Virus record (IMG/VR): IMGVR_UViG_3300034062_004592
Coordinates: 1 to 64,000 of that record
Source of the DNA: a virus
Taxonomy: Duplodnaviria > Caudoviricetes
Reading direction: 5' to 3' (one strand)
Length of the DNA: 64,000 bases
Position 1 is the first letter of the stretch. Every line of letters begins with the position of its first letter. Below the pieces are notes generated by a model that worked only from the letters and a program-made list of their open reading frames with translations, searched no databases and was not told the DNA's origin. The translations under genes were made by a program, and so were the position numbers. Below, one piece after another: positions 1 through 64,000 of the stretch.

Positions 1-60
1 AACAGTAAAGTAACCGAGGTGGTAACGAACTCTACTTTTGTCGTAGTCGCTTAACTGCAC
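1..60 (-). CDS. 5' fragment of a putative virion (head-tail connector-type) protein, runs off the window edge
   Basis: GTG start at 60 reads VQLSDYDKSRVRYHLGYFTV with no stop before the edge; TATAAT upstream; lies in the structural operon. Confidence 0.5.
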   Translation of the reverse strand, partial: MQLSDYDKSRVRYHLGYFTV

Positions 61-99
61 TTCTACGTGTCGTTGTCTTTCAATTATAAAAGCAAGTAA

Positions 100-837
100 T
101 CAACCAAACAGGCCATTGAGGTAATCTGATGTGGCGCTGGATTGACCCATAAGTAACGGATCGTTTGTTCTGTAAGAATCCAGGAATCCCATGGGGTTGA
201 GTGCTTGTGAAATTAAACCTCCAACCAACTGTTCTTTAAGTGCGTCTTGTATTGTTTTCTTGGGTTTTTCTGATTCTTTACCCTGCAACTGAGCGCCGTA
301 CATGAATGCTTTAATGATGTCGTCAGCTCGAGAATCTGTGCCCCCTTGTGGTTGAGTCGGTGCTGCAGTTGGTGCAGTTGATGCAATAGCCCCGGCTTTG
401 CCAAGGGATTTCATGTGTCCGAAACCAAGTTCGTATTTGTTATCTCCTGTGGTAAATGCTGCTAGGTTGCCGTAACCACCTTGATTAGCAAGGGGCTTGT
501 ATGTACCAGAGCCTTCGAAATAAACCGGAGTTCCTTCTGGAAGAGCCCAATCTTCTCCCCGGTGAAACGAACTGGCTCCCTTGGTTGGAGCACTGCGCGG
601 ACCATACTTGGAAGTCAGGCTGATCCCAGCTTGTGGATTGAAATCGTATTTACCTTCTTTGTTTTTAATCAGTGCTGGGACTCTTTGCTCGCCAACGCGA
701 ACACCAGCCAAAGCAGAACGAATAGTAGAGGGATCAATATATTGTCCTGTCGAAAGATCTTTCACATAAACATGCTTATGGGGACCGGTTGATACTCCGG
801 TAGAGCCCACCTGTCCTAAGTATGTTATGCCTGCCAT
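100..837 (-). CDS. M23-family Zn metallopeptidase, circularly permuted (virion-associated muralytic enzyme)
   Basis: M23 motifs GQVGSTGVSTGPHKH, FHRGED (HxxxD), GGYGN and FGHM are present, but in permuted order. Confidence 0.75.
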   Translation of the reverse strand: MAGITYLGQVGSTGVSTGPHKHVYVKDLSTGQYIDPSTIRSALAGVRVGEQRVPALIKNKEGKYDFNPQAGISLTSKYGPRSAPTKGASSFHRGEDWALPEGTPVYFEGSGTYKPLANQGGYGNLAAFTTGDNKYELGFGHMKSLGKAGAIASTAPTAAPTQPQGGTDSRADDIIKAFMYGAQLQGKESEKPKKTIQDALKEQLVGGLISQALNPMGFLDSYRTNDPLLMGQSSATSDYLNGLFG

Positions 838-866
838 GGTATCGTTTTATTCTTCATTGTAAGATT

Positions 867-891
867 AAAAAACCCCTGGTTTCCCAGGGGC
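867..891 (-). terminator. Rho-independent terminator
   Basis: Minus strand CCCCTGG-GAAA-CCAGGGG-TTTTTT directly after ORF 905..1315. Confidence 0.85.
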
Positions 892-904
892 TTGGTGGAG
901 ATAG

Positions 905-1315
905 TTATACGCGAATTAAATCAGCAGCAAGTACGGACTCCCAATCAACACGCTTGATTTGCTTCAGCTGTTCAAGATTATTAAACCTTTCACCCGACAG
1001 AGACATCTGAAGGTCTTTAATCTCACGTGCTGTTTTAAGGCCAATTCCCTTAATGTGATCCGCAAGCATTTGTGCGGTAGCGGAATTGACATTTAAACGG
1101 TGATCAGGGGGGAAATCCCGTGGGTCCTCTTTGGCTGCTTTATCTTTGACTTGAAGAGTTTTTACCTTTTTGGTAGCCTCTTCATCTGGGATAAGTTCAG
1201 AGTTGTAAGCGGTGTAAAGGCGACCGTCCTGATCTTCGACCATGAACCAATCGCCATTATCAAACTCACTAACAACTTTGACGCGAGCGCCAGTTTTTTT
1301 GTGCTGGTAAAGCAT
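905..1315 (-). CDS. ComEA-like helix-hairpin-helix DNA-binding protein
   Basis: LNVNSATAQML..IKGIGLKTAREI..F.NLEQLKQIK matches the HhH_3/ComEA pattern. Confidence 0.7.
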   Translation of the reverse strand: MLYQHKKTGARVKVVSEFDNGDWFMVEDQDGRLYTAYNSELIPDEEATKKVKTLQVKDKAAKEDPRDFPPDHRLNVNSATAQMLADHIKGIGLKTAREIKDLQMSLSGERFNNLEQLKQIKRVDWESVLAADLIRV

Positions 1316-1353
1316 AAGGACCAGGTGTTAATTCTGGTCCTAGTTTAGCTTAT

Positions 1354-2163
1354 TCAGCTGACAGTGCGGCCAAGCAGGTAAGCTTCGATGTCTTCGTAGC
1401 CAGGGGCAATGTCAGGCTGGACGTAGCAGGTTTCCACAACCAGGTAACCAACACGACCGGCGGCGGCGTCACCGCTGGAGATGTAGAAACCACCGGAAGT
1501 TGTGGTGGAGTTTGCAGTTTCCTTAGCAAATACACGCAACGTGGTCGAGGCAGTAACCGGGTAGTTGACCACAGAACCAGAGACACCAGCGGCGCCAGTA
1601 GCGGTCAGGAAGGCGTTGGTACCATAACCGGCAGTGCCGCCAGCGAAGTAGATTTCGCCAGCTTGGAGGCCGGAAACAGTGGAAGTCAGGTTGGCTTGAA
1701 TCACGCCTTCACCCACGCCAGAAGCGGCGACGGGTGCACCACCGTTGCTGCGACCGAACGAAATGACGTTACCAGTAGCGGCATACACACCAGAGGCAAC
1801 ACGACCGTCACCCCAACCAGAGGCAACCGAAATGGCGGTGCGGTACACGTAAGCAGGCAGTGTGCTGCTGCCAGAGATCACCATGCCCGTGATGTCGGGA
1901 CGAGTGTCATCCTGGCGATAGGGCGAGGGAACGATCACAGCAGCGGAGTTAACGCTACCAGCACCAGAGGTGGTTGTCACTGCGACATAGCCACGCTGCT
2001 GGAAATAACGGTAACCAGGCAGAGCAAGGACCGAGGTGGGGCCACCAAGGGAGCTGTCGAGAGCGCTACCACCTTCGACAACAGAGTCAATGTTCTTGTA
2101 CCAGCCGTTCAGGGGTTCTGCCCAGTTGCCTGGGAAGATTTTTTTAGCGGACAAATAGGTCAT
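1354..2163 (-). CDS. putative capsid decoration/structural protein
   Basis: 269 aa, Gly/Ser/Thr/Ala-rich and beta-like, directly downstream of the major capsid gene. Confidence 0.55.
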   Translation of the reverse strand: MTYLSAKKIFPGNWAEPLNGWYKNIDSVVEGGSALDSSLGGPTSVLALPGYRYFQQRGYVAVTTTSGAGSVNSAAVIVPSPYRQDDTRPDITGMVISGSSTLPAYVYRTAISVASGWGDGRVASGVYAATGNVISFGRSNGGAPVAASGVGEGVIQANLTSTVSGLQAGEIYFAGGTAGYGTNAFLTATGAAGVSGSVVNYPVTASTTLRVFAKETANSTTTSGGFYISSGDAAAGRVGYLVVETCYVQPDIAPGYEDIEAYLLGRTVS

Positions 2164-2198
2164 TTATTTTTCCTTTTGTTAGTTGTTTACGTTATTGA

Positions 2199-3362
2199 TC
2201 AGATGTTACCGTCATCTTGCACGAAGCTGAACGCGGTGGTCACAAAGTCCTTGTTCAGGATTTCAAAACCGGCGTACAGTTGCCAAATAAGAATGATGAA
2301 ACGGCTGAAATCGTCGTTGTTGTTGATCAGAACTTGAGCGTTCGGACCACCGATACCAACGCCAATCGCTTGAGGACCGAAGAAGTAACCTTGAGCGGCT
2401 TCTTTCACGGCATAGCTAGAACCACCGTCAAAGGAAGTGTTGATACTCTTGATCGGGAAGTTAGTGGATTCGAAGAACTTAACGCCTTCAAACTGCACGC
2501 CAGTCGGCATAACAGGTTCGCCAGCCAGGAAGTAGGCTTGACCGGCCTGGGGGCCTTGGTAGAAGCTGGCGTTGTTAGGCAGCATGGGGTTGCCCATGTA
2601 CATGCCTTGACCAGGATTACCAGCGTAACGAGCGATCTCACGGAAGTCAGGGTCACGACGCAGGTGCATCATGAACGTGGGATCGCAAATACAACGATAC
2701 AGACCATCGGCATAGGTCGGAACGTTGCGCTTGCGCAGGTCCTTAACAACGGTCAGCAGGTCGGTACGCACCTGGAACTGCTGCAGGTCAGCGGTGTACT
2801 CAGGACCAGTGTAGGAAATACGTCCAGAAGCATCCTTGACCTTGTTGCCAGCGAAGTAGTAACCACCTTGAGTGGTGGAAGCAGCACCGTTGGCTTCAGC
2901 TTTGGACAGTTCATCAATGAACACGCGGTCACGCCACCGGCGATAGTCGTCAAGCAGCGTCAAGCTACCGATCGACTGGTGGAACATATTCAGGTTACCG
3001 GTATCCAGCAGCATGCGCTGAGCGGTAACCAGTGTTTCGCGAGCAATCTTGAATGTGCTGGGCTGAGTCGGGTCGCCCGGATCCGCAGGACCGGTGTACT
3101 CCTTAAGCACCACCAGAACTTTCTCTTTGGTGATGTTACGGCTGTTAGCGGTACCGATCGTTTGGTCAGCAATACGCTCACGGCTGTCCTTAGTACCAGG
3201 GGTACCCCAGAACTTGTAGCGGTCTAACTGAACGGTTTGACCAGGCTGACGTGTGAAGTCGTGGACAACCACAGGCTCCACAGCCATCTCAGCGATGTAT
3301 GCAGGGTGGGGACGATAAAGTTCCGCACCTAAAATCTTTGGAAAGTCGTTATCAATAAACAC
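2199..3362 (-). CDS. major capsid protein (HK97 fold)
   Basis: 387 aa, follows portal and scaffold; GGAGGA SD before the GTG start; capsid-like segments (QPGQTVQLDRY, GVQFEGVKFFES, FFGPQAIG). Confidence 0.8.
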   Translation of the reverse strand: MFIDNDFPKILGAELYRPHPAYIAEMAVEPVVVHDFTRQPGQTVQLDRYKFWGTPGTKDSRERIADQTIGTANSRNITKEKVLVVLKEYTGPADPGDPTQPSTFKIARETLVTAQRMLLDTGNLNMFHQSIGSLTLLDDYRRWRDRVFIDELSKAEANGAASTTQGGYYFAGNKVKDASGRISYTGPEYTADLQQFQVRTDLLTVVKDLRKRNVPTYADGLYRCICDPTFMMHLRRDPDFREIARYAGNPGQGMYMGNPMLPNNASFYQGPQAGQAYFLAGEPVMPTGVQFEGVKFFESTNFPIKSINTSFDGGSSYAVKEAAQGYFFGPQAIGVGIGGPNAQVLINNNDDFSRFIILIWQLYAGFEILNKDFVTTAFSFVQDDGNI

Positions 3363-3450
3363 TTTGTTTTATCCTCCAGTGTCGCAGGAAGTGTGTTGTC
3401 AGGTGAAAGATTCAGACATGATTATGTCTTATCTAACACAAATTTTAGCA

Positions 3451-3475
3451 GCCGGTAATTTATTTAATTACCGGC
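3451..3475. promoter_or_regulatory. 10-bp inverted repeat between scaffold and capsid genes, next to a -10-like TAAAAT
   Basis: GCCGGTAATT-TATTT-AATTACCGGC. Confidence 0.5.
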
Positions 3476-3481
3476 ATTAAA

Positions 3482-4468
3482 TCATTCCATTACAAACAGT
3501 TTGTTTGCAACGGTCTGAGGCTGAGCTTGGTTCAGGACGCGCCAAGCGTTCTGAGGATCGCGATTCATCATCTCGCCAAAAGTGCCCCAGAAATTCTCAG
3601 GTGCTTGCGGAGCAGCAGCTGTCGGGGGAGCAGGGAAGTTGCCAGCTTGGAACTGACCAATCGACTGAGTCGGATAACCGCGTGTCTCAAGTTCCTGCTC
3701 GTTTTCGTACACAGGGTACGGACCTTCAGGACCAAAAAACTTAAGCGTGTAATCGCTCAGGACATCGGGATTGGTAAGGATCTCGTTGTAGGCAAGATTC
3801 TCTTGATGCTCGTTAATGGCAAAATCAGCGTAACCCTTGATGGTATCAGCGGCGCGGTTTCCCCACGCGACGGCGCTGTCCAGCATTTGCTCCAGGTTTA
3901 GAGCGTAGTTGTTCAGCACTGCCGGAGCTTCGATCCCGAACGCGTCCATCACGTACCGACTGTCCTGGCTCATTCCCAGGAGGTCCGCCATTTGGGTTGC
4001 CGCCTCCTGCAAGGATTGATTGGAGGAGGTTGGGGAATAGCTGGGCGAGTATGCCTGGTTGGGAGACCAAGTCTGCGGAGCCGATTGTTGCGTAGCTTGG
4101 CTGCTGTACTGTCCGTAATTGGCCGGGGTATACGCCGTCGTCGGCGGCGATGGTTGACCCTGGAACGGGGATTGGACTGGTGCGCTCAGCAGATTCACCA
4201 CCTTGTTGAACGCCGATTCCCAGGGATTCCCCGCCGAGTCCGCCGCCGGTTGGGATTGGGGGGCGTACTGAGTAGGGCTGGATTGGTAGCTGGGGGCTGC
4301 CTGAGGTACCGCTTGGGGGTAACTGGTACCCACCTGATACGCCACCGGAGCCGGAGCCTGGTAACTGGCCGGAGCTGCTTGCGGTGCTGCCACCACGTAG
4401 CTGCTCGGCGCGACGGCCACTGGTGCTTGGCTCGTCTGTGGGATCGATTGGACGGTAGCGTCCTGCAT
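3482..4468 (-). CDS. putative capsid scaffolding/assembly protein
   Basis: Pro/Gln/Ala-rich N-terminus with a helical C-half; AGGAG SD upstream; sits between portal and capsid. Confidence 0.6.
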   Translation of the reverse strand: MQDATVQSIPQTSQAPVAVAPSSYVVAAPQAAPASYQAPAPVAYQVGTSYPQAVPQAAPSYQSSPTQYAPQSQPAADSAGNPWESAFNKVVNLLSAPVQSPFQGQPSPPTTAYTPANYGQYSSQATQQSAPQTWSPNQAYSPSYSPTSSNQSLQEAATQMADLLGMSQDSRYVMDAFGIEAPAVLNNYALNLEQMLDSAVAWGNRAADTIKGYADFAINEHQENLAYNEILTNPDVLSDYTLKFFGPEGPYPVYENEQELETRGYPTQSIGQFQAGNFPAPPTAAAPQAPENFWGTFGEMMNRDPQNAWRVLNQAQPQTVANKLFVME

Positions 4469-6218
4469 AACTCATCTCCTTTTGTAAAGCTTCTAAAGTG
4501 CGATATAGATAGGGTGTTAAATCTAATCGCGGGTCCGCAGCCATCGGTAAGTCCGGTGATTGCGGATGGGGAGTTTGCATCATTCCCCCCACAAGGCGAG
4601 CAAATTGAGAGTATGCACTCTGCAATTCATTCACCATTCTGAACGGAAACCCAGATAACATCTCGGCCCGTTCCTCATCCGTCTTGGACGGGAAGAGGTA
4701 TTTCAGTGCCTCAATGCTATCAACACCTAACTCCTGTAAGTTGCGTACCACGATGGAGTTGTTCAGGATGTCTTGAGTGGAATCCTCATAAACAGGTCCA
4801 AGCCAACGCCACTGCATGGTCACATCGCCATCTGGAATCAAACCAGAAACACCAGGAGGGATCTGCTGCGTTTGAAGGCAAGCCATCATCAACTGCTTGA
4901 CTTGATCATCAAATGCACTCATGGCATCGTTGTAAGCTGCCAAGTCTTCCGCACTAGATTCCTCTGGAAGATCCAGGGGTTTTTCTAATCCTGCAGCGGC
5001 GGCAAGCGTCTCCTTAAACAGGCGTTCTTCTTGGTAGATAATTAGCTCAAAACAACGGCAGATACCGTAAGTGTAAATGGCAATTGCCTTTTTCTTGGAC
5101 GTGGCAGAAACACGACCAAACAATGACTTGTACTCAGTAGCAGTCACGCCTGCAGAAATTGACAGTTCGTCAACGCCGCCCAGGGCGGTGCGAATTTCTT
5201 CTCGGTACTGACGTGCAAAAGAATTCTGGTCGCCAGTGATGGCATCGGGAACAATGTAACCAACACGGTCGTTTGGTTCCAGGTTTGCAATGACGCGTGG
5301 AACTCGGATCTGTCCGTCAACACCACGGTGAATGGGATCAGCCTTGAATCGGGATTGACTCAGTCCACTGGGACCACTGAACCCAGAGTTAGCTGCGATA
5401 GAAGGACGCTGAACAACGTTCTCGCCACCGGCCTCCATCAAGTCAGTCTTGGGCCTGGAGGAAAGAAGCGTGGGGTTACCAAAGAACTGTACGTTCTTGC
5501 GCATGGTGCGAACCATTTCGTCATGCGTGCAGATGTGATTGGCTAACGCTTCAAATTCACCGACACCTTCAGTAGAGAAACCCTTGACGTTATGGAAAAT
5601 TTCTACGCAAGGAATAAAGCCCAGCGTATTTGTAAACGTTTTTGTTCTACCAAAATTTGCTTGGTAGTTGCTATCAAACGACAGCTCACCTTCCGAGTGG
5701 GTTTCTTCAATCGTTTTGCGTTTGATTGAAAGGCGGATGTAACGCTTTGCACCGCCCTGTCCCATGGTGGCCGGACCACTTAAACTTGCGGAATCAATGT
5801 CCTGCTGGTAACCAAACCCGTTCTTGACCTTGTAGCTGTAAATGATTACAACTTCATCAAGCTCGCCATCAATGTTGTAATAGCTACGATATTCGTGCTT
5901 ACGAAAGTAGTAAAGACGATAGTTGTTCTGAGTTGGACGGATGTAAAAAAGACCTTGCCCATCACAAAGTGAATAATCCCAGATTGAATCGAAGCGGATG
6001 TCGAGAGAGTTGTATTTGATTACACGGTCAATAAAGTCTTTGCGCTGATTCCCAAAGTTATCCTGCACAGGAAAAAACTCAACACCCTGGCGGATGCCGA
6101 ATAATTTCATCTGCGCTAGGTGTGAAGCTACGACGCCAGTGTCAATCATTGACCCGCCGTCTTTTTCAAGATACGAGTCAATAATTTCCTTGAGTCTAGA
6201 CTTAGCGTCGACGGCCAT
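3846..6218 (-). CDS. portal protein with long C-terminal extension overlapping the scaffold gene
   Basis: Position between terminase and scaffold/capsid; portal-like motifs (NTLGFIPCVEI, W.GPVYEDS..D); 790-aa open frame. Confidence 0.7.
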   Translation of the reverse strand: MAVDAKSRLKEIIDSYLEKDGGSMIDTGVVASHLAQMKLFGIRQGVEFFPVQDNFGNQRKDFIDRVIKYNSLDIRFDSIWDYSLCDGQGLFYIRPTQNNYRLYYFRKHEYRSYYNIDGELDEVVIIYSYKVKNGFGYQQDIDSASLSGPATMGQGGAKRYIRLSIKRKTIEETHSEGELSFDSNYQANFGRTKTFTNTLGFIPCVEIFHNVKGFSTEGVGEFEALANHICTHDEMVRTMRKNVQFFGNPTLLSSRPKTDLMEAGGENVVQRPSIAANSGFSGPSGLSQSRFKADPIHRGVDGQIRVPRVIANLEPNDRVGYIVPDAITGDQNSFARQYREEIRTALGGVDELSISAGVTATEYKSLFGRVSATSKKKAIAIYTYGICRCFELIIYQEERLFKETLAAAAGLEKPLDLPEESSAEDLAAYNDAMSAFDDQVKQLMMACLQTQQIPPGVSGLIPDGDVTMQWRWLGPVYEDSTQDILNNSIVVRNLQELGVDSIEALKYLFPSKTDEERAEMLSGFPFRMVNELQSAYSQFARLVGGMMQTPHPQSPDLPMAADPRLDLTPYLYRTLEALQKEMSYAGRYRPIDPTDEPSTSGRRAEQLRGGSTASSSGQLPGSGSGGVSGGYQLPPSGTSGSPQLPIQPYSVRPPIPTGGGLGGESLGIGVQQGGESAERTSPIPVPGSTIAADDGVYPGQLRTVQQPSYATIGSADLVSQPGILAQLFPNLLQSILAGGGNPNGGPPGNEPGQSVRDGRVRDRSSGSAEQLRSKPGANAGQRRRVGKPRR

Positions 6219-6364
6219 TAACTATTTTCCTTTTTCTTTGACTCAATCTTAGCAGCTTTTGCTTGCTTCTTAAAGTGCAACCATTTGCCAAAATACACCA
6301 GTTCGGCAGAGGAATAAAGCTCTGGATTATGCAGCGCTTGCTTTACAAGTTTTTTAGTTTTCAT
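6218..6364 (-). CDS. small basic hypothetical protein (48 aa)
   Basis: Read by hand: MKTKKLVKQALHNPELYSSAELVYFGKW...; its TAA overlaps the portal ATG. Confidence 0.6.
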   Translation of the reverse strand: MKTKKLVKQALHNPELYSSAELVYFGKWLHFKKQAKAAKIESKKKENS

Positions 6365-6373
6365 AGCGTTTCC

Positions 6374-6592
6374 TTACGAAACAAATTTGGATTGGAACCC
6401 GGCTGGCAACTGCTCAGCGTCAGCCACTCCCTGAAGATTGCCAACAGCACCGGGTAAATTGCTGGAACCAAACGCCGAAGGGAATTTTTTAAATTTTGCG
6501 CCGGGAGGGGTGTCGAAACTTGGGTTAACAGCAAGTAGGCCACCTTGGTTACCGGGGGCTCCAGGGACGTTGAGTTCTCCGCCGTAATACAT
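6374..6592 (-). CDS. hypothetical protein
   Basis: 72-aa ORF in operon; TAGAAT upstream. Confidence 0.55.
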   Translation of the reverse strand: MYYGGELNVPGAPGNQGGLLAVNPSFDTPPGAKFKKFPSAFGSSNLPGAVGNLQGVADAEQLPAGFQSKFVS

Positions 6593-6616
6593 GTGCTTAT
6601 CTTGTTTTCCTTTATT

Positions 6617-6799
6617 CTAGTCCTCTAAAACTTCGTAACCGGAAGCGTCATTTACCTTGGAAATTACGATACCTTCGCCGCGTACATCCCAATTCAAAAC
6701 ATCGCCCTCTTGCCAACCCAGCTCTTCGATTACTTCATCAGGCAAAATAATGTATTGATCTCCGTTTTCGTCCTCTTGTACTTCAAGGATGTAACTCAT
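6617..6799 (-). CDS. AbrB/MazE/SpoVT-like DNA-binding protein
   Basis: GDQYIILPDEVIEELGWQEGDVLNW fits the swapped-hairpin signature. Confidence 0.7.
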   Translation of the reverse strand: MSYILEVQEDENGDQYIILPDEVIEELGWQEGDVLNWDVRGEGIVISKVNDASGYEVLED

Positions 6800-7068
6800 T
6801 TGGTCAAAAGCTTTTCCATCAGTTTATCAAGCTTATTATTGATCTCGCGAAAATTGTTGTGCATTTCTTGAATTTCCCTTAAGAAGTCCACCTTGAGCAC
6901 GTAGTCCAGTGGCATGCGGTTGACTTGGTCTTCCAAGACCTCCACTCTTCGGTTTTGTGAATTAAGTCTTTCGCCCAGGCGGCTCATAAGCTTACTCATT
7001 GCCCAGGAGCCACCTGTCGCAGCTGAGATCACTGCCGTAAGAGCAATGGCTAAATATTCTGGTCCCAC
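6796..7068 (-). CDS. small membrane-anchored coiled-coil protein
   Basis: Probable GTG start at 7068 (VGPEYLAIALTAVISAATGG); N-terminal hydrophobic segment followed by coiled coil (..INNKLDKLMEKLL). Confidence 0.55.
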   Translation of the reverse strand: MGPEYLAIALTAVISAATGGSWAMSKLMSRLGERLNSQNRRVEVLEDQVNRMPLDYVLKVDFLREIQEMHNNFREINNKLDKLMEKLLTK

Positions 7069-7097
7069 GAATCCAAGGTTTTTTAATATTCTAAGAG

Positions 7098-8627
7098 TCA
7101 GTAATCGAGGTGTAACTGTCCCTTCCTTGCTAATCCGGTAACAAGCCAGACGAGAGCGTCGACACAATCGTCGTGACTACTTACGCCAAAGTTGGTAAGC
7201 TCTTCAAACATGTTGGTGAAATTACGAAAACGATTGAAGATGATCTTGCGGTCCTCAAACATACCCATAATGCCACGGAAGCGAGCCAACTTATCTGCCC
7301 TGAAACCTTTAACGGGATGCCAAATTAAATTGTAAAGACCTTCATTGTTCAGACAAACACGTTTGAAGTCCGCCTCCAGGGATGCCTGGTACTGTACGGC
7401 CTCACTCCAAATGTCGCACGTTGAATAGCTGGGGTAATACAAACCGCTTTGTTCGTCTTTGGCAATCACTGACCAATCATTCAACAACTCCTTGAGGGCA
7501 TCAAGTTTTTCAAGGTTACCCATGACGCGAATACGTCGGTAATCAATGATGTGAATGCGGTCGCCAATGCGACCACCAAGAATCATAACTGTGTAATCGT
7601 TTTTCTCTTTAGTGCCAGCGGAGAGATCAACCCCAACCCCAAGGGCGTCAAACTCCGTTGCAATTTCCGCTTTCACAATCAACTCCGGAGCCAACGAAAG
7701 TTCGTTCTGCCGAACGATTTGATTCATGTACTGGAACGAGAAAGCAATTGGTGCTTGCCGTTTTTTCTCCTTTAGGTAATCCAATGACCACATGTCTGGC
7801 CAATACGATTCCTCTTCACCAGTGATGGGATTGTTTTGAATTGCTGAAAGGATAATCTGTTGCCAGTTGTTTTGTTCATTAAATGTTGTGGAGTGAATGT
7901 CATCGTGTCTGAAGCGAGTACCAAGGCAGATCGCTCGTGCACCTTCAAACATGGTTGGTGCAATCACAGCATTCCAGTTGTCCTGCATCTGTTTCCTGAT
8001 GTCAGGGTTGGCAATATCTGCGGCCGACTTGATGGCGTCATCAATCATGACCAAGTGCGAACGCTTGGAAGTCACCGAACCCTTGAGGCCTGCTGCGCAA
8101 AGCGTGAACTGTTCGTCACCTGTTACATCAATGCCAGCAAACTTGTGATCAATTGACCAGTACTCATTGCTGGTGGCGTTCTTCAAAAGGCGAACTTTAG
8201 GGAAAACCTCTTGGTATCGCTTGCTTTCAATGATGCGTTTGATGGTGGAAGATTTGGAACGAGCGATGTCAACGGTGTAAGACAGATACAGAATCTGCAG
8301 TGGCAATCCTGCGTGCGTATGGATGCCAATGGCCCATGCCGTAAGCAGACCCAATACTGTGGACTTAGCGGAGCCCCTGGGTGCCAGGAGATCCACGTTG
8401 GGACCAGCGATCTTAATGAGGCAACTGCTGTCCTCCTCTGTGACAAAGTGTCGATGCCAGTTGAGGTGATGAGCAGCCGGTGGTTTATCTGCTACGTATT
8501 CACAGAAGAAGCCAAAATCTTCTTGGGCTTTCTTCAGTGCTTCTGCGTTACGTGGCTTGCGTATTTGCTGTCTGCGTGCGGCGGCTTGAGCATTGCGGCG
8601 GTAAGCAAGATGCGTATAGCTTGGCAC
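7098..8627 (-). CDS. terL: terminase large subunit
   Basis: Walker A APRGSAKS, Walker B VMIDD, coupling GTRF, RNase H-like nuclease motifs GVDLS..DYT and HDDCVDA. Confidence 0.9.
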   Translation of the reverse strand: MPSYTHLAYRRNAQAAARRQQIRKPRNAEALKKAQEDFGFFCEYVADKPPAAHHLNWHRHFVTEEDSSCLIKIAGPNVDLLAPRGSAKSTVLGLLTAWAIGIHTHAGLPLQILYLSYTVDIARSKSSTIKRIIESKRYQEVFPKVRLLKNATSNEYWSIDHKFAGIDVTGDEQFTLCAAGLKGSVTSKRSHLVMIDDAIKSAADIANPDIRKQMQDNWNAVIAPTMFEGARAICLGTRFRHDDIHSTTFNEQNNWQQIILSAIQNNPITGEEESYWPDMWSLDYLKEKKRQAPIAFSFQYMNQIVRQNELSLAPELIVKAEIATEFDALGVGVDLSAGTKEKNDYTVMILGGRIGDRIHIIDYRRIRVMGNLEKLDALKELLNDWSVIAKDEQSGLYYPSYSTCDIWSEAVQYQASLEADFKRVCLNNEGLYNLIWHPVKGFRADKLARFRGIMGMFEDRKIIFNRFRNFTNMFEELTNFGVSSHDDCVDALVWLVTGLARKGQLHLDY

Positions 8628-8659
8628 AGCAGTAATTCAGAGTATTACTGAATACTACC

Positions 8660-8824
8660 TTACTTTTTGCCTTCTTGTTTTTTGGCCTTTTGCTTTTGAT
8701 ACTTACGTGCTTTTTCTAAAGCGGCCTTACGCTTTTCCTTGTCCGACATCTCAGTGCCGTCTTCTTTCTTTGCATCTTTTTTCTTAAGGTGCGCAAGAAA
8801 CTGCGGAGGGATTTTACCAGCCAT
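8660..8824 (-). CDS. small Lys-rich protein (54 aa)
   Basis: Read by hand: MAGKIPPQFLAHLKKKDAKKEDGTEMSDKEKRKAALEKARKY... Confidence 0.6.
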   Translation of the reverse strand: MAGKIPPQFLAHLKKKDAKKEDGTEMSDKEKRKAALEKARKYQKQKAKKQEGKK

Positions 8825-8878
8825 TTAAATCAGTTATCTGTTAACAATGTTGTATTGCACTTTAATATTTTAAGGCAG

Positions 8879-9538
8879 TTATTCATCAAGTTGCATTTTT
8901 GCCCACACACTCATGGTCGCTTCTTCCAGGGGGATCTCAATGGGATCATCCTTGAAGACGGATAGGAGTTCACGAATAGCACGATCGGCACCAGCCATTA
9001 ACAGGCCCTTGCGATCCTTCATGCCAGTGAATCGGTCAATTTGTTCGATGTGACCACGGATTTCTTTTTGCATTGACGCAATGCGAGCAACGCCCGCATC
9101 ACGTTTAACATTGCCGTTCTCAACATCTTCACGGAGTTTGCGAACATCCTCCTGCATCTCGTCAATTTCGTACAGAAGTTTTTGACGATGGTCAGCCTTG
9201 GGGTAATTGTTTTGCACCCAAAGCTCACACGCAGTAATGCTACCTGTATACCGCAGGAACCGGGCATACAGGTAGACTTCGACTACGGAATAGTTGTTGC
9301 TGGCAAAAGAGCAAAATGTTTCCTGAGTTGACGCATCGAGGTTGTCAACCCATGAATCAAATAACTCAATATCGATAAGCTCGTTGGGCCTGCCCGTAAT
9401 CCCGCTCTTCGTCGCGTTGCTTGAACTGCTGGCCTTGTTCGGCAGAGCTACGTTGTTCTTCTGCGCCCTTACCGATGGTTTCACGTTCTTGTTCACCAGC
9501 AGTCTCCATTTTTTTCTTGGAAAATTCGTAAGCCACAC
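8879..9538 (-). CDS. hypothetical protein, possible terminase small subunit (true start uncertain, probably downstream of 9538)
   Basis: Helical/coiled-coil ORF just upstream of terL; the 5' part overlaps 9366..9614. Confidence 0.45.
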   Translation of the reverse strand: MWLTNFPRKKWRLLVNKNVKPSVRAQKNNVALPNKASSSSNATKSGITGRPNELIDIELFDSWVDNLDASTQETFCSFASNNYSVVEVYLYARFLRYTGSITACELWVQNNYPKADHRQKLLYEIDEMQEDVRKLREDVENGNVKRDAGVARIASMQKEIRGHIEQIDRFTGMKDRKGLLMAGADRAIRELLSVFKDDPIEIPLEEATMSVWAKMQLDE

Positions 9539-9614
9539 CAGCAGCCTGGCGGTACTTGTCTAGATCAAACCAGTCATCAACGTCTGTTTGACCAGCGGGT
9601 ACACTGCTTGTCAT
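9366..9614 (-). CDS. small putative internal virion protein
   Basis: 82 aa; N-terminal GQTDVDDWFDLDKY motif shared with the two adjacent paralogs. Confidence 0.6.
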   Translation of the reverse strand: MTSSVPAGQTDVDDWFDLDKYRQAAGVAYEFSKKKMETAGEQERETIGKGAEEQRSSAEQGQQFKQRDEERDYGQAQRAYRY

Positions 9615-9638
9615 GGCTTAGATAGTTTACAAGAAAAA

Positions 9639-9815
9639 TCAGAAGTTGGACATCATCGATGCCAGGCCTTGAGAATAGATGTCACGGCGACCCTCAAGAG
9701 ATTTCTGGCGTTGCTGGCGACCTTTGGAACCTTCAAGCCGCTGAAGAAGCTGCTCAAATTTATTGATATCAAAATAGTCGTCAGTTGTAGGTTGACCAGT
9801 GGGAGTAGCAGACAT
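9639..9815 (-). CDS. 58-aa protein, tandem copy 2
   Basis: MSATPTGQPTTDDYFDINKFEQLLQRLEGSKGRQQRQKSLEGRRDIYSQGLASMMSNF (below the ORF-track cutoff). Confidence 0.75.
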   Translation of the reverse strand: MSATPTGQPTTDDYFDINKFEQLLQRLEGSKGRQQRQKSLEGRRDIYSQGLASMMSNF

Positions 9816-9829
9816 TTTTTAGTACCTAA

Positions 9830-10006
9830 TCAGAAGTTAGACATCATCGATGCCAGGCCTTGGGCGTAGATGTCACGACGGCCTTCAAGGGATTTTTGAC
9901 GCTGTTGACGACCCTTGGAACCTTCGAGTCGCTGAAGCAGCTGTTCAAATTTATTGATATCAAAATAGTCATCGCCCGTGGGCTGACTATCGGGTGTAGC
10001 AGACAT
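9830..10006 (-). CDS. 58-aa protein, tandem copy 1
   Basis: MSATPDSQPTGDDYFDINKFEQLLQRLEGSKGRQQRQKSLEGRRDIYAQGLASMMSNF; differences from copy 2 are mostly synonymous. Confidence 0.75.
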   Translation of the reverse strand: MSATPDSQPTGDDYFDINKFEQLLQRLEGSKGRQQRQKSLEGRRDIYAQGLASMMSNF

Positions 10007-10062
10007 CTAAATATCTTGCGGACTAAAACGATTATAACAAGGGTAATTCAACTGGAAATGGA

Positions 10063-10956
10063 TTAGCTCCAGAAACCAGAAACAAGGTTTGACGCCACAC
10101 TACCAAACGAATTAATCTTGGCAACTTCTTTGGAGCCTTCATTTTTTAACTTCTGGGTTTCTTTGTCGATCTCCCCTTGGAGGTTGGTCAACCCAGCGCT
10201 GTAAAGATATTTGCGGGTGTCACGTACGTTTTGTAGGTTCTCTTCAATTTCACTGGGAGTTCCGGTGAAGCTATCAGCAAAGTTCGGCAGCTGGACCCCA
10301 GCCCTTGCTTTGGTTGTGTCTGCGTAGGTGGGGAGAAGATTCTTGTCAAACTTGAAAGTACGTTGTCCTGTTTTCTTGCCAGCAGCGTCAGTCGCCTGCT
10401 TGCCAAACGTTGTGTCGTAGTAATTATCAAGATAGCTATTGTTGAACTTATCTTGATACTCTTGACCTTTTGCAAGAGAATCGCGAAGATCCTGGACGGT
10501 ACTGTAGTAGCCCTGATTAAATCGCTCCAGTGCTTCTGTTTTTTCTTCTTCTTTAGCCTCTCGACCCAATACTTCTTTATACGCAGATGTAATACCTGTG
10601 GCACGCCGACCAGGGAGGAGTTCTTTTGTATAGATATCCGTCAATCCAGCAACGTCTTGCTCCGGTGGAGAAAGATCATATTTGGACGCATAATCACGCA
10701 ATTGTGACGCTGCATCGTTGTACGAAATTAAACCCTGACGAAGTTGAGATTCAATTCCGGAACGCATTCCAGAGTATGCAGCTGCACCAGATGATTTGCG
10801 TGCCTCGGCGGCTGCTTTTTGTTCTGCTTTTTCCGTATCAGCACGCTGCTCTGCACGCGCCTCTCTTTCTTGCTGATACTTTAAATACTCAGCAAAAGTA
10901 TTGTCCCTTGGAATTTCAGGGGATTTATATTCAACTCTAGTGCCGCCGCCACCCAT
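10063..10956 (-). CDS. putative internal virion/ejection protein
   Basis: 297 aa with the MGGGG N-terminus typical of podophage ejection proteins; GAGG SD. Confidence 0.5.
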   Translation of the reverse strand: MGGGGTRVEYKSPEIPRDNTFAEYLKYQQEREARAEQRADTEKAEQKAAAEARKSSGAAAYSGMRSGIESQLRQGLISYNDAASQLRDYASKYDLSPPEQDVAGLTDIYTKELLPGRRATGITSAYKEVLGREAKEEEKTEALERFNQGYYSTVQDLRDSLAKGQEYQDKFNNSYLDNYYDTTFGKQATDAAGKKTGQRTFKFDKNLLPTYADTTKARAGVQLPNFADSFTGTPSEIEENLQNVRDTRKYLYSAGLTNLQGEIDKETQKLKNEGSKEVAKINSFGSVASNLVSGFWS

Positions 10957-10966
10957 GATTCAATCC

Positions 10967-11545
10967 TCAAACGAACATTGTGCCCACATCGCGTGGAGCA
11001 ATACGACCAAACATACCAGCCATAGCGGCTTCTTTTTCAGCCAAAGAAGCTTTTAAAGCTTCTCTGTTTGCTCTTTGGTTTTGCTCACGTGCTTCAAGAG
11101 AACTTCCAAGGGCAACACCACGTCGAGCGCGATCAGATAAAGTGGCTGATTCCATTTCGGCAAGTGGGCCGAGTTCAAACTTCTTTGCGTAAAGCTGTCG
11201 GCCAAGATCCAGGTCAGGCATCCAGGTACCTTGTGCCACACGGGCGCCAACATTGCCACCTTCACCAAACTTTGCAATATCCCGACCTTGTTGTACATTC
11301 CACTTCAGTTGGTCGGCTGCTGCCGCCATCTGGGCATTGGCAATATTTGCTTGCGTACGCTGTGCGCCAAAACCAGTGAGGGCTCCAAGGCCAGCACTGG
11401 CAAAGCCTAAGCCTGCTGTCAATGGATCAAACATACGTCCTCCCTTGTTTGCACTACCAGAAAACCTTCCAGCACTAGAAATAGGTTCAGTAACATTCAT
11501 CCAACTGGTGTTGGGAAAACTACTGGCGCTAACTCCAAATGCCAT
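10967..11545 (-). CDS. putative internal virion protein (pilot-like)
   Basis: Gly/Ala-rich hydrophobic segment (LTAGLGFASAGLGALTGFG) followed by a Gln/Ala coiled coil. Confidence 0.5.
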   Translation of the reverse strand: MAFGVSASSFPNTSWMNVTEPISSAGRFSGSANKGGRMFDPLTAGLGFASAGLGALTGFGAQRTQANIANAQMAAAADQLKWNVQQGRDIAKFGEGGNVGARVAQGTWMPDLDLGRQLYAKKFELGPLAEMESATLSDRARRGVALGSSLEAREQNQRANREALKASLAEKEAAMAGMFGRIAPRDVGTMFV

Positions 11546-11571
11546 AATTTATAACTTATTTTAGTGTACGT

Positions 11572-11994
11572 TTACCCACGACCAAAATAGGACATTGGCG
11601 TGTATTGAGCTGAGCGGGCCGCAACTTGAGGACCTGGAAGTGCTCGCACACCTTCCATTACTGTGTTAGCGACACGATTAGCGCCTTCCACTGCTAACTG
11701 CCCCGGAAGTGTAAATGCTTGTGTAATTTGCCCAGGGAGGTCAAACATTAATTTGTAAGGCGCAGCGGCTGCCATGCGTTCTTTATCAAACTCACTTTGT
11801 ACGCGTAGTTTTTCACGCAAAGCTTGAGAAGTATTTTGTTCCTGGGCAAAATTCAAAAGACGTTCAAACCATTGTCCATTGTCTTTGCCGGGGGAAAACA
11901 TCTGCTCCAGCCCGTATCGTTGCGCTTCGTCGTTAAGGCCAGACTTTTTAAGTCTGTCGGCCGCTGCAATGTATGCATCTACATCGAAAGCCAT
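11572..11994 (-). CDS. putative virion protein
   Basis: 140-aa ORF in the structural cluster. Confidence 0.5.
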   Translation of the reverse strand: MAFDVDAYIAAADRLKKSGLNDEAQRYGLEQMFSPGKDNGQWFERLLNFAQEQNTSQALREKLRVQSEFDKERMAAAAPYKLMFDLPGQITQAFTLPGQLAVEGANRVANTVMEGVRALPGPQVAARSAQYTPMSYFGRG

Positions 11995-11997
11995 GGT

Positions 11998-12822
11998 TTA
12001 ACCCCGATATTGGAATGCAGATGCCGCATAAGGATTGCTTGCGTTCATCATTGCACGCACCGTCTCACCACCTTGTGCCTGGGCGCCACCAGCAAGTTGA
12101 GCGGTGTAAGCCTGACGGTTTAATGCACCAGTAAGTTGACCGGTCTGCTGATTGAGCTGCATCTGACGTTGCATTTGGTTGTTAAGATATTGATTTTGAA
12201 TGGGAAGCATCTCCCGAGCAATATCAACTTGAGCACGTCCAGTGATGCGAGACAGTTCGTCAATGCGTTTAATGTCTTCATCAGAGAAACCGATGCCGCC
12301 ACCGGTAAGACCCGACTTACCTTCTTCCCTGCGTGCGCCGGTAACAGCACTGGCAACGCCTTGAGCAGCGTTAGCAACACCACCACCAACAGCACTTGCC
12401 ACCCCGCCACCAATGCCGCCACCAAGCAAACCGCCTGCCAAGCGCACAGCGCCGCCAAGAAGTTTACCTTTGGCACCGCCTTTTTCAAGACCGCTTGCAA
12501 TTCCACCAACAAGTTGAGAACCTAAAAGACCGCCGCCTAATTCACCGGCACCTTGAGCAATATCGCCCTGCATTAAACTACCAGCAGCAAAAAGTGAAGG
12601 AGCAGCAAGTCCAGCAATTTTTGCACCGGTGGGTGACGCAACTCTATCGGCCACATTGCGACCAGCTCCCCTCAACTGGTTCAATAGGTTTCCAAAATCA
12701 AAACCTTTACCACCGGGGACATTCATGTCTACGGTAACAGGGATATCACCACCACCAAGAAGACGGCGCGGATCGTTTTGAACAAAAGTCCCAGGACCTG
12801 TAGGACCAGAAACAATAGCCAT
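11998..12822 (-). CDS. Gly-rich putative internal virion protein
   Basis: Glycine-zipper segments and a Gln-rich C-terminus. Confidence 0.5.
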   Translation of the reverse strand: MAIVSGPTGPGTFVQNDPRRLLGGGDIPVTVDMNVPGGKGFDFGNLLNQLRGAGRNVADRVASPTGAKIAGLAAPSLFAAGSLMQGDIAQGAGELGGGLLGSQLVGGIASGLEKGGAKGKLLGGAVRLAGGLLGGGIGGGVASAVGGGVANAAQGVASAVTGARREEGKSGLTGGGIGFSDEDIKRIDELSRITGRAQVDIAREMLPIQNQYLNNQMQRQMQLNQQTGQLTGALNRQAYTAQLAGGAQAQGGETVRAMMNASNPYAASAFQYRG

Positions 12823-12857
12823 TTTTACCGTTCACTTTATACCCTAATTTTACCAGG

Positions 12858-13829
12858 TTACATGCTTTGTGGATATTCTAAAGTTGAAGGATACGTTGGG
12901 CGATTACCTGCGGCAATTGCTTCGTTAAGTGCATTGCCAATAGCAACACCACCCAAGGAACCGGCTAAGCCACCAGCAACCGCCCCTGCAATGCGCTGGC
13001 CCGGTGTCCCACGGCGGATAAGATTTGGTACCTTGGCATCTGGTTTAGAAGCCATTCGCGCACCTTGTGCAGCCCCTAAAGTTCCCCCTGTAAATCCGGC
13101 TACCATTGGAATACTTACAGGAAAACCTAATAAACGAGCCTCTGGGTTACCTTGTAAATTTTCAGAAGTTGCTTTGAGGACACCCAGTCCCAATAAACCT
13201 TTGTCTTGGTACAGATAATTCATATAATTTCCGTAACGCTCTGGCGTCAAATCAGGAATATCTTTTTTTGCTGTTTCGTATTTAAGAGGATCTCCAGTGC
13301 GGTTAAGGAAGAACCGTTCAAACAATTCTTGCACTGGTTGAGCAGTTGTACGACGATCTTCCGAACCAAGTTCGGAATAAGATTGTGCAAATCCTTTGGG
13401 GCGAAACTGCTCTTCCGGATTTGTAATGTCATATGTACCAGAAGCTGCTACGGCAGGCGCAGCAATCGCTAATCCCGTAAGTGCTCTACCGGTTGGAGAT
13501 TTAATCAAGTCTTTGTTAACAAGAGTTTCTACACCTGCTTGTGCAATGGCGAGTGGGTGGTTGTATCGCCACCAGTAAGTACGGGTACCGTCGTTAGCAG
13601 CATCAACAGCCAGTCGGGCAGCATACGCACCTAAAAATTGAGCTGGTGTTTCACCAAAGGTGATTCCTTCCTTTGCAATGGATTTTTTAAAACGAGGGTC
13701 AAGAATACTTTGTCCATAACCCAGGCCTTTTATACCACTACGCTGCATTACCTCATCAGCTTTAATCGCTCCTTGCTGGAGGCTCTTGCTGATGTTTACC
13801 AGCTCGTCTTTTAAGTTTTGAATATTCAT
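12858..13829 (-). CDS. putative virion protein with glycine-zipper TM segments
   Basis: 323 aa; AGAVAGGLAGSLGGVAIG. Confidence 0.5.
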   Translation of the reverse strand: MNIQNLKDELVNISKSLQQGAIKADEVMQRSGIKGLGYGQSILDPRFKKSIAKEGITFGETPAQFLGAYAARLAVDAANDGTRTYWWRYNHPLAIAQAGVETLVNKDLIKSPTGRALTGLAIAAPAVAASGTYDITNPEEQFRPKGFAQSYSELGSEDRRTTAQPVQELFERFFLNRTGDPLKYETAKKDIPDLTPERYGNYMNYLYQDKGLLGLGVLKATSENLQGNPEARLLGFPVSIPMVAGFTGGTLGAAQGARMASKPDAKVPNLIRRGTPGQRIAGAVAGGLAGSLGGVAIGNALNEAIAAGNRPTYPSTLEYPQSM

Positions 13830-14425
13830 GAGGCCGTACGGTATGGTAAACCTTGCAGTTGATACAACGTACCTGGGGAGGTTACTTGTTGCTGCAAGTC
13901 ATTTAACTGTTGCATTTGTTGCAGCTGCTGCGCTTGAGTAGCAGCTTGCTGTTCGGCTTCATACCGTTGTTGCATGAACCATGGTTCCAATGCCAAAGTG
14001 GCTCCTACGCTACCAGCGTACATAAGGCCGTGTTCAGCCGCGCTTGGTGTATACGCTTTTTGAAGTTGGGCAACATTGACCGGGGCCCCTTGTTTTGCTG
14101 CTTCGTATTGCTTGGGACTAAGAGCATAATTGTATTTACCTGCCATCTTGGGAGCATATTGTTGCAACGCACGTGCTCCCCCGTAACTCAAACCTAAATC
14201 TGCTGCGCCAACCGCCAAACCGGCAATTGGATTACCAGTCGCAATAGTGCTAATAACGCCCCCAAGCGCAGCCCCTGGTAAAGCAGTGGATAAAATTTCG
14301 GAGCCGCCTTTTGCTGCAATGGAGTTAGCATAACGCAAAACATCGGAATCCGGATACATCCGAGCGGCACGCGACACCACTTCAGGCTTTGCCAATACTC
14401 GTCCAAGCAATCCGGCTAACTTCAT
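13826..14425 (-). CDS. putative virion membrane-type protein
   Basis: 199 aa; hydrophobic GAALGGVISTIATGNPIAGLAVG; Gln-rich tail. Confidence 0.5.
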   Translation of the reverse strand: MKLAGLLGRVLAKPEVVSRAARMYPDSDVLRYANSIAAKGGSEILSTALPGAALGGVISTIATGNPIAGLAVGAADLGLSYGGARALQQYAPKMAGKYNYALSPKQYEAAKQGAPVNVAQLQKAYTPSAAEHGLMYAGSVGATLALEPWFMQQRYEAEQQAATQAQQLQQMQQLNDLQQQVTSPGTLYQLQGLPYRTAS

Positions 14426-14459
14426 TTATCCAACTCTTATCTTTCTATTTTATGCGTTG

Positions 14460-15113
14460 TTACCCTTGGGTTTTACCGGGAGATACATTTGTTTCCACGG
14501 ATTCTTCGTTGGCCGTATCTTGACCTTCTTTTTTTTCCTCCTTGACCGGCATTGATTTCACAACACCTTTGCGATCCAAGAGCTGGGCAATTGATGGTTT
14601 ATCCTCAAACTCATTCTCTGCACGCTTCTCCGCCATTGACATCAGATAGCCGTTGGGATCTGGATTACGCATCCGTGGCATTGGATTCTTGGCCACTTTG
14701 CCGGGGTTTAATGTTGGACTAAGTTTGTATGCTTCAATCCATTGGGGATTGAAATCAGGTTGGTCCTGAGGGCGTTGTGTAGTTTTTGCCCGACCTTCAT
14801 CAAAGTCATAATCTTCTGGGCGGTTAAACCGTCCCAGGCCAAACATGTCATACGCTTCGGTTACTTCGCTATTGTCATCAAAGAACGGTGTATTACCAAC
14901 AAATTCAAGATCCGGGTTTAAATTAATTTTACGCGTCATGGCGCGACGCATTAAATCCTGTTGACCAAACCTTGATGGGTTCCAGGGATACTGACCGGCC
15001 TCCGGTTTGGAGCGAAACAAGTCGTCAAAATCTAATCGTTTGGCAATTTCACCACGGCGATTAAATGGGTTTTGAATGTAACGACCTAGATCAAGCCTGT
15101 CATCTTTTGCCAT
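14460..15113 (-). CDS. hypothetical protein
   Basis: 217-aa ORF, translationally coupled (TGATG) to the upstream gene. Confidence 0.55.
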   Translation of the reverse strand: MAKDDRLDLGRYIQNPFNRRGEIAKRLDFDDLFRSKPEAGQYPWNPSRFGQQDLMRRAMTRKINLNPDLEFVGNTPFFDDNSEVTEAYDMFGLGRFNRPEDYDFDEGRAKTTQRPQDQPDFNPQWIEAYKLSPTLNPGKVAKNPMPRMRNPDPNGYLMSMAEKRAENEFEDKPSIAQLLDRKGVVKSMPVKEEKKEGQDTANEESVETNVSPGKTQG

Positions 15114-15340
15114 CAGCCCTCAGATTTCTTCTGGTCTTTTTTCTTCTTTAATCCTACCAACGTTTGGCGAAGCCGTGCTTGTTTAACCGTTTTTTCGTCG
15201 TACTTATCCGGATTGGAAAGAACGTTCTCCTGAAGCTGAGCAGAAGTAATGCCTTTCTTTTTGGCTTTAGCCGTGAAGGCGCCTTCCTTGATGTCAGCGC
15301 CTTGGATCCACTTATTTGGTTTTTTCTTTTTTTCAGCCAT
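15113..15340 (-). CDS. small basic virion/DNA-binding protein
   Basis: KWIQGADIKEGAFTAKAKK..KQARLRQTL, a common small basic phage protein pattern. Confidence 0.6.
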   Translation of the reverse strand: MAEKKKKPNKWIQGADIKEGAFTAKAKKKGITSAQLQENVLSNPDKYDEKTVKQARLRQTLVGLKKKKDQKKSEG

Positions 15341-15342
15341 TG

Positions 15343-17394
15343 TTAGTTTCCAATTCCAAGTTGGCGCAAGATCATTTGTGGATCGCGTCCTTCGATTCTA
15401 CTTCGGCGCAAAGCTTCTGAAACGGCAAGTCCTTCTTGTGCCGCCCGGCGACGTTGCATTTCTCCTTGAAAAGATTGTTGAATACGACCAGTTGTTTTTT
15501 CGGCAGCAGCTTGAAGTTGCGGAGTGGTAAGTGACTCAAAACCACTACGCATTTGTTTACGCTGCAGCCAACCAGGTACATACGAAGGTTGGCGTTCAGA
15601 AGCGGCTGAATACTCACCTGTTGCTTTACTTACGGCGCCAGGTACATAAGCGGGTTCAATGCCGTAAACCCCAATACCGGCAGAGCCACCCGAAAGTTCA
15701 GGCTGAGGAGGTTTGTTAAGAAAACTGTATTTAATTTCTTGTTTTGATAATGCCGATTGGGGAATATCAGATGGCAAGGAAGCTGTAACACGGGCACTAC
15801 CGGGAATGTCGGGACCCATTTCGTCGGGCGCTCCATACACAAGTGGATCTCCTGTTCCTGTTAATTGACGTTCTCTCGTAATCGGCATAGCTTCGTAATA
15901 AGACGGCGATGCTCCACGAATTGCAGTGCCTGCTGCAGTGCTTGTAATTTGAGCTTGTGGTCCAATATTGACAACCGTCCGTTCAGGAACAAACCCCGTA
16001 GGATCTGCTCCAACTCCCACAACATCAACAGCTTTACGAACAGAAGACGGAAGAGAAATATCTACTTTACCAAGTTCTTGTAAACGTCTAAATTCTTGTG
16101 TACCAGGTTGAACGCCAGGTAGTGATTTTGTGGTCCACGATTGCGCTAATGCTCTCTCAAAGCGTTGAGTGCCTGGACGAAGACCGCGAGAAGCTAAGTC
16201 TTGGCGTAAAGCCATCATTTCTGTTTTGGCAATATCCGCCAGTTCTTGAGAAGACAAAGAACGTATTGCAGTTTGTTCTGCCTGATCAACAGGAAGGCCA
16301 TCTGGAAGTTGTGCAGCAATTTGATTGATTGAAGCATCTGCTTCATATCCAATCATTTCAGATGGATCTGCGTTTTGAATCATGGCTTGACGGTCAGCCT
16401 CCGCCATGTCCTCCATAAAGTCAACCCTAGAAAGGTTAATGTCTTCATTGCGCTGAAGCTGCTGCTTTACTCGTCCTGTTTGTTGATCTTCTGCGGCATC
16501 TAATGCATTAATTGTTTGGTCAACATTAAAAGTACGGGTAGTTTGCTGTTGATCTACTAGGGTTTCATTTTGAATTTCACTTACTAAATTCCAAAGATTT
16601 TTGCGTTGCTGCGAACGAACACTTGCCGCTTGTGTTGCAAGTTCACTCCTAGCGCTTTGATTGCTAAAAGCGGCAACCTCATCAATTAAATCACCAGCGG
16701 CTTGTTCCGCTGCACGATCTAAAATAGTTTGTTCAATGTAACCACGGCCTCCCAGTTGACTTGTTAGGAAGTCAGTGCCAGTGGTGCGAGCTGGCGGTAA
16801 AGCTTTAACTGCAGGAGCAGCTTGTTGTGCGGCTTTTGGCAATTGACCATAAGAAGGAGATTCCTGAAAAAAGCTTTGAATACCTTCTTGTGCTGTTGCA
16901 TTACGCGGATTAAGTACTCGATCGTTAATAGCTTTTAAAGCGGCACGCGCATTTTCCGGAGAAACCTCACTTAAATCAGCTTGGATGACGCCAGGCATTC
17001 TTTCGGACCTGGCTTGGCGCGTAGTCTCGGCCATTTTCCCCAAGCGATCCACCATTCCCCCAGGAGTGGGTTGTGAAGGGGGCGGTTGACTGGGAGCAGG
17101 CGCTGCTTGGTAGCGTTGCTGGGCGCCACGAACGTCAGCTTCTGCTTTTCGTCCAATATTGCCAAGATCTTCTACCGTAACTTTCTGCGTTGCTCCACGT
17201 GCGGCGCGATTTGCCAATAAACGGCGCCCACCAATTCCAGCAGCAACGCCAAGGCCAGCAACTAACGCCGTTTTACCCAAAAAATCAACTAATCCGCCAC
17301 CTTCGGACCCGGCTTCGTTCTGTCTTTCGTTTTCATATGCAGCTTGCGCCAAAAGTGCAGCTTGTAAATTAGGATCTTGGTAATATGAATTCAT
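15343..17394 (-). CDS. large putative internal virion protein
   Basis: 683 aa; N-terminal TM (ALVAGLGVAAGIGG); Gln/Ala/Pro-rich. Confidence 0.55.
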   Translation of the reverse strand: MNSYYQDPNLQAALLAQAAYENERQNEAGSEGGGLVDFLGKTALVAGLGVAAGIGGRRLLANRAARGATQKVTVEDLGNIGRKAEADVRGAQQRYQAAPAPSQPPPSQPTPGGMVDRLGKMAETTRQARSERMPGVIQADLSEVSPENARAALKAINDRVLNPRNATAQEGIQSFFQESPSYGQLPKAAQQAAPAVKALPPARTTGTDFLTSQLGGRGYIEQTILDRAAEQAAGDLIDEVAAFSNQSARSELATQAASVRSQQRKNLWNLVSEIQNETLVDQQQTTRTFNVDQTINALDAAEDQQTGRVKQQLQRNEDINLSRVDFMEDMAEADRQAMIQNADPSEMIGYEADASINQIAAQLPDGLPVDQAEQTAIRSLSSQELADIAKTEMMALRQDLASRGLRPGTQRFERALAQSWTTKSLPGVQPGTQEFRRLQELGKVDISLPSSVRKAVDVVGVGADPTGFVPERTVVNIGPQAQITSTAAGTAIRGASPSYYEAMPITRERQLTGTGDPLVYGAPDEMGPDIPGSARVTASLPSDIPQSALSKQEIKYSFLNKPPQPELSGGSAGIGVYGIEPAYVPGAVSKATGEYSAASERQPSYVPGWLQRKQMRSGFESLTTPQLQAAAEKTTGRIQQSFQGEMQRRRAAQEGLAVSEALRRSRIEGRDPQMILRQLGIGN

Positions 17395-17498
17395 AATCCT
17401 GTTCTATAAACCTTTAATTTGCCTCCCAACATTCTATTGGCGATAAATCTTAGAAACATGGGCGCTATAGTGAAACAATAACGTATTTGATTCCAGGG

Positions 17499-17711
17499 AT
17501 GGACGCCGGTACACGCCAAAAACGGGTCGAAGCTCTTGAAGCAATTAAAGATAGGGCTCTTGGGATGGCTGAAAAGAATACTGATCCGTTTGAAGTGCGT
17601 GATTTTGTGACTTCAGCCAAAAAAGAATTGGCATATGAGTTGCCTGACGAAGAAGCATTCAAAAAAGCAATGAACGCAACCCTCGCGTACAAGCGTAAAA
17701 AGGAATCTTAG
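17499..17711 (+). CDS. hypothetical protein
   Basis: ATG at 17499; TATAGT upstream; terminator downstream. Confidence 0.6.
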   Translation: MDAGTRQKRVEALEAIKDRALGMAEKNTDPFEVRDFVTSAKKELAYELPDEEAFKKAMNATLAYKRKKES

Positions 17712-17735
17712 AAATATAAGGACTTTTAAATATCG

Positions 17736-17762
17736 GCCGGGGCAAATGACCCCGGCTTTTTT
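17736..17762 (+). terminator. Rho-independent terminator
   Basis: GCCGGGG-CAAATGA-CCCCGGC-TTTTTT. Confidence 0.85.
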
Positions 17763-18223
17763 GTCTAAAAATTTGGGATAAACCTTGTTTTACATGACAC
17801 AATCGCACTTTTACTTAAAAGAGGGGCCCTATAGACCCCAAAAAGGGACTAGATTTTCCTGACGCTTCTCCACCCACCCACCCGAGTAGGGTCACGGGGA
17901 GAAAAAAAAGAATGTTGGGAGTGGCAGTGAGAGTAGGAGGGGGTGCGGTGGCACCAACAATCCCCTAACTACGTTATAACGATAGTGTTATACCCGCTCA
18001 CTTCGTTCGCTAGTGCGACGAGCGGGCAAATATATACTGTCGTCCCTACCAAGCCTCAGCCAACAGACAGAACCAACATCCTCGGCTGATACGATTTCGT
18101 ATCGCGCTGCGATATGCTTAGCTACACTCTCCTCCTGTTTTCAGGAAGAACTGTTGTCAATACTGGGTTTTCGGGGGCTGCGCATCCGTACAACGCAGAC
18201 ATTCCATTGCATTCAACTTTAAG

Positions 18224-18403
18224 ATGGACATCTTCTACACCATTGTTACCAAGGAAGCAGCGTATTACTTCGTTGCTAACTCACAGTACAACCTGGTGCG
18301 TATCACACGCTTAGTCCTCAAAGGACAGAAGGGATACCACCGTAGTACCACAATGTCAATCGACAATGGACGCGAGTTCGCTCGCAGACTAAAGGCCAAG
18401 TGA
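18224..18403 (+). CDS. early hypothetical protein (59 aa)
   Basis: Read by hand: MDIFYTIVTKEAAYYFVANSQYNLVRITRLVLKGQKGYHRSTTMSIDNGREFARRLKAK. Confidence 0.6.
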   Translation: MDIFYTIVTKEAAYYFVANSQYNLVRITRLVLKGQKGYHRSTTMSIDNGREFARRLKAK

Positions 18404-18471
18404 GTAATAACTCCCTGCCAGGTGTAAAGCCTGGCTTGGTCATTGCCCAGCACGTAGGGATGGGCTCCTAC
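18394..18471 (+). ncRNA. tRNA-like minihelix plus pseudoknot leader element, copy 1
   Basis: Acceptor-like GGCCAAG/CTTGGTC-A, T-arm CCAGG-TGTAAAG-CCTGG, then pseudoknot GCCCA/TGGGC with GTAGGG/TCCTAC. Confidence 0.6.
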
Positions 18472-18487
18472 ACAACAACTCAACACC

Positions 18488-18679
18488 ATGCGTTACCAAT
18501 TCCCTAATGCAGCCACAATTATTTGTGTTGCAGCATTGATCATTGGTGTAGGCACACAAGTGTCAGTGCATCAACTTGAAAAGGCAACAGCACAGCAATG
18601 TGCTAACCACGATTGGCCTAAGGAAGCACACGAGGTTCACATGGCCTGGTGTGCAGCCAATCAGTATCCAACCAACTGA
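18488..18679 (+). CDS. small membrane protein
   Basis: N-terminal TM; QCANHDWP..H..HMAWC..NQY motif. Confidence 0.65.
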   Translation: MRYQFPNAATIICVAALIIGVGTQVSVHQLEKATAQQCANHDWPKEAHEVHMAWCAANQYPTN

Positions 18680-18750
18680 GTACCAGGCGTGAGCCGGGGG
18701 ATCGAATCCCCCACTTAGTTATTGCCCAGCACGTAGGGATGGGCTCCTAC
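18674..18750 (+). ncRNA. tRNA-like minihelix plus pseudoknot leader element, copy 2
   Basis: AACTGAGT/ACTTAGTT-A, T-arm GGGGG-ATCGAAT-CCCCC, then the identical 30-nt ATTGCCCAGCACGTAGGGATGGGCTCCTAC. Confidence 0.6.
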
Positions 18751-18766
18751 GCAACTCAGTTCAACC

Positions 18767-18925
18767 ATGGCTATTCGTAAGACTCTTGCTCAACAATTCT
18801 CTAAGGCTGCCAAGGCTTTGGAGAATGACAAGAGCAAGGAACGACTGGGCGCAGCAGTAATTGTTGCACGTGTGGCTTTGGCTAACACGATCATGCCCAA
18901 GAAGTTTAACTACCCAACCAGGTGA
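18767..18925 (+). CDS. early hypothetical protein (52 aa)
   Basis: Read by hand: MAIRKTLAQQFSKAAKALENDKSKERLGAAVIVARVALANTIMPKKFNYPTR. Confidence 0.6.
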   Translation: MAIRKTLAQQFSKAAKALENDKSKERLGAAVIVARVALANTIMPKKFNYPTR

Positions 18926-18944
18926 GTAATAGCTCCCAAGCCAG

Positions 18945-19031
18945 GTGCAATACGATGCTTACTGTGATCTCTACCCGAATGCTTGGATAGAGATTGTAAG
19001 CAAGGGAGACTACGATTCAGTAGTCAAATAG
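18945..19031 (+). pseudogene. 3' remnant of a gene fused to a truncated tRNA-like element
   Basis: Frame reads (V)QYDAYCDLYPNAWIEIVSKGDYDSVVK*, starting inside the broken T-loop of element copy 3. Confidence 0.4.
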
Positions 19032-19070
19032 CTTACTGATCAACTTACTAACTTACCACTAGGAGACACA

Positions 19071-19283
19071 ATGACTTACACATTCGATCAACTCAAGGAA
19101 GCACTTAATGAGTGCACATCATATGACCTTCAACCTTATTCTGATAGTAAAGAGTCTGGTTATTTACTCATTGATCCATTCAGTGATATAGTTGGCTACC
19201 CATTCTTTGATCTTGATGATGTCGCTGATTACATCATAATCAACGATCAGGTAGCTGACTACCTAACACAACTAGACAACTGA
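19071..19283 (+). CDS. acidic hypothetical protein
   Basis: 70 aa; AGGAG SD. Confidence 0.65.
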   Translation: MTYTFDQLKEALNECTSYDLQPYSDSKESGYLLIDPFSDIVGYPFFDLDDVADYIIINDQVADYLTQLDN

Positions 19284-19284
19284 C

Positions 19285-19333
19285 GTTTGCACTAAGGGGC
19301 TACGGCCCTTTTCTGCAGACCTCATTGTCTGCA
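19285..19333 (+). promoter_or_regulatory. RNase III-type hairpin with alternative 3' hairpin, copy 1
   Basis: GTTTGCA..AAGGGGC-TACG-GCCCTTT..TGCAGAC; TGCAGAC can instead pair with downstream GTCTGCA. Confidence 0.55.
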
Positions 19334-19358
19334 TTCAATTCACACCACTTGGATTCAC

Positions 19359-19598
19359 ATGACTCCTAAAGCTGTTGAACATTTACTCACGCAGGACGCT
19401 CGCCTGCTTGCACGTCGAGACGCCCCTGTCATTGACCAAGATCTTGAGCAGCAGCGTCAAGCTGCACTCGAAATCTTTTTCCAATGGCAAGATGGGGCGC
19501 GTGAGTTCCAAGATCTTATGCCGTTCTGCGTGGTACTCCAACGCCAGGTAAATCTCAACCGAGATCTGCTACGTTGGGAACGCCAGAACGCAGACTGA
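19359..19598 (+). CDS. hypothetical protein
   Basis: 79-aa ORF between structured spacers. Confidence 0.6.
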   Translation: MTPKAVEHLLTQDARLLARRDAPVIDQDLEQQRQAALEIFFQWQDGAREFQDLMPFCVVLQRQVNLNRDLLRWERQNAD

Positions 19599-19599
19599 C

Positions 19600-19671
19600 T
19601 TCTGTACTTAACCTTCCGTTGATACGAATTCGTATCGGCGGTAGGTTTTCTACAGGACTCAACATCCTGTA
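19600..19671 (+). promoter_or_regulatory. RNase III-type hairpin with alternative 3' hairpin, copy 2
   Basis: TTCTGTA..AACCT..GATACGAATTCGTATC..AGGTT..TACAGGA; alternative TACAGGA-CTCAACA-TCCTGTA. Confidence 0.55.
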
Positions 19672-19692
19672 TCCCATTGTCAATTCAACACC

Positions 19693-20073
19693 ATGCTGAG
19701 CAACACCATCATCGGCAACATCACTTACATGGAGAAAGCTGTGCATGAGGGTCGCGAGTTCCTTGCGATCACCATGGCAGTTAACGACATGTACGAAGGT
19801 GCTTGCCGAGTCCGGTTCAACAACTCCAACGGGTTGTTGACTGCATACAACAACAGCACACTCGTTGTTGGACACCAGCTCATCCTCGGTCAATATGACG
19901 TGCGCATCAGCAGCATTCGTACGCACTACCTAAAAGATGGACTGATGCATCAACTCAAGTATCCTGAGCTTGCACTTACTCGAGTGAGGGCTATCATCGG
20001 TGCTGCACCCAGGCCCAAGCCTGAGGTTGTAGCACCAACTGTCGAACCAACTCTCGAAGAGATTGCATTCTGA
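19693..20073 (+). CDS. OB-fold/SSB-like protein
   Basis: NTIIGNI start, beta-rich core, Pro linker and acidic-aromatic C-terminus LEEIAF. Confidence 0.45.
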   Translation: MLSNTIIGNITYMEKAVHEGREFLAITMAVNDMYEGACRVRFNNSNGLLTAYNNSTLVVGHQLILGQYDVRISSIRTHYLKDGLMHQLKYPELALTRVRAIIGAAPRPKPEVVAPTVEPTLEEIAF

Positions 20074-20074
20074 C

Positions 20075-20131
20075 TCCTGCATCAAGGGCCTTGGGTTACC
20101 GGGGCCTTTCTTGCAGGACTCAACATCCTGT
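20075..20131 (+). promoter_or_regulatory. RNase III-type hairpin with alternative 3' hairpin, copy 3
   Basis: TCCTGCA..AAGGGCCTTGG-GTTA-CCGGGGCCTTT..TGCAGGA; alternative CAGGA-CTCAACA-TCCTG. Confidence 0.55.
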
Positions 20132-20156
20132 TCAACATTTACCCAACATCTCAACC

Positions 20157-20465
20157 ATGCCAGTCACTATTGATCACAAAGAACTTCAAGATGCACTGGA
20201 AGAGTTTAATATTCGTCCGGCAGATTACTATCTGTCGTTTGACACCAATGTTCTTTACCTCGTTTGGTGTACAAACGGCGCTAATGCCGTTCGTCTCGTA
20301 CACAACAACGGGTGTATAGACATTGAAATCAAAGGCGTATGGCATGAGGAAATTCCTGAAGGTTACATCCTTCCTTCATACGCATGCGTACGTTACATCC
20401 TTGCCGGTGCCGTACTTGGCATCGACATCACCTCACCTAACACCACTACACAACAACTGACATGA
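20157..20465 (+). CDS. hypothetical protein
   Basis: ATG at 20157 after the CTCAACC leader; C-terminus duplicated in the next gene. Confidence 0.55.
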   Translation: MPVTIDHKELQDALEEFNIRPADYYLSFDTNVLYLVWCTNGANAVRLVHNNGCIDIEIKGVWHEEIPEGYILPSYACVRYILAGAVLGIDITSPNTTTQQLT

Positions 20466-20631
20466 AACAAATCATTCCCCTCGGCAAAGGCCGATTTGTC
20501 CACGTTGATTCTTACGGTGCGTCTCATGAGACACGCCGTGGATCAATTATTGTGGCAGCCTTTGCTATGCTCATCTCAGCACTCACTGTCGGTGCCGTAC
20601 TTGGCATCGACATCACCTCACCCAACACCAC
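20405..20631 (+). repeat. 42-bp direct repeat (20405-20446 and 20590-20631, one mismatch)
   Basis: CGGTGCCGTACTTGGCATCGACATCACCTCACC(T/C)AACACCAC. Confidence 0.9.
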
Positions 20632-20665
20632 ACAACATGGCTATCCACATCGCACTGATCGTTGA
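20462..20665 (+). CDS. small membrane protein
   Basis: TM segment IIVAAFAMLISALTVGAVLGI. Confidence 0.6.
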   Translation: MKQIIPLGKGRFVHVDSYGASHETRRGSIIVAAFAMLISALTVGAVLGIDITSPNTTQHGYPHRTDR

Positions 20666-20861
20666 CCGCACCGGTCGCTATGCCCACGTTTGGGGCGAAG
20701 CTCCAAGCTGGAGTAAGTTTTCCGACCAGCTCGAAGACCTTGGCGCAGAGGTGGTAGAAGAACAAACAGACGACTGGGAAGGCAGTACTAAAGATGAGAT
20801 CGCTGAAGATTGCGTGGCAATTAACCAGCTTCTCAGCGGTACGGACTTCTTGCCCCATTGA
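20637..20861 (+). CDS. acidic hypothetical protein
   Basis: ATG at 20637 (MAIHIALIVDRTGRY...). Confidence 0.55.
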   Translation: MAIHIALIVDRTGRYAHVWGEAPSWSKFSDQLEDLGAEVVEEQTDDWEGSTKDEIAEDCVAINQLLSGTDFLPH

Positions 20862-20947
20862 TAGCGTCAACAGAACAGACCACACCACACCTGGTACTTG
20901 TCATCTGATAGGTACCAGGTACTCTATGCAAGCAACCAACTCAAACC

Positions 20948-21397
20948 ATGGAAGCACTCAGCCAACTGGACGTTCAAGCCCCTGATCACGTCAGTGTGAT
21001 TACAAGGGAAGGCAAGGTCACCATCTCCGTCGTCAAAGACGGAACATCAGTGACCCTTGGGTTCCCCATCAAAACTACAGGGCTTGATACAACCCCCAGA
21101 CCCCCGCTTCAGCCACCAGCACCAAAAGTAATGGCTGTTAAGACCCAGCATTCCACTGCAGTGCAGCTGGAAACATCTTATCTTTCTTTGAAAGGTAAGC
21201 ACTCTCCCGTTGGCAACTGTAAGTTGACACCACAGCAGGTACGTCAAATCAAACTGATACTGACCGATGAACGGTTCATGAAAGCATTTGGTTCTAGGCA
21301 ACAAGCTTACGAAGCAATTGCTGCTAAGTTCAACGTCAGTTACCACACAATCTCCAACATCCACAAGGGACTTGCTTGGAGGAACGTAAGTATCTAA
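20948..21397 (+). CDS. HTH DNA-binding protein
   Basis: C-terminal KLTPQQVRQIK...IAAKFNVSYHTISNIHKGLAW, an HTH of the type found on HNH endonucleases. Confidence 0.65.
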   Translation: MEALSQLDVQAPDHVSVITREGKVTISVVKDGTSVTLGFPIKTTGLDTTPRPPLQPPAPKVMAVKTQHSTAVQLETSYLSLKGKHSPVGNCKLTPQQVRQIKLILTDERFMKAFGSRQQAYEAIAAKFNVSYHTISNIHKGLAWRNVSI

Positions 21398-21426
21398 CAC
21401 CGCAGTAGTATATTTGTACTACGAAT

Positions 21427-21454
21427 GGACCTGAGTAAGTCCTTAAACTGCTCA
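21427..21454 (+). ncRNA. H-type pseudoknot leader motif
   Basis: GGAC-CTGAGTAA-GTCC-TTAAAC-TGCTCA. Confidence 0.65.
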
Positions 21455-21476
21455 ACACACCACTGCAACTCACACG

Positions 21477-21674
21477 ATGAAAGACCCTGACTTCATTGAT
21501 GAACAACGCAATGCCGATGCCCTTGACGCAATGGCTGATCGTATATACGAATTGGAAGAAGCCATGCGTGAAGCAGAGCAAGATGGTTGGACAGGCGTTT
21601 TCAATGATGAGATATCAAATGAAGAACGCTACGCATGTGACCATTACAACGAGAGGTATGTAATCAATGACTGA
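21477..21674 (+). CDS. acidic hypothetical protein
   Basis: 65-aa ORF after the pseudoknot. Confidence 0.6.
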   Translation: MKDPDFIDEQRNADALDAMADRIYELEEAMREAEQDGWTGVFNDEISNEERYACDHYNERYVIND

Positions 21675-21965
21675 ACCGCTCTCCCCCGCCGCGCAGGCGG
21701 TGCTGGATGCGTATAAGAACGCTCCAGATTTGATGCTTGACGGTGATCCTGACGAAGTGGAACGGCGCCTTGGCCTTGCCGCCGCCCTGCGGGTTGCTGC
21801 TGATCAGGTAGCACCCGATGGCTATGCCTCATTTACTGGCGACATCGATTGGGACCAAGGAATGGAAGCAAGAAGTGACTCAATCCGTGAGGCAATCCTC
21901 GCCATCGCCGCCGAGCTGGAGGTACGCATGTGACCATTACAACGAGAGGTATGTAATCAATGACT
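21630..21965 (+). repeat. 43-bp perfect direct repeat (21630-21672 and 21923-21965) flanking a cassette gene
   Basis: TACGCATGTGACCATTACAACGAGAGGTATGTAATCAATGACT. Confidence 0.95.
21667..21933 (+). CDS. LSPAAQAVLDA-family cassette protein A1
   Basis: Constant blocks LSPAAQAVLDA / AAALRVAADQV / LAIAAELE. Confidence 0.7.
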   Translation: MTEPLSPAAQAVLDAYKNAPDLMLDGDPDEVERRLGLAAALRVAADQVAPDGYASFTGDIDWDQGMEARSDSIREAILAIAAELEVRM

Positions 21966-22439
21966 ACCACTAAACAAATCTGGGATGAAGACCCAGTGCT
22001 ACTGGCTATTGTCCTGGTATCAATCACAGTCACACTCATTGGAGACTTCATTAAATGCCTACTGCAAATTCATTTGCCAAGACAGAAACAGCTCGTCGTT
22101 GGATCAGTCATTACAACTGGTCAACAGAGTTTGAAGACAAGGAACCAACCACGATCACGCTCCACGAATGCAGCCTGCATTACGGTGGACCAGAAGAAGG
22201 CGGATGGTATTACGAATCAGGCTGGCCCATCAAAACAGTCTGTGTCTTCTCCAAGAAGCAAGCCATCCGCGAAGCAATCGCACTCGAAGAGTACGCACTC
22301 GAAACGTACGGCGACAAGAAGGACTACCTCGGATGGCCTCAATGGCGCGTTAGTTTCTCAGACGAGTACGCCAAAGCGTACCCCAAAGAACGTCCGTACT
22401 ATTGCTGATGTCAAATCAACTGGACCTGCCAAAGCTTGA
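21960..22439 (+). CDS. TM-anchored hypothetical protein overlapping 22055..22408
   Basis: ATG within the repeat; N-terminal TM VLLAIVLVSITVTLIG; the rest is in an overlapping frame. Confidence 0.4.
   Translation: MTTTKQIWDEDPVLLAIVLVSITVTLIGDFIKCLLQIHLPRQKQLVVGSVITTGQQSLKTRNQPRSRSTNAACITVDQKKADGITNQAGPSKQSVSSPRSKPSAKQSHSKSTHSKRTATRRTTSDGLNGALVSQTSTPKRTPKNVRTIADVKSTGPAKA
22055..22408 (+). CDS. hypothetical phage protein
   Basis: YGGPEEGGWYY and YPKERPYYC motifs common in small phage proteins. Confidence 0.7.
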   Translation: MPTANSFAKTETARRWISHYNWSTEFEDKEPTTITLHECSLHYGGPEEGGWYYESGWPIKTVCVFSKKQAIREAIALEEYALETYGDKKDYLGWPQWRVSFSDEYAKAYPKERPYYC

Positions 22440-22662
22440 TCCCAAGATTAGGCTGACAATCAACCAACGCAACATCTGGTTTTACTTTCTGAATCACAGG
22501 AAGAAGTACAAGAACTTACCTTGTTATGTACCAAAGCTTCCGATGCAAGAGACCAGGCGTCAAGACTATTACACAGCCTTGGAAAGGTTGGAGCAATACG
22601 GATTGATACGCGTGGACAGAACCAGTCGTAACTACACGGGCTGGATCATGCTTGATCCCTAA
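22402..22662 (+). CDS. winged-HTH-like protein
   Basis: LTINQRNIW...TALERLEQYGLIRV. Confidence 0.55.
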   Translation: MLMSNQLDLPKLDPKIRLTINQRNIWFYFLNHRKKYKNLPCYVPKLPMQETRRQDYYTALERLEQYGLIRVDRTSRNYTGWIMLDP

Positions 22663-22852
22663 GCGCATAACACTAGCGTTATATAAGCTGTCCTTATATC
22701 CCATTCGCTATTTGCGAATAGCGAACAAAGGGTATTGCCAGATAACTACTGGCCTACCCCCCAAACCCCCCGCTGTTCAGTACCAGGGGGGGATCCTTAG
22801 ATATACATACGGTATATCCACTTACTCCCACCATCCATTCATCAACTCAACC

Positions 22853-23152
22853 ATGGAACAATCACAGAGGTATCCAAAGATTGACTGGACCAAGAACGAA
22901 TACTTTCATGTGCAACACGCATTGGAAATCCTCCAACATGTTGTTGATCGTGAATCAAAACGTCACGAGATGAATCAACACCTCACACCCAGCATGCTCA
23001 GCATGTTGGAAGATGAGATCATCCCAATGCTCAGTAACGAACTTGGCTGTGACGATGGGCCAAGCGATTACGAAATCTTTGGTGAACCACCGATGACGGC
23101 AAACGAAATGTACACTGCTGCATGGCGTCAGCACCAAGAGCTTCACTCCTAA
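22853..23152 (+). CDS. hypothetical protein
   Basis: ATG at 22853 after CAACTCAACC; the ORF-track extension to 22652 crosses a palindrome-rich spacer. Confidence 0.6.
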   Translation: MEQSQRYPKIDWTKNEYFHVQHALEILQHVVDRESKRHEMNQHLTPSMLSMLEDEIIPMLSNELGCDDGPSDYEIFGEPPMTANEMYTAAWRQHQELHS

Positions 23153-23174
23153 CCAAACATTAAGAGAATCTGTA

Positions 23175-23207
23175 AGTCTGCCTTGGACTAGCCGTCCAGG
23201 GTAGACT
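23175..23207 (+). promoter_or_regulatory. 14-bp intergenic hairpin (processing site?)
   Basis: AGTCTGCCTTGGAC-TAGCC-GTCCAGGGTAGACT with G-U pairs. Confidence 0.5.
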
Positions 23208-23243
23208 GATCCTGCTTAACTCATTCCGCAAAACACACATCAG

Positions 23244-23447
23244 ATGTCCGACAAACCACGCATTCCCGACGCACTTGACATGCAACGTCTGCATGCCATG
23301 CAGCTTGTTGCCAAAATGAAAGAGTCCGCTGATAAGCATGGCGTTCAATTCATCGGGGGTTTTGTCACCCCCGATGGAGAGAAATTTGTAATGACCAATA
23401 TGGATGAAGATGATCAACGTATGCTCATGCCTGAGGAACTCAAGTGA
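23244..23447 (+). CDS. hypothetical protein
   Basis: 67-aa ORF, coupled to the next gene. Confidence 0.6.
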   Translation: MSDKPRIPDALDMQRLHAMQLVAKMKESADKHGVQFIGGFVTPDGEKFVMTNMDEDDQRMLMPEELK

Positions 23448-23644
23448 CTAAAGACAAATCACCAATCAACTTCGACAAGACAATTGCTGGCTTTAACATA
23501 ACTGAGCACGGCGTTAAGTCTTATACCAAGTCAATTAAACTTGGTCCGTTCCAGGTTACACTTAACGCTCGTGGCTCTGGTGTCAGAGGATCTATCAGTA
23601 TCCCTGGCACAGGCATAAGCAAACGAGGTATCAAACTGTTCTAA
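23444..23644 (+). CDS. DUF4236-like small basic protein
   Basis: KSIKLGPFQVTLN..G...SISIPGTGIS. Confidence 0.6.
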   Translation: MTKDKSPINFDKTIAGFNITEHGVKSYTKSIKLGPFQVTLNARGSGVRGSISIPGTGISKRGIKLF

Positions 23645-23647
23645 TAG

Positions 23648-23681
23648 CTGGGCATCACCACTACGGTGTGTAAGTCCCAGC
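23648..23681 (+). promoter_or_regulatory. intergenic hairpin with internal loop
   Basis: GCTGGG..CACC-ACTAC-GGTG..CCCAGC. Confidence 0.45.
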
Positions 23682-23704
23682 ATTCACCCAGCTTTCAACT
23701 CAAC

Positions 23705-23878
23705 ATGGATTCACTCACACTATTTGATCGCATCAATCTTGCAAAGTGTGCACAGTTGCGGGCAGAAGCTCGCCTTTGTGACAACGACGGATTCCTTGCG
23801 GAGTATACCACTGCACGCATGTGGACTAAGTACCGGTGTTACATCACCAAAACACATTCATTCGTGGAGCCTGACTGA
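23705..23878 (+). CDS. hypothetical protein
   Basis: ATG after CAACTCAAC (MDSLTLFDRINLAKC...). Confidence 0.55.
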   Translation: MDSLTLFDRINLAKCAQLRAEARLCDNDGFLAEYTTARMWTKYRCYITKTHSFVEPD

Positions 23879-24126
23879 TGTCTGTTCTTGCAATCGAATC
23901 AACTATCATCGATGATGACTATGTCACAGTTGAAGCAATTGTTGATGACATGCGTTGCATTTATGCAGCGACTTACTCAAACCCTGCTGAGTATGCTCCG
24001 GCACTTTGCCGAGCTAGTTTCTTCTTGGGTGATGACACCATCCCTACTGATGAAGATGGCTTCTGCCGTTATCTTGACGCATGCCAGCTTGAGTGGGAAC
24101 CCATTGATCTAGGTAACGACGAATGA
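23878..24126 (+). CDS. acidic hypothetical protein
   Basis: 82 aa; PAEYAPALCRASF. Confidence 0.6.
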   Translation: MSVLAIESTIIDDDYVTVEAIVDDMRCIYAATYSNPAEYAPALCRASFFLGDDTIPTDEDGFCRYLDACQLEWEPIDLGNDE

Positions 24127-24300
24127 TTGGATTCTCCATCGAATTTAAACGCTGGTATATTACAGTGCGTGGTCCCATGGGCAGGGTATATCTCTGCGCT
24201 GGGTTTGCCAAACGCCTGCCAGTGTTTGTGTCACCGCAACAATCAATTGCATTTGATGACGACATCAATAATGATGAAGGCCATAGTGTGAAGTAACACT

Positions 24301-24329
24301 ACGTCCTGAGCATGACGTTAAACTGCTCA
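24301..24329 (+). ncRNA. H-type pseudoknot leader motif
   Basis: ACGTC-CTGAGCAT-GACGT-TAAAC-TGCTCA. Confidence 0.7.
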
Positions 24330-24357
24330 TCACTACGAACTCAACCCTGAACTTACC

Positions 24358-26094
24358 ATGGAATTTCGTCTTCCGACCAATCTTCAGAACGAACTTATCC
24401 CTTACGATCCAACGCTCAAGAAGTTGGCACGTACTGAAAAGCAAACCAACACAACTACTAAGAAATCTAAATACCCACTTGGCAATCCACCACAGTTGAT
24501 GCCATTGGATATTGTAAGAGAATCACTACAGCAAGAAGCAATTGATGTTATCAATGCATCAGCTGCTCCTGATAGGCACCACGAATTCAAGTTGCCTGTC
24601 GGTAACATTCCCAATGTAGAGTACGTTGTCCATGCAGTAATGTACCACTACGAAGGCGTATGGGTAGCAGCATGGCTGCCACCTAAAGGCAAGGAGAATG
24701 ACTATGTATACGGCTACACTTACTGCTTCAAGGACACAGCCGCCACTCGTAAGATGCTGGATTACCAGGTTAAAAATCACCTGGAACAATACACCATATC
24801 AGAAATTGGTCGCTCTACTTATTACCACAAGACTGAATTGGTTACCAAGCAAGACATCATTGATGGTAATGATAAAGCCCACTGGATGTATAACACCAAC
24901 AGCTGGAGCGCAAAGGGTAGAAACATTTCAGCAATGTTAGGACTCTTTAGGGATGCACTTAAGAAAACAATTCCAACCTGGTCAGACGGTCGTGGAATAT
25001 TTGATCGCATCAAAACTTCTCGTAACCTATACAACTTGCTTAGTGAAGATCGTGACTTAGATCGTAACTACTGGATCAAATACGAAAAAGATTTTGAGCA
25101 AACTAAAAAACAATGGTCTGCATCAGTTGCATCTTTGTTCCACATAATTGATTACCATGCAAATGTCCCTCACTATAATCCGTTTGCTCCATTTGTGCGC
25201 GTTCGTCACATCCTTGATAAACCATTCTTCCGCAAGTGGATCCAAGATAAATGTAATGAGATCAATACAAAGTACCAAGATGAATCAGTAGACACTATGG
25301 CTACAATCCGCAGGCCTTGGTTGTTAATCAAAGAGTTTGTTAAAGGTATTGCTTATGTCCATTCAATCTGGGGTGATGCAGTTCCACTGGATTACTACCA
25401 ATCAAACATCGATAACTTGATGGGCATTGAAGTCTGGGGCACTGTACCAACAATTGTTGTTCCGTGGCTAACTGAACATATGCCAGTTGCTTCATTCTTC
25501 CAAATGCGTAGTAAATACTACTTGGAACAGAAGGCTGCTCCACAACGTAGTTATGACTATGAAGAAAAACTTGGTATGTCTAAGTACCGATTCCGTGAAT
25601 GGGAAGATACATGCAGCATGCTTAATCAAATCCTCAGTAACGACAAAACAATTGATCCACCTAAGCGTTGGCGCATCACTGAATTCCATGACCATGTGCA
25701 AGCAGAAGCATGGAAAATTCAGAATCCCAATCACAAACTTCCACAAGATCTATTCCCTGCACCAATCAAGGTGCAGCACGCTGATCAGAACTGGTCATTC
25801 TTCCAGCCATTTGACACCCATCAACTGGCACAGTGGGGCCAGGCCGTACGTAACTGCGTAGGTAACGCCAGCAGTTATGCCGAAGGTGTACGCAAGAAAC
25901 AACACTTCATTGTGTTGTGTATGGTCGATGGTGCACCACGCTTTACCATCCAACTTGAAGTCAACATGGGACTCATGAGTGTCAAACAGATTGTTGGGAT
26001 GCACAACTCCAGGCTGACGGAGGCAGATCGTGATCTGTATTCGGCAGCTTTCCGTCAGGCCTTGCAATCCCGCGAGGAACAGCTTAAGATCTGA
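24358..26094 (+). CDS. PcfJ-domain protein
   Basis: C-terminal EFHD...QLAQWGQAVRNCVG..Y...FTIQL..QIVGMHN. Confidence 0.65.
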   Translation: MEFRLPTNLQNELIPYDPTLKKLARTEKQTNTTTKKSKYPLGNPPQLMPLDIVRESLQQEAIDVINASAAPDRHHEFKLPVGNIPNVEYVVHAVMYHYEGVWVAAWLPPKGKENDYVYGYTYCFKDTAATRKMLDYQVKNHLEQYTISEIGRSTYYHKTELVTKQDIIDGNDKAHWMYNTNSWSAKGRNISAMLGLFRDALKKTIPTWSDGRGIFDRIKTSRNLYNLLSEDRDLDRNYWIKYEKDFEQTKKQWSASVASLFHIIDYHANVPHYNPFAPFVRVRHILDKPFFRKWIQDKCNEINTKYQDESVDTMATIRRPWLLIKEFVKGIAYVHSIWGDAVPLDYYQSNIDNLMGIEVWGTVPTIVVPWLTEHMPVASFFQMRSKYYLEQKAAPQRSYDYEEKLGMSKYRFREWEDTCSMLNQILSNDKTIDPPKRWRITEFHDHVQAEAWKIQNPNHKLPQDLFPAPIKVQHADQNWSFFQPFDTHQLAQWGQAVRNCVGNASSYAEGVRKKQHFIVLCMVDGAPRFTIQLEVNMGLMSVKQIVGMHNSRLTEADRDLYSAAFRQALQSREEQLKI

Positions 26095-26149
26095 TTGCTG
26101 AAGCCACAGCAGGGCCATCGTATTCTCGTTATAGGTGGCCCTTTCTCTA

Positions 26150-26377
26150 ATGCCTGATTACACTGACGATCAACTACTTGCCATGGCAATGGCAAATCTT
26201 GGTGAGTACATCCATGACAACTCACCACATTACATTCTGATTGAAGAAGATCCTCGCAATGAGGATGACTACGATACGTGGAGTTATGGCTGTGAGCCAT
26301 TGCCACATGATCACACTTGGCAACACACATCAATTGATGTGAGTGTAAGCCCAAGTGATGGGGACATGGCGGAATAG
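26150..26377 (+). CDS. acidic hypothetical protein
   Basis: MPDYTDDQLLAMAM...; the 3' end runs into the tRNA. Confidence 0.5.
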   Translation: MPDYTDDQLLAMAMANLGEYIHDNSPHYILIEEDPRNEDDYDTWSYGCEPLPHDHTWQHTSIDVSVSPSDGDMAE

Positions 26378-26445
26378 GTAGACGCAACGGACTTAAAATC
26401 CGTAGGCCATTGGCTGTGAGAGTTCAAGCCTCTCTGTCCCTACCA
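26360..26445 (+). tRNA. trnL: tRNA-Leu (UAA)
   Basis: GGGGACA/TGTCCCT acceptor, D arm TGGCGGAATAGGTAGACGC, anticodon arm ACGGA-CTTAAAA-TCCGT, long variable arm, T arm GAGAG-TTCAAGC-CTCTC, encoded ACCA. Confidence 0.95.
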
Positions 26446-26467
26446 ACCCATACAACAGCTCAACACC

Positions 26468-26830
26468 ATGTCAATCTTTGCTTGCTTTAAGTACATCATC
26501 CCTGAGTTCCATGCATTCAGTGATGACGACAATCGTTACAACCTTGGTGCAACATGGACTGCACAAGATGGACTCAAGGATTATCACAACCTTGAACTAA
26601 GGTATGTCCATAACTCAGAGCGGCTTGCGCTCCAGGGGGATCCACAGCCTGATGGCTCATGGCGTTACGTGGAAGCCAACGGTTCCGTTCATACCATCTC
26701 ACCTGAACGTGCCAAGCATTTCATGGAGCAGACTCATCAGCATGCCACGATCATGTGTGCCATGCTCGACAAGCTTAAAGAGTCAGGGGTTATGAACGAA
26801 CCACTGGACACCCAAGCCAGCCCAGCTTAA
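26468..26830 (+). CDS. hypothetical protein
   Basis: 120-aa ORF with CTCAACACC leader. Confidence 0.6.
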   Translation: MSIFACFKYIIPEFHAFSDDDNRYNLGATWTAQDGLKDYHNLELRYVHNSERLALQGDPQPDGSWRYVEANGSVHTISPERAKHFMEQTHQHATIMCAMLDKLKESGVMNEPLDTQASPA

Positions 26831-26880
26831 ACTCAGTACCTACTCACTACCCTCCGTTACTAACAGCGGAGGGTTTACTC

Positions 26881-27225
26881 ATGGACACACAACCTTCAAA
26901 TGATTACATTGACCTTGATCTTGTTGACAAGGTGCTTGCATTAGTACCAGAGCAGGCATGGTCTTTAGTATTGACCGCTATTGTTAGCGGCATTGTTGAT
27001 GAGATGCCATCGACTGTGCTCCAGGAATTGACTGGAGATGTGGAGGGGTTTGATCGTGCTGAAGAAATCTTGACTTCGTATTACAATGGCACAGATCAAC
27101 GCAATGCTTTAATCCAAGATGCATTCAAACTTATTGGTACAGAAAATACATTGCATCTTTTGGATGCAATGCAATTAAACAAGTATGTTGAATCTCTTGA
27201 ACTTAACACTGAAACCAATGACTGA
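26881..27225 (+). CDS. acidic hypothetical protein
   Basis: 114 aa; preceded by hairpin ACCCTCCG/CGGAGGGT. Confidence 0.6.
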   Translation: MDTQPSNDYIDLDLVDKVLALVPEQAWSLVLTAIVSGIVDEMPSTVLQELTGDVEGFDRAEEILTSYYNGTDQRNALIQDAFKLIGTENTLHLLDAMQLNKYVESLELNTETND

Positions 27226-27412
27226 ACTATCACCACAAGCGCAGGCGGTGTTGGATGCTGCCGACTCCGCATTTGACCAAGCTGGAACAACTCGCCAAGG
27301 CATTGCCGCCGCCCTTCGCAGGGCTGCTGGTTATTTGTTTCCAAACGACACAGCTAAACAGTGCTACGACCGTCTCCTCGCAATCGCCACCGAACTGGAT
27401 GACCAGCAATGA
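27218..27412 (+). CDS. LSPAAQAVLDA-family cassette protein A2
   Basis: MTELSPQAQAVLDA / IAAALRRAA / LLAIATELD. Confidence 0.7.
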   Translation: MTELSPQAQAVLDAADSAFDQAGTTRQGIAAALRRAAGYLFPNDTAKQCYDRLLAIATELDDQQ

Positions 27413-27666
27413 CTGAACTATCGCCACAAGCGCAGGCAGTACTAGATGCCTATCGCAGCATTTGGCTAGATGAACCATTGGAGTGTGACGTGGAGTGCCT
27501 CGCCGCCGCCCTGCTGGCTGCTGCGGATCAGGTGGTGCCTGATGAATCTCATCCTGGAGAATCTCAATTTTGGGATGATGAAGCAGAGCAGGAATGGCAA
27601 AACAATCGTCATGTTCGCCTCCAATTCCTCGCCATCGCCGCCGAGCTGGAGGGTGGCAATGACTGA
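27409..27666 (+). CDS. LSPAAQAVLDA-family cassette protein A3
   Basis: MTELSPQAQAVLDA / LAAALLAAADQVVP / FLAIAAELEG. Confidence 0.7.
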   Translation: MTELSPQAQAVLDAYRSIWLDEPLECDVECLAAALLAAADQVVPDESHPGESQFWDDEAEQEWQNNRHVRLQFLAIAAELEGGND

Positions 27667-28024
27667 CTTTCGTGCGCTGTGCGCTGAGCTGCTAGCTGAC
27701 TATGACAACTGCCACTACCGTTCCGAGTTGAGTGACCGCGCCCGCGCCGCCCTGGCTCAGCCCGAGCCGCAGGGGCCTAAGTTGGTTTATCGCTACAGCC
27801 CGGTCACTATTGCCGAGTGCGGTGGCCCGTGCGAGCAAGGCCCTCAATACTGCGACTGCGGCGAAATAAAGGGCGAACCTGCGCCCGTCCCGGTGGCGCC
27901 TACGGATGAGGAGCTGTGGGACCTGTACCAACACCTGGGAAGTTACTTTTCTCCTACGGAGTTTGCTCGTACAGTTCTCGCCCGCTGGGGCACACCCACC
28001 AATACTATTAACCAGGAGGACTAA
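27659..28024 (+). CDS. MTDFRALCAEL-family cassette protein
   Basis: MTDFRALCAELL..RARAALAQPEPQGP..PTDEEL..FARTVLARWG with a Cys-rich insert (CGGPCEQGPQYCDCG). Confidence 0.65.
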   Translation: MTDFRALCAELLADYDNCHYRSELSDRARAALAQPEPQGPKLVYRYSPVTIAECGGPCEQGPQYCDCGEIKGEPAPVPVAPTDEELWDLYQHLGSYFSPTEFARTVLARWGTPTNTINQED

Positions 28025-28314
28025 TGGCCATGGAAATCCAAACACTTCGCGGCAACTTTTCTCAATTCAGCAAAGGTTTGTCAATTCGCGTATCAGACGG
28101 AAATGCAACGCTTGATACTTACATTGACCGCAAGGAATTGCGAGCTTTTGCTGCCATGCTTGTTGACATTGCCGATGACGCACTTTCCAAGATTGGAGAA
28201 GAAGCTCAAGATTGCCAATCGAAACTACGCGACTGTCTTGAGGATCTGCAAAGCGGCGATTGGAAAGCTCCCCTTGTCGAGCCGGTGCCTGTAGTGGAAG
28301 GTGCCGATGACTGA
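28024..28314 (+). CDS. hypothetical protein
   Basis: 96 aa; GGAGGA SD. Confidence 0.6.
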   Translation: MAMEIQTLRGNFSQFSKGLSIRVSDGNATLDTYIDRKELRAFAAMLVDIADDALSKIGEEAQDCQSKLRDCLEDLQSGDWKAPLVEPVPVVEGADD

Positions 28315-28420
28315 CGCCCTGCTCGCCCTCGCCCTGCTGCTCGCCCTCGGCGCAGCGTTTGAACTAAGTGTGAAAGTAATTTTTGTTAAGTTACTACCGC
28401 TGTTGCTTAGGTTGCATTAA
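28307..28420 (+). CDS. 37-aa hydrophobic membrane peptide
   Basis: MTDALLALALLLALGAAFELSVKVIFVKLLPLLLRLH; ATGA and TAATG couplings. Confidence 0.5.
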   Translation: MTDALLALALLLALGAAFELSVKVIFVKLLPLLLRLH

Positions 28421-28767
28421 TGAAATGTCGTCAATGTAATAGCAAGAACACACGTGTTACTTGCACTGATCACTTTGATACATTCACCAAGCGTTACTGC
28501 AGATGCCTCGATTGCAATTCAAAGTTTCGAACTGTTGAATACTATGAAGAACGGAAGCCTGGCCCCCCGCCTGGCACACCAAGAACACGTAACATAACGC
28601 GTGGTGAGTCCCATGGTTCTGTAGTATTTCAAGAGAAGGACATCCGCATGATGCGCACTCTCTACCAACAAGGCACAACCTTGGTATCCATCGCAACTAA
28701 ATACGGGACAAGTTCTTCTTACGTGTCACGCATTGTCAACTACAAATCATGGAGCCACATTAAATGA
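28420..28767 (+). CDS. NrdR-like Zn ribbon plus HTH transcription regulator
   Basis: MKCRQCNSKNTRV..RYCRCLDCNSKFRTVE, then IATKYGTSSSYVSRIVNYKSW. Confidence 0.65.
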   Translation: MKCRQCNSKNTRVTCTDHFDTFTKRYCRCLDCNSKFRTVEYYEERKPGPPPGTPRTRNITRGESHGSVVFQEKDIRMMRTLYQQGTTLVSIATKYGTSSSYVSRIVNYKSWSHIK

Positions 28768-29060
28768 CCAGTGCCAAGTATGACTTCAACATTGGTGATC
28801 GCGTAGCCGAGCGTCCCAAGTCACATGGGTTGTTTGCTGTAAGTAAAGAAGCTGAGGAGATTGTTAAACGCAATAGGTCTCAAAGGTATGGCACTATTGT
28901 TGGCTATGATACACAGCTAAACAAAAGTGGTAAGCGCATGAACATGTTGCTTGTGCAATGGGATCACCTCAAGTCCCCAATGAAACATGCAAGGTGTAGG
29001 ATCTGTCCCATTGATCAGCTTGCTACATTGACAAAACAAATCATTGTCCCAGGGGAATGA
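28764..29060 (+). CDS. SH3-like hypothetical protein
   Basis: FNIGDRV...YGTIVG...LLVQWD. Confidence 0.55.
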   Translation: MTSAKYDFNIGDRVAERPKSHGLFAVSKEAEEIVKRNRSQRYGTIVGYDTQLNKSGKRMNMLLVQWDHLKSPMKHARCRICPIDQLATLTKQIIVPGE

Positions 29061-29713
29061 CCATGAACGCATCACTTGTTTGGGTCACGCCTCAAGCCGA
29101 AAAGTTGATCACACGCATGGCTCGGGTGTCAGCTCCAAAGAACCAAGACAATATGGATACAGCTCCTAAATTATTGCGGTACTTATTAAAACATAAACAC
29201 TACTCTCCGTACGAAATGGCTAACATGTGTGTTGAAATCAACACAACACGTGCAATATCTGCACAGATTATTCGCCATCGTTCGTTTAGCTTTCAAGAAT
29301 TCAGTCAGCGCTACGCAGATATCAATGAGCTTGGCTCAGCTGTTATCCCACACCTGCGCCGTCAAGACCACAGCAACAGACAAAACAGTATCGACGACTT
29401 GACATCAGAAGATGTTGCCAACTTCTATCGGCGCATCAGTCAACTCTTTGAGGATACTGAGCATCTCTATCGTGAGATGGTAAGTCATGGCATTGCCAAA
29501 GAGTGCGCCAGGAACATCTTGCCGATGGGTACGCAGACTAAGATCTACATGAACGGTTCGCTCCGTTCGTGGATACATTACCTGCAGCTAAGAACTTCCA
29601 ATGGAACCCAAGTAGAACATAAACAAATCGCAGAAGAAATCAAACAAATCTTCTGTGCACAATTCCCAGTCATTGGAGAAGCTGTGTTCTCAGGAGATCC
29701 AGGGATTGCCTGA
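29057..29713 (+). CDS. thyX: FAD-dependent thymidylate synthase
   Basis: H.SPYE, RHRSFSFQEFSQRY (RHRx7S) signature, ECARNILP, GSLRSWIHY. Confidence 0.95.
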   Translation: MTMNASLVWVTPQAEKLITRMARVSAPKNQDNMDTAPKLLRYLLKHKHYSPYEMANMCVEINTTRAISAQIIRHRSFSFQEFSQRYADINELGSAVIPHLRRQDHSNRQNSIDDLTSEDVANFYRRISQLFEDTEHLYREMVSHGIAKECARNILPMGTQTKIYMNGSLRSWIHYLQLRTSNGTQVEHKQIAEEIKQIFCAQFPVIGEAVFSGDPGIA

Positions 29714-29738
29714 GGATTCTTTTAGTCAGCCCGTTGAA

Positions 29739-29858
29739 TCAGACAACAACTTCAGCAGGTTGTTTTTTTAATTCCTTAATGGCACGCTTGGACTCTACAT
29801 CCTTGCGTGTTTGTTTTTTCTTTTGGTTTGCCAGGTACACAAGCAGTGCTTGATCCAT
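29739..29858 (-). CDS. 39-aa basic peptide
   Basis: MDQALLVYLANQKKKQTRKDVESKRAIKELKKQPAEVVV fills the gap; TAAACT upstream. Confidence 0.45.
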   Translation of the reverse strand: MDQALLVYLANQKKKQTRKDVESKRAIKELKKQPAEVVV

Positions 29859-29928
29859 TATTCTGTATCTGTTGTTACTGAAGTTTACTCCAATTGACGT
29901 ACACCATGTCGTTCACTGTGTAACACAA

Positions 29929-30165
29929 ATGACACCAAACGAATACCAACGCAACGCACGTTTTAATTATTTGGCAAAGCATGATCACTTTGCTAAACCA
30001 GATGACTTTATTGAAGTAACCGAATGGTACAACGGTGAAGGCTTTGATGTACAACTCAGCACCAACGCTGGTGAACAACGTATGTCATTTAGCTGGGGTG
30101 AATACCAAGCATTGAAAGCAACCCTTGGTGACTGGGCTGAAAACAATCTGGAGAATGAAGAATGA
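29929..30165 (+). CDS. hypothetical phage protein
   Basis: DFIEVTEWYNGEGFDV motif; ATG at 29929. Confidence 0.6.
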   Translation: MTPNEYQRNARFNYLAKHDHFAKPDDFIEVTEWYNGEGFDVQLSTNAGEQRMSFSWGEYQALKATLGDWAENNLENEE

Positions 30166-30485
30166 CTAATCAACACCCTATCACCCTACCGCCGGAGTTG
30201 GTAGAGCAGTGGTATTCTAATTCACCACTAGACCGAGGCTTAACTGTTGCCACCCAAGCCGCACAATGGGGAGCCGACCAAGAACTGGAGGCGTGTTGTG
30301 AGTGGCTTAATGGCGGATCAAAAATTGATTACGACACTGCTGCGTTACTCCGCGCCGCCCGCCGCCCCAAGCCGCCGAGCTTGAAGGAGCAGGCGCTTGG
30401 CATCCTCGATGTGGCTCACCACGATGTTTTAGAAGATGATCAAATAGCAACTATCCGCCGCGCACTGGAGTCGATCAATGATTGA
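30162..30485 (+). CDS. GADQELEAC-family cassette protein B1
   Basis: PITLPPELVEQW / AAQWGADQELEACCEWL / LRAARRPKPPSLKEQAL / IRRALE. Confidence 0.7.
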   Translation: MTNQHPITLPPELVEQWYSNSPLDRGLTVATQAAQWGADQELEACCEWLNGGSKIDYDTAALLRAARRPKPPSLKEQALGILDVAHHDVLEDDQIATIRRALESIND

Positions 30486-30639
30486 CATCAACAGCTATGG
30501 CGGACAAATCGGGCGCATTATGTGGCAGAACACTTGGAACGAGCTATGGGGATACACTGGTTTCTGGGACAAGAATCCAGGAAAGAAAGGTCGATTTATT
30601 CTTTGGTGTATTCGACCGCGCACTGGAGGCGCTACCTGA
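30478..30639 (+). CDS. Trp-rich small protein (53 aa)
   Basis: MIDINSYGGQIGRIMWQNTWNELWGYTGFWDK...; ends inside the 30-bp junction repeat. Confidence 0.5.
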   Translation: MIDINSYGGQIGRIMWQNTWNELWGYTGFWDKNPGKKGRFILWCIRPRTGGAT

Positions 30640-31007
30640 ATGACTAAACAAATCAACGGTGACAAGTTGTTTGTCATTGATCCACACCCTGCTATTCCAC
30701 CTGCTGATCAACTAAAGAAGTGGGAAGACAAATGGTTTGACGAAGAAGAACATGCTGATGTTCTGTTGATCCAAGCGTTTCAAGCAGGCGCCGACCAGGA
30801 GCTGGAGGCGTGCGTCGGATGGCTTGACCGAAATGGTTACTTCGATTCTGCGCATGAACTCCGCGCCGCCCGCCGCCCCAAACCGTCGAGCTTGAAAAAG
30901 CAAGCGTTAGTTGATCTTTATGATATCTACACCAGCCAGCCCTTCCCTGTGGGAGATAATCGCTTTAACTGTATCCGCCGCGCACTGGAGGCGCTACCTG
31001 AATGACT
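30616..31007 (+). repeat. 30-bp perfect direct repeat (30616-30645 and 30978-31007)
   Basis: CCGCGCACTGGAGGCGCTACCTGAATGACT. Confidence 0.9.
30640..31005 (+). CDS. GADQELEAC-family cassette protein B2
   Basis: AFQAGADQELEACVGWL / LRAARRPKPSSLKKQAL / IRRALEALPE. Confidence 0.7.
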   Translation: MTKQINGDKLFVIDPHPAIPPADQLKKWEDKWFDEEEHADVLLIQAFQAGADQELEACVGWLDRNGYFDSAHELRAARRPKPSSLKKQALVDLYDIYTSQPFPVGDNRFNCIRRALEALPE

Positions 31008-31247
31008 GACTTATCACCACAAGTGCAGGCGGTGTACGACTCAATGCGCGCCGCCACCACAATCGTTCCAACCCGCGTTGAATCTGGTGTTCCGGTCGCC
31101 TATCGACTGGCCCGGTATCGCACCACCGAAGGTGCTGTTCACCTCAAGCTCCAGGGCGCCTACCGATGGAAACAAGGGGCCAGCAGCGGGATTGAGTGGA
31201 GAGACATTGAAACCGTCGATCTTGACCAGGAGGCCGACAATGGCTGA
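31002..31247 (+). CDS. chimeric cassette protein (family A N-terminus on an unrelated body)
   Basis: MTDLSPQVQAVYD followed by a different sequence. Confidence 0.6.
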   Translation: MTDLSPQVQAVYDSMRAATTIVPTRVESGVPVAYRLARYRTTEGAVHLKLQGAYRWKQGASSGIEWRDIETVDLDQEADNG

Positions 31248-31488
31248 ACCTCTCTCCCCCGCCGCTCAGGCGGTGTTGGATGCCGCTAATGCTTCCGCAA
31301 CTAATGCGTGGTCTGATGCCACTCACCAACGCTTTAGGTCTGGTGTAGCCGCAGCCCTGCAAGCTGCTGCGAATCAGGCGGTGCCAGATGACGGTGTGGC
31401 GTCATCTATTGAACGCATTGTTGAAAAGCGCATCCAAACCAAACTTCTCGCCATTGCCGCCGAGCTGGAGGGTGTGACCTCACGGTGA
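31240..31488 (+). CDS. LSPAAQAVLDA-family cassette protein A4
   Basis: MAEPLSPAAQAVLDA / VAAALQAAANQAVP / LLAIAAELEG; AGGAGG SD. Confidence 0.7.
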   Translation: MAEPLSPAAQAVLDAANASATNAWSDATHQRFRSGVAAALQAAANQAVPDDGVASSIERIVEKRIQTKLLAIAAELEGVTSR

Positions 31489-31552
31489 TCAAGCCGCAAG
31501 GTCATTCGCTTGCTAGCCAGGGGAAGCAGCAGAAACCCTGACTCCCTCGGGG

Positions 31553-31582
31553 TTGACGCTGCTCTGCTACACCCCAGATAAT
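31553..31582 (+). promoter_or_regulatory. sigma70-type promoter
   Basis: TTGACG-18 nt-GATAAT; predicted +1 at about 31588, the first base of a pseudoknot. Confidence 0.55.
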
Positions 31583-31587
31583 CATAC

Positions 31588-31616
31588 ACGTCCTAAGCAT
31601 GACGTTAAACTGTTGG
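31588..31616 (+). ncRNA. H-type pseudoknot leader motif
   Basis: ACGTC-CTAAGCAT-GACGT-TAAAC-TGTTGG. Confidence 0.6.
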
Positions 31617-31635
31617 TCAACTCAACTCAACTACC

Positions 31636-32403
31636 ATGAAACTTCTTAAGTTTTCTACCGGCAACGGCAAGCTCAAGAATCGTTTGATCTTCTCGCTCCC
31701 AGCGGGATACGCCTGCCCTCACGCAGGTGTGTGTAAGACCATGGCCGATCGTGCCACTGGTTCTATCATTGATCTGCCACAACACAACGGCACAACAGCA
31801 GATGAGTTCCGCTGCTTTGCTGCCATGGCAGAAGTTAGGCCAAACGTACGGGAGGCACGCTGGCACAACTGGGATCTGTTGCGTGGTGTTATGTATGGCA
31901 ATGGAAACCAAGCGTTGTTGTTGCGTGATCTAATTGACATGTCGCTCAGCATGCAACCACCAAAAGAACTGGTGCGTGTCCACGAGTCAGGAGATTTCTG
32001 GACTGAGAACTATCTCAAGGCATGGCTGATGGTTGCCAAGCAACGCCCCAAGCAAAAGTTCTATGCCTATACCAAGTCTCTTGGGATGTGGTACAACCTT
32101 AAAGATCTGATACCATCCAACTTTTATCTTACCGCATCTTACGGTGGTACGTTGGATTACATGCTGCCCAAGTATCCAGACGTTTATACACGCATTGCGT
32201 ATGTGGTGTACACGGAAGAAGAAGCAGCAGAGCGTGGACTTGAGATCGACCATGACGATAGCCACTGCCTTGGTGATAAGCCATTCGCACTCTTGGTTCA
32301 TGGGTCCCAGAGGGCTGGTACTCCTGCATCCCAAGCGTTGTCTCAACGCAAGAAGGATGGGAAGTTTGTCGGGTACGGTAAATCAATGCAGAAGATATCC
32401 TGA
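31636..32403 (+). CDS. GP88-family (radical-SAM-like Fe-S) protein
   Basis: FSLPAGYACPHAGVC...CFA, VRVHESGDF, FYAYTK. Confidence 0.7.
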   Translation: MKLLKFSTGNGKLKNRLIFSLPAGYACPHAGVCKTMADRATGSIIDLPQHNGTTADEFRCFAAMAEVRPNVREARWHNWDLLRGVMYGNGNQALLLRDLIDMSLSMQPPKELVRVHESGDFWTENYLKAWLMVAKQRPKQKFYAYTKSLGMWYNLKDLIPSNFYLTASYGGTLDYMLPKYPDVYTRIAYVVYTEEEAAERGLEIDHDDSHCLGDKPFALLVHGSQRAGTPASQALSQRKKDGKFVGYGKSMQKIS

Positions 32404-32459
32404 ATATCTTGCATTGACAAACAGGTCTGATAACATCTGACAGTTATCTTCTTTTTCAA

Positions 32460-32693
32460 ATGAGCTACGTCATTGTCTCCTGGAAATCAGGAGCGCCGCA
32501 TGCGGTACATGCATGCAACAAAACTAACTCTTTCCAGTTGGTTCCATTAGACTCTGACGTAGCTCTTACCAAGATTTTTTCGCATCCGTATCGTGCGGGT
32601 GCGCAACAAATTTTAAATTGGATTAACAAGAATGATGACCAGCTCGCCCGTCAAGAACTCGACGTTTATGATGAAGCCCAGTTCAGGAAATGA
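32460..32693 (+). CDS. hypothetical protein
   Basis: 77-aa ORF. Confidence 0.6.
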   Translation: MSYVIVSWKSGAPHAVHACNKTNSFQLVPLDSDVALTKIFSHPYRAGAQQILNWINKNDDQLARQELDVYDEAQFRK

Positions 32694-33148
32694 CTAATAC
32701 AAAAATCTGTTCAGGTTGCAAACAAGAAAAACCTTTGTCATGTTTTTACTTACGTAGTGATTCTAAAAACTACAGAAGCAATTGTAAAAATTGCACAAAA
32801 ATTAAACAAGCAAGAAAGTGGGCTAATGATTTTGAATTTAAAAAACGTGGCATTGCAAGACAACGTCGTTGGCAACGTCAAAAATTTTATGGTCTTTCTT
32901 TACAGCAAGAGCAAGAACTTTTAAAAATACAAAACAATGCTTGTGAAATTTGTAAAAAACAATTTCAATCTGATGCAGATTACCATGTTGATCATTGCCA
33001 TAAAACAAATGTAATCCGAGGATTGCTTTGTCCTGGTTGCAACAAAGCGTTAGGATTATTCAAAGAAAACCCTGAAGCACTTAGGCAAGCAGCTATTTAT
33101 GTCGAAAGTCAAGGAGTCACGTTTCCAGCTAAAACCAAATCCAAATGA
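32690..33148 (+). mobile_element. endonuclease VII-family homing endonuclease gene
   Basis: KICSGC..CKNC Zn finger, CEIC..HVDHCHKTNVIRGLLCPGCNKALG; AT-rich compared with neighbours. Confidence 0.85.
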
Positions 33149-34952
33149 AACGTTTTTAGTTTTTGATTGTGAAACCAATGGTTTGTATGATCAAGCTACT
33201 GTTGTTCATTGTCTTGTGATCTATGACGTCAACAAGCAACAAACTTTTACTTATGGGCCTGAGTCTATTGATGCTGCTCTTGCTCATTTGGCAACTGCCA
33301 CTTGTCTTATAGGACATAATATTTGTTTTTTTGACATTCCTGTACTAACAAAGCTTTATCCTACTTTCACACACAATGCCAGGGTCATCGATACACTTGT
33401 GTGCACTCGATTGATCTGGCCAAAGGAATTACTCAATGACCTTGACACAGAACAATATCCGCAGGTTCCATCGAAACTGCGGGGATCAGCTTCTCTTAAG
33501 GCCTGGGGATGGCGCCTGGCCGATAACAAAATCAACTTTAAAGACTTCTCGCAATACTCTGAGGAAATGTTGGAGTACTGTGTCCAGGACGTTGTCATTA
33601 CTACCAGGCTTTGGCAAAAGATCGCAGACGAATACTATCCGCAATCAGCGCTCAAACTTGAGCATGACTTTGCTATCGCAATTAACCGACAAATTAGATC
33701 AGGTATTCCTTTTGATGTTGATGCATCTCTTGATCTTGTGGATGAACTACGCACAAAGCAACAAGACATCGAGACAAAGCTAAAAGAAATCTTTCCGCCA
33801 ATCAAACATGAAACAGTATTCATTCCAAAGGTCAACAACAAAACCAGGGGTTATGTCAAAGGTGAACCATTTGTCAAGGTTCATTATGAAGAATTCAACC
33901 CTGGTTCTCGTCAGCAAATTGTTGATCGTCTACAAGAAAAATACGGATGGGCTCCTGAAAAAACAACTGAGAAAGGTAATCCAATTCTTGATGACGATGT
34001 ACTTGAATCACTTCCATATCCAGAGGCCCAAGTACTGGCTCAATACATGCTGGTCAAAAAACGTCTGGGACAAATCGTAGATGGCAACAACGCTTGGAAC
34101 AAGTTGGTTAATAACGACACTGGTCGCATGCACGGTGATGTTGTTACTAATGGTTGTATCACTGGCCGCTGCGCTCATCGCAACCCAAACATGGGTCAAG
34201 TCCCTGCTGGTTACTCACCTTACGGTAAAGAATGCCGTTCTTTTTTCCATGCTCCTATGGGTTGGCAGCTACTTGGTATCGATGCCAAAGCGTTAGAGCT
34301 ACGTTGTCTTGCTGGATATCTAGCCATTTGGGATGGCGGTGAGTACGCCAAGCTTGTTGTTAATCCTGAATCAGATATCCATACAATCAACCAGGAACTA
34401 TTTGGCGTGGCTACCAGGGATATTTCTAAGCGTTTGCTTTATGGATTGTTGTATGGAGCTGGTGCACTAAAGGCTGGCACGATTGTGGATCCGAATGAAA
34501 AAGATGAAACAGTTCTGCGTCAACTAGGAAGGACTGCAATCAATTCATTCATGAAAGGTGTACCTGCATTGCGTCACCTCAAGGAACAAATTGAGAATAC
34601 ACTTGCAGAACGCACGTATTTGATTGGGCTTGATGGTCGGCATTTGTATTGTCGTTCAGCGTTTAAAGGATTGAATGTGTTGTTGCAATCAGCAGGTGCA
34701 ATCCTTATGAAGCAAGTTGTTATTACAATTCAAAACAACATCACCAATAACTTGGGCCTGGTGTATGGAGAAGACTGGGAACAAATGCTGATGATTCATG
34801 ATGAAGTTCAGTTGGCTGCCAAGCCGGAACACATCTTAAAGATCCAGGAGCAGGCAATGGCTGCGTTCCCACAAGCACAGGAATTCTTTGGGTTCAGGTG
34901 TTTGATTGAAGGCGACTCTCGTGTAGGATCCAACTGGTCTGAAACCCATTGA
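33099..34952 (+). CDS. polA: DNA polymerase family A with 3'-5' exonuclease (T7-like)
   Basis: ExoI FDCETNG, GHN..FD, YCVQD; motif A DAKALELR, motif B KRLLYGLLYG, motif C IHDEVQ. Confidence 0.95.
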   Translation: MSKVKESRFQLKPNPNETFLVFDCETNGLYDQATVVHCLVIYDVNKQQTFTYGPESIDAALAHLATATCLIGHNICFFDIPVLTKLYPTFTHNARVIDTLVCTRLIWPKELLNDLDTEQYPQVPSKLRGSASLKAWGWRLADNKINFKDFSQYSEEMLEYCVQDVVITTRLWQKIADEYYPQSALKLEHDFAIAINRQIRSGIPFDVDASLDLVDELRTKQQDIETKLKEIFPPIKHETVFIPKVNNKTRGYVKGEPFVKVHYEEFNPGSRQQIVDRLQEKYGWAPEKTTEKGNPILDDDVLESLPYPEAQVLAQYMLVKKRLGQIVDGNNAWNKLVNNDTGRMHGDVVTNGCITGRCAHRNPNMGQVPAGYSPYGKECRSFFHAPMGWQLLGIDAKALELRCLAGYLAIWDGGEYAKLVVNPESDIHTINQELFGVATRDISKRLLYGLLYGAGALKAGTIVDPNEKDETVLRQLGRTAINSFMKGVPALRHLKEQIENTLAERTYLIGLDGRHLYCRSAFKGLNVLLQSAGAILMKQVVITIQNNITNNLGLVYGEDWEQMLMIHDEVQLAAKPEHILKIQEQAMAAFPQAQEFFGFRCLIEGDSRVGSNWSETH

Positions 34953-34957
34953 TTACC

Positions 34958-35131
34958 ATGGACTCTCAAGTTGATTACGAGCTTCTGGCTAACGACTTGT
35001 ACTTGGCTGCTGATCATTTCTTTTGTTCAATGTTTGATAGTTCTTGCTGGAACGACGAAGAATTAAACAACAAGTACATAACAGTTCTTGGAGAAGCTCG
35101 CAAGGTATTTGGTTCCGCGTCCCAAGCATGA
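34958..35131 (+). CDS. hypothetical protein
   Basis: MDSQVDYELLANDLY...; the stop lies inside the next pseudoknot. Confidence 0.5.
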   Translation: MDSQVDYELLANDLYLAADHFFCSMFDSSCWNDEELNNKYITVLGEARKVFGSASQA

Positions 35132-35144
35132 CGCTAAACTGCTG
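35117..35144 (+). ncRNA. H-type pseudoknot leader motif
   Basis: GCGTC-CCAAGCAT-GACGC-TAAAC-TGCT. Confidence 0.6.
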
Positions 35145-35165
35145 TAACACTATCCTTTTGATCCC

Positions 35166-35981
35166 ATGAACTTTTGTTGCATCTGCGCACAGCTGGGTGA
35201 AAACCCACGCGAAGTTTTTACCAGCGCATCTTCAACTGCAATTCGTTGCTCCGTCATCCTTCCTCCAGTTGGAAACAAAGCACCTACCACAATTGAATAC
35301 AACATCTACGGAAAACAATCCGAGCGTTTCCAGCGACTGCATAAAGGAAACCTCATCTACATTCACGGCGCCAAGCTACGTTATGATCTCGAATCCAAAA
35401 CGTATTCGCTACATGGAGGAGTTGTTGCAGAAGTTACGGATACATTCCCAATCCTCAACTCAATCATATTGACTGGCCGTTGTGTTAAAGACATTGATCA
35501 GTCTGATGCACGTGCATTTAAAACAACCGCTGATGGTTTGATGATTGCGAATCAAAGCATCTCGGTTAATACCGGTAAAGGCCAAGCAGATCTATTTAAC
35601 TTCTATGCAATCAACAATTCAACAGACAAGTTTAATCAAGCCGAACTTCTGGTGAACTTCACCAGGAAAGGTACGGGCATTACAATCCACGGGCGATTGG
35701 TTACTGATCGTTTTAAGGATGCCAATACCCAGGAGATTCGTAACATCTCCAAACTTCAACTGGTCAATATGACCTTGGCTCCCAAGGGGGCAGACGGTAG
35801 TGCGCCTAAGCCTGTAGCGCCGCAAACAACTGTGGCATCGGCAGGTGAGGTAACATCCCTCTGGGGTGGCCGCACCGCTGAGGAGAACAACGATCCTTGG
35901 AACCAAGCATCAGGTGGCGGTCTACCTGAAATCCCTGGTCAATACGGACAAGCTCCCAACCTCGACGAGATTCCTTTCTGA
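35166..35981 (+). CDS. ssb: single-stranded DNA-binding protein (tandem OB folds)
   Basis: Two OB-like repeats (LHKGNLIYIHG; TRKGTGITIHGRL) and C-terminal LDEIPF. Confidence 0.75.
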   Translation: MNFCCICAQLGENPREVFTSASSTAIRCSVILPPVGNKAPTTIEYNIYGKQSERFQRLHKGNLIYIHGAKLRYDLESKTYSLHGGVVAEVTDTFPILNSIILTGRCVKDIDQSDARAFKTTADGLMIANQSISVNTGKGQADLFNFYAINNSTDKFNQAELLVNFTRKGTGITIHGRLVTDRFKDANTQEIRNISKLQLVNMTLAPKGADGSAPKPVAPQTTVASAGEVTSLWGGRTAEENNDPWNQASGGGLPEIPGQYGQAPNLDEIPF

Positions 35982-36205
35982 TGACGATTCGGTTTTCCCA
36001 CTCGGATGAAGATCTAAGTATTTCATTTGAGTCCCAAGCTGTTACTACGGATGAGGTGGTGTCTCACTTCATCCAGTTTCTTTCGGCAATGGGGTATGCC
36101 CGCGAAAGTATTCATGAGGCCATGCAAGAGATCGTTGATGAGCACGACGATTACCTGAAGAATCTTGACAAAGAAAAAGCTCGGTTGCTTTTTAACGTAG
36201 ACTGA
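35981..36205 (+). CDS. hypothetical protein
   Basis: VVSHFIQFLSAMGY motif. Confidence 0.6.
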   Translation: MTIRFSHSDEDLSISFESQAVTTDEVVSHFIQFLSAMGYARESIHEAMQEIVDEHDDYLKNLDKEKARLLFNVD

Positions 36206-36208
36206 GTC

Positions 36209-36237
36209 ACGCCTTGGGATGGCGTTAAAAGCATCCA
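36209..36237 (+). ncRNA. H-type pseudoknot leader motif (variant)
   Basis: ACGCC-TTGGGAT-GGCGT-TAAAAGC-ATCC. Confidence 0.55.
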
Positions 36238-36257
36238 GCGTTTACTACGAACCGACC

Positions 36258-37301
36258 ATGACCCAACTTCCGTCTTTGAAAGACATCAACACAATGGCTA
36301 CGAAGAAAACTTCTGCTCTTGCTACACGCGGTCTGGAATCTTTCAAGATGTTCCAGTCCAAAGAATTTGTATCGGGTTACCAGAACCTGGTCACTATCCA
36401 ACCACTGAACAAGTCTAAGACTCGTGGTTGGTTCGTGCGTAAGTCTGATCTGGATACCTGCGGTTGGACCGCAACTGAAGATCAGTTTGCTAAAGGTTCA
36501 GTCATCTGGAACTACAAGCAAACCTTTGGTATGGCTCCCAACACTTCGATTGAAGAAGGGTTGAATTTTACTGAGCCTCGGCTTCAAGTGCTGTTGCGTT
36601 CTCCCCTGATGGTTGAAGAAACCTCTGGGATGCGCCAGGTGATTGGTTCGTTTGACAATCCGAATGTCAAAGAACTGTTTGAGGCTGACAAGATTGCATC
36701 TGATCTTGCCAACAGCAAAGGTGAAATGTACAAGCGCAGGTACAGCGTGCGTACCAAATACCTGGTGTATGTGCTGACCCAGGACAACAAGCGTGCCCAT
36801 AAGATTCCTATGGTGCTGACGTTGAAAGGCCTGAATGGTACCGACGTTTCTGAAAAGATTCGTCTGTATGAAAAGGAAATGTCCAAGTGCCTGAGCAAAG
36901 CACTGGACTCTGAAGTGCCTCTGGCATTCAATGAAAAGTTCTATGCCACTACGGTGTTCTGTCCTGTGCTGGCAAATGAAATGCGCGGTGCCAACAACGT
37001 TGAGATCTGCGCCATTGAATCCTTTGACATCCCTGATTACAGCTCCCAGGAAGATGCAGTCGAATCTTTGAATCGTCTGTCAATTCCTGATGAAGATCGG
37101 GAATCAACCTGGAAGTATCAAGAGATGTTCCAGGACTACATCAACGTCCATGCCAAGCAGGATTCAGACAAACTTGGTGGTGCCTATGGCATCAAGGAAG
37201 GTGTTGAGATTCTGCCTGTGTCCCGCACCATGGATCCAGTGGATGTCAAAGCCCTGCCTTCTCGCGATGAGTTGACAGGGGAAGACGCTTCACTACTTTG
37301 A
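36258..37301 (+). CDS. cyanobacterial/cyanophage DUF5895-like protein (possible ssDNA annealing role)
   Basis: About 347 aa, next to ssb; family assignment is from recall only. Confidence 0.4.
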   Translation: MTQLPSLKDINTMATKKTSALATRGLESFKMFQSKEFVSGYQNLVTIQPLNKSKTRGWFVRKSDLDTCGWTATEDQFAKGSVIWNYKQTFGMAPNTSIEEGLNFTEPRLQVLLRSPLMVEETSGMRQVIGSFDNPNVKELFEADKIASDLANSKGEMYKRRYSVRTKYLVYVLTQDNKRAHKIPMVLTLKGLNGTDVSEKIRLYEKEMSKCLSKALDSEVPLAFNEKFYATTVFCPVLANEMRGANNVEICAIESFDIPDYSSQEDAVESLNRLSIPDEDRESTWKYQEMFQDYINVHAKQDSDKLGGAYGIKEGVEILPVSRTMDPVDVKALPSRDELTGEDASLL

Positions 37302-37559
37302 TGTAGGTTCAACCTTGGGGTTAGCTAGGTCATCTTGATTAATGGAAACATTATTAAAGATGAACATATCCTGGACTAACCCTCGGATACAACCTTGACG
37401 ATTCGTGGCGATCTGCGCAAGCAAGGTCGCCATTTCTTTTAATTCACTTACGGAGTTGCAATCTTGAATTGAACGTTTGATTTTTTCTAGCCAGAACTTA
37501 TCGTCAAGCGATGGTTCAATCTGAAACTTGTTCAGGGGTACGTACTGAATTTCTTCCAT
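37293..37559 (-). CDS. hypothetical protein
   Basis: 88-aa convergent ORF; TACAAT upstream. Confidence 0.55.
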   Translation of the reverse strand: MEEIQYVPLNKFQIEPSLDDKFWLEKIKRSIQDCNSVSELKEMATLLAQIATNRQGCIRGLVQDMFIFNNVSINQDDLANPKVEPTSK

Positions 37560-37640
37560 AGGTATTCAGTTGTTACAAATCAATTGTACTTCCATAGTTA
37601 AATGCAACGTCAACCTTCACAATGTATTAAGGAGCACACA

Positions 37641-37841
37641 ATGCACAAGGCTGATGCGGCTGCTATCATTGCGGGTGGCACCATGGCATTGGTTGGTGCT
37701 GCTATCATTGCGGTCGGCAGCACTCCCGTTGCCTGGGCTGCACTAGCATACGGGACCTACCGTATGAGCAAACAAGCTCACCGCCTGGTCCGGAGCCGCA
37801 CTAACTCCAACATCCAAGAAGAAGATTCTTGGCATGTCTAA
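37641..37841 (+). CDS. small membrane protein
   Basis: AAGGAG SD; AAAIIAGGTMALVGAAIIAVG. Confidence 0.55.
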   Translation: MHKADAAAIIAGGTMALVGAAIIAVGSTPVAWAALAYGTYRMSKQAHRLVRSRTNSNIQEEDSWHV

Positions 37842-37860
37842 CTTAACCCTCAACTCAACC

Positions 37861-38805
37861 ATGACTACTCAAACTGTTCTTGAACTCAACGCTGCACAAG
37901 CCAGCATCTACACTCGTACTAACATTCGTCGTGCGTACCAGGATTTTGATGACTCCGAGATTGCTGGCATTGGTGTGCGAGGCGACAATTGTATTGTTGT
38001 GCGTCGCGATGGTAGTGAGCAGACTTATGACAGGCAGTTGATTAAGACTGCGTTTAGCTCCTATACTCACCGTTTAAAAGATTTCTTCTCGTACCTTGGC
38101 CCTCATTACCGTGGCCCTAGTGTATGGCGTAACAATGCTTACGTATTGTTTAAAGGATGGACCTACACTCACGCCCTTGGACACACAACATCCCATGCAA
38201 AACTCCAAGCCCACTGGGCAGACAAGTTTATACACCTATCCGACCCCGTCAAGCTCACCACGTTGCTTCAGTCTGACCAAACGGACCTGGGCCATTTGGT
38301 GGCGCCAGACGGATTTCGGTTTTCGAATCGGCCGTTTGATATGGACTCTGAGTTGGACAACGACAAAGAACAACAGCAGGTGCTTAATGAACCTAGTTGC
38401 TCGTGTGGGTCGTTTCAACGTCAGCTCAACAACCTATCTGCTTTCCAAGAAGAGATCCAGGGATTTAAACCGTGGTGTATTCACCTGACTTGGTTTCAGA
38501 AATACAGGGAACTGCTTTGCAAACGTACTGAGATTCGTAATGCTGCACATAGTGGTGTGTCTGACAAGTGCGTGGCTTGGTGGTACGCACCTCCTGTTGA
38601 CTCCAACGGTGATGGACGTTTCGTATTGCTTCACACCAAGTCAGGTGCGCAAGCACCGCTTAGCCACTGGCGTACCTACAAACCACAGGAGGTCCTGACA
38701 CAGAACGATGCATGGGACCTGTTCTTCAATATGATGGAGGTAGGTTACATTCCATTCCCTGGAACCTCACTACCACAACTCAAGGAGGCCGTCAAGAAAT
38801 CATGA
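37861..38805 (+). CDS. SWIM zinc-finger protein
   Basis: CSCGSF...PWCIH; ATG after CAACTCAACC. Confidence 0.6.
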   Translation: MTTQTVLELNAAQASIYTRTNIRRAYQDFDDSEIAGIGVRGDNCIVVRRDGSEQTYDRQLIKTAFSSYTHRLKDFFSYLGPHYRGPSVWRNNAYVLFKGWTYTHALGHTTSHAKLQAHWADKFIHLSDPVKLTTLLQSDQTDLGHLVAPDGFRFSNRPFDMDSELDNDKEQQQVLNEPSCSCGSFQRQLNNLSAFQEEIQGFKPWCIHLTWFQKYRELLCKRTEIRNAAHSGVSDKCVAWWYAPPVDSNGDGRFVLLHTKSGAQAPLSHWRTYKPQEVLTQNDAWDLFFNMMEVGYIPFPGTSLPQLKEAVKKS

Positions 38806-38996
38806 GCTGGGTCAACAACCTACAGATTGAATACAAAGAAGAGCCTGATGGTTCCGGTACAATTAGCATTGAGTGGGATGAGAACGACTGTTCACTGGAA
38901 CAATGGATGTCATGGGGTGAAGAAAAACAAAAACAATTTATTCTTGATGCGCTTACTCTTGCTGTATCTGACGCACTAAACGACAATGAAACTTGA
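38802..38996 (+). CDS. hypothetical protein
   Basis: MSWVNNLQIEYKEEPDGSG...; ATGA overlap with the upstream gene. Confidence 0.55.
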   Translation: MSWVNNLQIEYKEEPDGSGTISIEWDENDCSLEQWMSWGEEKQKQFILDALTLAVSDALNDNET

Positions 38997-39315
38997 TTCA
39001 TGCGGGTTACCAGAAGATCAATTCATTGAGATCTTCCAGAAAAAAACCCAGTTCCTTGGTAGGTTGTTGCTTGCATTTCATCCGGGGGCAAAGGCCGTTA
39101 TGGATGAAAAGATTGCCTGGGAGATGTTCCAGGAATGTGTCTATGCTGCTGAAGCAGAGGCACGGGATATTGTTGATCCTGAAGGCAAGGATGATCCTTA
39201 TGGTCCCAAGATGTTTATCTCCCGTGAGGATATGATGCGTGAGATTAAAACTGTTAAAGAAAAAGTGGAGGCGCTTGCTGATAACGTCTCTGTGTTAATT
39301 CATACAGAGAAGTGA
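38986..39315 (+). CDS. hypothetical protein
   Basis: 109-aa ORF. Confidence 0.6.
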   Translation: MKLDSCGLPEDQFIEIFQKKTQFLGRLLLAFHPGAKAVMDEKIAWEMFQECVYAAEAEARDIVDPEGKDDPYGPKMFISREDMMREIKTVKEKVEALADNVSVLIHTEK

Positions 39316-39319
39316 CGAT

Positions 39320-39347
39320 GCGTCCTGGTCATGACGTTAAACTGACC
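39320..39347 (+). ncRNA. H-type pseudoknot leader motif with compensatory stem 2
   Basis: GCGTC-CTGGTCAT-GACGT-TAAAC-TGACC. Confidence 0.7.
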
Positions 39348-39371
39348 TTAACCAAATCCACTAATCAACTC

Positions 39372-39485
39372 ATGTTTGAATCCATCCTTGGCATTGTTCT
39401 TCCCGTTGTTAAAGATTTGTTGTGGGCAGCGGCAGGCATGGCGCTGACCTATTTGATTAACAAGGTTCAACATAGTTGGGCATGA
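39372..39485 (+). CDS. 37-aa hydrophobic peptide
   Basis: MFESILGIVLPVVKDLLWAAAGMALTYLINKVQHSWA. Confidence 0.55.
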   Translation: MFESILGIVLPVVKDLLWAAAGMALTYLINKVQHSWA

Positions 39486-39694
39486 CTAAACACGATGCAA
39501 CAAAACAAATCATTGCACTAGCTAAAACCTACGACTTTATTCTGATCAGGAAAAAGAAGCATCTGATTTTTAAGCATCCGTCTGGTGCCACGCTTGTAAC
39601 ATCAGGTACCACTGGTGACTGGCGTGCACTTAAAAATGTTGAAGCCAACATCAAACAAGTTCTTTTGAAACATGACTCAAATCACATCAACTAA
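39482..39694 (+). CDS. HicA-like (dsRBD-fold) mRNA interferase
   Basis: LAKTYDFILIRKKKHLIFKHPSGATLVTSGTTGDWRALKN. Confidence 0.6.
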   Translation: MTKHDATKQIIALAKTYDFILIRKKKHLIFKHPSGATLVTSGTTGDWRALKNVEANIKQVLLKHDSNHIN

Positions 39695-40373
39695 ACTCAA
39701 CGAGCTTAGTGTCATCAAACTCTACGAGCACTACAATGCTCTTGAAAAATCACTGCCTCTACTTACTCCTGAGTCCCAGGACTTGGCAAAAGCAGAGCTT
39801 GAGAGTTGCGCCAACCTACGGTCTGAAAAGGTTGATCGTATCTATTACGCCATGGCGGCGCACGACGACGCCTTGGAACGTATCAAGAAAGAAACTGAAC
39901 TCATCACGCAAGCTAAACGTCACCACGAATCTCAACTGCGGTCCCTCAAGGGGTTGTTAAACTGGTTGAAGCGGTCATTGCCATTTGATACCAATAAAAT
40001 CACTGGCCGCAATTATCAGTTCACACTTGTAAAGAAGAGGGAGTTAACGGTTGAAGTCTCGTCGGATCCGGACGTTTGGAGTCCTGAACACAGGCAACTC
40101 TATTGCATCGAAGAACAAGTCACCACAACTAAAGAAATTGTGCTACGTTCAATGTCAGGAGAAGTTCTTTCCACAAGAACAGAACCTGCCACCAAAACTA
40201 AAGTACTCCCAAACCTCGATGCCATCCGCGACGCCTACCAAACCGGACAACTTCTACCAAGTGGGGTCAAGGTCTGCCAAGAGTACAGCATCCGTTCTAA
40301 GCGAATCTATGTCGAACCACGTGTGGAACTACAAGCATCCGAGTATCCAGGACAATTTCTACCTGAAGATTGA
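39672..40373 (+). CDS. Siphovirus Gp157-family protein
   Basis: KLYE..., EKVDRIYY, coiled coil, PNLDAIRDAYQTGQLLPSGV. Confidence 0.65.
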   Translation: MTQITSTKLNELSVIKLYEHYNALEKSLPLLTPESQDLAKAELESCANLRSEKVDRIYYAMAAHDDALERIKKETELITQAKRHHESQLRSLKGLLNWLKRSLPFDTNKITGRNYQFTLVKKRELTVEVSSDPDVWSPEHRQLYCIEEQVTTTKEIVLRSMSGEVLSTRTEPATKTKVLPNLDAIRDAYQTGQLLPSGVKVCQEYSIRSKRIYVEPRVELQASEYPGQFLPED

Positions 40374-40626
40374 AGCGCCATCCAATGTGGATGATGCCAA
40401 GATCAAAATGAACTGCCATCAACACGCAGTAAAAGACTTTGATCTTCAGCTGGAAATGAATGATCTTGAGATCGATATGCTCAAAGATCAGGATCAGGTA
40501 TTGCCGTACAACGAAACACGTGCGGATGAATTAGACCAAAAAAAACTTAAGTTGCTTCTCGGTAAGAGGTTCCATCAAAATGCTATGAATGCTTATTGGT
40601 ATTACTTGGCTAAGATGGGTAAATAA
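40309..40626 (+). CDS. hypothetical protein
   Basis: ATG at 40309 (MSNHVWNYKHPSIQ...). Confidence 0.5.
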   Translation: MSNHVWNYKHPSIQDNFYLKIEAPSNVDDAKIKMNCHQHAVKDFDLQLEMNDLEIDMLKDQDQVLPYNETRADELDQKKLKLLLGKRFHQNAMNAYWYYLAKMGK

Positions 40627-40649
40627 CTTAAGGCTATACGGGGTGTTCC

Positions 40650-40913
40650 ATGGGGGGAGATTCAGTTCTCAATAACTTGATTGCTGGTTTTACTCAGGAT
40701 GGGACACCTCTTTCTGCGTTGATTGGTTCTAAGCAGGAGTTTGGAGTTGTCATCCTTACTGCCGCCATGCTTGCAAATGAAAACCTTGCAGGCCAAATGA
40801 CGGCAGAAGAAATGGTAGATGGTGCTATCAATTACTACAACGTAATCCAAGAGCGTCTTGGTTACTACCAGCAACATCAAGCCCATTCACTGGAACGACT
40901 TCTAAATAACTGA
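40650..40913 (+). CDS. hypothetical protein
   Basis: 87-aa ORF. Confidence 0.6.
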   Translation: MGGDSVLNNLIAGFTQDGTPLSALIGSKQEFGVVILTAAMLANENLAGQMTAEEMVDGAINYYNVIQERLGYYQQHQAHSLERLLNN

Positions 40914-40941
40914 TATAGTGACTGGGTCCTTCCAGTTATTG

Positions 40942-41139
40942 ATGGAACCAGTTACTGTGCCAAAACTAACGGTGTCATTTGCAATTGATATTGAAGTAGA
41001 GTATGACTCCTTCGGTGGTAAAACGCCGCAGGATATTGCGATTGCGCTCCAAGATGAGATTGATGATCTCCTCTACGAAGCAAGCCCCACTGTGTCTTCT
41101 GTATTCACTTCCATTACCGCACTGGATTCCAATGACTGA
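40942..41139 (+). CDS. hypothetical protein
   Basis: MEPVTVPKLTVSF... Confidence 0.55.
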   Translation: MEPVTVPKLTVSFAIDIEVEYDSFGGKTPQDIAIALQDEIDDLLYEASPTVSSVFTSITALDSND

Positions 41140-41458
41140 CGACCTCGCAATCAAACTTAAAACTGCTGGGGCTTTTGATACGCCTTGGCTCAAGGAACAA
41201 CTCCGCAACTGGAACGTTATTACTGAGCAAAAGAAAGCAGACTTTACTGAGCACATGTATGAGTGCTCTGGACGCCAGCACCCGCAGCATCCCATGCACG
41301 GCCTCTACACCGGCCTGTGGGAAGCCTTCTGCCTGAATGAGGCAGGTCCGTACTGCCGGGAGAAGTACTTCCAAATGGTGGAAGCAGTGCGTCAATACGA
41401 GGCTGGTTTGCTGCCAGCGGTTGCGCTTGACACAGAACCCGTGGTAGTTATATCTTAA
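41132..41458 (+). CDS. hypothetical cyanophage protein
   Basis: HMYECSGR..HPMHGLYTGLW motif. Confidence 0.6.
   Translation: MTDDLAIKLKTAGAFDTPWLKEQLRNWNVITEQKKADFTEHMYECSGRQHPQHPMHGLYTGLWEAFCLNEAGPYCREKYFQMVEAVRQYEAGLLPAVALDTEPVVVIS
41427..41456 (+). promoter_or_regulatory. sigma70-type promoter
   Basis: TTGACA-18 nt-TATCTT. Confidence 0.45.
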
Positions 41459-41518
41459 GCTTTATATTGAACACAGTTGCTTCAAAGCACATCACAATGC
41501 GGGTGTGCTTTTTCTTTT

Positions 41519-41986
41519 ATGGACCATCCCCACGAACCCATCAATGCCATCAAGGAATGGCAAAAGTGGTACCGCACTCACGCCGTTGTTGCTTCCATGG
41601 ATGAACCGTTAATGTCTAAAGACTCACGCGAAAATTTGCACGACACCTCCAAAGCTACGCATGAGATGCCAGACTGGCGTTCGTTTTACAAAGAACTTGC
41701 CGAGGTTGATATTGAACCTACCAAGGTAGATGACAACATTTATCTACAGAAAGCAATCGAACACTTTAGTGACACTCTTTGTGAATTTGCGCATGAACTA
41801 AGTGCTGAACAGTTCTACAAAGCATTCTTGATTGCAGCTACAAATGTAGCCAAGAGTGCACAAGATGATTACCTCAAGTGCAAAACATTAGTTGATCTTA
41901 TTGAAGGCAATGAAGAAACAAAAGCGAGTGAATTATCCGAATTGGATATGCCACAAGTGCGGCGTAAAGCACGGTGCCTGGTATAA
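41519..41986 (+). CDS. hypothetical protein
   Basis: ATG at 41519 (MDHPHEPINAIKEW...). Confidence 0.55.
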   Translation: MDHPHEPINAIKEWQKWYRTHAVVASMDEPLMSKDSRENLHDTSKATHEMPDWRSFYKELAEVDIEPTKVDDNIYLQKAIEHFSDTLCEFAHELSAEQFYKAFLIAATNVAKSAQDDYLKCKTLVDLIEGNEETKASELSELDMPQVRRKARCLV

Positions 41987-42136
41987 AAATGGAACTTATA
42001 TTGGACCTGACAATTGCTCTACAAATCACATGGGAACTTGTGGTGTGTGTGTGGTACAACTGATGTAAGCGTTACTGAGCCACGGGACTATGGCCACTTG
42101 CGTGCTGAATGGAGGCAAGAAAAACTACAATTTTAG
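41910..42136 (+). pseudogene. Zn-finger small protein frameshifted in a (GT)5 run
   Basis: WICHKCG...HMGTCGVC, then a 2-nt excess; removing one GT restores GTTDVSVTEPRDYGHL to TAG at 42136. Confidence 0.65.
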
Positions 42137-42477
42137 TTGCCAGTGCCAAGAGAAAATAATACAGTTGCCGCAGTGCCGCCCGATTCGGATACAAATACTG
42201 GTCGAACGTATCTCACCGGGTGGTTTGTTGAGTTGTAATGAGTTGTACCGTTAGCGGTAATGGTTGTATTGGCAATTATTTTAGACCAGTGGGTTCCGTC
42301 AATTGATGCTTCTAGTGCAATGATAACGTTGGTATTAATTGATGCTACTGTTACAAACAACGAATAGTTTTTTGTGACAATAGTTGGAGGTAAATAAACA
42401 GAAATGGAATCACACGAAGCGGGTGCATCAAGCAAAGGATAAGTAAAAAATAAACTATCGGGGGGATGTGCTGTCAT
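42133..42477 (-). CDS. beta-rich virion/tail-associated protein
   Basis: LEASIDGTHW..., PVRYVRP..SESGGTAA. Confidence 0.6.
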   Translation of the reverse strand: MTAHPPDSLFFTYPLLDAPASCDSISVYLPPTIVTKNYSLFVTVASINTNVIIALEASIDGTHWSKIIANTTITANGTTHYNSTNHPVRYVRPVFVSESGGTAATVLFSLGTGN

Positions 42478-42559
42478 GAGTTTTGCCTTTATCTTTTTAT
42501 TTTAATGCATAAAATTATTGTTGCACTTCCTTTTATAATAGAACTACAGTTAAAAAATT

Positions 42560-42588
42560 ATGTATACTCCTGCTCCCCAACAGTACCA
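42560..42588 (+). repeat. duplicated 5' end of the ferritin-like gene (matches 46427-46455)
   Basis: ATGTATACTCCTGCTCCCCAACAGTACCA versus ATGTATACTCCTGCCCCTCAACAGTACCA. Confidence 0.8.
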
Positions 42589-42606
42589 AGTAGCTGTAAA
42601 CAATAA

Positions 42607-42906
42607 TTATGTTGCAAACACTCTTACCGGCTGCTCCGGCGTCACGACATAGGCGTCCCACCCATCAGGCAGCTCACCGATGTAGTTGACGTGCCAGCCG
42701 CTCAGCAGCACGGGTGGGGTAAGCACCTCGCCGGTCTCAGGGTCGTAGGTGCCGCCTGTGTAGATGGGACCGATGACATCCAGGGCGTGCGTGTGGCTGG
42801 CGGTGAGGGGATGCGTGACGCCATCATCGTCGGTGTAAAGAAGGCCAGCAGCATCCAGGGCAGCCATGCCGGTGGATTCGTCGGGGAAGCGGATGTAGTG
42901 GGTCAT
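42607..42906 (-). CDS. tail fibre chaperone/assembly protein
   Basis: ALDVIGPIY..GWHVNY..P..PVRVFA, typical partner of the upstream fibre gene. Confidence 0.65.
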   Translation of the reverse strand: MTHYIRFPDESTGMAALDAAGLLYTDDDGVTHPLTASHTHALDVIGPIYTGGTYDPETGEVLTPPVLLSGWHVNYIGELPDGWDAYVVTPEQPVRVFAT

Positions 42907-44219
42907 TGCGTGATTGCCTGGAGGGTGCTGTTGGGGAGGCGCTGGGGCCAGTAGGTGAGGCGGCGGATGGTGCCTCCTTTCTGTACAACAAAACTACTAT
43001 CTCCTTGAATCGCAAGCCTGCTAAGGGTTGGCATGGACGATGGGTTTGCACTTGTAGAAACAGCAGAGCCATTGCAAGAGAGCCCTCTTCCGCTGGCGGA
43101 AACTGCCAACGCAGCTCGGTTCAAAACGTTTGCCGTGAATGTCCCACCAGCATCCATTCGCCCTTGGTTTGCAGATGCAACAAGCATGTTTGAGCTTACT
43201 CTTTGATTGGCTACGCTAACGCTAAATAGATTGATCGAATTGTTAGCGGTTTCGTCATCAATAACAACAATCGAACCTCCAACTGCTGGCTGATCGTATG
43301 CTGCAAACACCGTCCCCTCATCCTGCCGATACCAGGAGCTGAAGTTCGCCCCCGTGATGCTGGCAACGTCCGCGCTGCGGGTGGCGGCTGCGGTTGACGT
43401 TGGGATCGCACTGGTCGCAAATGCACCCAGCTCTAGCTGGGGCAGGCCGATGCGGAGGGTGATGTCAACAGCCAAGCCAGTGTTAATGTTGCATTGAATG
43501 AAAGGCATAAGGGCGGCTACAGTAGCCCCTCCCGATAGTGTTCTAGTAAACGATGGCCTATAAGACCCCAGTGGTGTAACAGGAATAGTCATGTCCTGTG
43601 TGCCACTAACCACCGCAACACCTGCTGATGTGTTTTCCTGCAAAACAAGGCGAATGTTTGTGAAATTAGCGGTTGAGCCAGCCTGCACTTTGATGTAGTT
43701 CGTTAGCGTCCAGGCCTGCCCAGTTAAAGCTGGCACACCCGTGGCGGTTTCAAACACAATGTTTGTCTGACCTGTGCCTGTAGTTGTGCCGTTAATGCGA
43801 AAATCAATGTATGTAATTCCATTTTCCGTGCCGGTGCCGACTACATTTGCCGCTAGACCCGTATTGTTTGACTGGTTCCAATTTGTTGGAGGTGTCCCCG
43901 GCGTACCAGCCACCGCGCCAACCATCGTGTTGTTGCGGATGCTGTTGGTCCTCTGCTCCTCCACCAGCAGGCCCAGGCTTTCGCCGGTTGTGGGGTTGTG
44001 GTCAAACCTCGGCACATCCACAGCCGCCGTCTGCAGCGTTCCCGCACTGTCGATGAAGGTCGCACTGCTGGCGCGGGTAAACGTAACTAAATTTTGCCCA
44101 GTTGCAGAATCAATTAAACTTTTAGTAGACGCAAAGTTTAAATCAAGGGCAGAATTTTTAAATATAGTAGAGGCAAAGTTTCCAGCTGTTAAAGCTTTTA
44201 AATGAGGAAGTATAAACAT
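42903..44219 (-). CDS. tail/head fibre (spike) protein
   Basis: TFTRASSAT..PRFDHNPTTGESLGLLVEEQRTN, PQLELGAFATSAIPT..TRSAD. Confidence 0.8.
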   Translation of the reverse strand: MFILPHLKALTAGNFASTIFKNSALDLNFASTKSLIDSATGQNLVTFTRASSATFIDSAGTLQTAAVDVPRFDHNPTTGESLGLLVEEQRTNSIRNNTMVGAVAGTPGTPPTNWNQSNNTGLAANVVGTGTENGITYIDFRINGTTTGTGQTNIVFETATGVPALTGQAWTLTNYIKVQAGSTANFTNIRLVLQENTSAGVAVVSGTQDMTIPVTPLGSYRPSFTRTLSGGATVAALMPFIQCNINTGLAVDITLRIGLPQLELGAFATSAIPTSTAAATRSADVASITGANFSSWYRQDEGTVFAAYDQPAVGGSIVVIDDETANNSINLFSVSVANQRVSSNMLVASANQGRMDAGGTFTANVLNRAALAVSASGRGLSCNGSAVSTSANPSSMPTLSRLAIQGDSSFVVQKGGTIRRLTYWPQRLPNSTLQAITQ

Positions 44220-44224
44220 TTTGA

Positions 44225-44620
44225 TCAGCTCGTAGTATCGCCGGTAAGAATGTATTCATTTGTTACTACGCTAACTAAAGATGCAATTGCATATTGGCCA
44301 CCTGTTTTATTAGTGCCATTCCGTAAACGTAAAGTTGCGCCGGCTCCAGCGGTTACCGTTATTTGTCCTGTTCCGTATTGGACGATGCTGCATGTAAAAC
44401 GTGCGGATAATCCTGCTGGAATTGTTAATGTAATAGTAGATGAATTTGTAAAAACAACAATTTTTCCATTGTCATCATTATTTAAAGTGTAAGCAGTAGT
44501 TGTTTTTGTTGTTAGTCCAGGGGGATTTAATTGATACGTATCCGCTGAAACGCCAGGAAAATTACAGTACTGCTTGTAAATAGCAGTGCCTTCAGAATTT
44601 ATCAAAGGAAATTTAGACAT
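44225..44620 (-). CDS. tail fibre-related protein
   Basis: AYTLNNDDNGKIV..LTIPAGL..IVQYGTGQIT..QYAIASL..YILTGD. Confidence 0.65.
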   Translation of the reverse strand: MSKFPLINSEGTAIYKQYCNFPGVSADTYQLNPPGLTTKTTTAYTLNNDDNGKIVVFTNSSTITLTIPAGLSARFTCSIVQYGTGQITVTAGAGATLRLRNGTNKTGGQYAIASLVSVVTNEYILTGDTTS

Positions 44621-44659
44621 GTGCGCATCATCTTGTTTTTATAAGTCTAGCAAACCAAA

Positions 44660-45175
44660 TTAAGCTTGAGCTTCTGTCCAGGAAGGATGCGTGGCGATTG
44701 TGTTGGTAGTAACAGCGCTAACGTTGGTTACCCTCATGGATTGGGAAGAAATCTCAAGATGAGTCGTTAATGTAGGTGGCTGCGGCCAGGTGATGTCGAA
44801 TGGGTTGGGCGCATCAGCCAGATCGCGCAGGGCCTGGCGGTAGATGGCCCAGGCGTCACGATCAGCGCCGAGGTCGTAGTCAGCAATCTGCGTCCAGTCG
44901 CTGGCCTTGAGCAGCTCGATGCGCTGATCGCGGACCTTGGCGTGCTGCATTTGCAGCTCGTTGAAGCTGTAGGGGCGCACCACAAAGGCGCTGCCGTCCC
45001 AGTCAATCGTTTCCAGCTTCGGGTTGCACTCGGGGCGCTCGTAGGGGCCGCTGTACCCGGCACGCTCCAGCTCGTCAGGCGTGAAGGTGGTGCTGTCGGT
45101 GCGGGTGCTGCCGTCCGCAAAGCGGATGCGGTGCGGCAATGGTGCTGGGGCGGCTTGGCGGTGGGAGTAGAGCAT
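44660..45175 (-). CDS. phage tail assembly chaperone
   Basis: VRDQRIELLKASDWTQIAD..WAIYRQALRDL..ITWPQPP. Confidence 0.8.
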   Translation of the reverse strand: MLYSHRQAAPAPLPHRIRFADGSTRTDSTTFTPDELERAGYSGPYERPECNPKLETIDWDGSAFVVRPYSFNELQMQHAKVRDQRIELLKASDWTQIADYDLGADRDAWAIYRQALRDLADAPNPFDITWPQPPTLTTHLEISSQSMRVTNVSAVTTNTIATHPSWTEAQA

Positions 45176-45954
45176 CAGAAGTTCGGGAAGGGACCACTCG
45201 GAAGTACATCTGGGCGGGCAACGCCTTTGGTAATGCGGAGATCGTCGATGTAGCCCGGCATGTAATAAGTTCCAAGGCCAGTAATAAAACGACCTACGTA
45301 CAGATCATCGTTGTTAATCTTGTTGTAACTTGTTGAGTCTGTAGCCGTTGCGCCAAGTTGTGTATTGTCTACCAAAAGTCGCAGATTAGTGCCGCTTCTA
45401 GTGGCCTTGATGAAATACCATGTATTGACAACTGGGGTCCATGCGCGGCTAGTTATTGTTGAAGTCGTCCCATCAAATCTATACCAGGCAAGTGTATTAT
45501 CTGTTTCCCAAAATAACGCCCAACCGGATGTAGTTGGAGACCCGCCCCCGATGGCGCCAACGCCAAGGCTGACTAATGGAATTAATGAACTAACAGAATC
45601 AAACCGAGCCCATAGTTCTACATCAAAATTACCTGTGCCAAGCTCAAATGCACTATTGACCGGAACAGTCAGAAAGTCTCCTGCTCCGTCAAAGTATCCG
45701 CTTGCACCGCCCCATTTGCTCTGCGCCGTGCTTATCTGCGCGTTGCCATTAGCCGTGACTGTAAACCCGTTGCTGCTGTTATCCGTAAACGTAGTGCTGC
45801 TGTTGCTGCCATCCATGTGCAGCAGCAGGCTTACATTGGCAAAGTAGGGATCAGAGCCTTCAATAATCGCCCGCTCGTTCGGAAACCACAGACCAGGAGT
45901 GGTGCGCTTTTGCTCGCGCCTGAATCCCAGCAGTCCGCCGTTGAAGCCGAGCAT
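45175..45954 (-). CDS. LamG/concanavalin A-like receptor-binding protein
   Basis: DPYFANVSLLLHMDG..ISTAQSKWGGAS.YFDG..GYIDDLRITKGVAR. Confidence 0.8.
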   Translation of the reverse strand: MLGFNGGLLGFRREQKRTTPGLWFPNERAIIEGSDPYFANVSLLLHMDGSNSSTTFTDNSSNGFTVTANGNAQISTAQSKWGGASGYFDGAGDFLTVPVNSAFELGTGNFDVELWARFDSVSSLIPLVSLGVGAIGGGSPTTSGWALFWETDNTLAWYRFDGTTSTITSRAWTPVVNTWYFIKATRSGTNLRLLVDNTQLGATATDSTSYNKINNDDLYVGRFITGLGTYYMPGYIDDLRITKGVARPDVLPSGPFPNF

Positions 45955-46313
45955 CAGCTGATGTCCTCGTAGGAGATGACCAGCTCCAGGTCGTTGGCGG
46001 CGCTGGCCTGTGCGCGGAGGCTGTGGCCTTCTTCCAGGTAGATGTATGCCTCGCGGGTGACCAGTACCTGGGTAGCGTCAGCTGGCACGCTGATCGTCTT
46101 GCCAATAGCGAAGCCAGTGGTGCCGTTGTAATGCTCCAAGCTGATGTCAGCCGCTGCGGTGCCGTCCACGTTGGCGCAGTAGACGCTGTTGATCTTTAGC
46201 ACCTTGCCACTGCTGGCGCCGTTGCTCAGCGCTGCAGCCATCGAGGTGGTGACGGCATACCCTATTGTTTTGCCATTTATTGTAGTTGGCGTTTTAAGGT
46301 TTGGTGCTGCCAC
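45954..46313 (-). CDS. tail-associated protein
   Basis: AAPNL..SGKVLKINSVYCANVDG..IYLEEG..SYEDIS. Confidence 0.7.
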   Translation of the reverse strand: MAAPNLKTPTTINGKTIGYAVTTSMAAALSNGASSGKVLKINSVYCANVDGTAAADISLEHYNGTTGFAIGKTISVPADATQVLVTREAYIYLEEGHSLRAQASAANDLELVISYEDIS

Positions 46314-46426
46314 TGAAGGATATCTTATTGAAAATAGTCTAGCAAAACTATTTCAAATAATTGATTTGCTTCGCATTAAACATAAAAAGTCTAACGTTGT
46401 TAAACTAGAACTATTGATAAGTAACC

Positions 46427-46981
46427 ATGTATACTCCTGCCCCTCAACAGTACCAGGCTGCGGAAGCTCCTCAGGCACAACCTGTTCCTCAGCCCCAGAA
46501 CAAGCCTAAAGCTCCTGCTAAATCCAAGGCTGGTGGTGATGTGGGTGCATTCATCCAGCAGTGCATTTCACTTTGCGCTTACCTCAAGGAACTTGAGACC
46601 CAATCACATTTGATTCATCTCAACTACGAGGGATCAAACTTCCTTGGGGTCCACGCATTCCTAAAGGATCAATACGAGGCTCACCTGGAACAGTTTGATA
46701 CCCTTGCTGAGTTTGTTCGCAGCATGGACTACCTGATGCCAATGTGTGGCTGCGGTCTCAAGGATGCAGCCCCTCCCATGCAAGCAGTAACCTCTTACAA
46801 GGGCAATGACATGCTTGGCGTGTACTACAAGAACCTTGAAGAGCTGGGCATGAAAGCCAAGAAGCTTGAGCCTGTAGCACAAAAGGTTGGTGCAATTGAC
46901 ATCCAGAACTACATGGCTGATCTTGTTGGCCAAGCATTTAAAGCCGCTTGGTTTGTTAAGGCTACGTTGAGGAACGGGTGA
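46427..46981 (+). CDS. Dps/ferritin-like protein
   Basis: SHLIHLNYEGSNFLGVHAFLKDQYE..FDTLAE..KAAWF; Pro/Gln-rich N-terminus. Confidence 0.75.
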   Translation: MYTPAPQQYQAAEAPQAQPVPQPQNKPKAPAKSKAGGDVGAFIQQCISLCAYLKELETQSHLIHLNYEGSNFLGVHAFLKDQYEAHLEQFDTLAEFVRSMDYLMPMCGCGLKDAAPPMQAVTSYKGNDMLGVYYKNLEELGMKAKKLEPVAQKVGAIDIQNYMADLVGQAFKAAWFVKATLRNG

Positions 46982-47901
46982 TGGAACTATTTCAAAAATT
47001 TTTAAATCAAGTTAGGCAAAAATATAAAGAAGTAGATAAGACTACAGGCGGTTGGTTGCCTGGTGGAGGTGTTGCATCTCCTCTGACACGTGCTCGTCAA
47101 GAAGGGGAACGGAAAATGGCTGAACGAATTGCTGCACAACAAAGACCTCAATACTCTGGCCAACCGGGTCGCTTTGCTGGTCAAGGGCAATTGTTAAATG
47201 CTGTCCGGGCCACTACTGAAGCAGGCTCTAATCCTTTTGCCATATTGATGGGAAATCCAGGAGAAGTTAAACGCGTTGCTGATTATTATCAACAAAATCC
47301 AAACTTGCAAAATCAGTACGATCTAAATACAAATATGTTTTTACGTTATCTTTCAGGTACTGGCGCAAAAGGATTACAGGTAACCCCGGAAGTTGGTAAA
47401 CAATTATACAAAGATATTCAAACACAAGAACAAAAGTTTCAAATTCCTGATAATCGGGAGAGAATGATTAATGCAAATCCTTGGACCAAACAAAGTTGGA
47501 CCAAACAAAATTTTTTAAAAGGCAGGACTCCGGTTTATTACGGAGGACATTCTGAAGCCACTACAGAAAATAGTCCTGAAGTTGGTTCTGGCCTTCGTCC
47601 TACGCTTTCATATGATAAAGGACAACGTTGGCAACTTCGCAATTCGTTGGGTTCTTTTTGGGCAGAGCCTACTAATAATGGCTATGCCGTTAATAATGAA
47701 CGCTACAACTTTATGTATGCCCCTGCAGAAAAAGAAGGAACTAATGTGCCACCCCTATTAGGCGAAAACCTATTCAAACCAAAAAGCCAAGTGCCAAACA
47801 GCATTGCTGATGTAGGAAGAAATCTTGTAAGAGCAGGTTACGGAACTCCATACACAATTAATTTACAAGTAAATCCTGAAGGCCAGGTAATCTTTCGTTA
47901 A
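46978..47901 (+). CDS. hypothetical (probably virion) protein
   Basis: 307-aa ORF. Confidence 0.55.
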   Translation: MMELFQKFLNQVRQKYKEVDKTTGGWLPGGGVASPLTRARQEGERKMAERIAAQQRPQYSGQPGRFAGQGQLLNAVRATTEAGSNPFAILMGNPGEVKRVADYYQQNPNLQNQYDLNTNMFLRYLSGTGAKGLQVTPEVGKQLYKDIQTQEQKFQIPDNRERMINANPWTKQSWTKQNFLKGRTPVYYGGHSEATTENSPEVGSGLRPTLSYDKGQRWQLRNSLGSFWAEPTNNGYAVNNERYNFMYAPAEKEGTNVPPLLGENLFKPKSQVPNSIADVGRNLVRAGYGTPYTINLQVNPEGQVIFR

Positions 47902-48146
47902 TCACTCCAGTGTTCAAGCCTGTGGCAGTTGCAGCACAACGGAATACATTTATTGATTTCTTCTTGGATACGACGCCAGGCGTATCCGTGATTCACCATA
48001 CTTGACACATTTAAATCCTTGTCACCTATATGGTGAAACTCAAGGACTCTATAGTCTTCCAGGGCGCAGTGCTCACACTTAAGAGTCTTCTTGTATTCCA
48101 AGAATCTCTTTCGGTTTTCTTGTAGCCTGCGTGTACTTGTTGGCAC
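47898..48146 (-). CDS. small HNH endonuclease
   Basis: CEHC..LEFHH..EINKCIPLCCNCHRLEH. Confidence 0.75.
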   Translation of the reverse strand: MPTSTRRLQENRKRFLEYKKTLKCEHCALEDYRVLEFHHIGDKDLNVSSMVNHGYAWRRIQEEINKCIPLCCNCHRLEHWSD

Positions 48147-48171
48147 TAATGCCTACGCATTCTTTCGTGAA

Positions 48172-48345
48172 TCAAACGGGCGGGAGTGATCAATCTCCCG
48201 GCCTGGAAACCCAGGACTTCGAACAGTCCTCCCAAGACAAATGCCAAGTTCAGACTGTGGGATGGATCAGGTGTAACTGGCGTACCGACAATCGGGCTGT
48301 GAGTTAACCAGGCGTATCCAGACAGGGACCTGACCTCTATCAAAG
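48172..48345 (-). ncRNA. candidate structured ncRNA
   Basis: Extended -10 TGTTATAAT directly upstream; multiple stems (GGTCAGG/CCTGATC, AGGACT/AGTCCT, CGGGAG/CTCCCG). Confidence 0.55.
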
Positions 48346-48358
48346 ATATTATAACAAA

Positions 48359-48907
48359 TCAAAGGTCATCAAGCACCAAGCGTTTGCCACGGAACTTGCT
48401 ACGAGCGGTTTTATTTTTTGTGTCCACGGCAATAACTACGGCAATTTGTGGCGTGGTACCGTTTGTATACAAGAGATAATCTCCCTTTTTTACTGTATCT
48501 GGTTGGCAAACGTAATGTGTTTCTTTGCCATTCATTGCTGCAGAAAAAGTGTAGGGCAGTACTTCTTCCAGGTCTGCAGGAGCAATTACATGGATGTTGT
48601 TTGTCCCTTTTTCTTCAATTAGGTAGTTGTTGCTAGAGTTGGTGCCAATGTGGCTGCCATATGCAATTGTGCCGTCTTCTTTCTTGAAAGAATAAAGAGT
48701 TTTGGTGTCAGCCATAATTTCTTCAAGGGGTTCGTAAAGTTTTAATTCGCTTTCGCAAGCTTCAAAGCATCCTTTGCTTGGTGCTAGATACTGACAGTAC
48801 CAATATGGATTAGTAGTACTGCCGCGCCATGAGATTCGACGCAGTATTGTTGCAGGTGTTTTGCCGTGCATTTTGGTGACGGTATCACCAACATTAAATT
48901 GTGACAT
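48359..48907 (-). CDS. hypothetical protein
   Basis: 182 aa; FNVGDTV start. Confidence 0.6.
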   Translation of the reverse strand: MSQFNVGDTVTKMHGKTPATILRRISWRGSTTNPYWYCQYLAPSKGCFEACESELKLYEPLEEIMADTKTLYSFKKEDGTIAYGSHIGTNSSNNYLIEEKGTNNIHVIAPADLEEVLPYTFSAAMNGKETHYVCQPDTVKKGDYLLYTNGTTPQIAVVIAVDTKNKTARSKFRGKRLVLDDL

Positions 48908-48944
48908 GCTTCAAAACTGTAAATGCAACTGTTGATAGCATAGC

Positions 48945-49059
48945 AAAAAATCCCGGCCACGCACACCGGGATTGTATCCTCCTTACCGCTGTTGCAAGCC
49001 CTACCGTAAGGTGTCAGGGTTTCGACTATTACCCTGGAGCTTTGGTGCTCTCCGATACA
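48945..49059 (-). ncRNA. candidate four-way-junction ncRNA followed by an intrinsic terminator
   Basis: TGTATC/GATACA closes three hairpins; ATCCCGG..CCGGGAT-TTTTT terminator. Confidence 0.5.
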
Positions 49060-49062
49060 TTA

Positions 49063-49212
49063 TCACTTTTTCTTTTTTGCTGCGGCATCTTTTTTCTTGG
49101 CAATCATCTCTTTGAACTTATCGCGAGCCTCGGTTTGCTTGGCAGATGCGCCACCTTTTCCCTTGGCGGGAGGCACAGCTTTTTTGGGGGGAACAGGCTT
49201 TTTCTTTTCCAT
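49063..49212 (-). CDS. 49-aa Lys-rich protein
   Basis: MEKKKPVPPKKAVPPAKGKGGASAKQTEARDKFKEMIAKKKDAAAKKKK. Confidence 0.6.
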   Translation of the reverse strand: MEKKKPVPPKKAVPPAKGKGGASAKQTEARDKFKEMIAKKKDAAAKKKK

Positions 49213-49245
49213 GATAATCAGGAATCTTTATTAAGTATAAGTGGG

Positions 49246-49452
49246 TTATTTGTTTTTGTAACGTTTGGCTGCACGCGCCGCACGCCCAGCTTTTTCTGCT
49301 GCTTCTGTATTAGGAACAAACTGTTTTCCTTTTTGGCTACCAGCGCGTTTCTTTTGGTCGGTCTCCTGACGTTCTTCTTTTGACAGTGAGGCCCAGGCGC
49401 TTTCTGGTAGGTAGCGTTTTGTGTATCCTTTTTGAATTGCTTTGTCTGCCAT
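49246..49452 (-). CDS. basic protein resembling the C-terminal part of DUF5872-type proteins
   Basis: TKRYLPESAWASLSKEERQETDQKKRAGSQKGKQFVPNT. Confidence 0.6.
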   Translation of the reverse strand: MADKAIQKGYTKRYLPESAWASLSKEERQETDQKKRAGSQKGKQFVPNTEAAEKAGRAARAAKRYKNK

Positions 49453-49736
49453 TACTTTGAGTCCTTGTATTTTTTGGCAGCAGATTTGGCTTTACTTCGT
49501 TTCTCGTATTCATCCTTAGTCATCCACTTCTCTTTGCCCCATTTCTCCAGGGACTTCTGCTTTTCTCCCTTATCTCCCTTATATCCCCCTCCTTCTTTTT
49601 CGTACTCTTGTGCAACAAGCTGAGCCTTGCGTGCACTCCACTGCCCCGGCTTGCCACCCTTGGAGCCAGCCATCACTCGATCTTTGATGCGCTCGCGTAA
49701 CTCTGGTTTTGAATACTTACTATCGTCCTGAGCCAT
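49452..49736 (-). CDS. DUF5872-type basic protein (N-terminal part)
   Basis: YSKPELRERIK..GSKGGKPGQWSARKAQL..YEKEGGGY. Confidence 0.7.
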   Translation of the reverse strand: MAQDDSKYSKPELRERIKDRVMAGSKGGKPGQWSARKAQLVAQEYEKEGGGYKGDKGEKQKSLEKWGKEKWMTKDEYEKRSKAKSAAKKYKDSK

Positions 49737-49987
49737 TATTTAAATAACCCTAAACGCCGTGCTTCATCCAGTGTCCCCGGTGCGGTTGCACCAGCATTAA
49801 TTGTTGTGACGCCTAAAGCTGGTAAAGATACATAAGGTAACCCAAATAAAGCACTGGCGGCTTTATTAACGGGATCTTTAGAAAAATGCATGTTACCTAA
49901 ACCAATCCCCAACTTGGCGCCTTCATTGAGAACTGTTTGAGTCAAAGGATTTATGTTAAATTTTCCAGCCAATTGAAAAGGATTCAC
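49736..49987 (-). CDS. hypothetical protein
   Basis: GTG start, 83 aa; TAAAAT upstream. Confidence 0.5.
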   Translation of the reverse strand: MNPFQLAGKFNINPLTQTVLNEGAKLGIGLGNMHFSKDPVNKAASALFGLPYVSLPALGVTTINAGATAPGTLDEARRLGLFK

Positions 49988-50110
49988 TCTAAAGTAACTC
50001 TTTCTTCTAATATTTTAGCCCACTTACATGGTTTCATACTCAACTCCCACCCAAGGGGTGGCTTGGGAATTTGATAACTCAACCATGCAAAGTAACGGTC
50101 TAACCGTTCT

Positions 50111-50323
50111 TCATCCGAAGGGACTGTCCTCTTTTTGTTTGTGGCCATGACCAAACTTCTCTAAGATCTGATCCATGGATTCAACCGATTCTAAACGTAC
50201 GAGAAGATCGGAGATAGTTGCTATGGTCATTGGATGTTCAGATCTGGCGGCAAACGCAAGCGCATCACGAAGGTGCTCGGCGGCTTGATTGACTGCTTCT
50301 TTGACCTGACTGGATAAAGACAT
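50111..50323 (-). CDS. hypothetical cyanophage protein
   Basis: MSLSSQVKEAVNQAAEHLRDALAFAARSEHP. Confidence 0.6.
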   Translation of the reverse strand: MSLSSQVKEAVNQAAEHLRDALAFAARSEHPMTIATISDLLVRLESVESMDQILEKFGHGHKQKEDSPFG

Positions 50324-50375
50324 TTCAGAAGTACGGGGTCCTCTAAGTATAAACGTGTTGGTGTACATGCGTCTT

Positions 50376-50972
50376 TTAAACTAACCCAAATAGTATGCCC
50401 TGCCACACCCAGCCAACCTGGTAGTCGTCAAGGAATGGCTCGATGCCCAAGGACTCCATCAGCTCGTAGACCAGGCGTCCTTTGCCCAGGCGCTTACCCT
50501 CGTGCTTGATGTTGTCATCAATGACAATAAGGGTGTTATGTTGAATGATGTCCTTAGCTGCAAACAATTCCTTAAGATGGTGTGCAGCCGGGGCCCAATC
50601 ATTGTGCCAATTTTGGATGTTGTAGGAATCCAGGTAGAGGAGTGCAACATTTCCTTGTAGCGTGCCAAGGAATTCAACTGAGTCGGACTCGACAACTTCG
50701 GTAAGATTGCTGGTGTTTGCCGATGCCAGGGCGCAGGCTTTGGGATCATTGTCAATAGAGATTACATTGCCACCACGATCGTTGACGTAGTTGTCAAAGA
50801 GGAGGGTCGAACAACCATCTCCGGTGAAGTTGTTCTCCTCGCGGTATGTGCCAGTTTCAATAATGGTTGGATTGGTGGTTTCATCCAGGTAAGCAAAGAT
50901 CTTTTCAAAGCCTCGTGCCCTGGCGCCAAGCTTTGGTTTTACTTCGGTAAAGTAGTCGTCCCAGCTAGTCAT
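50376..50972 (-). CDS. class I SAM-dependent methyltransferase (Methyltransf_24-like)
   Basis: IIETGT, VISIDND, SDSVEFL, LLYLDS, IVIDD. Confidence 0.75.
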   Translation of the reverse strand: MTSWDDYFTEVKPKLGARARGFEKIFAYLDETTNPTIIETGTYREENNFTGDGCSTLLFDNYVNDRGGNVISIDNDPKACALASANTSNLTEVVESDSVEFLGTLQGNVALLYLDSYNIQNWHNDWAPAAHHLKELFAAKDIIQHNTLIVIDDNIKHEGKRLGKGRLVYELMESLGIEPFLDDYQVGWVWQGILFGLV

Positions 50973-50978
50973 GGCGTT

Positions 50979-51116
50979 TTACAAATCAACCCGAGTATAA
51001 GAGATATCTTCGTTCTGTAAGCTTTGTTCAAATGCGTCGGCTTCAATGGTTTCAATGTCTTCCACTACGGGCCAGCCGTCAAGGTCGTAGTAGAAACGGG
51101 TGAGATTACAGGACAT
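50979..51116 (-). CDS. 45-aa acidic protein
   Basis: MSCNLTRFYYDLDGWPVVEDIETIEADAFEQSLQNEDISYTRVDL. Confidence 0.5.
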   Translation of the reverse strand: MSCNLTRFYYDLDGWPVVEDIETIEADAFEQSLQNEDISYTRVDL

Positions 51117-51354
51117 GGACAAGATTCCAAATGGAAGATTTGGTGGTTAACTCGGTGATTAAGATGATGGTTACTGCTAGCATGGCAAGCCTTCCGTTGA
51201 CACGCTCTGCATACCAGTTGAAATCATCTGGGTGAGTGGGTGGCTTCCAGAAGACTAGGTCTGGGAGATACTCCTTGACAATTTCAGTAATGATCCAGGA
51301 GGTGCAGCTGTACCATCCACGGATTGAGTACCAGAACTTATCGAGTCCTGTCAT
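51106..51354 (-). CDS. hli: high-light-inducible protein (HLIP) with N-terminal extension
   Basis: Chlorophyll-binding motif AERVNGRLAML followed by a TM helix. Confidence 0.85.
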   Translation of the reverse strand: MTGLDKFWYSIRGWYSCTSWIITEIVKEYLPDLVFWKPPTHPDDFNWYAERVNGRLAMLAVTIILITELTTKSSIWNLVHVL

Positions 51355-51507
51355 TGTCCTGGAGTAGAGGCAATAAAAATCAGGTAAGCATCAATGGCCA
51401 CAACTGTCAATAGAGCCAGGAGGATGCTGGAGATTGCGTACACAAAACCGTTCGTTCGCACTTTGATAATTAGTGTGGTAACTTGAGGATAATATATAAA
51501 AGCTTCA

Positions 51508-52362
51508 ATGGTTGCTAAGATAGATTTATCGGATCCTTGGATTAAGGTCCAGGATAAGCAACCGGATCTCATGCGGAACCTAAACAGGGCCGCAACCAGA
51601 ATTACGCTTAACGGCAAAAGGCATTACACCACGCCGTTACCCACTGGCCCAGCCCCGTCTGTAACTACAATCATATCTGAGACTGCTTCCGAAGCAAACA
51701 AGCGGAAGCTCGAAATGTGGTCAAAAAATAATCCAGGTGTTAAGGAGGCCGCTGCTGAAAGGGGGACTGCCATCCACTATGGTATGGAGCAGTACCTGAA
51801 AGGGAACAAAACCCCGGAGATCGCTGATGAGTACCAAGACTTTTGGCAAGGCATGCCGTCAATTCTGGATCAGTTTGACGAAGTCTTATGGGCAGAGACG
51901 CCTGTGGTTGATCGGTTTAAATTCACTATTGGCGCTGATGACGTTGCTCGCGTTTGGGGTTGCGATCCTGACGGGCGAGCTTGGGCTGGTGCTCCCGACA
52001 TTATCGGTGTGGTTAATAACAAGCTTACTCTCGCTGATTTGAAGACCAGCGTCAAACCCTACAGTCGCAAGTGGCCTAAAGACTTGGAGAAGGGGTCGCC
52101 TGAATGGCGTGATCTCTTGGGTGGTCACATGAAATTTAAAAAAACTTTGAAGCAGCTCGCAGCTTACGACTTGGCTATTACCCAGACGCTTGGCATCAAG
52201 GTCCAGCAGGCTGCCATCTTGGTATCAACACCGGTGCGTACACAAGTCTTTAAGATCTCCAGGAATTTTCTTAATGCTTTGCATGCGGATTGGCACAAAC
52301 TGGTTGAAGAGTATTACACGCAAATGGACGAGTATGGTCGGCAGGACCAGGATCTTGTCTGA
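51508..52362 (+). CDS. PD-(D/E)XK exonuclease
   Basis: PSVTTII, AAERGTAIH, WAE, GAPD, ADLKTS, QLAAY. Confidence 0.85.
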   Translation: MVAKIDLSDPWIKVQDKQPDLMRNLNRAATRITLNGKRHYTTPLPTGPAPSVTTIISETASEANKRKLEMWSKNNPGVKEAAAERGTAIHYGMEQYLKGNKTPEIADEYQDFWQGMPSILDQFDEVLWAETPVVDRFKFTIGADDVARVWGCDPDGRAWAGAPDIIGVVNNKLTLADLKTSVKPYSRKWPKDLEKGSPEWRDLLGGHMKFKKTLKQLAAYDLAITQTLGIKVQQAAILVSTPVRTQVFKISRNFLNALHADWHKLVEEYYTQMDEYGRQDQDLV

Positions 52363-52461
52363 GATATAAGTGGGTCTAATGAGTCTCAAAACTCTGGGAA
52401 GTCGTAAGGTTGTCCTTGGATTGGTGGCCCTAGGATAAGTAAACAACCAAGCAACCCTCCG

Positions 52462-52647
52462 ATGGAAATCTACGTTTCCGTTGGTGAGTGGATGAATAGT
52501 CTTCAGAATCGCATGAATAGTGCGATGGATGGGGACTGTTTTTATCTGCCCACCCCTATGCATCTTCATGCTTTTTTCTTGGTGAAGGACCAGGCATTTG
52601 CCAATAAAGACTTTAAAGTGGAACTCATGCCATCAGTTAACGAATGA
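52462..52647 (+). CDS. hypothetical protein
   Basis: 61 aa, coupled to the primase gene. Confidence 0.55.
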   Translation: MEIYVSVGEWMNSLQNRMNSAMDGDCFYLPTPMHLHAFFLVKDQAFANKDFKVELMPSVNE

Positions 52648-55274
52648 CTAATACTTCTCAGCTCTCGCTCCGGCCCGGCGAAATTCGTTTTGATTACATC
52701 CCAGCGGATTGGCCTCTTACTCCGCTTGGTGCCAACAAGGATCCGTATGTCGCTGGATGGCAAAACAAACCGTTTAGTGTCAAGGAAATTGAAAATGAAT
52801 TGACAAGCGGTAAGTGTAAAGCTATTGGTCTGCTCGGTGGTCCTGTCTACAACCATCCGTACGGTTTCATCTGGATTGACATTGATGGGCCATCGGTGTA
52901 CCAGCTGGTGGAGGAGTTGGCCGATGCACCTTTCATTGAGGTGATGCCGCCCACGCTGACAATTTTCAGTGGGAAAGAAGGTAGGGAGCGTAGGTTATAC
53001 CGGGTTAGTCGTGAGAAACATAAGCACATCGTTCGGAATAAGTACACGTGGCACGCGGCAGTAGACAAAGAGAAGCTTGAGATTCTGTGGAAACGGCACC
53101 AGGGTGTGTTAATGGGGTTACATCCGGAAACGGATGGGTACTACACAGCTCCAGACCTTGGGTTTGAGTGGGCAAAGGCTGTGCCTGAAATGCCTGACTT
53201 CTTGTTGAATGCCATCATCAATAAGAATGTCAAGCAAGGTATTCCGGCAAAGGAAACAACGCGTGTTATCGGTCCAGGGTTTGCGATCAACAGTGTTGTA
53301 GACCTTGACCGGGATATGAAACTTGCCGCAGAGGCAATGTGGGGTATGCCTCCAGAGGCGGCGGATGACTATGACATCTGGATTACGGTCGGTCAATCAC
53401 TCCATAATCTCGATGAATCACTCCTTGATCAGTGGGAAGAATGGTCCAAGCAGTCGGACAAGTATAGGGAGGGGGAGTGTCACCGGCGATGGCTGTCGTT
53501 TACTCGTGGCTCTGGTCGCAGCATTGGCTCACTGATTCACGTTGCTCGTGAGCAGGGGTGGCAGCCGTCCCAGGAGTATAGGGGGCTGAGTGTTGATGAT
53601 GCGACATTAGAGCATGCTTCAAAATTATTGGCTGAAATTGATCTGGAAGAATCTCAAATGACTCCCGTAACCGCTCCATGTGCTGCATCCGATGCCACTC
53701 AGACAAATCAATGGCAGTCGCAGGAGCTGGACACAAAAAACATGAAGTCAAAAGAAGAGAAGAAAACGTCAAAAAACCCGTCATCCAGCCAAATCGTAGA
53801 TCATTTGCGCTCAACATATAACGGAGATCTGCGCTTTAGTCAAGCCCACGGTCAATTCTTTATTTATGCTAAAGAAAGTGACGGGCTTTGGTCGCCTCTC
53901 ACGAAGATCGAAATGATGGGTGACATTCGGGAAAAGCTGCAAGTACTGCACCTTCCCGGTGGATTCACTTCTAATTTGATGAATGACATCTACCTGCAGC
54001 TCCAGGCGGTGTTGGTGTTTGATGATTGGTATGACGGTTCCAACTACCTGTTGTTTACCAATGGGGTGCTGGATATTGAGAAGAAGGAGTTACTTCCGTT
54101 CAATCGGGGGATGCACCTGACCCAGCAAATGCCTTATCGGTATGATCCAGCGGCTGGGTGTGAAGATATCATTAAGTGGCTGAAGCATGTGCAGCACGGT
54201 AGCTGGGAACGTGTTCAGGTGTTACGTGCATGGTTGCGTGCCACGCTACTGGGGCGTTATGAGATCCAGAAGTTTGTGGAGATTGTTGGCCCCGGTAAGT
54301 CCGGTAAATCGACCTATGCAAACCTGGCTGTGGCATTGGTTGGTAAGCAGAACACCTACTCAACAGACTTTGAGAATCTGGAGAAGAACCGGTTTGAGGC
54401 TGCAAGCTACATGGGTAAGAAGCTTCTGCTGTTCCAGGATGCGGATAGGTGGGGCGGATCGGTATCAAAGCTGAAGGCAATTACCGGTAATGATTGGATC
54501 CGTAGTGAACGCAAGTATCAAAGCGAAAGTCAGGATCCGTTTCAGTATCATGGAGTTGTGATGATTACAGCTAATGAAGCTATTCAATCAACTGATTACA
54601 CTTCTGGCCTTGCGCGTCGCCGCCTTACTATTCCGTTCGACCGTCCGTTTGAGGGCGGTCAGGCAGAACAAAAGGAACTGATTAAGTTCGATTCCAAGGG
54701 TGTTCCCCAGGGTGTGTTCGCTCCCTTGTTGCCAGGGTTGGTGAACTGGTTGTTGGATATGACTGAAGATGACATGCGTGCTTGTCTCATGGAAACCGGT
54801 AAGAAGATTGATTTCTTCCGTAAGTATGAGAAGCAGCAAAGCCTGCGTTCTAATCCACTGTTGGATTGGATGGATCACAAGTTGGTGTTCCAGCCGAATG
54901 TGATGACGCACGTTGGCTTCTGTCAGCAAAATCCGAATGGAACTGGCGGCTATTACAAGGACAATACGCGTTGGTTGTATGCCAGCTATGCGGAGTTCTG
55001 TCGCAACTGCAACGTGGGCATCATGTCACGCGGCAGGTTTGAGCCCTTGTTCTTGGATATTTGCAAGCACCAGCTCAAACTAAACGTCTACTCCAAGAAG
55101 GCGGCGTCTGGTATGCAGGTCTTTAACATTGCCATCAAGGAGTCGAATATTGACAGGTACTTACAGCTGCCTTCGGTTGTGGAATTTGCAGCAAACCCTG
55201 ACCGTTATAAGGATCAATACCCTGAGCTTTTTGTACCTACTGGTGAGACAATAGAGAATGATGCAACAATGTAG
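52644..55274 (+). CDS. primase-polymerase / PriCT-2 / D5-type SF3 helicase fusion
   Basis: WPLTPL..KDP, IDIDG; DYDIWITVGQSLH..WEEWS (PriCT-2); Walker A GPGKSGKST, KLKAITGND, MITAN, RR. Confidence 0.9.
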   Translation: MTNTSQLSLRPGEIRFDYIPADWPLTPLGANKDPYVAGWQNKPFSVKEIENELTSGKCKAIGLLGGPVYNHPYGFIWIDIDGPSVYQLVEELADAPFIEVMPPTLTIFSGKEGRERRLYRVSREKHKHIVRNKYTWHAAVDKEKLEILWKRHQGVLMGLHPETDGYYTAPDLGFEWAKAVPEMPDFLLNAIINKNVKQGIPAKETTRVIGPGFAINSVVDLDRDMKLAAEAMWGMPPEAADDYDIWITVGQSLHNLDESLLDQWEEWSKQSDKYREGECHRRWLSFTRGSGRSIGSLIHVAREQGWQPSQEYRGLSVDDATLEHASKLLAEIDLEESQMTPVTAPCAASDATQTNQWQSQELDTKNMKSKEEKKTSKNPSSSQIVDHLRSTYNGDLRFSQAHGQFFIYAKESDGLWSPLTKIEMMGDIREKLQVLHLPGGFTSNLMNDIYLQLQAVLVFDDWYDGSNYLLFTNGVLDIEKKELLPFNRGMHLTQQMPYRYDPAAGCEDIIKWLKHVQHGSWERVQVLRAWLRATLLGRYEIQKFVEIVGPGKSGKSTYANLAVALVGKQNTYSTDFENLEKNRFEAASYMGKKLLLFQDADRWGGSVSKLKAITGNDWIRSERKYQSESQDPFQYHGVVMITANEAIQSTDYTSGLARRRLTIPFDRPFEGGQAEQKELIKFDSKGVPQGVFAPLLPGLVNWLLDMTEDDMRACLMETGKKIDFFRKYEKQQSLRSNPLLDWMDHKLVFQPNVMTHVGFCQQNPNGTGGYYKDNTRWLYASYAEFCRNCNVGIMSRGRFEPLFLDICKHQLKLNVYSKKAASGMQVFNIAIKESNIDRYLQLPSVVEFAANPDRYKDQYPELFVPTGETIENDATM

Positions 55275-55627
55275 TGGGAAATGGCCGGCATCTGATACTG
55301 GATCTATACGATTGTGATCCAGAGGTTTTGGATGATTACCAGGAGCTTCAACGATTGCTTGAGGCTTCTTTGGTAATGGCCAAAGCAACTATCCTGCGCA
55401 TTATTGGCGAGAAGTTTAAGCCGCAAGGTGTCACGCTATTAGCACTGCTGGCTGAATCCCACGCATCCATTCATACATGGCCTTGCGAAAGGTACTGTGC
55501 TATTGATCTGTACACGTGTGGAGACAGAACAGAAACCCATAAAGCTGCTGAATTTTTAAAGCACAAACTCAAGGCCCAGTATTGTGAGCAAAAAGAAATT
55601 GAAAGAAAAGTTTTCAGAGATCCTTAG
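55274..55627 (+). CDS. speD: S-adenosylmethionine decarboxylase proenzyme
   Basis: GRHLILDLYDC, FKPQGVT, LLAESHASIHTWP (E/S cleavage site), DLYTCG. Confidence 0.9.
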   Translation: MGNGRHLILDLYDCDPEVLDDYQELQRLLEASLVMAKATILRIIGEKFKPQGVTLLALLAESHASIHTWPCERYCAIDLYTCGDRTETHKAAEFLKHKLKAQYCEQKEIERKVFRDP

Positions 55628-56168
55628 GCCACATGGTTTCAAGCCTACTTGCTAACGCTGCAAAGTAAGCCTCTTCTTTTGTTTTGAACACGCCCAGGTA
55701 AATGCGTTTTTTACCAACTTTGTATTCGACCTGCCAATTGGTAGAGTTTGCTATGGCGTACACGTATTTATATCCGGTTTGATTTTTTACTTTTTGGTTT
55801 TTCTTTTGAAGGGATGCATCTGCCCACCTAAGGTTGCCGGGTCCGTATCCCAAGCTTGAATTAATACGGTCTAAAGAGTAACCTTCTTTCTTTTCCCCTA
55901 AATTGTTTTCTACATACTCTAAAAACAAACAAAATCCTAAAGACCACCTTTTAATTTGAGGGTGTCGGGATTTATTCCGCCATTCCTCAAAAACAAAAAT
56001 ACCTTTTCCACCATAACGTTTGTATGAAATTGAATTGATGGAGTGACACCTTTCAAGCATTCCGCGCCACGTGTTGTACAGCGGGTGCTTGTTCATCGCG
56101 CCTGCGCGACTTTGTATTTGCTGAAGTGAAATCTCTTTTAAAGCCGGGCGTGCCATGTTAAAAAACAT
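55614..56168 (-). mobile_element. HNH-AP2 homing endonuclease gene
   Basis: HPLYNTWRGMLERC..YGGKGI, SLDRINSSLGYGPGNLRWA, IYLGVFKTKEEA; AT-rich, opposite strand. Confidence 0.85.
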
Positions 56169-56246
56169 AGTTTAACACACACGGGCCGGAGTGTGGTCGA
56201 CTGCTCCGTCGAATTGAGTATAGTAAAACGAGATAATCCATCTTAA

Positions 56247-57509
56247 ATGGCTAAAAAAACTAAGATCCTTTGGGTTGCTGACTTTGCAGCAATGACTGGT
56301 TTCGGCCGTGTCAGTGGTGCGGTACTGCCGCGACTGAAGGATGACTTTGAAATTGTGGTGCTCGCATGTAATTGGCATGGGGATCCAACGGATGAACAGA
56401 AAGATTTCAAGATGTATCCTGCGTCCAACCGATTCCAGCAGGCGCCCTTTGGTGAGGATCGCATTCGGGAGATTGTTGAGAAGGAACAGCCGGATATTGT
56501 GTTCAGCTTGAATGATCCTTGGATTGTCAGTGAACAGTACAGGCGTATTCAAGATCTGCATCAGCAAAAGAAGTTTAAGTTCTGTGGCTACCTCACGATG
56601 GATAGCTACAACTGGATTGGTGGCATCGATGCACACATCAATGAATGGGATGCGTTGATTGCGTTTACGGAATTTGGTGCATACGAATTCTTTAAGGCGG
56701 GTATCACCAAGCCGGTCACTGTAATTCCACATGGGTTGGATACAGATCTCTTTTATCCCATGGATAAGAAGGAGGCACGCAAGAAGCTGGGGCTATCGGA
56801 TGACATCTTCATCTGCCTGAATGCCAACAGGAATCAGTTCCGCAAACGGATGGACATTACGATTGCAGCCTTTGCCAAGTTCGCAGTCGGTCGCCCGGAT
56901 ACGCAACTTTATATGCACTGCGGTACCAAGGATCAGGGGTGGGATATCATGCCGCTCTTCGGGCGGGAGATGAGTAAGAACGGACTTGATCCGAACGGTC
57001 GCATCATCATGACCAATAACAACCAGGGGCCGCCGAACGTTTCGGTGGAGTTCCTGAATTGCATCTATAACGCGGCTGATATTGGGATCAATACCACCAA
57101 GGGGGGTGGCTGGGAACTGGTCAACTTTGAGAATGCTGCCTGTCGTGTGGCGCAAGTGGTGCCGGATCACACCAGTACCAAAGAGATTTTTGAGGGCCAT
57201 GGCTGCCTCATTCGTTGTGACCACGTGGATGTGGACACCAACATGGCACGGGAGATGCCCTGCCCCTCCGACCAACACCTGGCGCAGATCCTTGCCAACC
57301 TCTACGACGATCGGGAGTACCTGAACAGTGTGGCCGATGCCTGCTACAAGCGGGTGACGGATCCTCAATTTAGTTGGGACTCAGTTGCGTCTCAGTTTGG
57401 TGGAGTGTTCCAGGAGGTGATGGAGGCTGGTGAACCGGAAATGGAAGAGAAACCAAAGAAGAAAAAGAAGGAGAAGAAGGAAAAACGCACGGTTGGGGCT
57501 GCGGCGTGA
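56247..57509 (+). CDS. GT4 (GT-B) glycosyltransferase
   Basis: TGFGRV, VIPHGLD, NRNQFRKR, IYNAADI..GGGWELVNFENAAC. Confidence 0.85.
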   Translation: MAKKTKILWVADFAAMTGFGRVSGAVLPRLKDDFEIVVLACNWHGDPTDEQKDFKMYPASNRFQQAPFGEDRIREIVEKEQPDIVFSLNDPWIVSEQYRRIQDLHQQKKFKFCGYLTMDSYNWIGGIDAHINEWDALIAFTEFGAYEFFKAGITKPVTVIPHGLDTDLFYPMDKKEARKKLGLSDDIFICLNANRNQFRKRMDITIAAFAKFAVGRPDTQLYMHCGTKDQGWDIMPLFGREMSKNGLDPNGRIIMTNNNQGPPNVSVEFLNCIYNAADIGINTTKGGGWELVNFENAACRVAQVVPDHTSTKEIFEGHGCLIRCDHVDVDTNMAREMPCPSDQHLAQILANLYDDREYLNSVADACYKRVTDPQFSWDSVASQFGGVFQEVMEAGEPEMEEKPKKKKKEKKEKRTVGAAA

Positions 57510-57559
57510 GACTGGTCTCATGTGAGATGGCTGAGGCTTGATTGGTGCCAAGGTGATGG

Positions 57560-57584
57560 ATCCCCTGGAAACAGGGGATTTTTT
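57560..57584 (+). terminator. Rho-independent terminator
   Basis: ATCCCCTG-GAAA-CAGGGGAT-TTTTT. Confidence 0.8.
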
Positions 57585-57663
57585 GTAGCAAGGTGTACGC
57601 ATTGAGGAGGTGGGGTACGGGTGAAATCCGATAAAACCCCCTTCCTATCTTTACGTGACGCAC

Positions 57664-57807
57664 ATGACACTTTCAGTAAAGTGTCATTATTTGAGTCATG
57701 GTGAGACGGGAATGAGACGGTGGGATTGGTGGGTTGTGCTTAGTGTCTCAAGTACAATCTCACTTGAGAATCCTTGACAAATAATGACACTTTCGGCAAA
57801 GTGTCAT
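57664..57807. repeat. pair of 24-bp palindromes forming a nested inverted repeat
   Basis: ATGACACTTT-CAGT-AAAGTGTCAT (57664) and ATGACACTTT-CGGC-AAAGTGTCAT (57784). Confidence 0.85.
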
Positions 57808-57848
57808 TTGGATCTAATAAAGATAAACAGGGGGTTTTATCGGGTTCT

Positions 57849-58184
57849 ATGGCTAGACCAGGCGCACCACTGCCACCTCTCTGGTACTTGGAGTCCCAGC
57901 TTCGGTTGTCGACTCAGTACCCATCTGGCCTGGAGTGGGCCTGTACCACGGGCTGGCACGCTGAAGGAGACATGGCCGGGAAACACGTCCCATCCACCCG
58001 CTACTACGTGGTGAGGCTGGGGGGAGGGCAGTACCAGGCCCACAGGCTTGTCTACTTCCTACGCACCGGCCAGGACCCCCTGGAGGCCTCTGTCATTCAC
58101 GTCGCATCTGACCATGACAACCGCAAGGAGTTGATCCTTCGTTCCAGATCCCCTACCACCAATCTCATATTGGACTCAAATTGA
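57849..58184 (+). CDS. degenerate HNH-like protein
   Basis: PSGLEW..GDMAG..YYVV..YQAHRLVYFL..DN..EL. Confidence 0.55.
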   Translation: MARPGAPLPPLWYLESQLRLSTQYPSGLEWACTTGWHAEGDMAGKHVPSTRYYVVRLGGGQYQAHRLVYFLRTGQDPLEASVIHVASDHDNRKELILRSRSPTTNLILDSN

Positions 58185-58185
58185 C

Positions 58186-58857
58186 ATGGCAAATTTGATT
58201 GCTCAGGTTTCCGAACTCAACGCTCGGCTCAACATTCGTTATTTGCGAAATGCAAATCAATGTGACGACAAGACCCTCGATGAGCACGGCTACTACCGGG
58301 GTTATGTGTGTCCGCACAACCACGACATACGTGACCAGGAAAACCATTGGTGTTACTACTGTGTCCAGAAAATCTGGAAGAACGTCTGTGGTTTTGACAT
58401 CAACTACCTGGATCCCAACTACAAACACAAATACGCCGCGATCTGGAACCGAATCAATGTCACAACCATGGATGAGTGCTGGCACATACGTGGCAATTCC
58501 AAACGTGCATGCCTTCCTTCTTACCGTTCTCACTACGCCAAGCAATCATCTGAATACGTCTCGCTCCACAAAGCTGTCTACCAGTGCGCATGGGGAGATG
58601 TTGGTAAGTTTTTTGTGACTCGCGTGTGTGGCAATCCGGAATGTTTTAATCCTGTACACATGCTTTCCAGCTGGAACAGGGACTATCCCCCTGGCCGCAT
58701 TCACCCACTTGTCTTGGAATTTGAGCCAAGTAAATTGATGTGCTATGCCAGGGCGCGGAAGAAAGTGCAGGCTGACGCTCTGGCTGCCACGCAGTACAAA
58801 CAAACAATTACCAATCCACGGGAAGCAGGACCACCACCTGAATACGATGAGGGTTGA
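58186..58857 (+). CDS. His-Cys box/HNH-like Zn-binding protein
   Basis: CPHNH..CYYC; ECW..HKAVY..CGNPECFNPVH. Confidence 0.6.
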   Translation: MANLIAQVSELNARLNIRYLRNANQCDDKTLDEHGYYRGYVCPHNHDIRDQENHWCYYCVQKIWKNVCGFDINYLDPNYKHKYAAIWNRINVTTMDECWHIRGNSKRACLPSYRSHYAKQSSEYVSLHKAVYQCAWGDVGKFFVTRVCGNPECFNPVHMLSSWNRDYPPGRIHPLVLEFEPSKLMCYARARKKVQADALAATQYKQTITNPREAGPPPEYDEG

Positions 58858-58899
58858 ATTGAGCGCACTTACAATAAGGAAAAGGAATTATATCAAATA

Positions 58900-59988
58900 A
58901 TGTCGCGCAACCCGGCTATTGCCCAAGCCAATCGCAGTAAAGCAAATCCATTGGTACTTGGTACCTTTAATACAACTTCACTGCGTTATCTAAAGGGTAG
59001 GCTGGGCCCGCAAAATAAAGTCATTGGCTATAGGGATACCAACCAAACGTCAAACGGTGGTTTTGGTGGCGGTGCTTACAACCATTGGTTTCAAATTAAC
59101 CTAGAAAAACCCGGCTGGATTATTGCCGTCAAAGGTCCGCCGCGTCCAAACTACATTCAAGTCTCTGCATACGATCTTAATTCCATTCCTATTCAAGGGA
59201 GGGGTATTTTTGACGAGGATTCAATTTCTGTTGTAGACAACAACGAAATTTTTTATCCGTATTTGGGTAAAGTGATGAAAACCCAATCAAATTTTTACAA
59301 TCAATTTGTTGCTTATCGTTTAGATCGAGGTGATGATCGTTATTATTCTCTCACTGCAGGCAGCTATTTAATCTGTGTTTCAACAACACGCAATGAACCA
59401 CTTGAGTACGAACTGGGAATTGTTGTTGAGTTTTCTCCAACAGAGTTGTTTATTTCATTAGAAGACGAAGATCAAGTTACTCTTTGGCTTCAAGAAACCT
59501 CGGTTGATTACAGTCGTACAATCAATGTTATTTCTCCTGTTACAACCAACATTGTAATTTCAAACAACGTAGATCAACCCAATGGCTTTACTGATACGCT
59601 ATCTCAAATAAATTTAGGTTTTACGGTTATTGTTTTATCAGGATCTACGTGGTTAATTGGTGTCCTTCCATCGTCACAAGCACAAGAATATGGTGTTTTA
59701 GGTGAATCAAGTAATGATGAAGAATTTTTTAACACAATCCACAATCATTCTTTGGGGGAATGGCAAGCCGCTTGGGAATCAGAACACCAAGATACGGATA
59801 AATTCCCCAGTCTTTTTATTCCTTTAACCGACAGGGTGCCAATTGGAACTCTTCCCTTAAACACAGAAGTGCCGATACCTCCTCCCGGCGGTGGCGATGT
59901 CGGTGATCTTGAAGACTACTGGGCTGACATGGTTATACAGCTTTACAATTGGCAAGAGCTGTTTTATATTGGCTGGTGGGGTAATTGA
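58900..59988 (+). CDS. putative virion structural protein
   Basis: 362 aa, beta-rich; TACAAT and AGGA upstream. Confidence 0.5.
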   Translation: MSRNPAIAQANRSKANPLVLGTFNTTSLRYLKGRLGPQNKVIGYRDTNQTSNGGFGGGAYNHWFQINLEKPGWIIAVKGPPRPNYIQVSAYDLNSIPIQGRGIFDEDSISVVDNNEIFYPYLGKVMKTQSNFYNQFVAYRLDRGDDRYYSLTAGSYLICVSTTRNEPLEYELGIVVEFSPTELFISLEDEDQVTLWLQETSVDYSRTINVISPVTTNIVISNNVDQPNGFTDTLSQINLGFTVIVLSGSTWLIGVLPSSQAQEYGVLGESSNDEEFFNTIHNHSLGEWQAAWESEHQDTDKFPSLFIPLTDRVPIGTLPLNTEVPIPPPGGGDVGDLEDYWADMVIQLYNWQELFYIGWWGN

Positions 59989-60167
59989 TTACCCGCAAGG
60001 GATACACTCTGGGTATCCAAAAAAATCTGTACAGTAAATTATGATTCGCCAACTGCTTTCGTTTTGGCCTCGTTTTACAAAACAAGGACCAACCAAAACA
60101 AAAACTCAGGCATATCGTTGGTATCAGTACTGCCAGGAAAATCCACACGCTAGTTGCTGCAAGATGT

Positions 60168-60614
60168 ATGACGTATGAAGCTAAACGCTTTAGACGCCGC
60201 AAAAAAACAACAACGTATCAACTGAAAAACGGGTACATCTTTAAGATGCGCCTGATGCCGTGGTTAAGGACGGATGCTGGCTGTATTTGGCTTGCCAGCT
60301 TGGCAGTCGGTAAATCAAAACGTCAACTTAATGACTGGCTCAATAGACGCAACAAAAAGTCGGTGCGTTCCTTGTCGGCATCTTTAACAGGGCAAGAAGG
60401 GAACAAGATACAAGCTTTAGCTATCCGTCAAGTTCGCCATTGGGTAGTTGATTTACCGCCTGGTGATTCTTTGTGTTTAAGGTGTGAGTCTGCAGTGCCA
60501 GACAAACAATTCAAGGTGTGGCGACGTTGGTTTGAAGCGCATGAAGATCCAAGGTGGAGAATAAATCCAGATCTTAAATCTTTCTATATTTATAAGCCTA
60601 GCAATTTAGAATAA
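60168..60614 (+). CDS. hypothetical basic protein
   Basis: 148-aa ORF. Confidence 0.55.
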   Translation: MTYEAKRFRRRKKTTTYQLKNGYIFKMRLMPWLRTDAGCIWLASLAVGKSKRQLNDWLNRRNKKSVRSLSASLTGQEGNKIQALAIRQVRHWVVDLPPGDSLCLRCESAVPDKQFKVWRRWFEAHEDPRWRINPDLKSFYIYKPSNLE

Positions 60615-60631
60615 GGAAAAAGGTATTGATC

Positions 60632-60796
60632 ATGTCCCAATTTCAACGTTACCTGGAAATCTTGTTTGCTTTCCACGCTTTTTGTTCGTTAGTTTGTGCG
60701 CTGACTCCGACGCGCAAAGACGACACATTTATTGGTTATCTCTATCGTTTCCTTGAAGCCGGTGCTCTGTTGGTTGGTCGCGCCAAAGATCGCTGA
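60632..60796 (+). CDS. small holin-like membrane protein (54 aa)
   Basis: MSQFQRYLEILFAFHAFCSLVCALTPTRKDDTFIGYLYRFLEAGALLVGRAKDR; LTPTxxDD motif; near the endolysin. Confidence 0.55.
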   Translation: MSQFQRYLEILFAFHAFCSLVCALTPTRKDDTFIGYLYRFLEAGALLVGRAKDR

Positions 60797-60964
60797 TCAA
60801 TCGGGCAACGCTTGAAACCACCAGGTGCATCCACCCTGTTTCTCTACCCAATCTCGTGTTGCATACGCCGCCTCTTTCGAGAGTGTGGCGCATTTTTTTT
60901 CATCACCAACTTGCCAACACATATTGACACGTATGTGTGGATCTTTGTTTTTTGCTTTAGCCAT
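60797..60964 (-). CDS. hypothetical protein
   Basis: MAKAKNKDPHIRVNMCW...; coupled to the lysin stop. Confidence 0.5.
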   Translation of the reverse strand: MAKAKNKDPHIRVNMCWQVGDEKKCATLSKEAAYATRDWVEKQGGCTWWFQALPD

Positions 60965-61971
60965 CAGTAGTCCCAGCGAATTCGTGCTTTGCTTTCCCTC
61001 ATCCCAAGATGGACAAATCCTTTTTTGGCACCGTAACCAACTGAGTACGGCCAATTTTTGTCACACCAGTCTTGCAGTGTGTATATACTGACACCATCAA
61101 TGTAAAAGTCAACGGCACCTTTGGAGGGTGCGTCATAAGTATGCTCACTGTTTCTTGCACCACCAACTTGTGAATTAATTGGTTCCGGCCGTGAACCACT
61201 AGTAATTACCAACGGCTTGTTTCCAAATGCAGCACGTGCTTTTTCTAAGAACTTACACAGTTCCAAGGCTGTCTCACATTGATACTGTTTGGTGAAACGA
61301 CGCGCCTCTTGATTCAAAGTCAGTTCACCGTAGGTGATGTGTTCCGTGACTTTGGTTGTGAATGGGCTCCAAGGTTGAAATTTAGCTGACGTTTCAGGTT
61401 TTACTGCTGGCGCTGCGGGCTTGTCTTGTTTGGATAGGATGCCAATCAGTTTTGTTGCGTAGTTTGGATCAGTGGCGTACCCTTCGGTAACTAAAAGCCT
61501 GGCGCACTCTTCAGCATTTTTAGCACGATTAACACCTTGGTAGCGACCAAAGTCTTTGTACCAACGCTCGACTAGGTAGCAAACACAGGTGTAAAGGTCG
61601 GGGAAATCAATGAATCCGGCTTTGATCGTGACCCATTTACCGTTGAGAAATTCTTGGGTGTTGACGTTGGACCCACTTCCTTTTAATCCAAAGTAGTTGT
61701 GAGTACCTGATGTGTGTTTGCCCCAGCCTGATTCCAGTGCCCACTGAGCCGCAACAACTTCCGGATATTTACTGCCCGCTGCTTTTGCTGCTGCAAACAC
61801 ACCGTCCCAGGTGTTGTCAAAACTTTGGGGCGGTGTTGGTTTTTTTCGATACATAGACGCAAAAGTCTCCAGGACCGAGGAGGAAACCTGATCCTGGAGC
61901 CAGTTAAATGCGTCAATTTGATGTGGCAGTCCCTTGAAAAACTCAGCTGCCTCAACAATTTTTATCGACAT
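60964..61971 (-). CDS. endolysin: glucosaminidase (GH73) plus peptidase M15A
   Basis: AQWALESGWG..HNYFGLK..YATDPNY; ITSGSR..NSQVGGARNSEH..AVD..FVHLG. Confidence 0.85.
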   Translation of the reverse strand: MSIKIVEAAEFFKGLPHQIDAFNWLQDQVSSSVLETFASMYRKKPTPPQSFDNTWDGVFAAAKAAGSKYPEVVAAQWALESGWGKHTSGTHNYFGLKGSGSNVNTQEFLNGKWVTIKAGFIDFPDLYTCVCYLVERWYKDFGRYQGVNRAKNAEECARLLVTEGYATDPNYATKLIGILSKQDKPAAPAVKPETSAKFQPWSPFTTKVTEHITYGELTLNQEARRFTKQYQCETALELCKFLEKARAAFGNKPLVITSGSRPEPINSQVGGARNSEHTYDAPSKGAVDFYIDGVSIYTLQDWCDKNWPYSVGYGAKKGFVHLGMRESKARIRWDY

Positions 61972-62012
61972 CGACCTAAAGCTTTTTACTAACTTTAGAT
62001 CAGGTGTGTCAA

Positions 62013-62204
62013 TTACTCAGCAGTTTCTTCTGCCACAACTTCGGGAGTAATGGCTTCCTCTTCGGATTCTGGTTCAAACTCCAGAGTATCAACCAGTTTG
62101 CCAATGAGTTCAGCGGCAAACGCAATAAGGTTGCAGTCACCTGTGGCACGTGCAGAACCAAAGGAGTTGATGGCGGAAACCAGTTGAGACTTTTTGCAGG
62201 CCAT
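62013..62204 (-). CDS. hypothetical protein
   Basis: 63-aa ORF. Confidence 0.55.
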   Translation of the reverse strand: MACKKSQLVSAINSFGSARATGDCNLIAFAAELIGKLVDTLEFEPESEEEAITPEVVAEETAE

Positions 62205-62240
62205 GTCAGTCAGTTAGCTTACGTAAAATATAGCAAATAA

Positions 62241-62564
62241 TCACCAGGGGATGCCAGCCGCTGATGTCGGGTTGAGCTTTTGTTGAATCTGGTTGTTCAA
62301 ACCTTCTTCAATGGAAACAACTTGATCGACGCCAAGTGTTGCCAGTAACCAACCAACGACTTGCGATTTGGTCAATTGATTGTACGGCGTAAAGGAACCG
62401 GAGCCTGGCTCACCTAGCCCAACGCTGCCGTAAACACTGGCTGCTTCACCGCTTTCTTCCAGGGATGCAGTCCAGTGGATCTTGTAAACGGCACCGTCCG
62501 GGCATGTGTCTCCATCAGGAAGATGACGCTCAAGCTGTGCAATATCCCAGGTAACAGTAGACAT
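62241..62564 (-). CDS. tail fibre-associated protein
   Basis: TWDIAQLER..VYKIHW..FTPYNQLT..VVGW..PTSAAGIPW. Confidence 0.65.
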   Translation of the reverse strand: MSTVTWDIAQLERHLPDGDTCPDGAVYKIHWTASLEESGEAASVYGSVGLGEPGSGSFTPYNQLTKSQVVGWLLATLGVDQVVSIEEGLNNQIQQKLNPTSAAGIPW

Positions 62565-62616
62565 GTTGATAAATGTTTTTCTTATTTTAACGGTTTGTTG
62601 ATTTAAGCAACCTTAG

Positions 62617-63123
62617 TTAAAAACCAATTTCCAAAAATGAATGTCTTTCTGTTGACACAAACCCACTTCGTGCTTGCCTTACAGAAATCCAGTACGGCAG
62701 AATACCAATCTTACGCCACATCCAGGCTCTCCATGTGTCGATTTTGATGTGAGTGGCATCGGATGCTTTGTAGGAATCACCATCTTGGTAGCTGTGACCC
62801 TCAATGGGAACACGGCCACCCCACACTTGCTTTGCAATGGCAAGCGCTCGTGGCATGTGGGAGGAATCAGTGACCACAAACAAACGTGTGATGCCAAGTC
62901 GACGCAACAACTTATAGGTATGAGTGAAGTTGGTGACAGTGTCCCAGGCCTGTATGTCGATTGCGATTCGACTGCGATCAATGCCAGCAGCATCGTAATA
63001 ACTGAGGCCATGGTCACCCCCTTCCGAGGAGATGACCACAGTTGCATTTGGATACTGCAGAGCAAGTTTAGCGGCCTTAGTTGCCCTGACCGGATTACCT
63101 CCCAAATGAAGAATAATATCCAC
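62617..63123 (-). CDS. YdcF/DUF218 (ElyC/SanA-like) protein
   Basis: GTG start VDIILHLGG..R, AWDTVTN, VVTDSSHMPRA. Confidence 0.7.
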   Translation of the reverse strand: MDIILHLGGNPVRATKAAKLALQYPNATVVISSEGGDHGLSYYDAAGIDRSRIAIDIQAWDTVTNFTHTYKLLRRLGITRLFVVTDSSHMPRALAIAKQVWGGRVPIEGHSYQDGDSYKASDATHIKIDTWRAWMWRKIGILPYWISVRQARSGFVSTERHSFLEIGF

Positions 63124-63127
63124 GTGC

Positions 63128-63895
63128 TTACCAAGAAGAAAGGGCTGTACGTCGCCACGTATCTGTAGCAGTGCAGACGTAAATGTAGTTGGCATCCCAG
63201 CAGATTTCACCGGCGGTGCCAGTGGCGGTTGCTGATGCTGGAGTACGGGCAGTGCGCAGGCGAACGGTGTCAGAGTTTACATCTAATAGCGTGGAAGGAC
63301 TACTCGTCCCAATCCCCACGCGGCCAGCGCTGTCGATGCGGAAGCGTTCGGCATTCACTGTCCAGAGTGTTAATGCATTACTTTGATAACCTATGTATCC
63401 ATTTGGGTCGACACTGTTAACAAAACGTAGATATAAATCCGCGTTAGACGTTTGAAGTGTTGCGGGCGTAGTTGCGCTACCAGAAACGTGCAAAGATGTG
63501 CTAGGGCTACTCGTCCCAACCCCAAGTCTGCCCGTTGAATCAATAAAAATTCTTCCTGCACCACCAGTGCTAATACCTAAAATGTCAGTACCAGCACCAT
63601 ATAAGCCAGGTGCCACACTTGCGCCAACACCCACTTGAATACTTGGTGCACCAGCGCTTCCTGCTGGAGCTTTAATAATTGCACCAGAAATTTGTGTGGT
63701 GTAAACACCTGATGCAAAGTTGGCAGTTGTACCAGTTACCGTTGTAGCTTGGACATTTAAACCGGAGATGGTACCTGTTGCTGTTACGTTACCAGTAAAG
63801 GTAGGGTTTTGAACTAAACCTGAAATTGCTACACTCTTATCTCCGCCCGCATCTGTAAACGTAATCGTATCAACCTTGATAGTACCGTACGGCAT
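63128..63895 (-). CDS. tail fibre protein
   Basis: RIDSAGRVGIGTSSPST repeats; C-terminal GTAGEICWDANYIYVCTATDTWRR. Confidence 0.8.
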   Translation of the reverse strand: MPYGTIKVDTITFTDAGGDKSVAISGLVQNPTFTGNVTATGTISGLNVQATTVTGTTANFASGVYTTQISGAIIKAPAGSAGAPSIQVGVGASVAPGLYGAGTDILGISTGGAGRIFIDSTGRLGVGTSSPSTSLHVSGSATTPATLQTSNADLYLRFVNSVDPNGYIGYQSNALTLWTVNAERFRIDSAGRVGIGTSSPSTLLDVNSDTVRLRTARTPASATATGTAGEICWDANYIYVCTATDTWRRTALSSW

Positions 63896-63933
63896 TGTTG
63901 CTTACCTGTTTTTACTTATTTTAAGCCAAAAAA

Positions 63934-64000
63934 TTAAGGAAGGATGATTAATGGTCCTTGAATTACAAAACCAGATGCACTACCAGAAACAACACCGGAG
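63934..64000 (-). CDS. 3' end of a tail-related gene entering from the window edge
   Basis: ...SGVVSGSASGFVIQGPLIILP*. Confidence 0.45.
   Translation of the reverse strand, partial: SGVVSGSASGFVIQGPLIILP

What the first reader, a model, noticed from the sequence alone, without database searches (positions are those of the whole stretch)
18394..18750. tRNA-mimic minihelix plus pseudoknot cassettes punctuating the early operon (candidate mRNA processing/protection system)
Seen: two spacers fold into an acceptor-like stem stacked on a 5-bp stem with a 7-nt T-loop, with a small hairpin replacing the D/anticodon arms and an unpaired discriminator-like A. Copy 1 is GGCCAAG/CTTGGTC with CCAGG-TGTAAAG-CCTGG; copy 2 is AACTGAGT/ACTTAGTT with GGGGG-ATCGAAT-CCCCC. 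The stem sequences differ almost entirely while the shape is kept. Both are followed after TT by an identical H-type pseudoknot (GCCCA/TGGGC, GTAGGG/TCCTAC) that ends 16 nt before the next ATG. The 5' acceptor strand abuts or contains the upstream stop codon. Established: RNase P and RNase Z recognise the acceptor/T-arm domain, and cyanobacteria have 5'-3' RNase J and 5'-end-sensing RNase E. Inference: host tRNA nucleases cut the polycistron, leaving each downstream mRNA with a protective 5' pseudoknot and possibly a non-stop upstream mRNA. The released minihelices might also decoy tRNA-targeting defences.
Basis: partly seen in the sequence, partly recalled or inferred. Interest (0 to 1): 0.85.

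Follow-up and report, generated by a model that had tools for sequence, protein, structure and literature searches.

The report
tRNA-like punctuation cassettes in cyanophage operon
Between the first small genes of this cyanobacterial virus sit conserved RNA modules shaped like the top half of a tRNA followed by a small knot or hairpin, which probably let host tRNA-trimming enzymes cut the long message into protected single-gene pieces.

Summary
Two about 78-nt cassettes (18394-18471, 18674-18750) lie in the first spacers of the + strand operon of a complete 85-kb relative of Synechococcus phage S-EIVl.

They belong to a large RNA family that is not in Rfam. I collected 203 unique cassettes from IMG/VR relatives, and found the minihelix also in two T7-like cyanopodoviruses.

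Each cassette has three parts:
- an acceptor-like stem stacked on a T-arm with a 7-nt loop N[U/G][C/U]RANN;
- the linker A-U-U;
- a pseudoknot or hairpin.

Stems covary strongly. The A of AUU lies 12 nt after the loop in 172/203, however the 12 bp are split (7+5, 6+6, 5+7). This is tRNA geometry.

Cassettes cluster in one 0.7-1.3 kb stretch per genome. They are absent from bacterial chromosomes.

My best reading (0.45) is a tRNA-mimic processing site cut by host RNase Z after the discriminator-like A, leaving structured RNA ends. An RNase P cut is less attractive, because it would remove the upstream stop codon in 178/198 cases.

No end-mapping data exist, so the mechanism is inferred. Rivals are RNase E cutting at AUU, an uncleaved stabiliser or insulator, and recombination cassettes.

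The parts
18224..18403 (+). First small ORF of the operon (59 aa). Its TGA (18401-18403) lies in or next to the 5' acceptor strand of cassette 1.
   Evidence: ORF list; sequence; no PHROG or Pfam family
18394..18441 (+). Minihelix 1 (class B subtype): acceptor 7 bp (18394-18400 / 18435-18441), hairpin 1 (18402-18413), T-arm 5 bp with loop UGUAAAG (18418-18434).
   Evidence: z -4.1; model R1, 20.9 bits, E 7e-4; same subtype in L088, L034, L106, L077, L096
18442..18444 (+). Linker A-U-U. The A is 12 nt after the T-loop, the position of a tRNA discriminator. The predicted cut is between 18442 and 18443.
   Evidence: ruler; the cut itself is inferred
18445..18471 (+). Pseudoknot copy 1: S1 GCCC 18445-18448 / GGGC 18462-18465; S2 GUAGG 18454-18458 / CCUAC 18467-18471.
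   Evidence: exact repeat; covariation of both stems in 110 relatives
18472..18487 (+). CA-rich unstructured leader (16 nt) before ATG 18488.
   Evidence: the same leader occurs in relatives and after the real tRNA
18488..18679 (+). 63-aa ORF with a hydrophobic N-terminal stretch (my reading of the sequence). Its TGA 18677-18679 lies inside the acceptor strand of cassette 2.
   Evidence: homologues in 13 IMG/VR loci
18674..18720 (+). Minihelix 2 (class A): acceptor 7-8 bp, hairpin GGC-GUGA-GCC, T-arm GGGGG-AUCGAAU-CCCCC (18696-18712).
   Evidence: z -4.6; Rfam tRNA model 1-71 with D and anticodon arms deleted, 14.5 bits, below threshold
18721..18723 (+). Linker A-U-U of cassette 2 (13-nt variant, TATT).
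18724..18750 (+). Pseudoknot copy 2, identical to copy 1.
18767..18925 (+). 52-aa ORF downstream of cassette 2. Its TGA 18923-18925 lies in the remnant cassette.
18916..18952 (+). Remnant: the 5' half of a class-B cassette (acceptor strand, hairpin 1, 5' T-stem strand AGCCAGG, loop UGCAAU). It lacks the 3' half and is followed by an unrelated long hairpin up to about 19060.
   Evidence: alignment; intact counterparts in L088, L034, L106; fold z -4.4

Best explanation
The two spacers are members of a phage-specific family of bipartite RNA cassettes.

Module 1 mimics the acceptor/T-arm half of a tRNA. It is a 12-bp coaxial stack capped by a T-loop-like 7-nt loop. A small hairpin or an 8-nt GG-containing strand replaces the D and anticodon arms, and an unpaired A sits at the discriminator position.

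Module 2 starts two nucleotides later. It is a compact stable structure: a pseudoknot here, a hairpin in a third of relatives.

Inferred mechanism:
- Host RNase Z recognises only the acceptor stem and T-arm, and cuts after the A. RNase P may also cut on the 5' side.
- The immediate-early polycistron is thereby cut into monocistronic mRNAs.
- The upstream mRNA keeps its stop codon and ends in a tRNA-like 3' structure that blocks 3' exonucleases.
- The downstream mRNA begins 5'-P-UU plus a knot or hairpin, which hides the 5' end from RNase E 5' sensing and RNase J.

Shown: the structure, its conservation, its geometry and its placement. Inferred: every enzymatic step.
For: (1) Family. I collected 203 unique cassettes with a T-loop-like loop from 230 ATT-anchored candidates in IMG/VR relatives. 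None matches Rfam.

(2) Covariation.
- Class B minihelix: 72 sequences, 97.5% of cells paired, T stem 100% paired with 6 of 7 pairs changed on both sides, 0/500 shuffles as good.
- Class A: 27 sequences, 91.9% paired.
- Pseudoknot: 110 sequences, 97.2% paired. S1 shows G-C to A-U in 33 rows and C-G to U-A in 36. S2 has double changes at two pairs. 0/500 shuffles as good, and slid controls drop to 57% paired or less.

(3) T-loop. Among 130 cassettes chosen only by having the pseudoknot, 128 fit N[U/G][C/U]RANN (chance 3%). Position 58 is A in 128, position 56 is C in 122, position 57 is R in 129. Compare the tRNA T-arm motif GGTTCRANYCC used to find t-elements (PMC1920247, passages).

(4) Ruler. 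The distance from loop to the A of AUU is 12 nt in 172/203, 13 in 30 and 11 in 1, out of an allowed 8-16, while the split varies: 7+5, 6+6, 5+7, 4+7. Without demanding ATT, perfect stacks fall from 182 at 12 bp to 52 at 13 and 9 at 14. The next three bases are ATT in 122/182 and CTT in 13.

(5) Enzyme fit. [quoted passage not shown]

(6) Placement. All cassettes are on the gene strand, in spacers, in one cluster per genome (2, 4, 4, 5, 2 in five genomes).

(7) Interchangeability. Class A or B, and knot or hairpin, occupy the same syntenic spacer beside the 63-aa gene.

(8) A real tRNA-Leu sits in a spacer of the same operon, followed by an almost identical leader. The transcript is therefore cut by tRNA enzymes there in any case.

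(9) Independent lineage. The same minihelix, with a 12-nt ruler, AUU and then a hairpin, occurs in the T7-like cyanopodoviruses S-SBP1 and S-CBP3 (R1 38 and 25 bits).
Against: - No RNA end has been mapped. One possible RNA run held only short contigs of relatives, and one of these spans the predicted cut. That is not evidence either way.
- An RNase P cut would remove the stop codon in 178/198 cassettes.
- Class B loops carry G, not U, at position 55.
- The Rfam tRNA model scores below threshold (14.5 vs 29 bits). ARAGORN calls nothing in 26 loci.
- The bare shape is frequent by chance.
- In Prochlorococcus podovirus NATL2A-133 a plain 10-bp hairpin precedes ATT and the conserved downstream element. 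tRNA likeness is therefore not obligatory there.
- The real tRNA-Leu has no protective structure after it.
- The third loop of the knot is a single A, which is tight for a classical coaxial H-type fold.
- Sampling bias: most loci were fished with the knot's own motif, so knot frequency is inflated and S2 variation is under-sampled. Shuffle tests ignore relatedness.
Confidence: 0.45

Rival explanations
1. RNase E site. The single-stranded AUU between two structured clamps is cut by host RNase E, possibly helped by the terminating ribosome melting the acceptor stem. The tRNA likeness is incidental.
For: Cyanobacterial RNase E prefers U at +2 and A at -3/-4 in single-stranded RNA (PMC8682795, abstract and passages). 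A cut after the A puts U at +2. UU is more conserved than the A: ATT in 122/182 and CTT in 13. In NATL2A-133 a plain hairpin precedes ATT. Exploitation of RNase E by marine cyanophages is recalled from the literature and was not read here.
Against: Only 3 nt are unpaired, whereas the A-U clamp spans about 7 nt. This reading gives no reason for a T-loop consensus in 128/130 cassettes or for a 12-nt ruler kept across different helix splits.
Confidence: 0.2
2. No cleavage. The cassette is a cis-acting insulator or stabiliser and translation module. The minihelix stalls 3' exonucleases or uncouples neighbouring cistrons. Module 2 with the CA-rich leader, or the GGAG/start hairpin, sets initiation of the next gene.
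For: The stop codon starts at acceptor positions +2 to +8 in 157/198 cassettes, which links termination to the structure. The knot contains GGAGAU. Many downstream genes have a covarying hairpin holding GGAG and the start codon. Module 2 types are interchangeable.
Against: A generic roadblock needs neither a T-loop sequence nor fixed 12-bp geometry. The window's knot variant lacks GGAG.
Confidence: 0.2
3. Recombination cassettes. The repeated spacers chiefly serve modular shuffling of small early genes, like the T4 PeSL cassettes (recalled). Any RNA function is secondary.
For: The same gene is flanked by different neighbours and cassette classes in different genomes. The two knots within this genome are identical while relatives differ. 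A half-cassette remnant lies at 18916-18952. The minihelix is also present in an unrelated podovirus family.
Against: Compensatory changes in every helix show selection at the RNA level. No promoter-like site lies in the cassettes. This reading is not exclusive of the others.
Confidence: 0.1
4. Released minihelices act as decoys or substrates for tRNA-directed host defences or tRNA enzymes.
For: Only the tRNA-like shape supports this.
Against: There is no anticodon arm, so anticodon nucleases have no target. No G3:U70 or other identity element was seen. Copy number per genome is 2-5, and the cassettes are tied to gene boundaries.
Confidence: 0.04

Closest known systems
Plant mitochondrial t-elements (Forner et al. 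2007, PMC1920247; abstract and passages read)
   Same: They are non-canonical tRNA-like structures with a conserved T-arm, embedded in mRNA precursors. Their ends coincide with mRNA 5' and 3' ends, and they are cut by RNase Z or RNase P. They include gene-internal 3' ends that leave stop-less mRNAs.
   Different: t-elements are about 74-nt degenerate cloverleaves descended from tRNA genes, scattered singly in an organelle genome. Here the elements are 45-50-nt anticodon-less top halves in tandem phage cassettes, with variable helix split, always coupled to a second structure. No ends have been mapped.
Animal mitochondrial tRNA punctuation and the nuclear MALAT1 mascRNA (recalled; search listing only)
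   Same: A tRNA shape is used as the cut mark between or after RNAs, with host RNase P and RNase Z as the scissors.
   Different: Those are full tRNAs or cloverleaf mimics. This is a bacterial-virus system with a minimal mimic.
Phage T7 early-operon RNase III sites (recalled)
   Same: Structured spacers between early genes of a phage polycistron are cut by a host nuclease and leave stabilising hairpins.
   Different: The fold and the presumed enzyme differ. Those are long duplexes with internal loops. Here the structure is a tRNA-like stack plus a knot.
T4-type PeSL cassettes (recalled)
   Same: Repeated regulatory cassettes flank small early ORFs in a plastic region and are associated with gene shuffling.
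   Different: A PeSL is an early promoter plus a stem-loop. No promoter-like site was found here, and the helices covary as RNA.
tRNA (Rfam RF00005) and the tRNA-like domain of tmRNA
   Same: Acceptor stem stacked on the T-arm, T-loop consensus, unpaired base at position 73.
   Different: No D or anticodon arm. The score is 14.5 bits against a threshold of 29. ARAGORN finds no tRNA or tmRNA. The 3' end is not free but continues into module 2.
5' pseudoknot of the T4 gene 32 mRNA (recalled)
   Same: A small knot lies at the processed 5' end of a phage mRNA, upstream of an unstructured leader.
   Different: No sequence or loop-length likeness. That knot nucleates gp32 autoregulation. Here it can be replaced by hairpins.

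Membership tests
tRNA gene (Rfam RF00005 / ARAGORN) | Full cloverleaf with D and anticodon arms, scoring above the curated threshold | tested here: not met
   Score 14.5 bits against gathering 29, with both arms deleted in the alignment. ARAGORN finds only the real tRNA-Leu in the window and none in 26 related loci.
tRNA-like processing element (t-element kind) | Acceptor-like stem coaxial with a T-arm carrying the T-loop consensus, 12 bp in all, and an unpaired base at position 73 | tested here: met
   128/130 loops fit. The distance is 12 nt in 172/203. Perfect stacks fall sharply beyond 12 bp. Covariation is shown.
tRNA-like processing element (t-element kind) | RNA ends in vivo coincide with the element's borders; cleavage by RNase Z or RNase P | not testable with these tools
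   No RNA holder with raw reads was found. Contigs of run X1 cannot show ends.
H-type pseudoknot | Two helices in crossing order, each supported by compensatory change | tested here: met
   110 sequences, 97.2% of cells paired, double changes in 4 of 8 pairs, 0/500 shuffles as good.
H-type pseudoknot | Loop lengths that allow both helices to form at once in a coaxial stack | tested here: inconclusive
   Loops are 3, 4 (AGAU) and 1 (A) nt with 4-bp stems. A 1-nt third loop is short for crossing a 4-bp stem. No 3D modelling tool was available.
Any described RNA family (Rfam 15) | Match at or near the gathering score | tested here: not met
   Window, region at E<=10, four related loci and S-SBP1: nothing on the cassettes.
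Intrinsic terminator | GC-rich hairpin followed by a U run | tested here: not met
   The scan flags only the T-arm of copy 2, with tail ACTTAGTTAT. In the family that tail is the base-paired acceptor strand. A true terminator lies at 17735-17757.
RNase E site (A-U clamp) | A at -3/-4 and U at +2 within a single-stranded segment | tested here: inconclusive
   U at +2 is met if the cut follows the A. The upstream positions are paired and only 3 nt are free.
PeSL-like promoter cassette | Sigma-70-type promoter in the repeat | tested here: not met
   No promoter-like site in 18394-18471 or 18674-18750.

The most novel reading that the evidence does not exclude
A bacteriophage has evolved its own 'tRNA punctuation'. 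Minimal, anticodon-less tRNA top-half mimics are built into the stop codons of immediate-early genes and recruit host RNase Z (and the CCA-adding enzyme). Each tiny early mRNA is released with a tRNA-like, possibly CCA-tailed, 3' end, and the next one with a knotted 5' end. Ribosomes terminating inside the acceptor stem couple processing to translation. The module has spread between unrelated cyanophage lineages.
Probability: 0.3. Interest if true: 0.85.

Novelty: new variant of a known kind. Interest (0 to 1): 0.72.

Why it matters
If the cassettes are cut as proposed, this would be the first dedicated tRNA-mimic punctuation of an mRNA operon in a phage or bacterium. That strategy is so far known from mitochondria and a few nuclear RNAs.

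It would also supply:
- a natural 45-50-nt minimal substrate series (7+5, 6+6, 5+7 splits) that tests how RNase Z, RNase P and the CCA-adding enzyme measure the acceptor/T stack;
- a compact part for building processed, insulated operons in cyanobacteria.

Whatever the mechanism, this is a well-supported new structured RNA family of freshwater and marine cyanophages, with a new small pseudoknot.

Tried and rejected
- Public RNA data. 'No RNA holder listed': one run X1 (labelled RNA by guess, contigs only, 7% of words) was found. When laid, it gave 7 short contigs of relatives. One runs from a relative's minihelix across the junction into the knot. It cannot show ends or strand.
- Known families. 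Rfam at the gathering threshold and at permissive thresholds gave nothing on the cassettes.
- Real tRNA or tmRNA. ARAGORN was negative.
- Self-cleaving ribozymes (hammerhead, pistol, twister, hatchet). The CUGA in the 5' strand recalled a hammerhead core, but the core is not complete and no Rfam ribozyme hit appeared even at E<=10.
- Coding peptide or start codon in the knot. S-EIVl annotators start a CDS at the knot's ATG. That ATG is in frame with the downstream ORF in only 32/76 cases, and half the knots have ATA.
- Read-through of the TGA. An in-frame TAA follows within 8 codons.
- Promoter or terminator. No promoter-like site was found and there is no U tract.
- Phage-encoded RNA-processing enzyme. 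None was found among 59 ORFs scanned with Pfam. Ten ORFs around the cassettes and the tRNA have no PHROG function.
- Host origin. The ATT+knot pattern found only 2 short MAG contigs (pond, lake) in 185,579 species genomes.
- Tertiary covariation between the hairpin-1 loop and T-loop position 55. This is only a hint: 3 informative cases.
- Literature searches. S-EIV1 + cyanophage; tRNA-like + cyanophage + intergenic; tRNA-like + bacteriophage + RNase Z + polycistronic; tRNA punctuation + phage. No description of such cassettes was found.
- The catalogue of 8,495 IMG/VR candidate RNAs (PMC10690425) could contain this motif. Its alignment supplements could not be searched.

Full report
WHAT IS THERE.

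The window is the first 64 kb of a complete 85,462-bp virus record. Its only named relative is Synechococcus phage S-EIVl, with patches of about 75% identity.

A block of - strand genes ends at 17394. It is followed by a terminator (17735-17757), about 470 nt without ORFs, and then a long + strand run of small ORFs. That run leads into ThyX, DNA polymerase A, SSB and primase. Calling it the early operon is an inference from this layout.

- The TT+knot string is an exact repeat found only twice in the genome, against 0 expected.
- Each minihelix folds on its own with z about -4.
- The third spacer begins with the 5' half of a further cassette (18916-18952) and then diverges into an unrelated long hairpin. 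This is a decayed copy.

IS IT MORE THAN CHANCE?

In the window alone, only partly. A loose shape descriptor printed about thirty rows per strand. The decisive evidence is comparative.

Homologues of the 63-aa gene brought in 13 IMG/VR loci. A scan with the common knot motif brought 122 stretches. A simple finder looked for a 5-7 bp stem, a 7-nt loop, and then ATT[AG]C[CT] within 3-9 nt. It gave 230 unique candidates, of which 203 have a loop N[U/G][C/U]RANN.

Two loop classes dominate:
- UGCAAAC-like (class B, 132 cassettes; window copy 1 belongs to a subtype);
- NUCRANY (class A, 71 cassettes; window copy 2).

Covariation is strong.
- In 72 ungapped class-B minihelices, 97.5% of cells pair. 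The T stem pairs in 100% of cells, with 6 of 7 pairs changed on both sides.
- Class A (27 sequences) pairs at 91.9%.
- In 110 knots, both stems show compensatory change: S1 G-C to A-U in 33 rows and C-G to U-A in 36; S2 C-G to U-A/A-U in 9 rows and G-C to A-U/C-G/U-A in 13.
- No shuffle of 500 reached the observed values, and sliding the partners by 1-3 columns collapses pairing.

These tests ignore relatedness. The knot motif used for fishing also under-samples S2 variants. The many independent stem sequences nevertheless make structure the only reasonable reading.

A covariance model of class B, built without window sequences, finds copy 1 (20.9 bits, E 7e-4). It hits otherwise only the cassette clusters of four other genomes and two podoviruses, plus one marginal hit at E 0.02.

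WHY 'tRNA-LIKE' IS MORE THAN A METAPHOR.

(a) The loop. I took 130 cassettes selected by an independent criterion, the presence of the knot. Of these, 128 have the T-loop-like pattern, against a chance rate of 3%. A58 is present in 128, C56 in 122 and R57 in 129.

(b) The ruler. The A of AUU lies 12 nt after the loop in 172/203 cassettes and 13 nt in 30, although 8-16 was allowed. This holds although the 12 bp are divided as 7+5, 6+6, 5+7 or 4+7, and although the insert between the strands varies: a GNRA-type hairpin, a 5-bp hairpin, or just 8 nt with GG. Without requiring ATT, perfect stacks number 182 at 12 bp, 52 at 13 and 9 at 14. The next bases are ATT in 122/182. Twelve stacked pairs, a T-loop and an unpaired base at position 73 are what the acceptor/T half of a tRNA presents.

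(c) The Rfam tRNA model aligns copy 2 end to end with both other arms deleted. The score is sub-threshold at 14.5 bits.

These are not tRNA genes.

CONTEXT.

- All cassettes lie on the gene strand in spacers.
- The stop codon of the upstream ORF begins at acceptor positions +2 to +8 in 157/198 cassettes (TGA 158, TAA 35, TAG 5).
- Module 2 starts 2-3 nt after the A. It is the knot in 119 cassettes, a hairpin in 70 and other in 14.
- Next comes a CA-rich leader or, in many relatives, a third covarying hairpin that holds GGAG and the start codon.
- Cassettes occur in one 0.7-1.3 kb cluster per genome, at the head of the operon: 2 plus a remnant here, and 4, 4, 5 and 2 in four other genomes. They punctuate the first few tiny genes, not the whole operon.
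- Class and module-2 type differ at the same syntenic spacer in different genomes. The variants are therefore functionally equivalent.
- The pattern is essentially absent from 185,579 prokaryote species genomes: 2 short MAG contigs from a pond and a lake.
- The class-B minihelix also occurs in the T7-like cyanopodoviruses S-SBP1 and S-CBP3, with the same ruler, AUU and then a hairpin. There it sits right after a tiny ORF and upstream of the major capsid gene.

HOW IT MOST LIKELY WORKS.

Enzymes that read exactly this surface are RNase Z, RNase P and the CCA-adding enzyme. For RNase Z, the T-arm and acceptor stem are the only contacts (PMC7479834, passage).

I favour a cut after the A by RNase Z, for these reasons:
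- It keeps the stop codon on the upstream mRNA. An RNase P cut at +1 would remove or break it in 178/198 cassettes.
- It leaves that mRNA with a compact 3' structure.
- It leaves the next mRNA with only UU before a stable fold. From recalled work on 5' stem-loops, this should blunt 5'-end-dependent decay. Cyanobacteria rely on RNase E with 5' sensing and on RNase J (PMC8682795 abstract; PMC10939160, search listing).
- A U after the discriminator as a preferred RNase Z context is recalled, not read.

Precedent exists. Plant mitochondrial t-elements direct RNase Z and RNase P cuts that make mRNA ends, including stop-less ones (PMC1920247). RNase P cuts some bacterial operon mRNAs and phage RNAs (PMC11143913, passage and reference list).

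A genuine tRNA-Leu with encoded CCA sits in a later spacer of the same operon, followed by a nearly identical leader. tRNA-type processing of this transcript must therefore happen at least there. That site has no module 2, which shows that a 5' structure is not indispensable.

WHAT SPEAKS AGAINST, AND RIVALS.

Nothing here shows cleavage.

- RNase E could cut at AUU. U at +2 fits its signature. But only 3 nt are free, and this reading does not explain the T-loop or the ruler.
- The cassette could work uncut, as a stabiliser, insulator or translation module. The tight link to stop codons, the GGAGAU in the knot and the start-codon hairpins favour some translational role.
- Recombination between cassettes clearly happens: identical knots within this genome, a remnant, shuffled neighbours. 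This is compatible with any RNA function.
- The knot's loops (3, 4 and 1 nt) make a classical coaxial fold doubtful. The two 4-5-bp helices may pack differently or alternate.
- In Prochlorococcus podovirus NATL2A-133, a plain 10-bp hairpin stands before ATT and the conserved downstream element.

NOVELTY.

No Rfam family matches, and four literature searches found no description. A 2023 catalogue of IMG/VR candidate RNAs may include the motif, but its alignment supplements could not be searched.

The principle is known from organelles. A minimal, anticodon-less, variably split mimic in tandem phage cassettes, coupled to a second protective structure, is a new variant.

VERDICT.

- The structure and its tRNA-like geometry are well supported.
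- The mechanism is inferred, with a confidence of 0.45.

Noticed in passing
window 26360-26445 (flanks 26135-26470): A real tRNA-Leu(UAA) with genomically encoded CCA lies in a spacer of the same operon. The 80-aa ORF called upstream (26135-26377) would end inside the tRNA. The leader after the tRNA (…ACAACAGCTCAACACCATG) is almost identical to the leader after cassette 1. No module 2 follows it.
   Followed up: partly
window 18178-18198; L001 about 3831-3860; L061: A conserved hairpin CUGCG-N11-CGCAG preceded by GGGG lies about 25 nt upstream of the first ORF of the operon. It is shared with S-EIVl and an IMG/VR relative. It may be the 5' stem-loop of the primary transcript, at the end of a roughly 470-nt ORF-free region.
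   Followed up: no
relatives, e.g. L014:1980-2030, L005:2734-2790, L018:1345-1400: A third covarying element follows many cassettes: a short hairpin enclosing GGAG and the start codon (CAGGAGAUUCCUGUG, CAUGGAGAUAUCCAUG, CACGGAGAACACCGUG). It would occlude the ribosome binding site. It is absent from the window's two cassettes.
   Followed up: partly
L160 (S-SBP1) 1347-1660; L161 (S-CBP3) 560-880; L162 (NATL2A-133) 650-800: In marine cyanopodoviruses the region between psbA and the major capsid gene holds, in order: a sub-threshold Glutamine-II riboswitch hit (19.6 bits against 33), a tiny unannotated ORF, the tRNA-like minihelix (a plain hairpin in NATL2A-133), ATT, and a long hairpin plus GUCAUGACGGUGGGAUAGACCAC. 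That last element is conserved in 19 records.
   Followed up: partly
window 19646-19670 and 20107-20131: Another repeated spacer hairpin (ACAGGACTCAACATCCTGT) lies ahead of two later ORFs of the operon. Later spacers thus use a different repeated element.
   Followed up: no
window 21630-31500: Several families of 30-55-nt direct repeats (for example CAATGACTGAAC…GCAGGCGGTG at 21668, 27216, 27407, 31000) suggest paralogous small genes or repeated gene starts within the operon.
   Followed up: no
L001 4188-4424 (S-EIVl CDS AHV82201.1): The deposited annotation starts this CDS at the ATG inside the pseudoknot. A GTG preceded by AGGAG 27 nt downstream is the more likely start.
   Followed up: partly
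L060 56-121: A sub-threshold SAM_alpha riboswitch match (22 bits against 36, E 0.3) in an IMG/VR relative. It is probably chance.
   Followed up: no

What the first reader, a model, noticed from the sequence alone, without database searches (positions are those of the whole stretch)
19285..20131. Three refoldable RNase III-type hairpins: cleavage would create a new 5' hairpin
Seen: after three consecutive TGA stops there is a long stem with an internal loop. Its 3' basal strand (TGCAGAC, TACAGGA, TGCAGGA) can pair either with the 5' basal strand (GTTTGCA, TTCTGTA, TCCTGCA) or with a downstream copy (GTCTGCA, TCCTGTA, TCCTGT) across a CTCA-containing loop. All three strands covary between copies. 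Established: T7 early mRNA is cut by RNase III at internal-loop hairpins. Inference: after the cut, the downstream mRNA refolds a 5'-terminal hairpin for protection. This is a second route to the same outcome as the tRNA-like cassettes.
Basis: partly seen in the sequence, partly recalled or inferred. Interest (0 to 1): 0.7.

Follow-up and report, generated by a model that had tools for sequence, protein, structure and literature searches.

The report
Cut-and-refold hairpins between cyanophage early genes
Three RNA hairpins between early genes of a freshwater cyanophage each have a strand that can pair with either of two partners, a conserved design that looks built to be cut by a host RNase and then refold into a protective cap on the next message.

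Summary
The window comes from an 85-kb relative of Synechococcus phage S-EIVl. At 19281-19333, 19596-19671 and 20071-20131 (+ strand), each element starts at a TGA stop codon. Each forms a long hairpin: a basal helix (strand 1:strand 2), a small internal loop and a variable apical hairpin. Strand 2 can instead pair with a downstream strand 3.

Relatives were chosen by protein homology, not by the motif. In these, 50 of 50 distinct elements keep all three strands. There are 10 different strand-2 heptamers, each matched on both sides. The intact RNA folds as 1:2 in 48 of 50. RNA starting just before strand 2 folds as 2:3 in 50 of 50, against 170 of 1000 shuffled controls.

Helix 2:3 is therefore under selection but can form only when strand 1 is removed or occupied. 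The geometry matches T7-type RNase III sites, so cleavage followed by refolding into a 5' hairpin is my best reading (about 0.5). No cleavage data exist.

A ribosome-driven switch at the embedded stop codon is the main rival. The element matches no Rfam family, and no RNase III or RNA polymerase was found in the phage. I class it as a new variant of a known kind.

The parts
19281..19291 (+). E1 strand 1 (5' basal strand); its first three bases are the TGA stop of ORF 19071-19283
19294..19311 (+). E1 apical hairpin, 7 bp with a UACG tetraloop
19314..19324 (+). E1 strand 2 (3' basal strand, TGCAGAC + CTCA); pairs with strand 1 or with strand 3
19327..19333 (+). E1 strand 3; forms a 7-bp hairpin with 19314-19320 once strand 1 is absent
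   Evidence: -10.0 kcal/mol
19334..19358 (+). E1 G-poor leader (25 nt) to the ATG of ORF 19359-19598
19596..19606 (+). E2 strand 1, including the TGA stop of ORF 19359-19598
19610..19647 (+). E2 apical hairpin (5 + 11 bp, 4-nt loop)
19651..19661 (+). E2 strand 2 (TACAGGA + CTCA)
19665..19671 (+). E2 strand 3 (TCCTGTA)
   Evidence: -7.8 kcal/mol
19672..19692 (+). E2 G-poor leader (21 nt) to the ATG of ORF 19693-20073
20071..20081 (+). E3 strand 1, including the TGA stop of ORF 19693-20073
20084..20109 (+). E3 apical hairpin (11 bp, 4-nt loop)
20112..20122 (+). E3 strand 2 (TGCAGGA + CTCA)
20126..20131 (+). E3 strand 3 (TCCTGT), pairing with 20113-20118
   Evidence: -6.5 kcal/mol
20132..20156 (+). 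E3 G-poor leader (25 nt) to the ATG of ORF 20157-20465

Best explanation
Each element is an intercistronic processing and stability module in the early polycistronic mRNA of an S-EIVl-like cyanophage.

Shown here: as transcribed, strand 1 (which usually contains the upstream gene's UGA stop) pairs with strand 2. Together with a small pyrimidine internal loop and a variable apical hairpin, this makes about two turns of double-stranded RNA.

Inferred: a host double-strand-specific endonuclease of the RNase III type cuts on the 3' side of the internal loop, as at T7 early sites. The upstream message keeps the apical hairpin as a 3' shield. The downstream message begins 0-3 nt before strand 2.

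Shown as potential and as a target of selection: strand 2 can pair with strand 3. This would give a 6-12 bp hairpin at the new 5' end, 17-45 nt ahead of the next start codon.

Inferred: that hairpin shields the 5'-monophosphate end from the cyanobacterial 5'-end-dependent RNases J and E.
For: Two exclusive helices, both under selection. Among 50 unique elements from loci chosen by protein homology, strand-2 positions 2-7 pair with strand 1 in 97.9% of cells and with strand 3 in 100%. There are 10 different strand-2 heptamers and 32 distinct triples. Permuted partners never reach these values (0 of 2000 each).

Tool counts agree. Helix 1:2 plus the apical helix is 94.8% paired, 14 of 17 pairs change on both sides, and 0 of 500 shuffles match. 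Helix 2:3 is 91.3% paired, with 4 of 7 pairs changed on both sides.

Helix 2:3 needs strand 1 out of the way. The full-length minimum-energy fold uses 1:2 in 48 of 50 elements. RNA starting 3 nt before strand 2 forms 2:3 in 50 of 50, against 170 of 1000 shuffled controls. The mean energies are -28.2 and -10.4 kcal/mol.

The register fits a cut in the 3' internal loop. The 5' hairpin starts at strand-2 base 1 or 2 in 45 of 50 elements.

The structure is read as RNA on the sense strand. G-U pairs are frequent (20 in helix 1:2 and 12 in helix 2:3, each out of 224 cells), and UACG/UUCG apical tetraloops are common.

The geometry is like the T7 early RNase III sites folded. E. coli RNase III substrates have about two helical turns, and internal loops limit cleavage to one strand, leaving a protective 3' hairpin (PMC1540722, introduction passages).

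[quoted passage not shown] In Synechocystis, processed 5' ends that accumulate when RNase E is inactivated are followed by unusually structured RNA (PMC8682795, section 19).

The position is always intercistronic, in the sense orientation, and ahead of at least 12 different ORF families.
Against: No cleavage, no mapped 5' end and no RNA data of any kind exist for these sites.

The apical stem varies from 6 to 17 bp, while the basal helix keeps near-invariant bases (C-A-G of strand 2, the UGA:UCA pairs and a pyrimidine-pyrimidine mismatch in 49 of 50). That looks more sequence-specific than classical RNase III recognition.

The stop codon lies inside strand 1 in 33 of 50 elements and within 10 nt in 12 more. 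Terminating ribosomes could therefore be what frees strand 2.

The intact long hairpin could by itself block exonucleases from both sides, without any cut.

The sequences are related and paralogous, so the covariation counts are not independent events.

The cultured relative S-EIVl has only one copy that I could see.
Confidence: 0.5

Rival explanations
1. Ribosome-actuated switch. A ribosome terminating at the UGA inside strand 1 unwinds the basal helix. Strand 2 then snaps onto strand 3, so the RNA toggles between 1:2 (untranslated) and 2:3 (upstream gene being translated). This would couple upstream translation to the fate or accessibility of the junction, with or without a nuclease.
For: The upstream ORF's stop is the TGA of strand 1 in 33 of 50 elements and lies 1-10 nt upstream in 12 more. 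The three TGA:TCA pairs are in the minimum-energy fold of all three window elements. The TCA stays single-stranded in the loop of hairpin 2:3 and could nucleate re-formation of 1:2 (inference).
Against: In 4-5 of 50 elements the stop called by my script is 24-29 nt upstream. By eye, the upstream homologue's stop in L096 and L106 lies still further from strand 1. All of these are out of a terminating ribosome's reach, yet 2:3 is kept. G-A of strand 1 is kept even where the stop is a TAA two bases upstream, so the pairing does not depend on the stop function. No downstream consequence of the toggle is visible: the leader and start codon are unpaired in both states.
Confidence: 0.2
2. Protein-recognised hairpin. 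The strand 2:strand 3 stem-loop, or the basal helix with its mismatch, is the binding or cleavage site of a sequence-specific phage or host protein. Candidates are a boxB/N-type antiterminator, a translational repressor or a dedicated endoribonuclease.
For: There are near-invariant bases (C-A-G in strand 2; loop CTCAACA in 17 of 50) and a conserved unpaired pyrimidine pair. The exact 17-mer was found in 80 viral stretches, and 73 of those loci carry the whole element.
Against: The loop varies in length (4-7 nt) and sequence (22 variants). The conserved TCA is explained by pairing with TGA. The stem takes 10 different sequences. No RNA-binding or nuclease domain was found among 98 ORFs scanned with Pfam, but most early ORFs have no Pfam match at all.
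Confidence: 0.1
3. Partial intrinsic terminators. The apical G+C-rich hairpin plus the following T-rich tract would step down transcription along the early operon, and the flanking pairings would be incidental.
For: E1-E3 have TTTTCT, TTTTCT and TTTCTT after the apical stem. E2 is flagged as terminator-like. That cyanobacteria lack Rho is recalled, not tested here.
Against: Only 1 of the 3 elements passes the terminator scan. Many homologues have no T run after the apical stem (the 56-nt class). The T's pair with A's as part of the stem. Strands 2 and 3 lie downstream of the would-be release point, yet they are the most constrained parts.
Confidence: 0.08
4. DNA-level element. This could be an operator-like palindrome, a hairpin promoter of the N4 type, or a recombination cassette boundary like the T4 promoter-early stem-loops, all of which act on DNA rather than RNA.
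For: Strand 2 and strand 3 form an inverted repeat. The elements flank at least 12 different downstream ORF families and could serve as crossover points for gene shuffling.
Against: All elements lie on the coding strand. G-T pairs would be A-C mismatches on the other strand. Reverse-strand model hits score only 13-23 bits. The stems change by compensatory substitutions within one genome (E1 against E2 and E3), which is not expected for a protein half-site. The promoter scan places no sigma-70-like site in the three junctions. No RNA polymerase gene was found.
Confidence: 0.07

Closest known systems
Bacteriophage T7 early-region RNase III processing signals (R0.3, R0.5, R1, R1.1, R1.3)
   Same: Both are repeated hairpins between genes of a host-transcribed early operon. 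Both have a lower stem, an internal loop and an upper stem of about two helical turns (T7 folded). In T7 a single cut in the internal loop leaves a protective 3' hairpin (PMC1540722, passages).
   Different: There is no sequence similarity. The T7 downstream products mostly stay unstructured at the 5' end: -0.3, -4.8, -0.8, -5.8 and -0.3 kcal/mol, none significant (the cleavage coordinates were recalled from memory). Here a dedicated, covarying third strand is present in 50 of 50 elements. Here the stop codon usually lies in the helix. The host is a cyanobacterium with RNase J.
Bacillus phage SP82 early mRNA: Bs-RNase III sites followed by a 5' stabiliser
   Same: It is a phage of a host that has RNase J, and it combines RNase III processing of early RNA with an element near the new 5' end that stabilises the downstream RNA. 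The RNase III processing is recalled. PMC7509114 (passage) says only that mutating the ribosome-binding site shortens the half-life of SP82 mRNA.
   Different: The SP82 stabiliser is a ribosome-binding polypurine sequence, not a hairpin made from the cleaved stem.
5'-terminal stabilising stem-loops (ompA type)
   Same: A hairpin at or within a few bases of the 5' end protects an mRNA (Emory et al. 1992, seen as cited in PMC7509114).
   Different: Those hairpins are present on the primary transcript. Here the hairpin is latent and can form only after strand 1 is lost.
Chloroplast intercistronic processing with PPR-protein barriers
   Same: Both belong to the cyanobacterial lineage of RNases, and in both a block placed between cistrons defines the 5' end against RNase J (PMC3799425, abstract).
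   Different: The chloroplast barrier is a protein, and the ends arise by exonucleolytic trimming. Here the barrier would be RNA structure.
T4-type promoter-early stem-loop cassettes (PeSL; recalled)
   Same: Both are repeated stem-loop-containing elements between small, shuffled early genes.
   Different: PeSLs carry a sigma-70 early promoter. No promoter-like site was placed in these junctions.

Membership tests
T7-type RNase III processing signal | About two helical turns of double-stranded RNA | tested here: met
   The basal helix is 10 bp plus one mismatch, the internal loop is 2-4 nt per side and the apical stem is 6-17 bp.
T7-type RNase III processing signal | An internal loop between the lower and upper stems that restricts cutting to one strand | tested here: inconclusive
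   The loop is present in all three window elements and in the homologues. Its effect on cleavage cannot be computed.
T7-type RNase III processing signal | Intercistronic position in a polycistronic early mRNA, in the sense orientation | tested here: met
   In 45 of 50 elements an upstream stop lies 0-10 nt from the element. A start codon follows 17-45 nt after it in 49 of 50. All hits in the genome are on the + strand.
T7-type RNase III processing signal | Cleavage by RNase III | not testable with these tools
   No RNA run was listed.
T7-type RNase III processing signal | No inhibitory base pairs in the proximal and distal boxes | not tested
   The rules are defined for the E. coli enzyme (PMC1540722). 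The host enzyme and the cleavage site are unknown.
5'-terminal stabilising stem-loop | A hairpin within a few unpaired bases of the 5' end | tested here: inconclusive
   The hairpin begins at strand-2 base 1 or 2 in 45 of 50 elements. This meets the rule only if the cut falls in the 3' internal loop.
Intrinsic (Rho-independent) terminator | A G+C-rich hairpin directly followed by a run of U | tested here: not met
   One of the three elements is flagged. The 56-nt class of homologues has no T run.
Any Rfam 15 family | A match to a curated covariance model | tested here: not met
   At the gathering threshold only the tRNA matches. With E <= 1 on 17700-20300 there is no hit inside the elements.
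T4 promoter-early stem-loop cassette | A sigma-70 early promoter after the stem-loop | tested here: not met
   No promoter-like site lies in 19284-19358, 19599-19692 or 20074-20156. The leaders are not conserved.

The most novel reading that the evidence does not exclude
The element is a translation-gated, cut-triggered RNA switch. While the upstream gene is being translated, ribosomes stopping at the UGA inside strand 1 hold the junction in the 2:3 form, which hides the double-stranded nuclease site. When translation ceases, helix 1:2 re-forms, the site is cut, and strand exchange gives the downstream message a 5' hairpin. One 55-85-nt module would then integrate ribosome traffic, processing and the differential stability of neighbouring cistrons. 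It would be a design principle for phages of hosts that have RNase J.
Probability: 0.15. Interest if true: 0.8.

Novelty: new variant of a known kind. Interest (0 to 1): 0.62.

Why it matters
Phage early operons are a classic model for RNA processing, but almost everything known comes from T7 in E. coli, a host that lacks a 5'-to-3' exonuclease.

This element is widespread in an environmentally common lineage of freshwater cyanophages. The exact 17-mer was found in 80 viral stretches, and 73 of those loci carry the whole element. It has an unusual signature: one strand under selection to pair with two different partners.

If the cut-and-refold reading is right, it shows how a phage protects processed messages in a host that has RNase J. 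It would also offer a compact natural part, 55-85 nt long, for insulating cistrons in cyanobacterial synthetic operons.

One copy lies in the cultured phage S-EIVl, so the idea can be tested directly.

Tried and rejected
RNA evidence: the look-up of sequencing runs (kind rna) on window 18000-22000 listed no RNA holder, so read laying could not be used.

Earlier findings: two look-ups returned nothing.

I replaced it with per-sequence folds and a model-based alignment.

A loose three-strand scanner that allowed G-T pairs gave 1899 mostly spurious triples and was dropped.

Models R1 and R2 did not detect the S-EIVl copy at E <= 1. I found it by reading the homologous junction and checked it by folding.

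Host motif: the 17-mer occurs 44 times, singly, in unrelated prokaryote genomes. All score 26 bits or less with R1, the level of the 17-mer alone, so these are chance matches and not a host signal.

Duplex energetics: a cofold estimate suggests strand 3 weakens the product duplex by about 2-6 kcal/mol. It depends on arbitrary fragment ends, so I give it no weight.

Rejected by eye without a formal test: Mini-III-type sequence specificity (the ACCU motif of the B. subtilis enzyme is present only in E1-type copies), a Shine-Dalgarno role for the AGGA of strand 2 (it is lost in 6 of the 10 heptamer variants), and ribosome bypassing or readthrough (the downstream ORFs have their own conserved start codons).

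Full report
**Setting.** The window is bases 1-64000 of an 85,462-bp IMG/VR virus record. A 790-aa virion protein is 80% identical to one of Synechococcus phage S-EIVl, a cyanophage from a high-arctic lake. Other ORFs match terminase, family-A DNA polymerase, primase, ThyX and tail proteins. Structural genes run on the minus strand up to 17394. From about 18200 a run of small plus-strand ORFs follows, which I take to be the early operon. The finding lies between its fourth to seventh ORFs.

Folded as RNA, each full element gives one long hairpin:
- A basal helix of 10 pairs. It begins with the TGA stop paired to the TCA of the 'CTCA' loop and is interrupted by one C-C mismatch.
- A 2-3-nt internal loop on each side.
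- An apical hairpin of 7, 16 and 11 bp.
- Energies of -24.4, -33.5 and -34.6 kcal/mol, z about -5 to -6, with 0 of 200 shuffles as good.

RNA that begins in the 3' internal loop folds instead into a strand 2:strand 3 hairpin (-10.0, -7.8 and -6.5 kcal/mol). A covariance model built on the long hairpin finds exactly these three sites in the whole genome at E <= 4e-10, all on the + strand.

**A conserved family that covaries three ways.** The 17-mer shared by E2 and E3 occurs in 80 stretches of IMG/VR, often two or three times per contig. Of those loci, 73 of 80 carry the whole element by model R1 at E <= 0.001. The other seven look like chance matches.

That set was selected on the motif. I therefore took 28 loci found only through homology to the protein of ORF 19693-20073. 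With the window, R1 gave 74 matches there. I dropped 9 reverse-strand rows, 2 partial rows and 13 duplicates, which left 50 unique elements. In these 50:
- Strand 2 takes 10 different heptamer sequences.
- At its variable positions both partners follow. Position 6 is G, A, C or T with matching bases on both sides in 50 of 50. Position 7 is A, C or G and pairs with strand 3 in 50 of 50 and with strand 1 in 48 of 50.
- Over positions 2-7, 97.9% of cells pair with strand 1 and 100% with strand 3. Permuting partners never reaches this (0 of 2000 each).
- The count of structure pairs gives 94.8% paired cells and 14 of 17 pairs with changes on both sides for helix 1:2 plus the apical helix (0 of 500 shuffles).
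- For helix 2:3, on an alignment fitted to that structure, it gives 91.3% paired and 4 of 7 pairs with changes on both sides. That alignment still contains the weak reverse-strand rows.

Two caveats apply. The sequences are related and the copies are paralogous, so cells are not independent events. Both my per-sequence folds and the model alignments lean towards pairing. The 10 heptamer types are the safer count.

**What the two helices imply.** The full-length minimum-energy fold uses 1:2 in 48 of 50 elements. The truncated RNA forms 2:3 in 50 of 50, against 170 of 1000 when the next 25 nt are shuffled. Strands 1 and 2 are also transcribed before strand 3. So helix 2:3 is maintained by selection, yet it can form only when strand 1 is removed or occupied. 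G-U pairs and UACG/UUCG tetraloops place the structure in the sense RNA. Reverse-strand model hits score only 13-23 bits.

**Best reading.** The long hairpin has the shape of the T7 early RNase III sites, which I folded from V01146 for comparison. RNase III substrates of E. coli span about two helical turns. Internal loops restrict cutting to one strand, which leaves a protective 3' hairpin (PMC1540722, introduction passages).

A cut in the 3' internal loop would leave strand 2 at the new 5' end. The 2:3 hairpin starts at strand-2 base 1 or 2 in 45 of 50 elements, which is the register expected for a 5'-terminal hairpin. Cyanobacteria have 1-3 RNase III genes, Mini-III, RNase E and an essential RNase J whose exonuclease acts on 5' ends that are not triphosphorylated (PMC10989914, passages). 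In Synechocystis, processed 5' ends that accumulate when RNase E is inactivated are followed by unusually structured RNA (PMC8682795, section 19). 5' stem-loops are known stabilisers (PMC7509114, passages).

After each hairpin comes a leader of 17-45 nt (median 24) with only 5.4% G, usually without a Shine-Dalgarno sequence, and then the start codon. The T7 downstream products show no comparable 5' hairpin (cleavage coordinates recalled). The third strand is therefore what sets this family apart.

All steps after 'the RNA can adopt both folds' are inferred. I put 0.5 on this reading.

**Rivals.**
- Ribosome switch (0.2). The stop codon is inside strand 1 in 33 of 50 elements and within 10 nt in 12 more, so a terminating ribosome would open helix 1:2 and could be what lets 2:3 form. 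Against it as the only cause: in 4-5 elements the stop called by my script is 24-29 nt away, and by eye further still in L096 and L106, yet 2:3 is kept. The G-A of strand 1 is also kept where the stop is a TAA two bases upstream.
- Sequence-specific protein (0.1). The invariant C-A-G, the pyrimidine-pyrimidine mismatch (49 of 50) and the common CTCAACA loop suggest this. However, the loop has 22 variants, and its TCA is explained by pairing with TGA.
- Intrinsic terminator (0.08). This fails because many homologues lack a T run and the most constrained strands lie beyond the release point.
- DNA-level roles (0.07). These fail on strand specificity and on G-T pairs, and the promoter scan placed no sigma-70-like site in the junctions.

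Pfam found no RNase III and no RNA polymerase among 98 ORFs of the phage, so host enzymes are assumed. Most early ORFs have no Pfam match at all.

**Distribution and novelty.** The elements precede at least 12 unrelated ORF families among 129 unique contexts. They act as generic punctuation and are not tied to one gene. S-EIVl has one copy, at the junction homologous to E2 (KJ410740 about 42658-42717, minus strand). It starts with the TGA stop of AHV82199.1, has a long hairpin of -23.9 kcal/mol and a 7-bp 2:3 hairpin of -11.3 kcal/mol.

No Rfam 15 family matches. The 17-mer is not a motif of prokaryote genomes. Three literature searches listed no paper whose title or abstract describes such an element: cyanophage + RNase III + processing, 16 papers; S-EIV1 + cyanophage, 30 papers with 10 listed; RNase III/intercistronic/phage/stem-loop/RNase J, 55 papers with 12 listed. 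I did not read those papers for this point and consulted no supplements.

I class it as a new variant of a known kind: phage intercistronic RNase III-type hairpins with an added, latent 5' hairpin.

Noticed in passing
window 18404-18487, 18680-18766, 18926-19070: The three junctions upstream of E1 carry other structured cassettes. A 42-nt repeat (18435-18476 and 18714-18755, 93% identical) holds a small hairpin and is followed by a G-poor leader of about 10 nt to the ATG. A T-arm-like hairpin lies at 18696-18712. So other early cistrons also begin with a hairpin plus a G-poor leader. S-EIVl has similar repeated cassettes.
   Followed up: partly
L087, L088 and L090 around 4400-4520; L097 around 2380-2480: In some relatives the apical hairpin of the element after the ORF 19693 homologue is interrupted by tens of bases of unrelated sequence. 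The apical loop seems to tolerate or attract insertions.
   Followed up: no
window 17487-17757: A small ORF is followed by a strong terminator-like hairpin (GGCCGGGG...CCCCGGC plus a T run) that is conserved in many relatives. It lies just before the presumed start of the early operon.
   Followed up: no
window 1-127 and genome 84541-84667: The first 30 bases of the record recur at 84541, with 127 identical bases before the first difference. A 245-aa Peptidase_M23 ORF is found at both ends (100-837 and 84640-85377). The record's ends overlap, through either a terminal repeat or an assembly overlap.
   Followed up: partly
window 20402-20446 / 20587-20631 and 21630-21672 / 21923-21965: There are direct repeats of 45 nt (96% identical) and 43 nt (100%) spaced 185 and 293 nt apart inside neighbouring small ORFs. 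This suggests tandem paralogous early genes.
   Followed up: no
L112 3197-3632 minus strand (KJ410740 about 42196-42631): Downstream of the S-EIVl element, an open frame of about 145 codons starts with ATG and is homologous to window ORF 19693-20073. The record annotates only a 64-aa CDS there (42195-42386).
   Followed up: no
window 26360-26445: A tRNA-Leu (anticodon TAA) gene lies after the 578-aa ORF.
   Followed up: no

Follow-up and report, generated by a model that had tools for sequence, protein, structure and literature searches.

Variable pieces flanked by conserved sequences are exchanged in several well-described genetic systems. In pilin and VlsE, variable mini-cassettes are exchanged within the gene via conserved flanking blocks, silent cassettes frequently converting a single expression locus of the same genome. 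Modular shuffling by PeSLs in T4-type phages was reportedly taken up by Comeau et al. in 2014. In these phages, small accessory genes are inserted, deleted or replaced between short conserved border repeats, a process for which repeat recombination is the proposed driver and for which excised mini-circles have been shown (Arbiol et al., 2010; PMC2839356). In the gp38 adhesins of T2/T6-type phages, glycine-rich motifs (GRMs) forming the structural core alternate with hypervariable segments (HVSs) that are independent and easily exchanged, a design said to favor modular exchange (Trojet et al., 2011; PMC3157838). The internal protein (Ip) hotspot of T-even phages holds diverse small accessory proteins with a conserved N-terminal segment, some of which have a demonstrated counter-defense role (PMC12373910). 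More generally, genes in which highly variable and well-conserved regions alternate have been termed segmentally variable (Zheng, Roberts and Kasif, 2004; PMC387263).

Here we describe family A, a very large and unannotated family of acidic, three-helix phage proteins of about 65-95 amino acids, in which phages exchange two variable cassettes (V1 and V2) via three constant DNA blocks, yielding thousands of combinations. Like gp38, family A alternates conserved motifs with interchangeable variable segments in one protein; unlike gp38, a virion adhesin with four HVSs, its members are 65-95-aa, all-helical early-operon proteins with two cassettes, which are multi-copy per genome, mobile as whole genes too, and without sequence relation to the adhesin (no Pfam hit). 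As with PeSLs, close relatives differ by turnover of small genes bounded by a short border repeat. This border, however, is an 8-9-nt overlapping stop/start (AATGACTGA) rather than an intergenic promoter and stem-loop cassette, and the main handles are part of the coding sequence, with the result that protein pieces are shuffled besides whole genes. Family A resembles the T-even Ip hotspot in comprising diverse small accessory proteins with a conserved N-terminal segment, but the capsid-packaged Ip proteins share a leader only, whereas family-A members have three blocks and a fold in common and are encoded in early or nucleotide-metabolism operons. Family A fits the class of segmentally variable genes; that class, however, describes genes across bacterial genomes rather than a phage family, and free cassette assortment is not reported for it. 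In contrast to pilin and VlsE, all family-A copies are of the expressed type, and it is between genomes that exchange is observed.

Family-A Genes and Their Constant Blocks

The DNA stretch analyzed here (64,000 nucleotides of a lake cyanophage; the window) carries four full family-A paralogs (A1-A4) and one block-1-only chimera (A5), all five of which are open frames from the starts listed in Table 1. A profile derived from the four full copies had exactly five matches, A1-A5, across the complete phage genome of 85,462 bp, with E-values of 6.6e-36 to 2.4e-29 for the full copies. Each gene runs from a junction (ATGACTGA, where the start overlaps the upstream stop) through block 1, V1, block 2, V2 and block 3 into the next junction. 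All 25 invariant columns common to the four full copies fall within the three blocks, while the segments between them are unalignable and unequal in length. The blocks also recur as DNA repeats: 43-46 nt with 60-91% identity (block 1), 48 nt with 65-83% identity (block 2) and 33 nt with 70-91% identity (block 3). The alignment, the genome-wide profile search and the DNA repeats hence confirm the initial annotation, made from the sequence of the window, in its claim of four paralogs with three blocks conserved in both protein and DNA. Its claim that the fifth gene has block 1 on a foreign body holds as well: A5 opens with the family-A start and block 1, roughly profile positions 1-21, and continues with a body (ARVESG..AYRLARYRT..EWRDIETVDLDQE) that belongs to a different small family. 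This body has 24 homologues, and only two of the 16 aligned have the block-1 N-terminus.

Table 1. Features of the family-A regions in the window.
Feature	Position	Strand	Description
Left direct repeat of A1	21630..21672	+	43 nt; upstream gene's 3' end + AATGACT
A1	21667-21933	+	full family-A gene, 88 aa; profile E 2.0e-33; V1 YKNAPDLMLDGDPDEVERRLG, V2 PDGYASFTGDIDWDQGMEARSDSIREAI
Right direct repeat of A1	21923..21965	+	43 nt; target duplication
A2	27218-27412	+	full family-A gene, 64 aa, shortest; profile E 2.4e-29; V1 ADSAFDQAGTTRQG, V2 GYLFPNDTAKQCYDR
A3	27409-27666	+	full family-A gene, 85 aa; profile E 1.8e-33; V1 YRSIWLDEPLECDVEC, V2 DESHPGESQFWDDEAEQEWQNNRHVRLQ
MTDFRALCAELL family gene	27659..28024	+	joins A3 by 8-nt overlap; no Pfam or PHROG match
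B1	30162..30485	+	small-gene family phrog_32006, E 2.6e-26
B2	30640..31005	+	second phrog_32006 member, E 1.6e-24
Direct repeats flanking B2	30616-30645, 30978-31007		30 nt, perfect
A5	31002-31247	+	chimera, 81 aa; profile E 8.5e-5, positions 1-21 only
A4	31240-31488	+	full family-A gene, 82 aa, operon's last gene; profile E 6.6e-36; V1 ANASATNAWSDATHQRFRSG, V2 DDGVASSIERIVEKRIQTK
Junction + block 1 (MTELSPxAQAVLDA)	27216..27258	+	DNA repeat search; copies 21665-21710, 27407-27449, 31000-31042 (A5), 31238-31283
Block 2 (AAALxAAADQVVP)	27497..27544	+	DNA repeat search; copies 21773-21820, 27300-27347, 31343-31390
Block 3 (LAIAAELEG) into junction AATGACTGA	27623..27666	+	DNA repeat search; block-3 copies 21893-21925, 27372-27404, 31442-31474
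Junction motif AATGACTGA	21666, 27217, 27408, 27658, 31001	+	exact; variant AATGGCTGA at 31239

With up to one mismatch, the junction motif has 32 matches in the window against an expectation of 18.6 +/- 4.1, a count reached in 0 of 100 shuffles. The stop/start overlaps said to chain the genes are present but differ in length, being 4 nt (ATGA) at A2-A3 and B2-A5 and 8 nt at the other junctions. The genes are GC-richer than their surroundings, as had been noted (0.55-0.59 vs. 0.47 for the window); the excess, however, is confined to the blocks, which have values of 0.58-0.79 as against 0.46-0.56 for the variable segments.

Since alanine codons in the blocks are position-specific (chi-square 695, 30 d.f.) and differences at four-fold sites amount to 0.50 (block 1), 0.44 (block 2) and 0.28 (block 3), the synonymous sites of the block DNA are unsaturated; the saturation that had been named as an argument against the recombination reading is not seen. 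The reduced synonymous divergence expected of the blocks did not materialize either: block pS (0.36-0.55) is no lower than that within single cassette types (0.37-0.41), and hence nothing indicates that the blocks are under a particular constraint as DNA, over and above common ancestry and exchange. A pN/pS of 0.90 for block 2 is unusable, as it derives from a sliding regex register.

At least 7,295 among 8,000 scored candidates belong to the family at E <= 0.01, and representatives of 50%-identity clusters number 2,125 at E <= 1e-3 and 786 at 1e-10. Viral sequences make up 96-100% of the nearest Atlas clusters, and only five of the 301 host-family genomes contain matches, on MAG contigs or beside an integrase. 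The isolate phage S-SRM01 has three, all annotated as "hypothetical", and the runs holding the stretch are lake-water metagenomes. Pfam, PHROGs, NCBIfam, PADLOC and PDB returned no match to family A, which is therefore no known single-function domain of these databases.

V1 and V2 Assort as Separate Cassettes

Among 323 unique anchored members, 115 V1 and 140 V2 types occur in 302 combinations, as compared with 310.9 +/- 3.0 under random pairing, and 91 four-gamete quartets were found. Assortment is thus almost but not perfectly random, the number of combinations lying about 2.9 sd below the shuffled mean. A first, smaller set of members had given 164 combinations vs. 170.6 +/- 2.7. As the protein sets had been made non-redundant at 90% or 50% identity, the proportion of distinct combinations is overestimated.

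Single exchanges can be seen at the syntenic site upstream of the GP88 gene, which is occupied by A4 in the window; the GP88 genes of the relatives are 97-99% identical. The window has V1 ANASATNA with V2 DDGVASSI, relative L104 has ANASATNA with EEESCEGG, L106 has AADVYWDW with EEESCEGG, and L105 has WSDNTLYT with EETWLGTE. At the DNA level, the window and L104 agree at 57/59 positions of V1 but only 19/78 of V2, and L104 and L106 at 73/78 positions of V2 but only 23/59 of V1. Along the flank leading to GP88, every pair retains 94-97% identity. Near-identical phages therefore differ here in V1 only or in V2 only, with breakpoints inside the blocks. The mosaic V1/V2 combinations that had been predicted are accordingly found, in the form of near-random assortment and single-cassette swaps, and a simple-tree pattern is not.

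The data are mostly short-read metagenome assemblies, and assemblers might have created the mosaic by joining different members at common blocks. Logan contigs from lake runs do break at the blocks, where depth reaches 144 vs. 11-14 in unique flanks, and many contigs continue "unlike" past a block. We nevertheless consider an artefact very unlikely: a 472-nt contig from run X4 (another study and year) spans A2-A3 (27217-27667) with 0 differences, identical member proteins occur on 3 to 21 contigs, the same V2 at the same locus is joined to a different V1 in two assemblies, and the finished S-SRM01 isolate genome itself pairs an A2-like V1 with an A1-like V2.

Gain, Loss, and Fusion of Whole Genes

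The A1 insertion measures 293 bp and is accompanied by a perfect 43-nt target duplication (100% identity, spacing 293); the C-terminal VRM* of A1 is encoded by the duplicated sequence. In four of four related contigs the site is empty, with one repeat copy and no A1; where the window has A2 and A3, one of these relatives has only one A gene, which is a different one. A long flanking duplication was present in only one of 82 family members examined, so that this mode of insertion is not general. Among 81 related loci, a full A gene lies upstream of GP88 in 27 and a partial copy in 8.

Family-A genes are found among thyX, dCTP-deaminase, MazG-like and replication genes. The MTDFRALCAELL family is their commonest close downstream neighbor in other phages (21 copies at 18 loci, median distance 108 bp), and the phrog_32006 family often lies upstream. 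Of 112 longer forms, 17 are open frames of family B followed by A, and three of these have the junction "RRPKPPSWR(V/T)(A/P)M", which results from reading block-3 DNA in another frame. The same blocks are thus where chimeras with other gene families form, some of them out of frame. As A5 and these junctions show, recombination acts on the DNA and not on the protein.

Gene turnover of this kind might also be expected of selfish mobile mini-genes, whose junction and blocks exist to spread the cassette by recombination, possibly with block-cutting homing endonucleases, and with no benefit against the host. The recent A1 insertion, missing from all four relatives, and the wide variation of the arrays at the GP88 loci would suit such elements, as would an HNH-like gene about 750 bp downstream of A3 and one protein cluster whose block 1 is interrupted in frame by an HNH_3 endonuclease domain (E 1.9e-10). 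We regard this explanation as unlikely. Purifying selection acts on cassettes of one type, with a pN/pS of 0.17 in V1 (26 pairs) and 0.28 in V2 (14 pairs), and the three-helix fold is retained in members of 64 and 85 aa. Moreover, an endonuclease inside a block occurs in only one of the 112 longer forms, and the common HNH gene of related loci lies at a median of 3 kb from family A, with only one of 24 copies within 500 bp.

Neither RVT_1 nor Phage_integrase was found in the complete 85-kb genome, which extends to the whole genome, for tyrosine integrases, the earlier remark that no reverse transcriptase or integrase is recognizable. Given this absence, the diversity stems from general homologous recombination at the population level. 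A programmed in-genome diversifier (a diversity-generating retroelement, a shufflon, or gene conversion from silent cassettes) could draw on several partial copies that might pass for silent cassettes, namely A5, the remnant of B (30616-30645) and the incomplete hits at the eight loci mentioned above. Yet whole segments of unequal length are replaced, rather than adenines substituted against a template repeat, and all four full copies are intact and in operons; together with the missing enzymes, this makes such a device most improbable. The proposed "phage diversification system" thus stands as exchange between phages in a population, not as a programmed mechanism within one genome. As to the machinery, the suggestion that shuffling relies on phage exonuclease, SSB and annealing genes agrees with the exonuclease and SSB recognized, whereas an annealing protein was not recognized in the window.

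The use of the constant blocks as recombination handles, as initially put forward, is strongly supported by the near-random assortment, the single-cassette swaps, the presence or absence of A1 and the cross-family chimeras. We consider this recombination mechanism highly probable. The three GC-rich blocks, conserved as DNA throughout the family, act as sites of homologous crossover between co-infecting phages and between paralogs; V1 and V2 consequently travel as independent cassettes, and whole family-A genes are gained, lost or replaced at the junctions.

Predicted Fold and Possible Function

AlphaFold2 models of A3 (pLDDT 85.5, pTM 0.76) and A2 (pLDDT 90.0) each have three helices, in support of the small helical scaffold suggested initially. 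The variable segments, described at that point as loops, are not loops only, since helices 2 and 3 begin inside V1 and V2 in the models. A Foldseek search against PDB gave no match at E <= 1e-3, and a wide VIA structure search yielded generic helical hairpins only (Z <= 7.0). The proteins have a median pI of 4.46, with values below 5 in 176 of 211 members. The V2 slot tolerates a whole domain: in two proteins, an RNA polymerase alpha-CTD (PF03118; E 3e-12 and 5e-13) separates block 2 from block 3. RNA-library contigs matched the constant blocks only (90-95% identity) and, as such libraries can hold DNA, are no proof of transcription.

Small, acidic proteins of this type could be packaged into the virion and injected like the T-even internal proteins, block 1 being a packaging leader on otherwise different bodies. 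Block 1 is indeed found on an unrelated body (A5, P0124), and an N-terminal leader is all that the T-even Ip proteins of their diversity hotspot have in common (PMC12373910). Such a leader leaves unexplained, however, why the middle and C-terminal blocks are as strongly conserved as block 1, which is itself rare in the A5 family; the gene neighbors, moreover, are those of nucleotide metabolism and replication, with no head genes adjoining. We therefore judge packaging to be quite improbable.

A display scaffold fits the purifying selection on the cassettes and the whole-domain inserts in the V2 slot. The initial interpretation is partly supported: it holds for the scaffold and the recombination handles, while a role as binders and targets among defense or regulatory proteins are putative. 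A binder or counter-defense function is a tentative proposal, somewhat short of an even chance. Taken as a whole, block-mediated cassette exchange combined with a putative role in scaffolding and specificity is the best explanation, and a reasonably probable one.

The phages carrying family A infect freshwater and estuarine picocyanobacteria, and the genes lie in early or nucleotide-metabolism operons. There, the constant helices would provide the scaffold, and the cassettes may confer specificity for variable molecules of the host or of competitors early in infection, for instance in host take-over or counter-defense. Carrying several different combinations would then be of advantage to the phage.

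Four Genes Built from Constant Blocks and Variable Cassettes, and a Chimera

A profile made from the four full copies of family A, a family of mini-proteins, matches exactly five places in the whole phage genome. These are the full genes A1 to A4, with E-values between 6.6e-36 and 2.4e-29, and the chimeric gene A5, in which the match is confined to profile positions 1-21 (E 8.5e-5) and which, as had been noted at the outset, carries block 1 only. In agreement with the initial annotation, the four full paralogs share three blocks, MTE(P)LSPxAQAVLDA, AAALxxAA..P and LAIAxEL, with 25 invariant columns in common; the blocks are conserved as DNA as well (repeats of 33-48 nt with 60-91% identity), while the segments between them are unrelated, being unalignable and unequal in length. 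A gene of this family runs from a junction through block 1, cassette V1, block 2, cassette V2 and block 3 to a second junction. The long repeats found consist of these constant blocks and of a 43-nt and a 30-nt duplication only.

The junction sequence AATGACTGA stands at five gene starts and AATGGCTGA at a sixth, and near-matches to the junction number 32 in the window, compared with 18.6 +/- 4.1 expected. The stop/start overlaps that were said to chain the genes are present, but two of them measure 4 nt rather than 8. Similarly, the genes are GC-richer than the backbone (0.55-0.59 versus 0.47), but the excess resides in the blocks (0.58-0.79) and not in the cassettes (0.46-0.56).

Positions of the family A genes and of further features in the window
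Feature	Position	Strand	Description
A1	21667-21933	+	open frame
A2	27218-27412	+	open frame
A3	27409-27666	+	open frame
A4	31240-31488	+	open frame
A5	31002-31247	+	open frame
43-nt direct repeat	21630-21672 and 21923-21965		perfect, flanks A1
GP88 gene	31636-32403		conserved gene 3' of A4
B1 and B2	30162-31005		family B (phrog_32006)
Family B remnant	30616-30645		C-terminal piece
MTDFRALCAELL.. gene	27659-28024		no family match
tRNA-Leu	26360-26445		anticodon TAA, the genome's only tRNA, between early genes
45-nt direct repeat	20402-20446 and 20587-20631		96% identity, 185 nt apart
32-nt intergenic motif	21426-21457, 24301-24332 and 31588-31619		core GTCCTnAGCATGACGTTAAACTGCTCA
PcfJ-like protein gene	24358-26094		578 aa
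Ferritin/Dps-like gene	46427-46981		PF00210, E 8e-11
Terminase large-subunit match	7098-8048	-	nuclease half

Setting in the Phage Genome

CheckV rates the 85,462-bp IMG/VR record, of which the window comprises the first 64 kb, as complete; where the stretch occurs in public runs, these are metagenomes of lake water. Among the PHROG matches are a major head protein, endolysins, tail proteins and part of a terminase, besides a T7-like DNA polymerase, primase, SSB, exonuclease, ThyX and several HNH genes. All family A genes lie on the plus strand within the early or nucleotide-metabolism region, where their neighbours are thyX, the genes for a dCTP deaminase and a MazG-like protein, and small early genes.

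Several other features of this genome were recorded. The tRNA-Leu shares 87% identity, across 68 nt, with a tRNA-Leu found in the Synechococcus phages B3 and B23, and was the sole match when positions 21000-32000 were compared with phages by megablast. The terminase match spans profile positions 409-707 of 760 only; no ATPase half was found among nearby ORFs of at least 100 aa, the upstream DNA holds small ORFs only, and the terminase gene may be split or interrupted. A 45-nt direct repeat lies upstream of the family A region, the PcfJ-like domain (PF14284, E 8e-6) forms the C-terminal part of its protein, and a ferritin/Dps-like gene is present. Each of the three copies of a 32-nt intergenic motif precedes the first gene of an operon. 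The motif can form two mutually exclusive helices (ACGUC/GACGU and UGAGCA/UGCUCA), a pair that would fit an H-type pseudoknot; in its first copy the stem is altered on both sides (GGAC/GUCC). Nested folding of the motif alone was not significant (z -1.0 to -1.4).

Assortment and Exchange of Cassettes

We anchored family members on their blocks and clustered the V1 and V2 segments at 50% identity. The 392 input sequences had been de-duplicated at 90% or 50% identity and stem mostly from short-read assembly; anchoring succeeded for 352, of which 323 were unique, so that 40 unanchored sequences and 29 duplicates were left out. The 115 V1 types and 140 V2 types occurred in 302 combinations, compared with 310.9 +/- 3.0 in shuffled pairings; a first, smaller set had given 164 versus 170.6 +/- 2.7. 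Since these counts come close to the shuffled ones, the assortment of V1 and V2 is nearly, although not fully, random. Common V1 types are each combined with 9-19 V2 types, and the 323 unique members contain 91 four-gamete quartets.

Individual exchanges can be followed at the GP88 locus, for which we collected 80 relatives through the conserved GP88 gene and read 2.6 kb upstream of it.

Family A genes and upstream gene arrays at the GP88 locus of the window and of three related phage loci
Locus	GP88 identity	Upstream array	V1/V2 of the A gene
Window	100%	B-B-D-A	ANASATNA/DDGVASSI
L104	98.8%	B-A	ANASATNA/EEESCEGG
L106	97.3%	B-B-B-A	AADVYWDW/EEESCEGG
L105	97.3%	B-A	WSDNTLYT/EETWLGTE

The window and L104 agree at the DNA level in 57 of 59 positions of V1 and in 19 of 78 of V2, while L104 and L106 show the reverse pattern (V1 23/59, V2 73/78). 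The 150 nt between the stop codon of the A gene and the start of GP88 are 94-97% identical in every pair. Because single cassettes differ next to so similar a flank, the exchanges at this locus started and ended inside the blocks. Where V1 cassettes are shared across other loci, their DNA identity is 91-98%, whereas that of the adjoining block 1 is just 67-94%. The mosaic combinations that the initial annotation had anticipated are therefore found both as near-random V1/V2 pairing and as swaps of single cassettes.

Gain and Loss of Whole Genes

The arrays upstream of GP88 differ among relatives: a full A gene is present in 27 of 81 loci and partial copies in eight, some loci having less than 2.6 kb of upstream DNA. 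Turnover of an entire gene is seen at A1, which lies between the two copies of a perfect 43-nt direct repeat. All four related contigs retrieved with a piece of this repeat have one copy of it and no A1, the upstream gene passing straight into the downstream gene. The repeat and the empty sites together identify A1 as a 293-bp insertion that consists of a 250-bp gene body and a 43-bp target duplication. Its left end falls exactly at AATGACT and its right end directly after block 3, so that the last three codons of A1 derive from the duplicated target. Such a long flanking duplication occurs in one of 82 members, namely A1, and is hence not a general insertion signature; in the other genes the repeat at the two ends is limited to the 8-11-nt junction. 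A relative with 98% identity in the gene upstream of the A2/A3 site has just one A gene there, which is a different one, and the neighbour after it differs too.

Two neighbouring gene families were also recorded. B1 and B2, the two copies of the small-gene family B, have internal repeats of their own, a perfect 30-nt direct repeat stands on either side of B2, and a remnant of a family B C-terminus lies in the same region; in other phages, the family B end (..RALEALPE*) often abuts the start of a family A gene. Among the genes that follow family A closely in other phages, the MTDFRALCAELL.. gene is the most frequent, with 21 copies in 18 loci at a median gap of 108 bp.

Chimeric Genes and Inserted Domains

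A5 owes its body to a different small family, represented by 24 homologues, and block 1 is present in two of the 16 that were aligned, the window copy and P0124. Among 112 longer proteins that contain an A domain, 17 are open frames in which family B is followed by family A, and one protein carries three A domains in tandem. In three of these 17, the junction RRPKPPSWR(V/T)(A/P)M is block-3 DNA read out of frame, and the two parts meet at GCCGCCGAGCT, a stretch common to family B and block 3 that is read in different frames. Recombination in this family works on DNA and not on protein. Entire domains occur inside members from other metagenomes as well: a complete RNA polymerase alpha-CTD fills the V2 slot of P0371 and P0382 (PF03118, E 3e-12 and 5e-13), and an HNH_3 endonuclease domain lies inside block 1 of P0384 (E 1.9e-10). 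A tight linkage of HNH genes to family A was not found, the median distance being 3 kb. Collectively, the mosaicism, the swaps at the GP88 locus, the turnover of genes and the chimeras strongly support the proposal that the constant blocks serve as recombination handles.

Selection, Population Diversity, and Diversifying Enzymes

Within one cassette type, pN/pS, calculated from crude p-distances that gave no usable value for block 2, was 0.17 for V1 (26 pairs) and 0.28 for V2 (14 pairs); the cassettes therefore encode a selected peptide. Four-fold synonymous differences amount to 0.50, 0.44 and 0.28 in blocks 1, 2 and 3, and the alanine codons depend on position, GCC, GCG or GCT dominating at different alanines (chi-square 695, 30 d.f.). 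From both observations the blocks are not saturated, but the reduced synonymous divergence that had been predicted for them was not seen, since their pS (0.36-0.55) is no lower than that within cassette types (0.37-0.41). Cassettes of the same type were never paired within one locus (0/22 pairs), although with about 0.3 expected this number is too small to discriminate.

A 472-nt contig assembled from a lake run of a different study and a different year spans A2-A3 without differences. Depth in lake runs reaches up to 144 at the blocks and 11-14 in unique flanks, and many contigs follow a block and part from it beyond its end. This shows that many members co-occur and is also the reason why assemblies of this region need care. 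Contigs from RNA libraries matched in the constant blocks only and so say nothing about expression.

In keeping with the initial annotation, the genome has neither a reverse transcriptase (RVT_1, PF00078; no match in its full length, while control genomes gave matches) nor a tyrosine integrase (Phage_integrase, PF00589; no match, 14/14 control genomes positive). A diversity-generating retroelement would require the former, along with equal-length template and variable repeats that differ at adenines, and the variation consists of the replacement of whole segments that are unalignable and unequal in length; family A is for both reasons not such an element. There is likewise no sign of a system of the integron or shufflon type, a tyrosine recombinase being absent from the genome, and no serine-invertase-type PHROG match was obtained among 57 ORFs scanned.

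Predicted Fold

AlphaFold2 models based on family alignments agree with the small helical scaffold that had been proposed, with three helices in both A2 (residues 6-20, 25-37 and 46-62; pLDDT 90.0) and A3 (6-16, 25-42 and 57-81; pLDDT 85.5, pTM 0.76). In these models block 1 is helix 1, and helices 2 and 3 begin in the cassettes and finish in blocks 2 and 3; the variable segments, which had been taken for loops, are thus predicted to be part loop and part helix. Neither Foldseek against the PDB nor a wide VIA search revealed a specific fold relative. The best PDB matches of Foldseek were EsxA (E 0.95) and PE25 (E 1.7), of the WXG100/PE-like helical hairpins, and VIA reached Z <= 7.0, to many unrelated hairpins, values under about 13 being common for helical bundles. 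Against BFVD, Foldseek returned only uncharacterised cyanophage proteins of the same family (Synechococcus phages S-CBWM1 and S-SRM01). Family members are acidic, with a median pI of 4.46 and a pI below 5 in 176 of 211.

Size and Distribution of the Family

Family A has at least 7,295 members in a database clustered at 90% identity (7,295 of 8,000 scored candidates at E <= 0.01), all of them named 'hypothetical'. Among representatives of 50%-identity clusters, 2,125 match at E <= 1e-3 and 786 at 1e-10, and the nearest Atlas clusters are 96-100% viral. Within the Cyanobium-type host family, only five of 301 genomes match, and the matching genes either sit on small contigs of MAGs or adjoin an integrase; a scan of genome contigs was swamped by the alanine-rich pattern, with 2/600 stretches confirmed. 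A profile search of the finished 240-kb genome of the myovirus S-SRM01 gave three matches, annotated as 'hypothetical protein', one of which combines an A2-like V1 with an A1-like V2. By tblastn against isolated phages, A3 had no match at E <= 1e-3 and A1 one weak piece. The family therefore extends across phage lineages that have a host group in common.

The family matches no known domain in Pfam, PHROGs, NCBIfam or PADLOC. Weak PHROG rows (E 0.02-0.09) are at chance level, and a sequence profile search of the PDB gave nothing below E 0.026. A literature search, covering material other than supplements, found no published description.

Discussion

Three known phage systems resemble family A in part. 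In the gp38 adhesins, which are virion proteins, GRM motifs alternate with HVS segments (PMC3157838). The alternation of conserved motif and variable segment is a likeness of design only; there is no sequence relation (no Pfam or PHROG match), and family A does not reside in a tail-fibre locus. PeSL shuffling in T4-type phages takes place at borders made of intergenic promoter plus stem-loop cassettes (PMC2839356); it shares with family A the turnover at repeated gene borders, visible as indels between close relatives, but the borders of family A are overlapping stop and start codons without intergenic DNA. The internal proteins (Ip) of T-even phages are packaged in the capsid and have the leader alone in common (PMC12373910). 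Like family A, the Ip hotspot comprises small accessory proteins with a common N-terminal segment; in family A, block 1 is found on one other body (2/16 aligned), and the middle and C-terminal blocks are shared as well. Family A departs from all three systems in having its handles inside a tiny gene, with two freely assorting cassettes, and in being multi-copy and common to several phage lineages.

The block/cassette family itself is confirmed. It is a case of modules being shuffled at conserved linkers, here at a level beneath that of the gene and to a very large extent. That its products are putative binders or anti-defence proteins is plausible. A more far-reaching reading, which we consider rather unlikely, is that phage populations maintain family A as a natural combinatorial display library whose targets would be variable host proteins. 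A fixed three-helix scaffold would then present two independently exchangeable specificity cassettes, of which the V2 slot could take a whole domain such as the RNA polymerase alpha-CTD, and the cassettes would be matched to host proteins of defence or transcription that vary just as much. The DNA that codes for the scaffold would have been shaped to provide sites of recombination and targets of homing endonucleases, as the HNH domain in block 1 suggests, and one pool of cassettes would be common to phages of different families.

Arguments for Botstein-type modular evolution with conserved linkers usually draw on whole genes. In family A the linkers are internal to a gene of 250 bp, and exchange can be followed down to single cassettes of about 50-80 bp between phages with an identity of otherwise 94-97%, so that the swapping of modules within a gene can be measured directly in wild phages. 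The family is also a large blank in the databases, since more than 2,000 clusters (50% identity) from abundant lake cyanophages are without an entry in Pfam, PHROGs or NCBIfam. If the cassettes set binding specificity, family A would be a natural library built on a scaffold whose small size, good folding and two tolerant sites of insertion would be of interest to protein engineers. It would then also open a new way to study how phages take over picocyanobacteria or counter their defences, these hosts being the drivers of much freshwater primary production.
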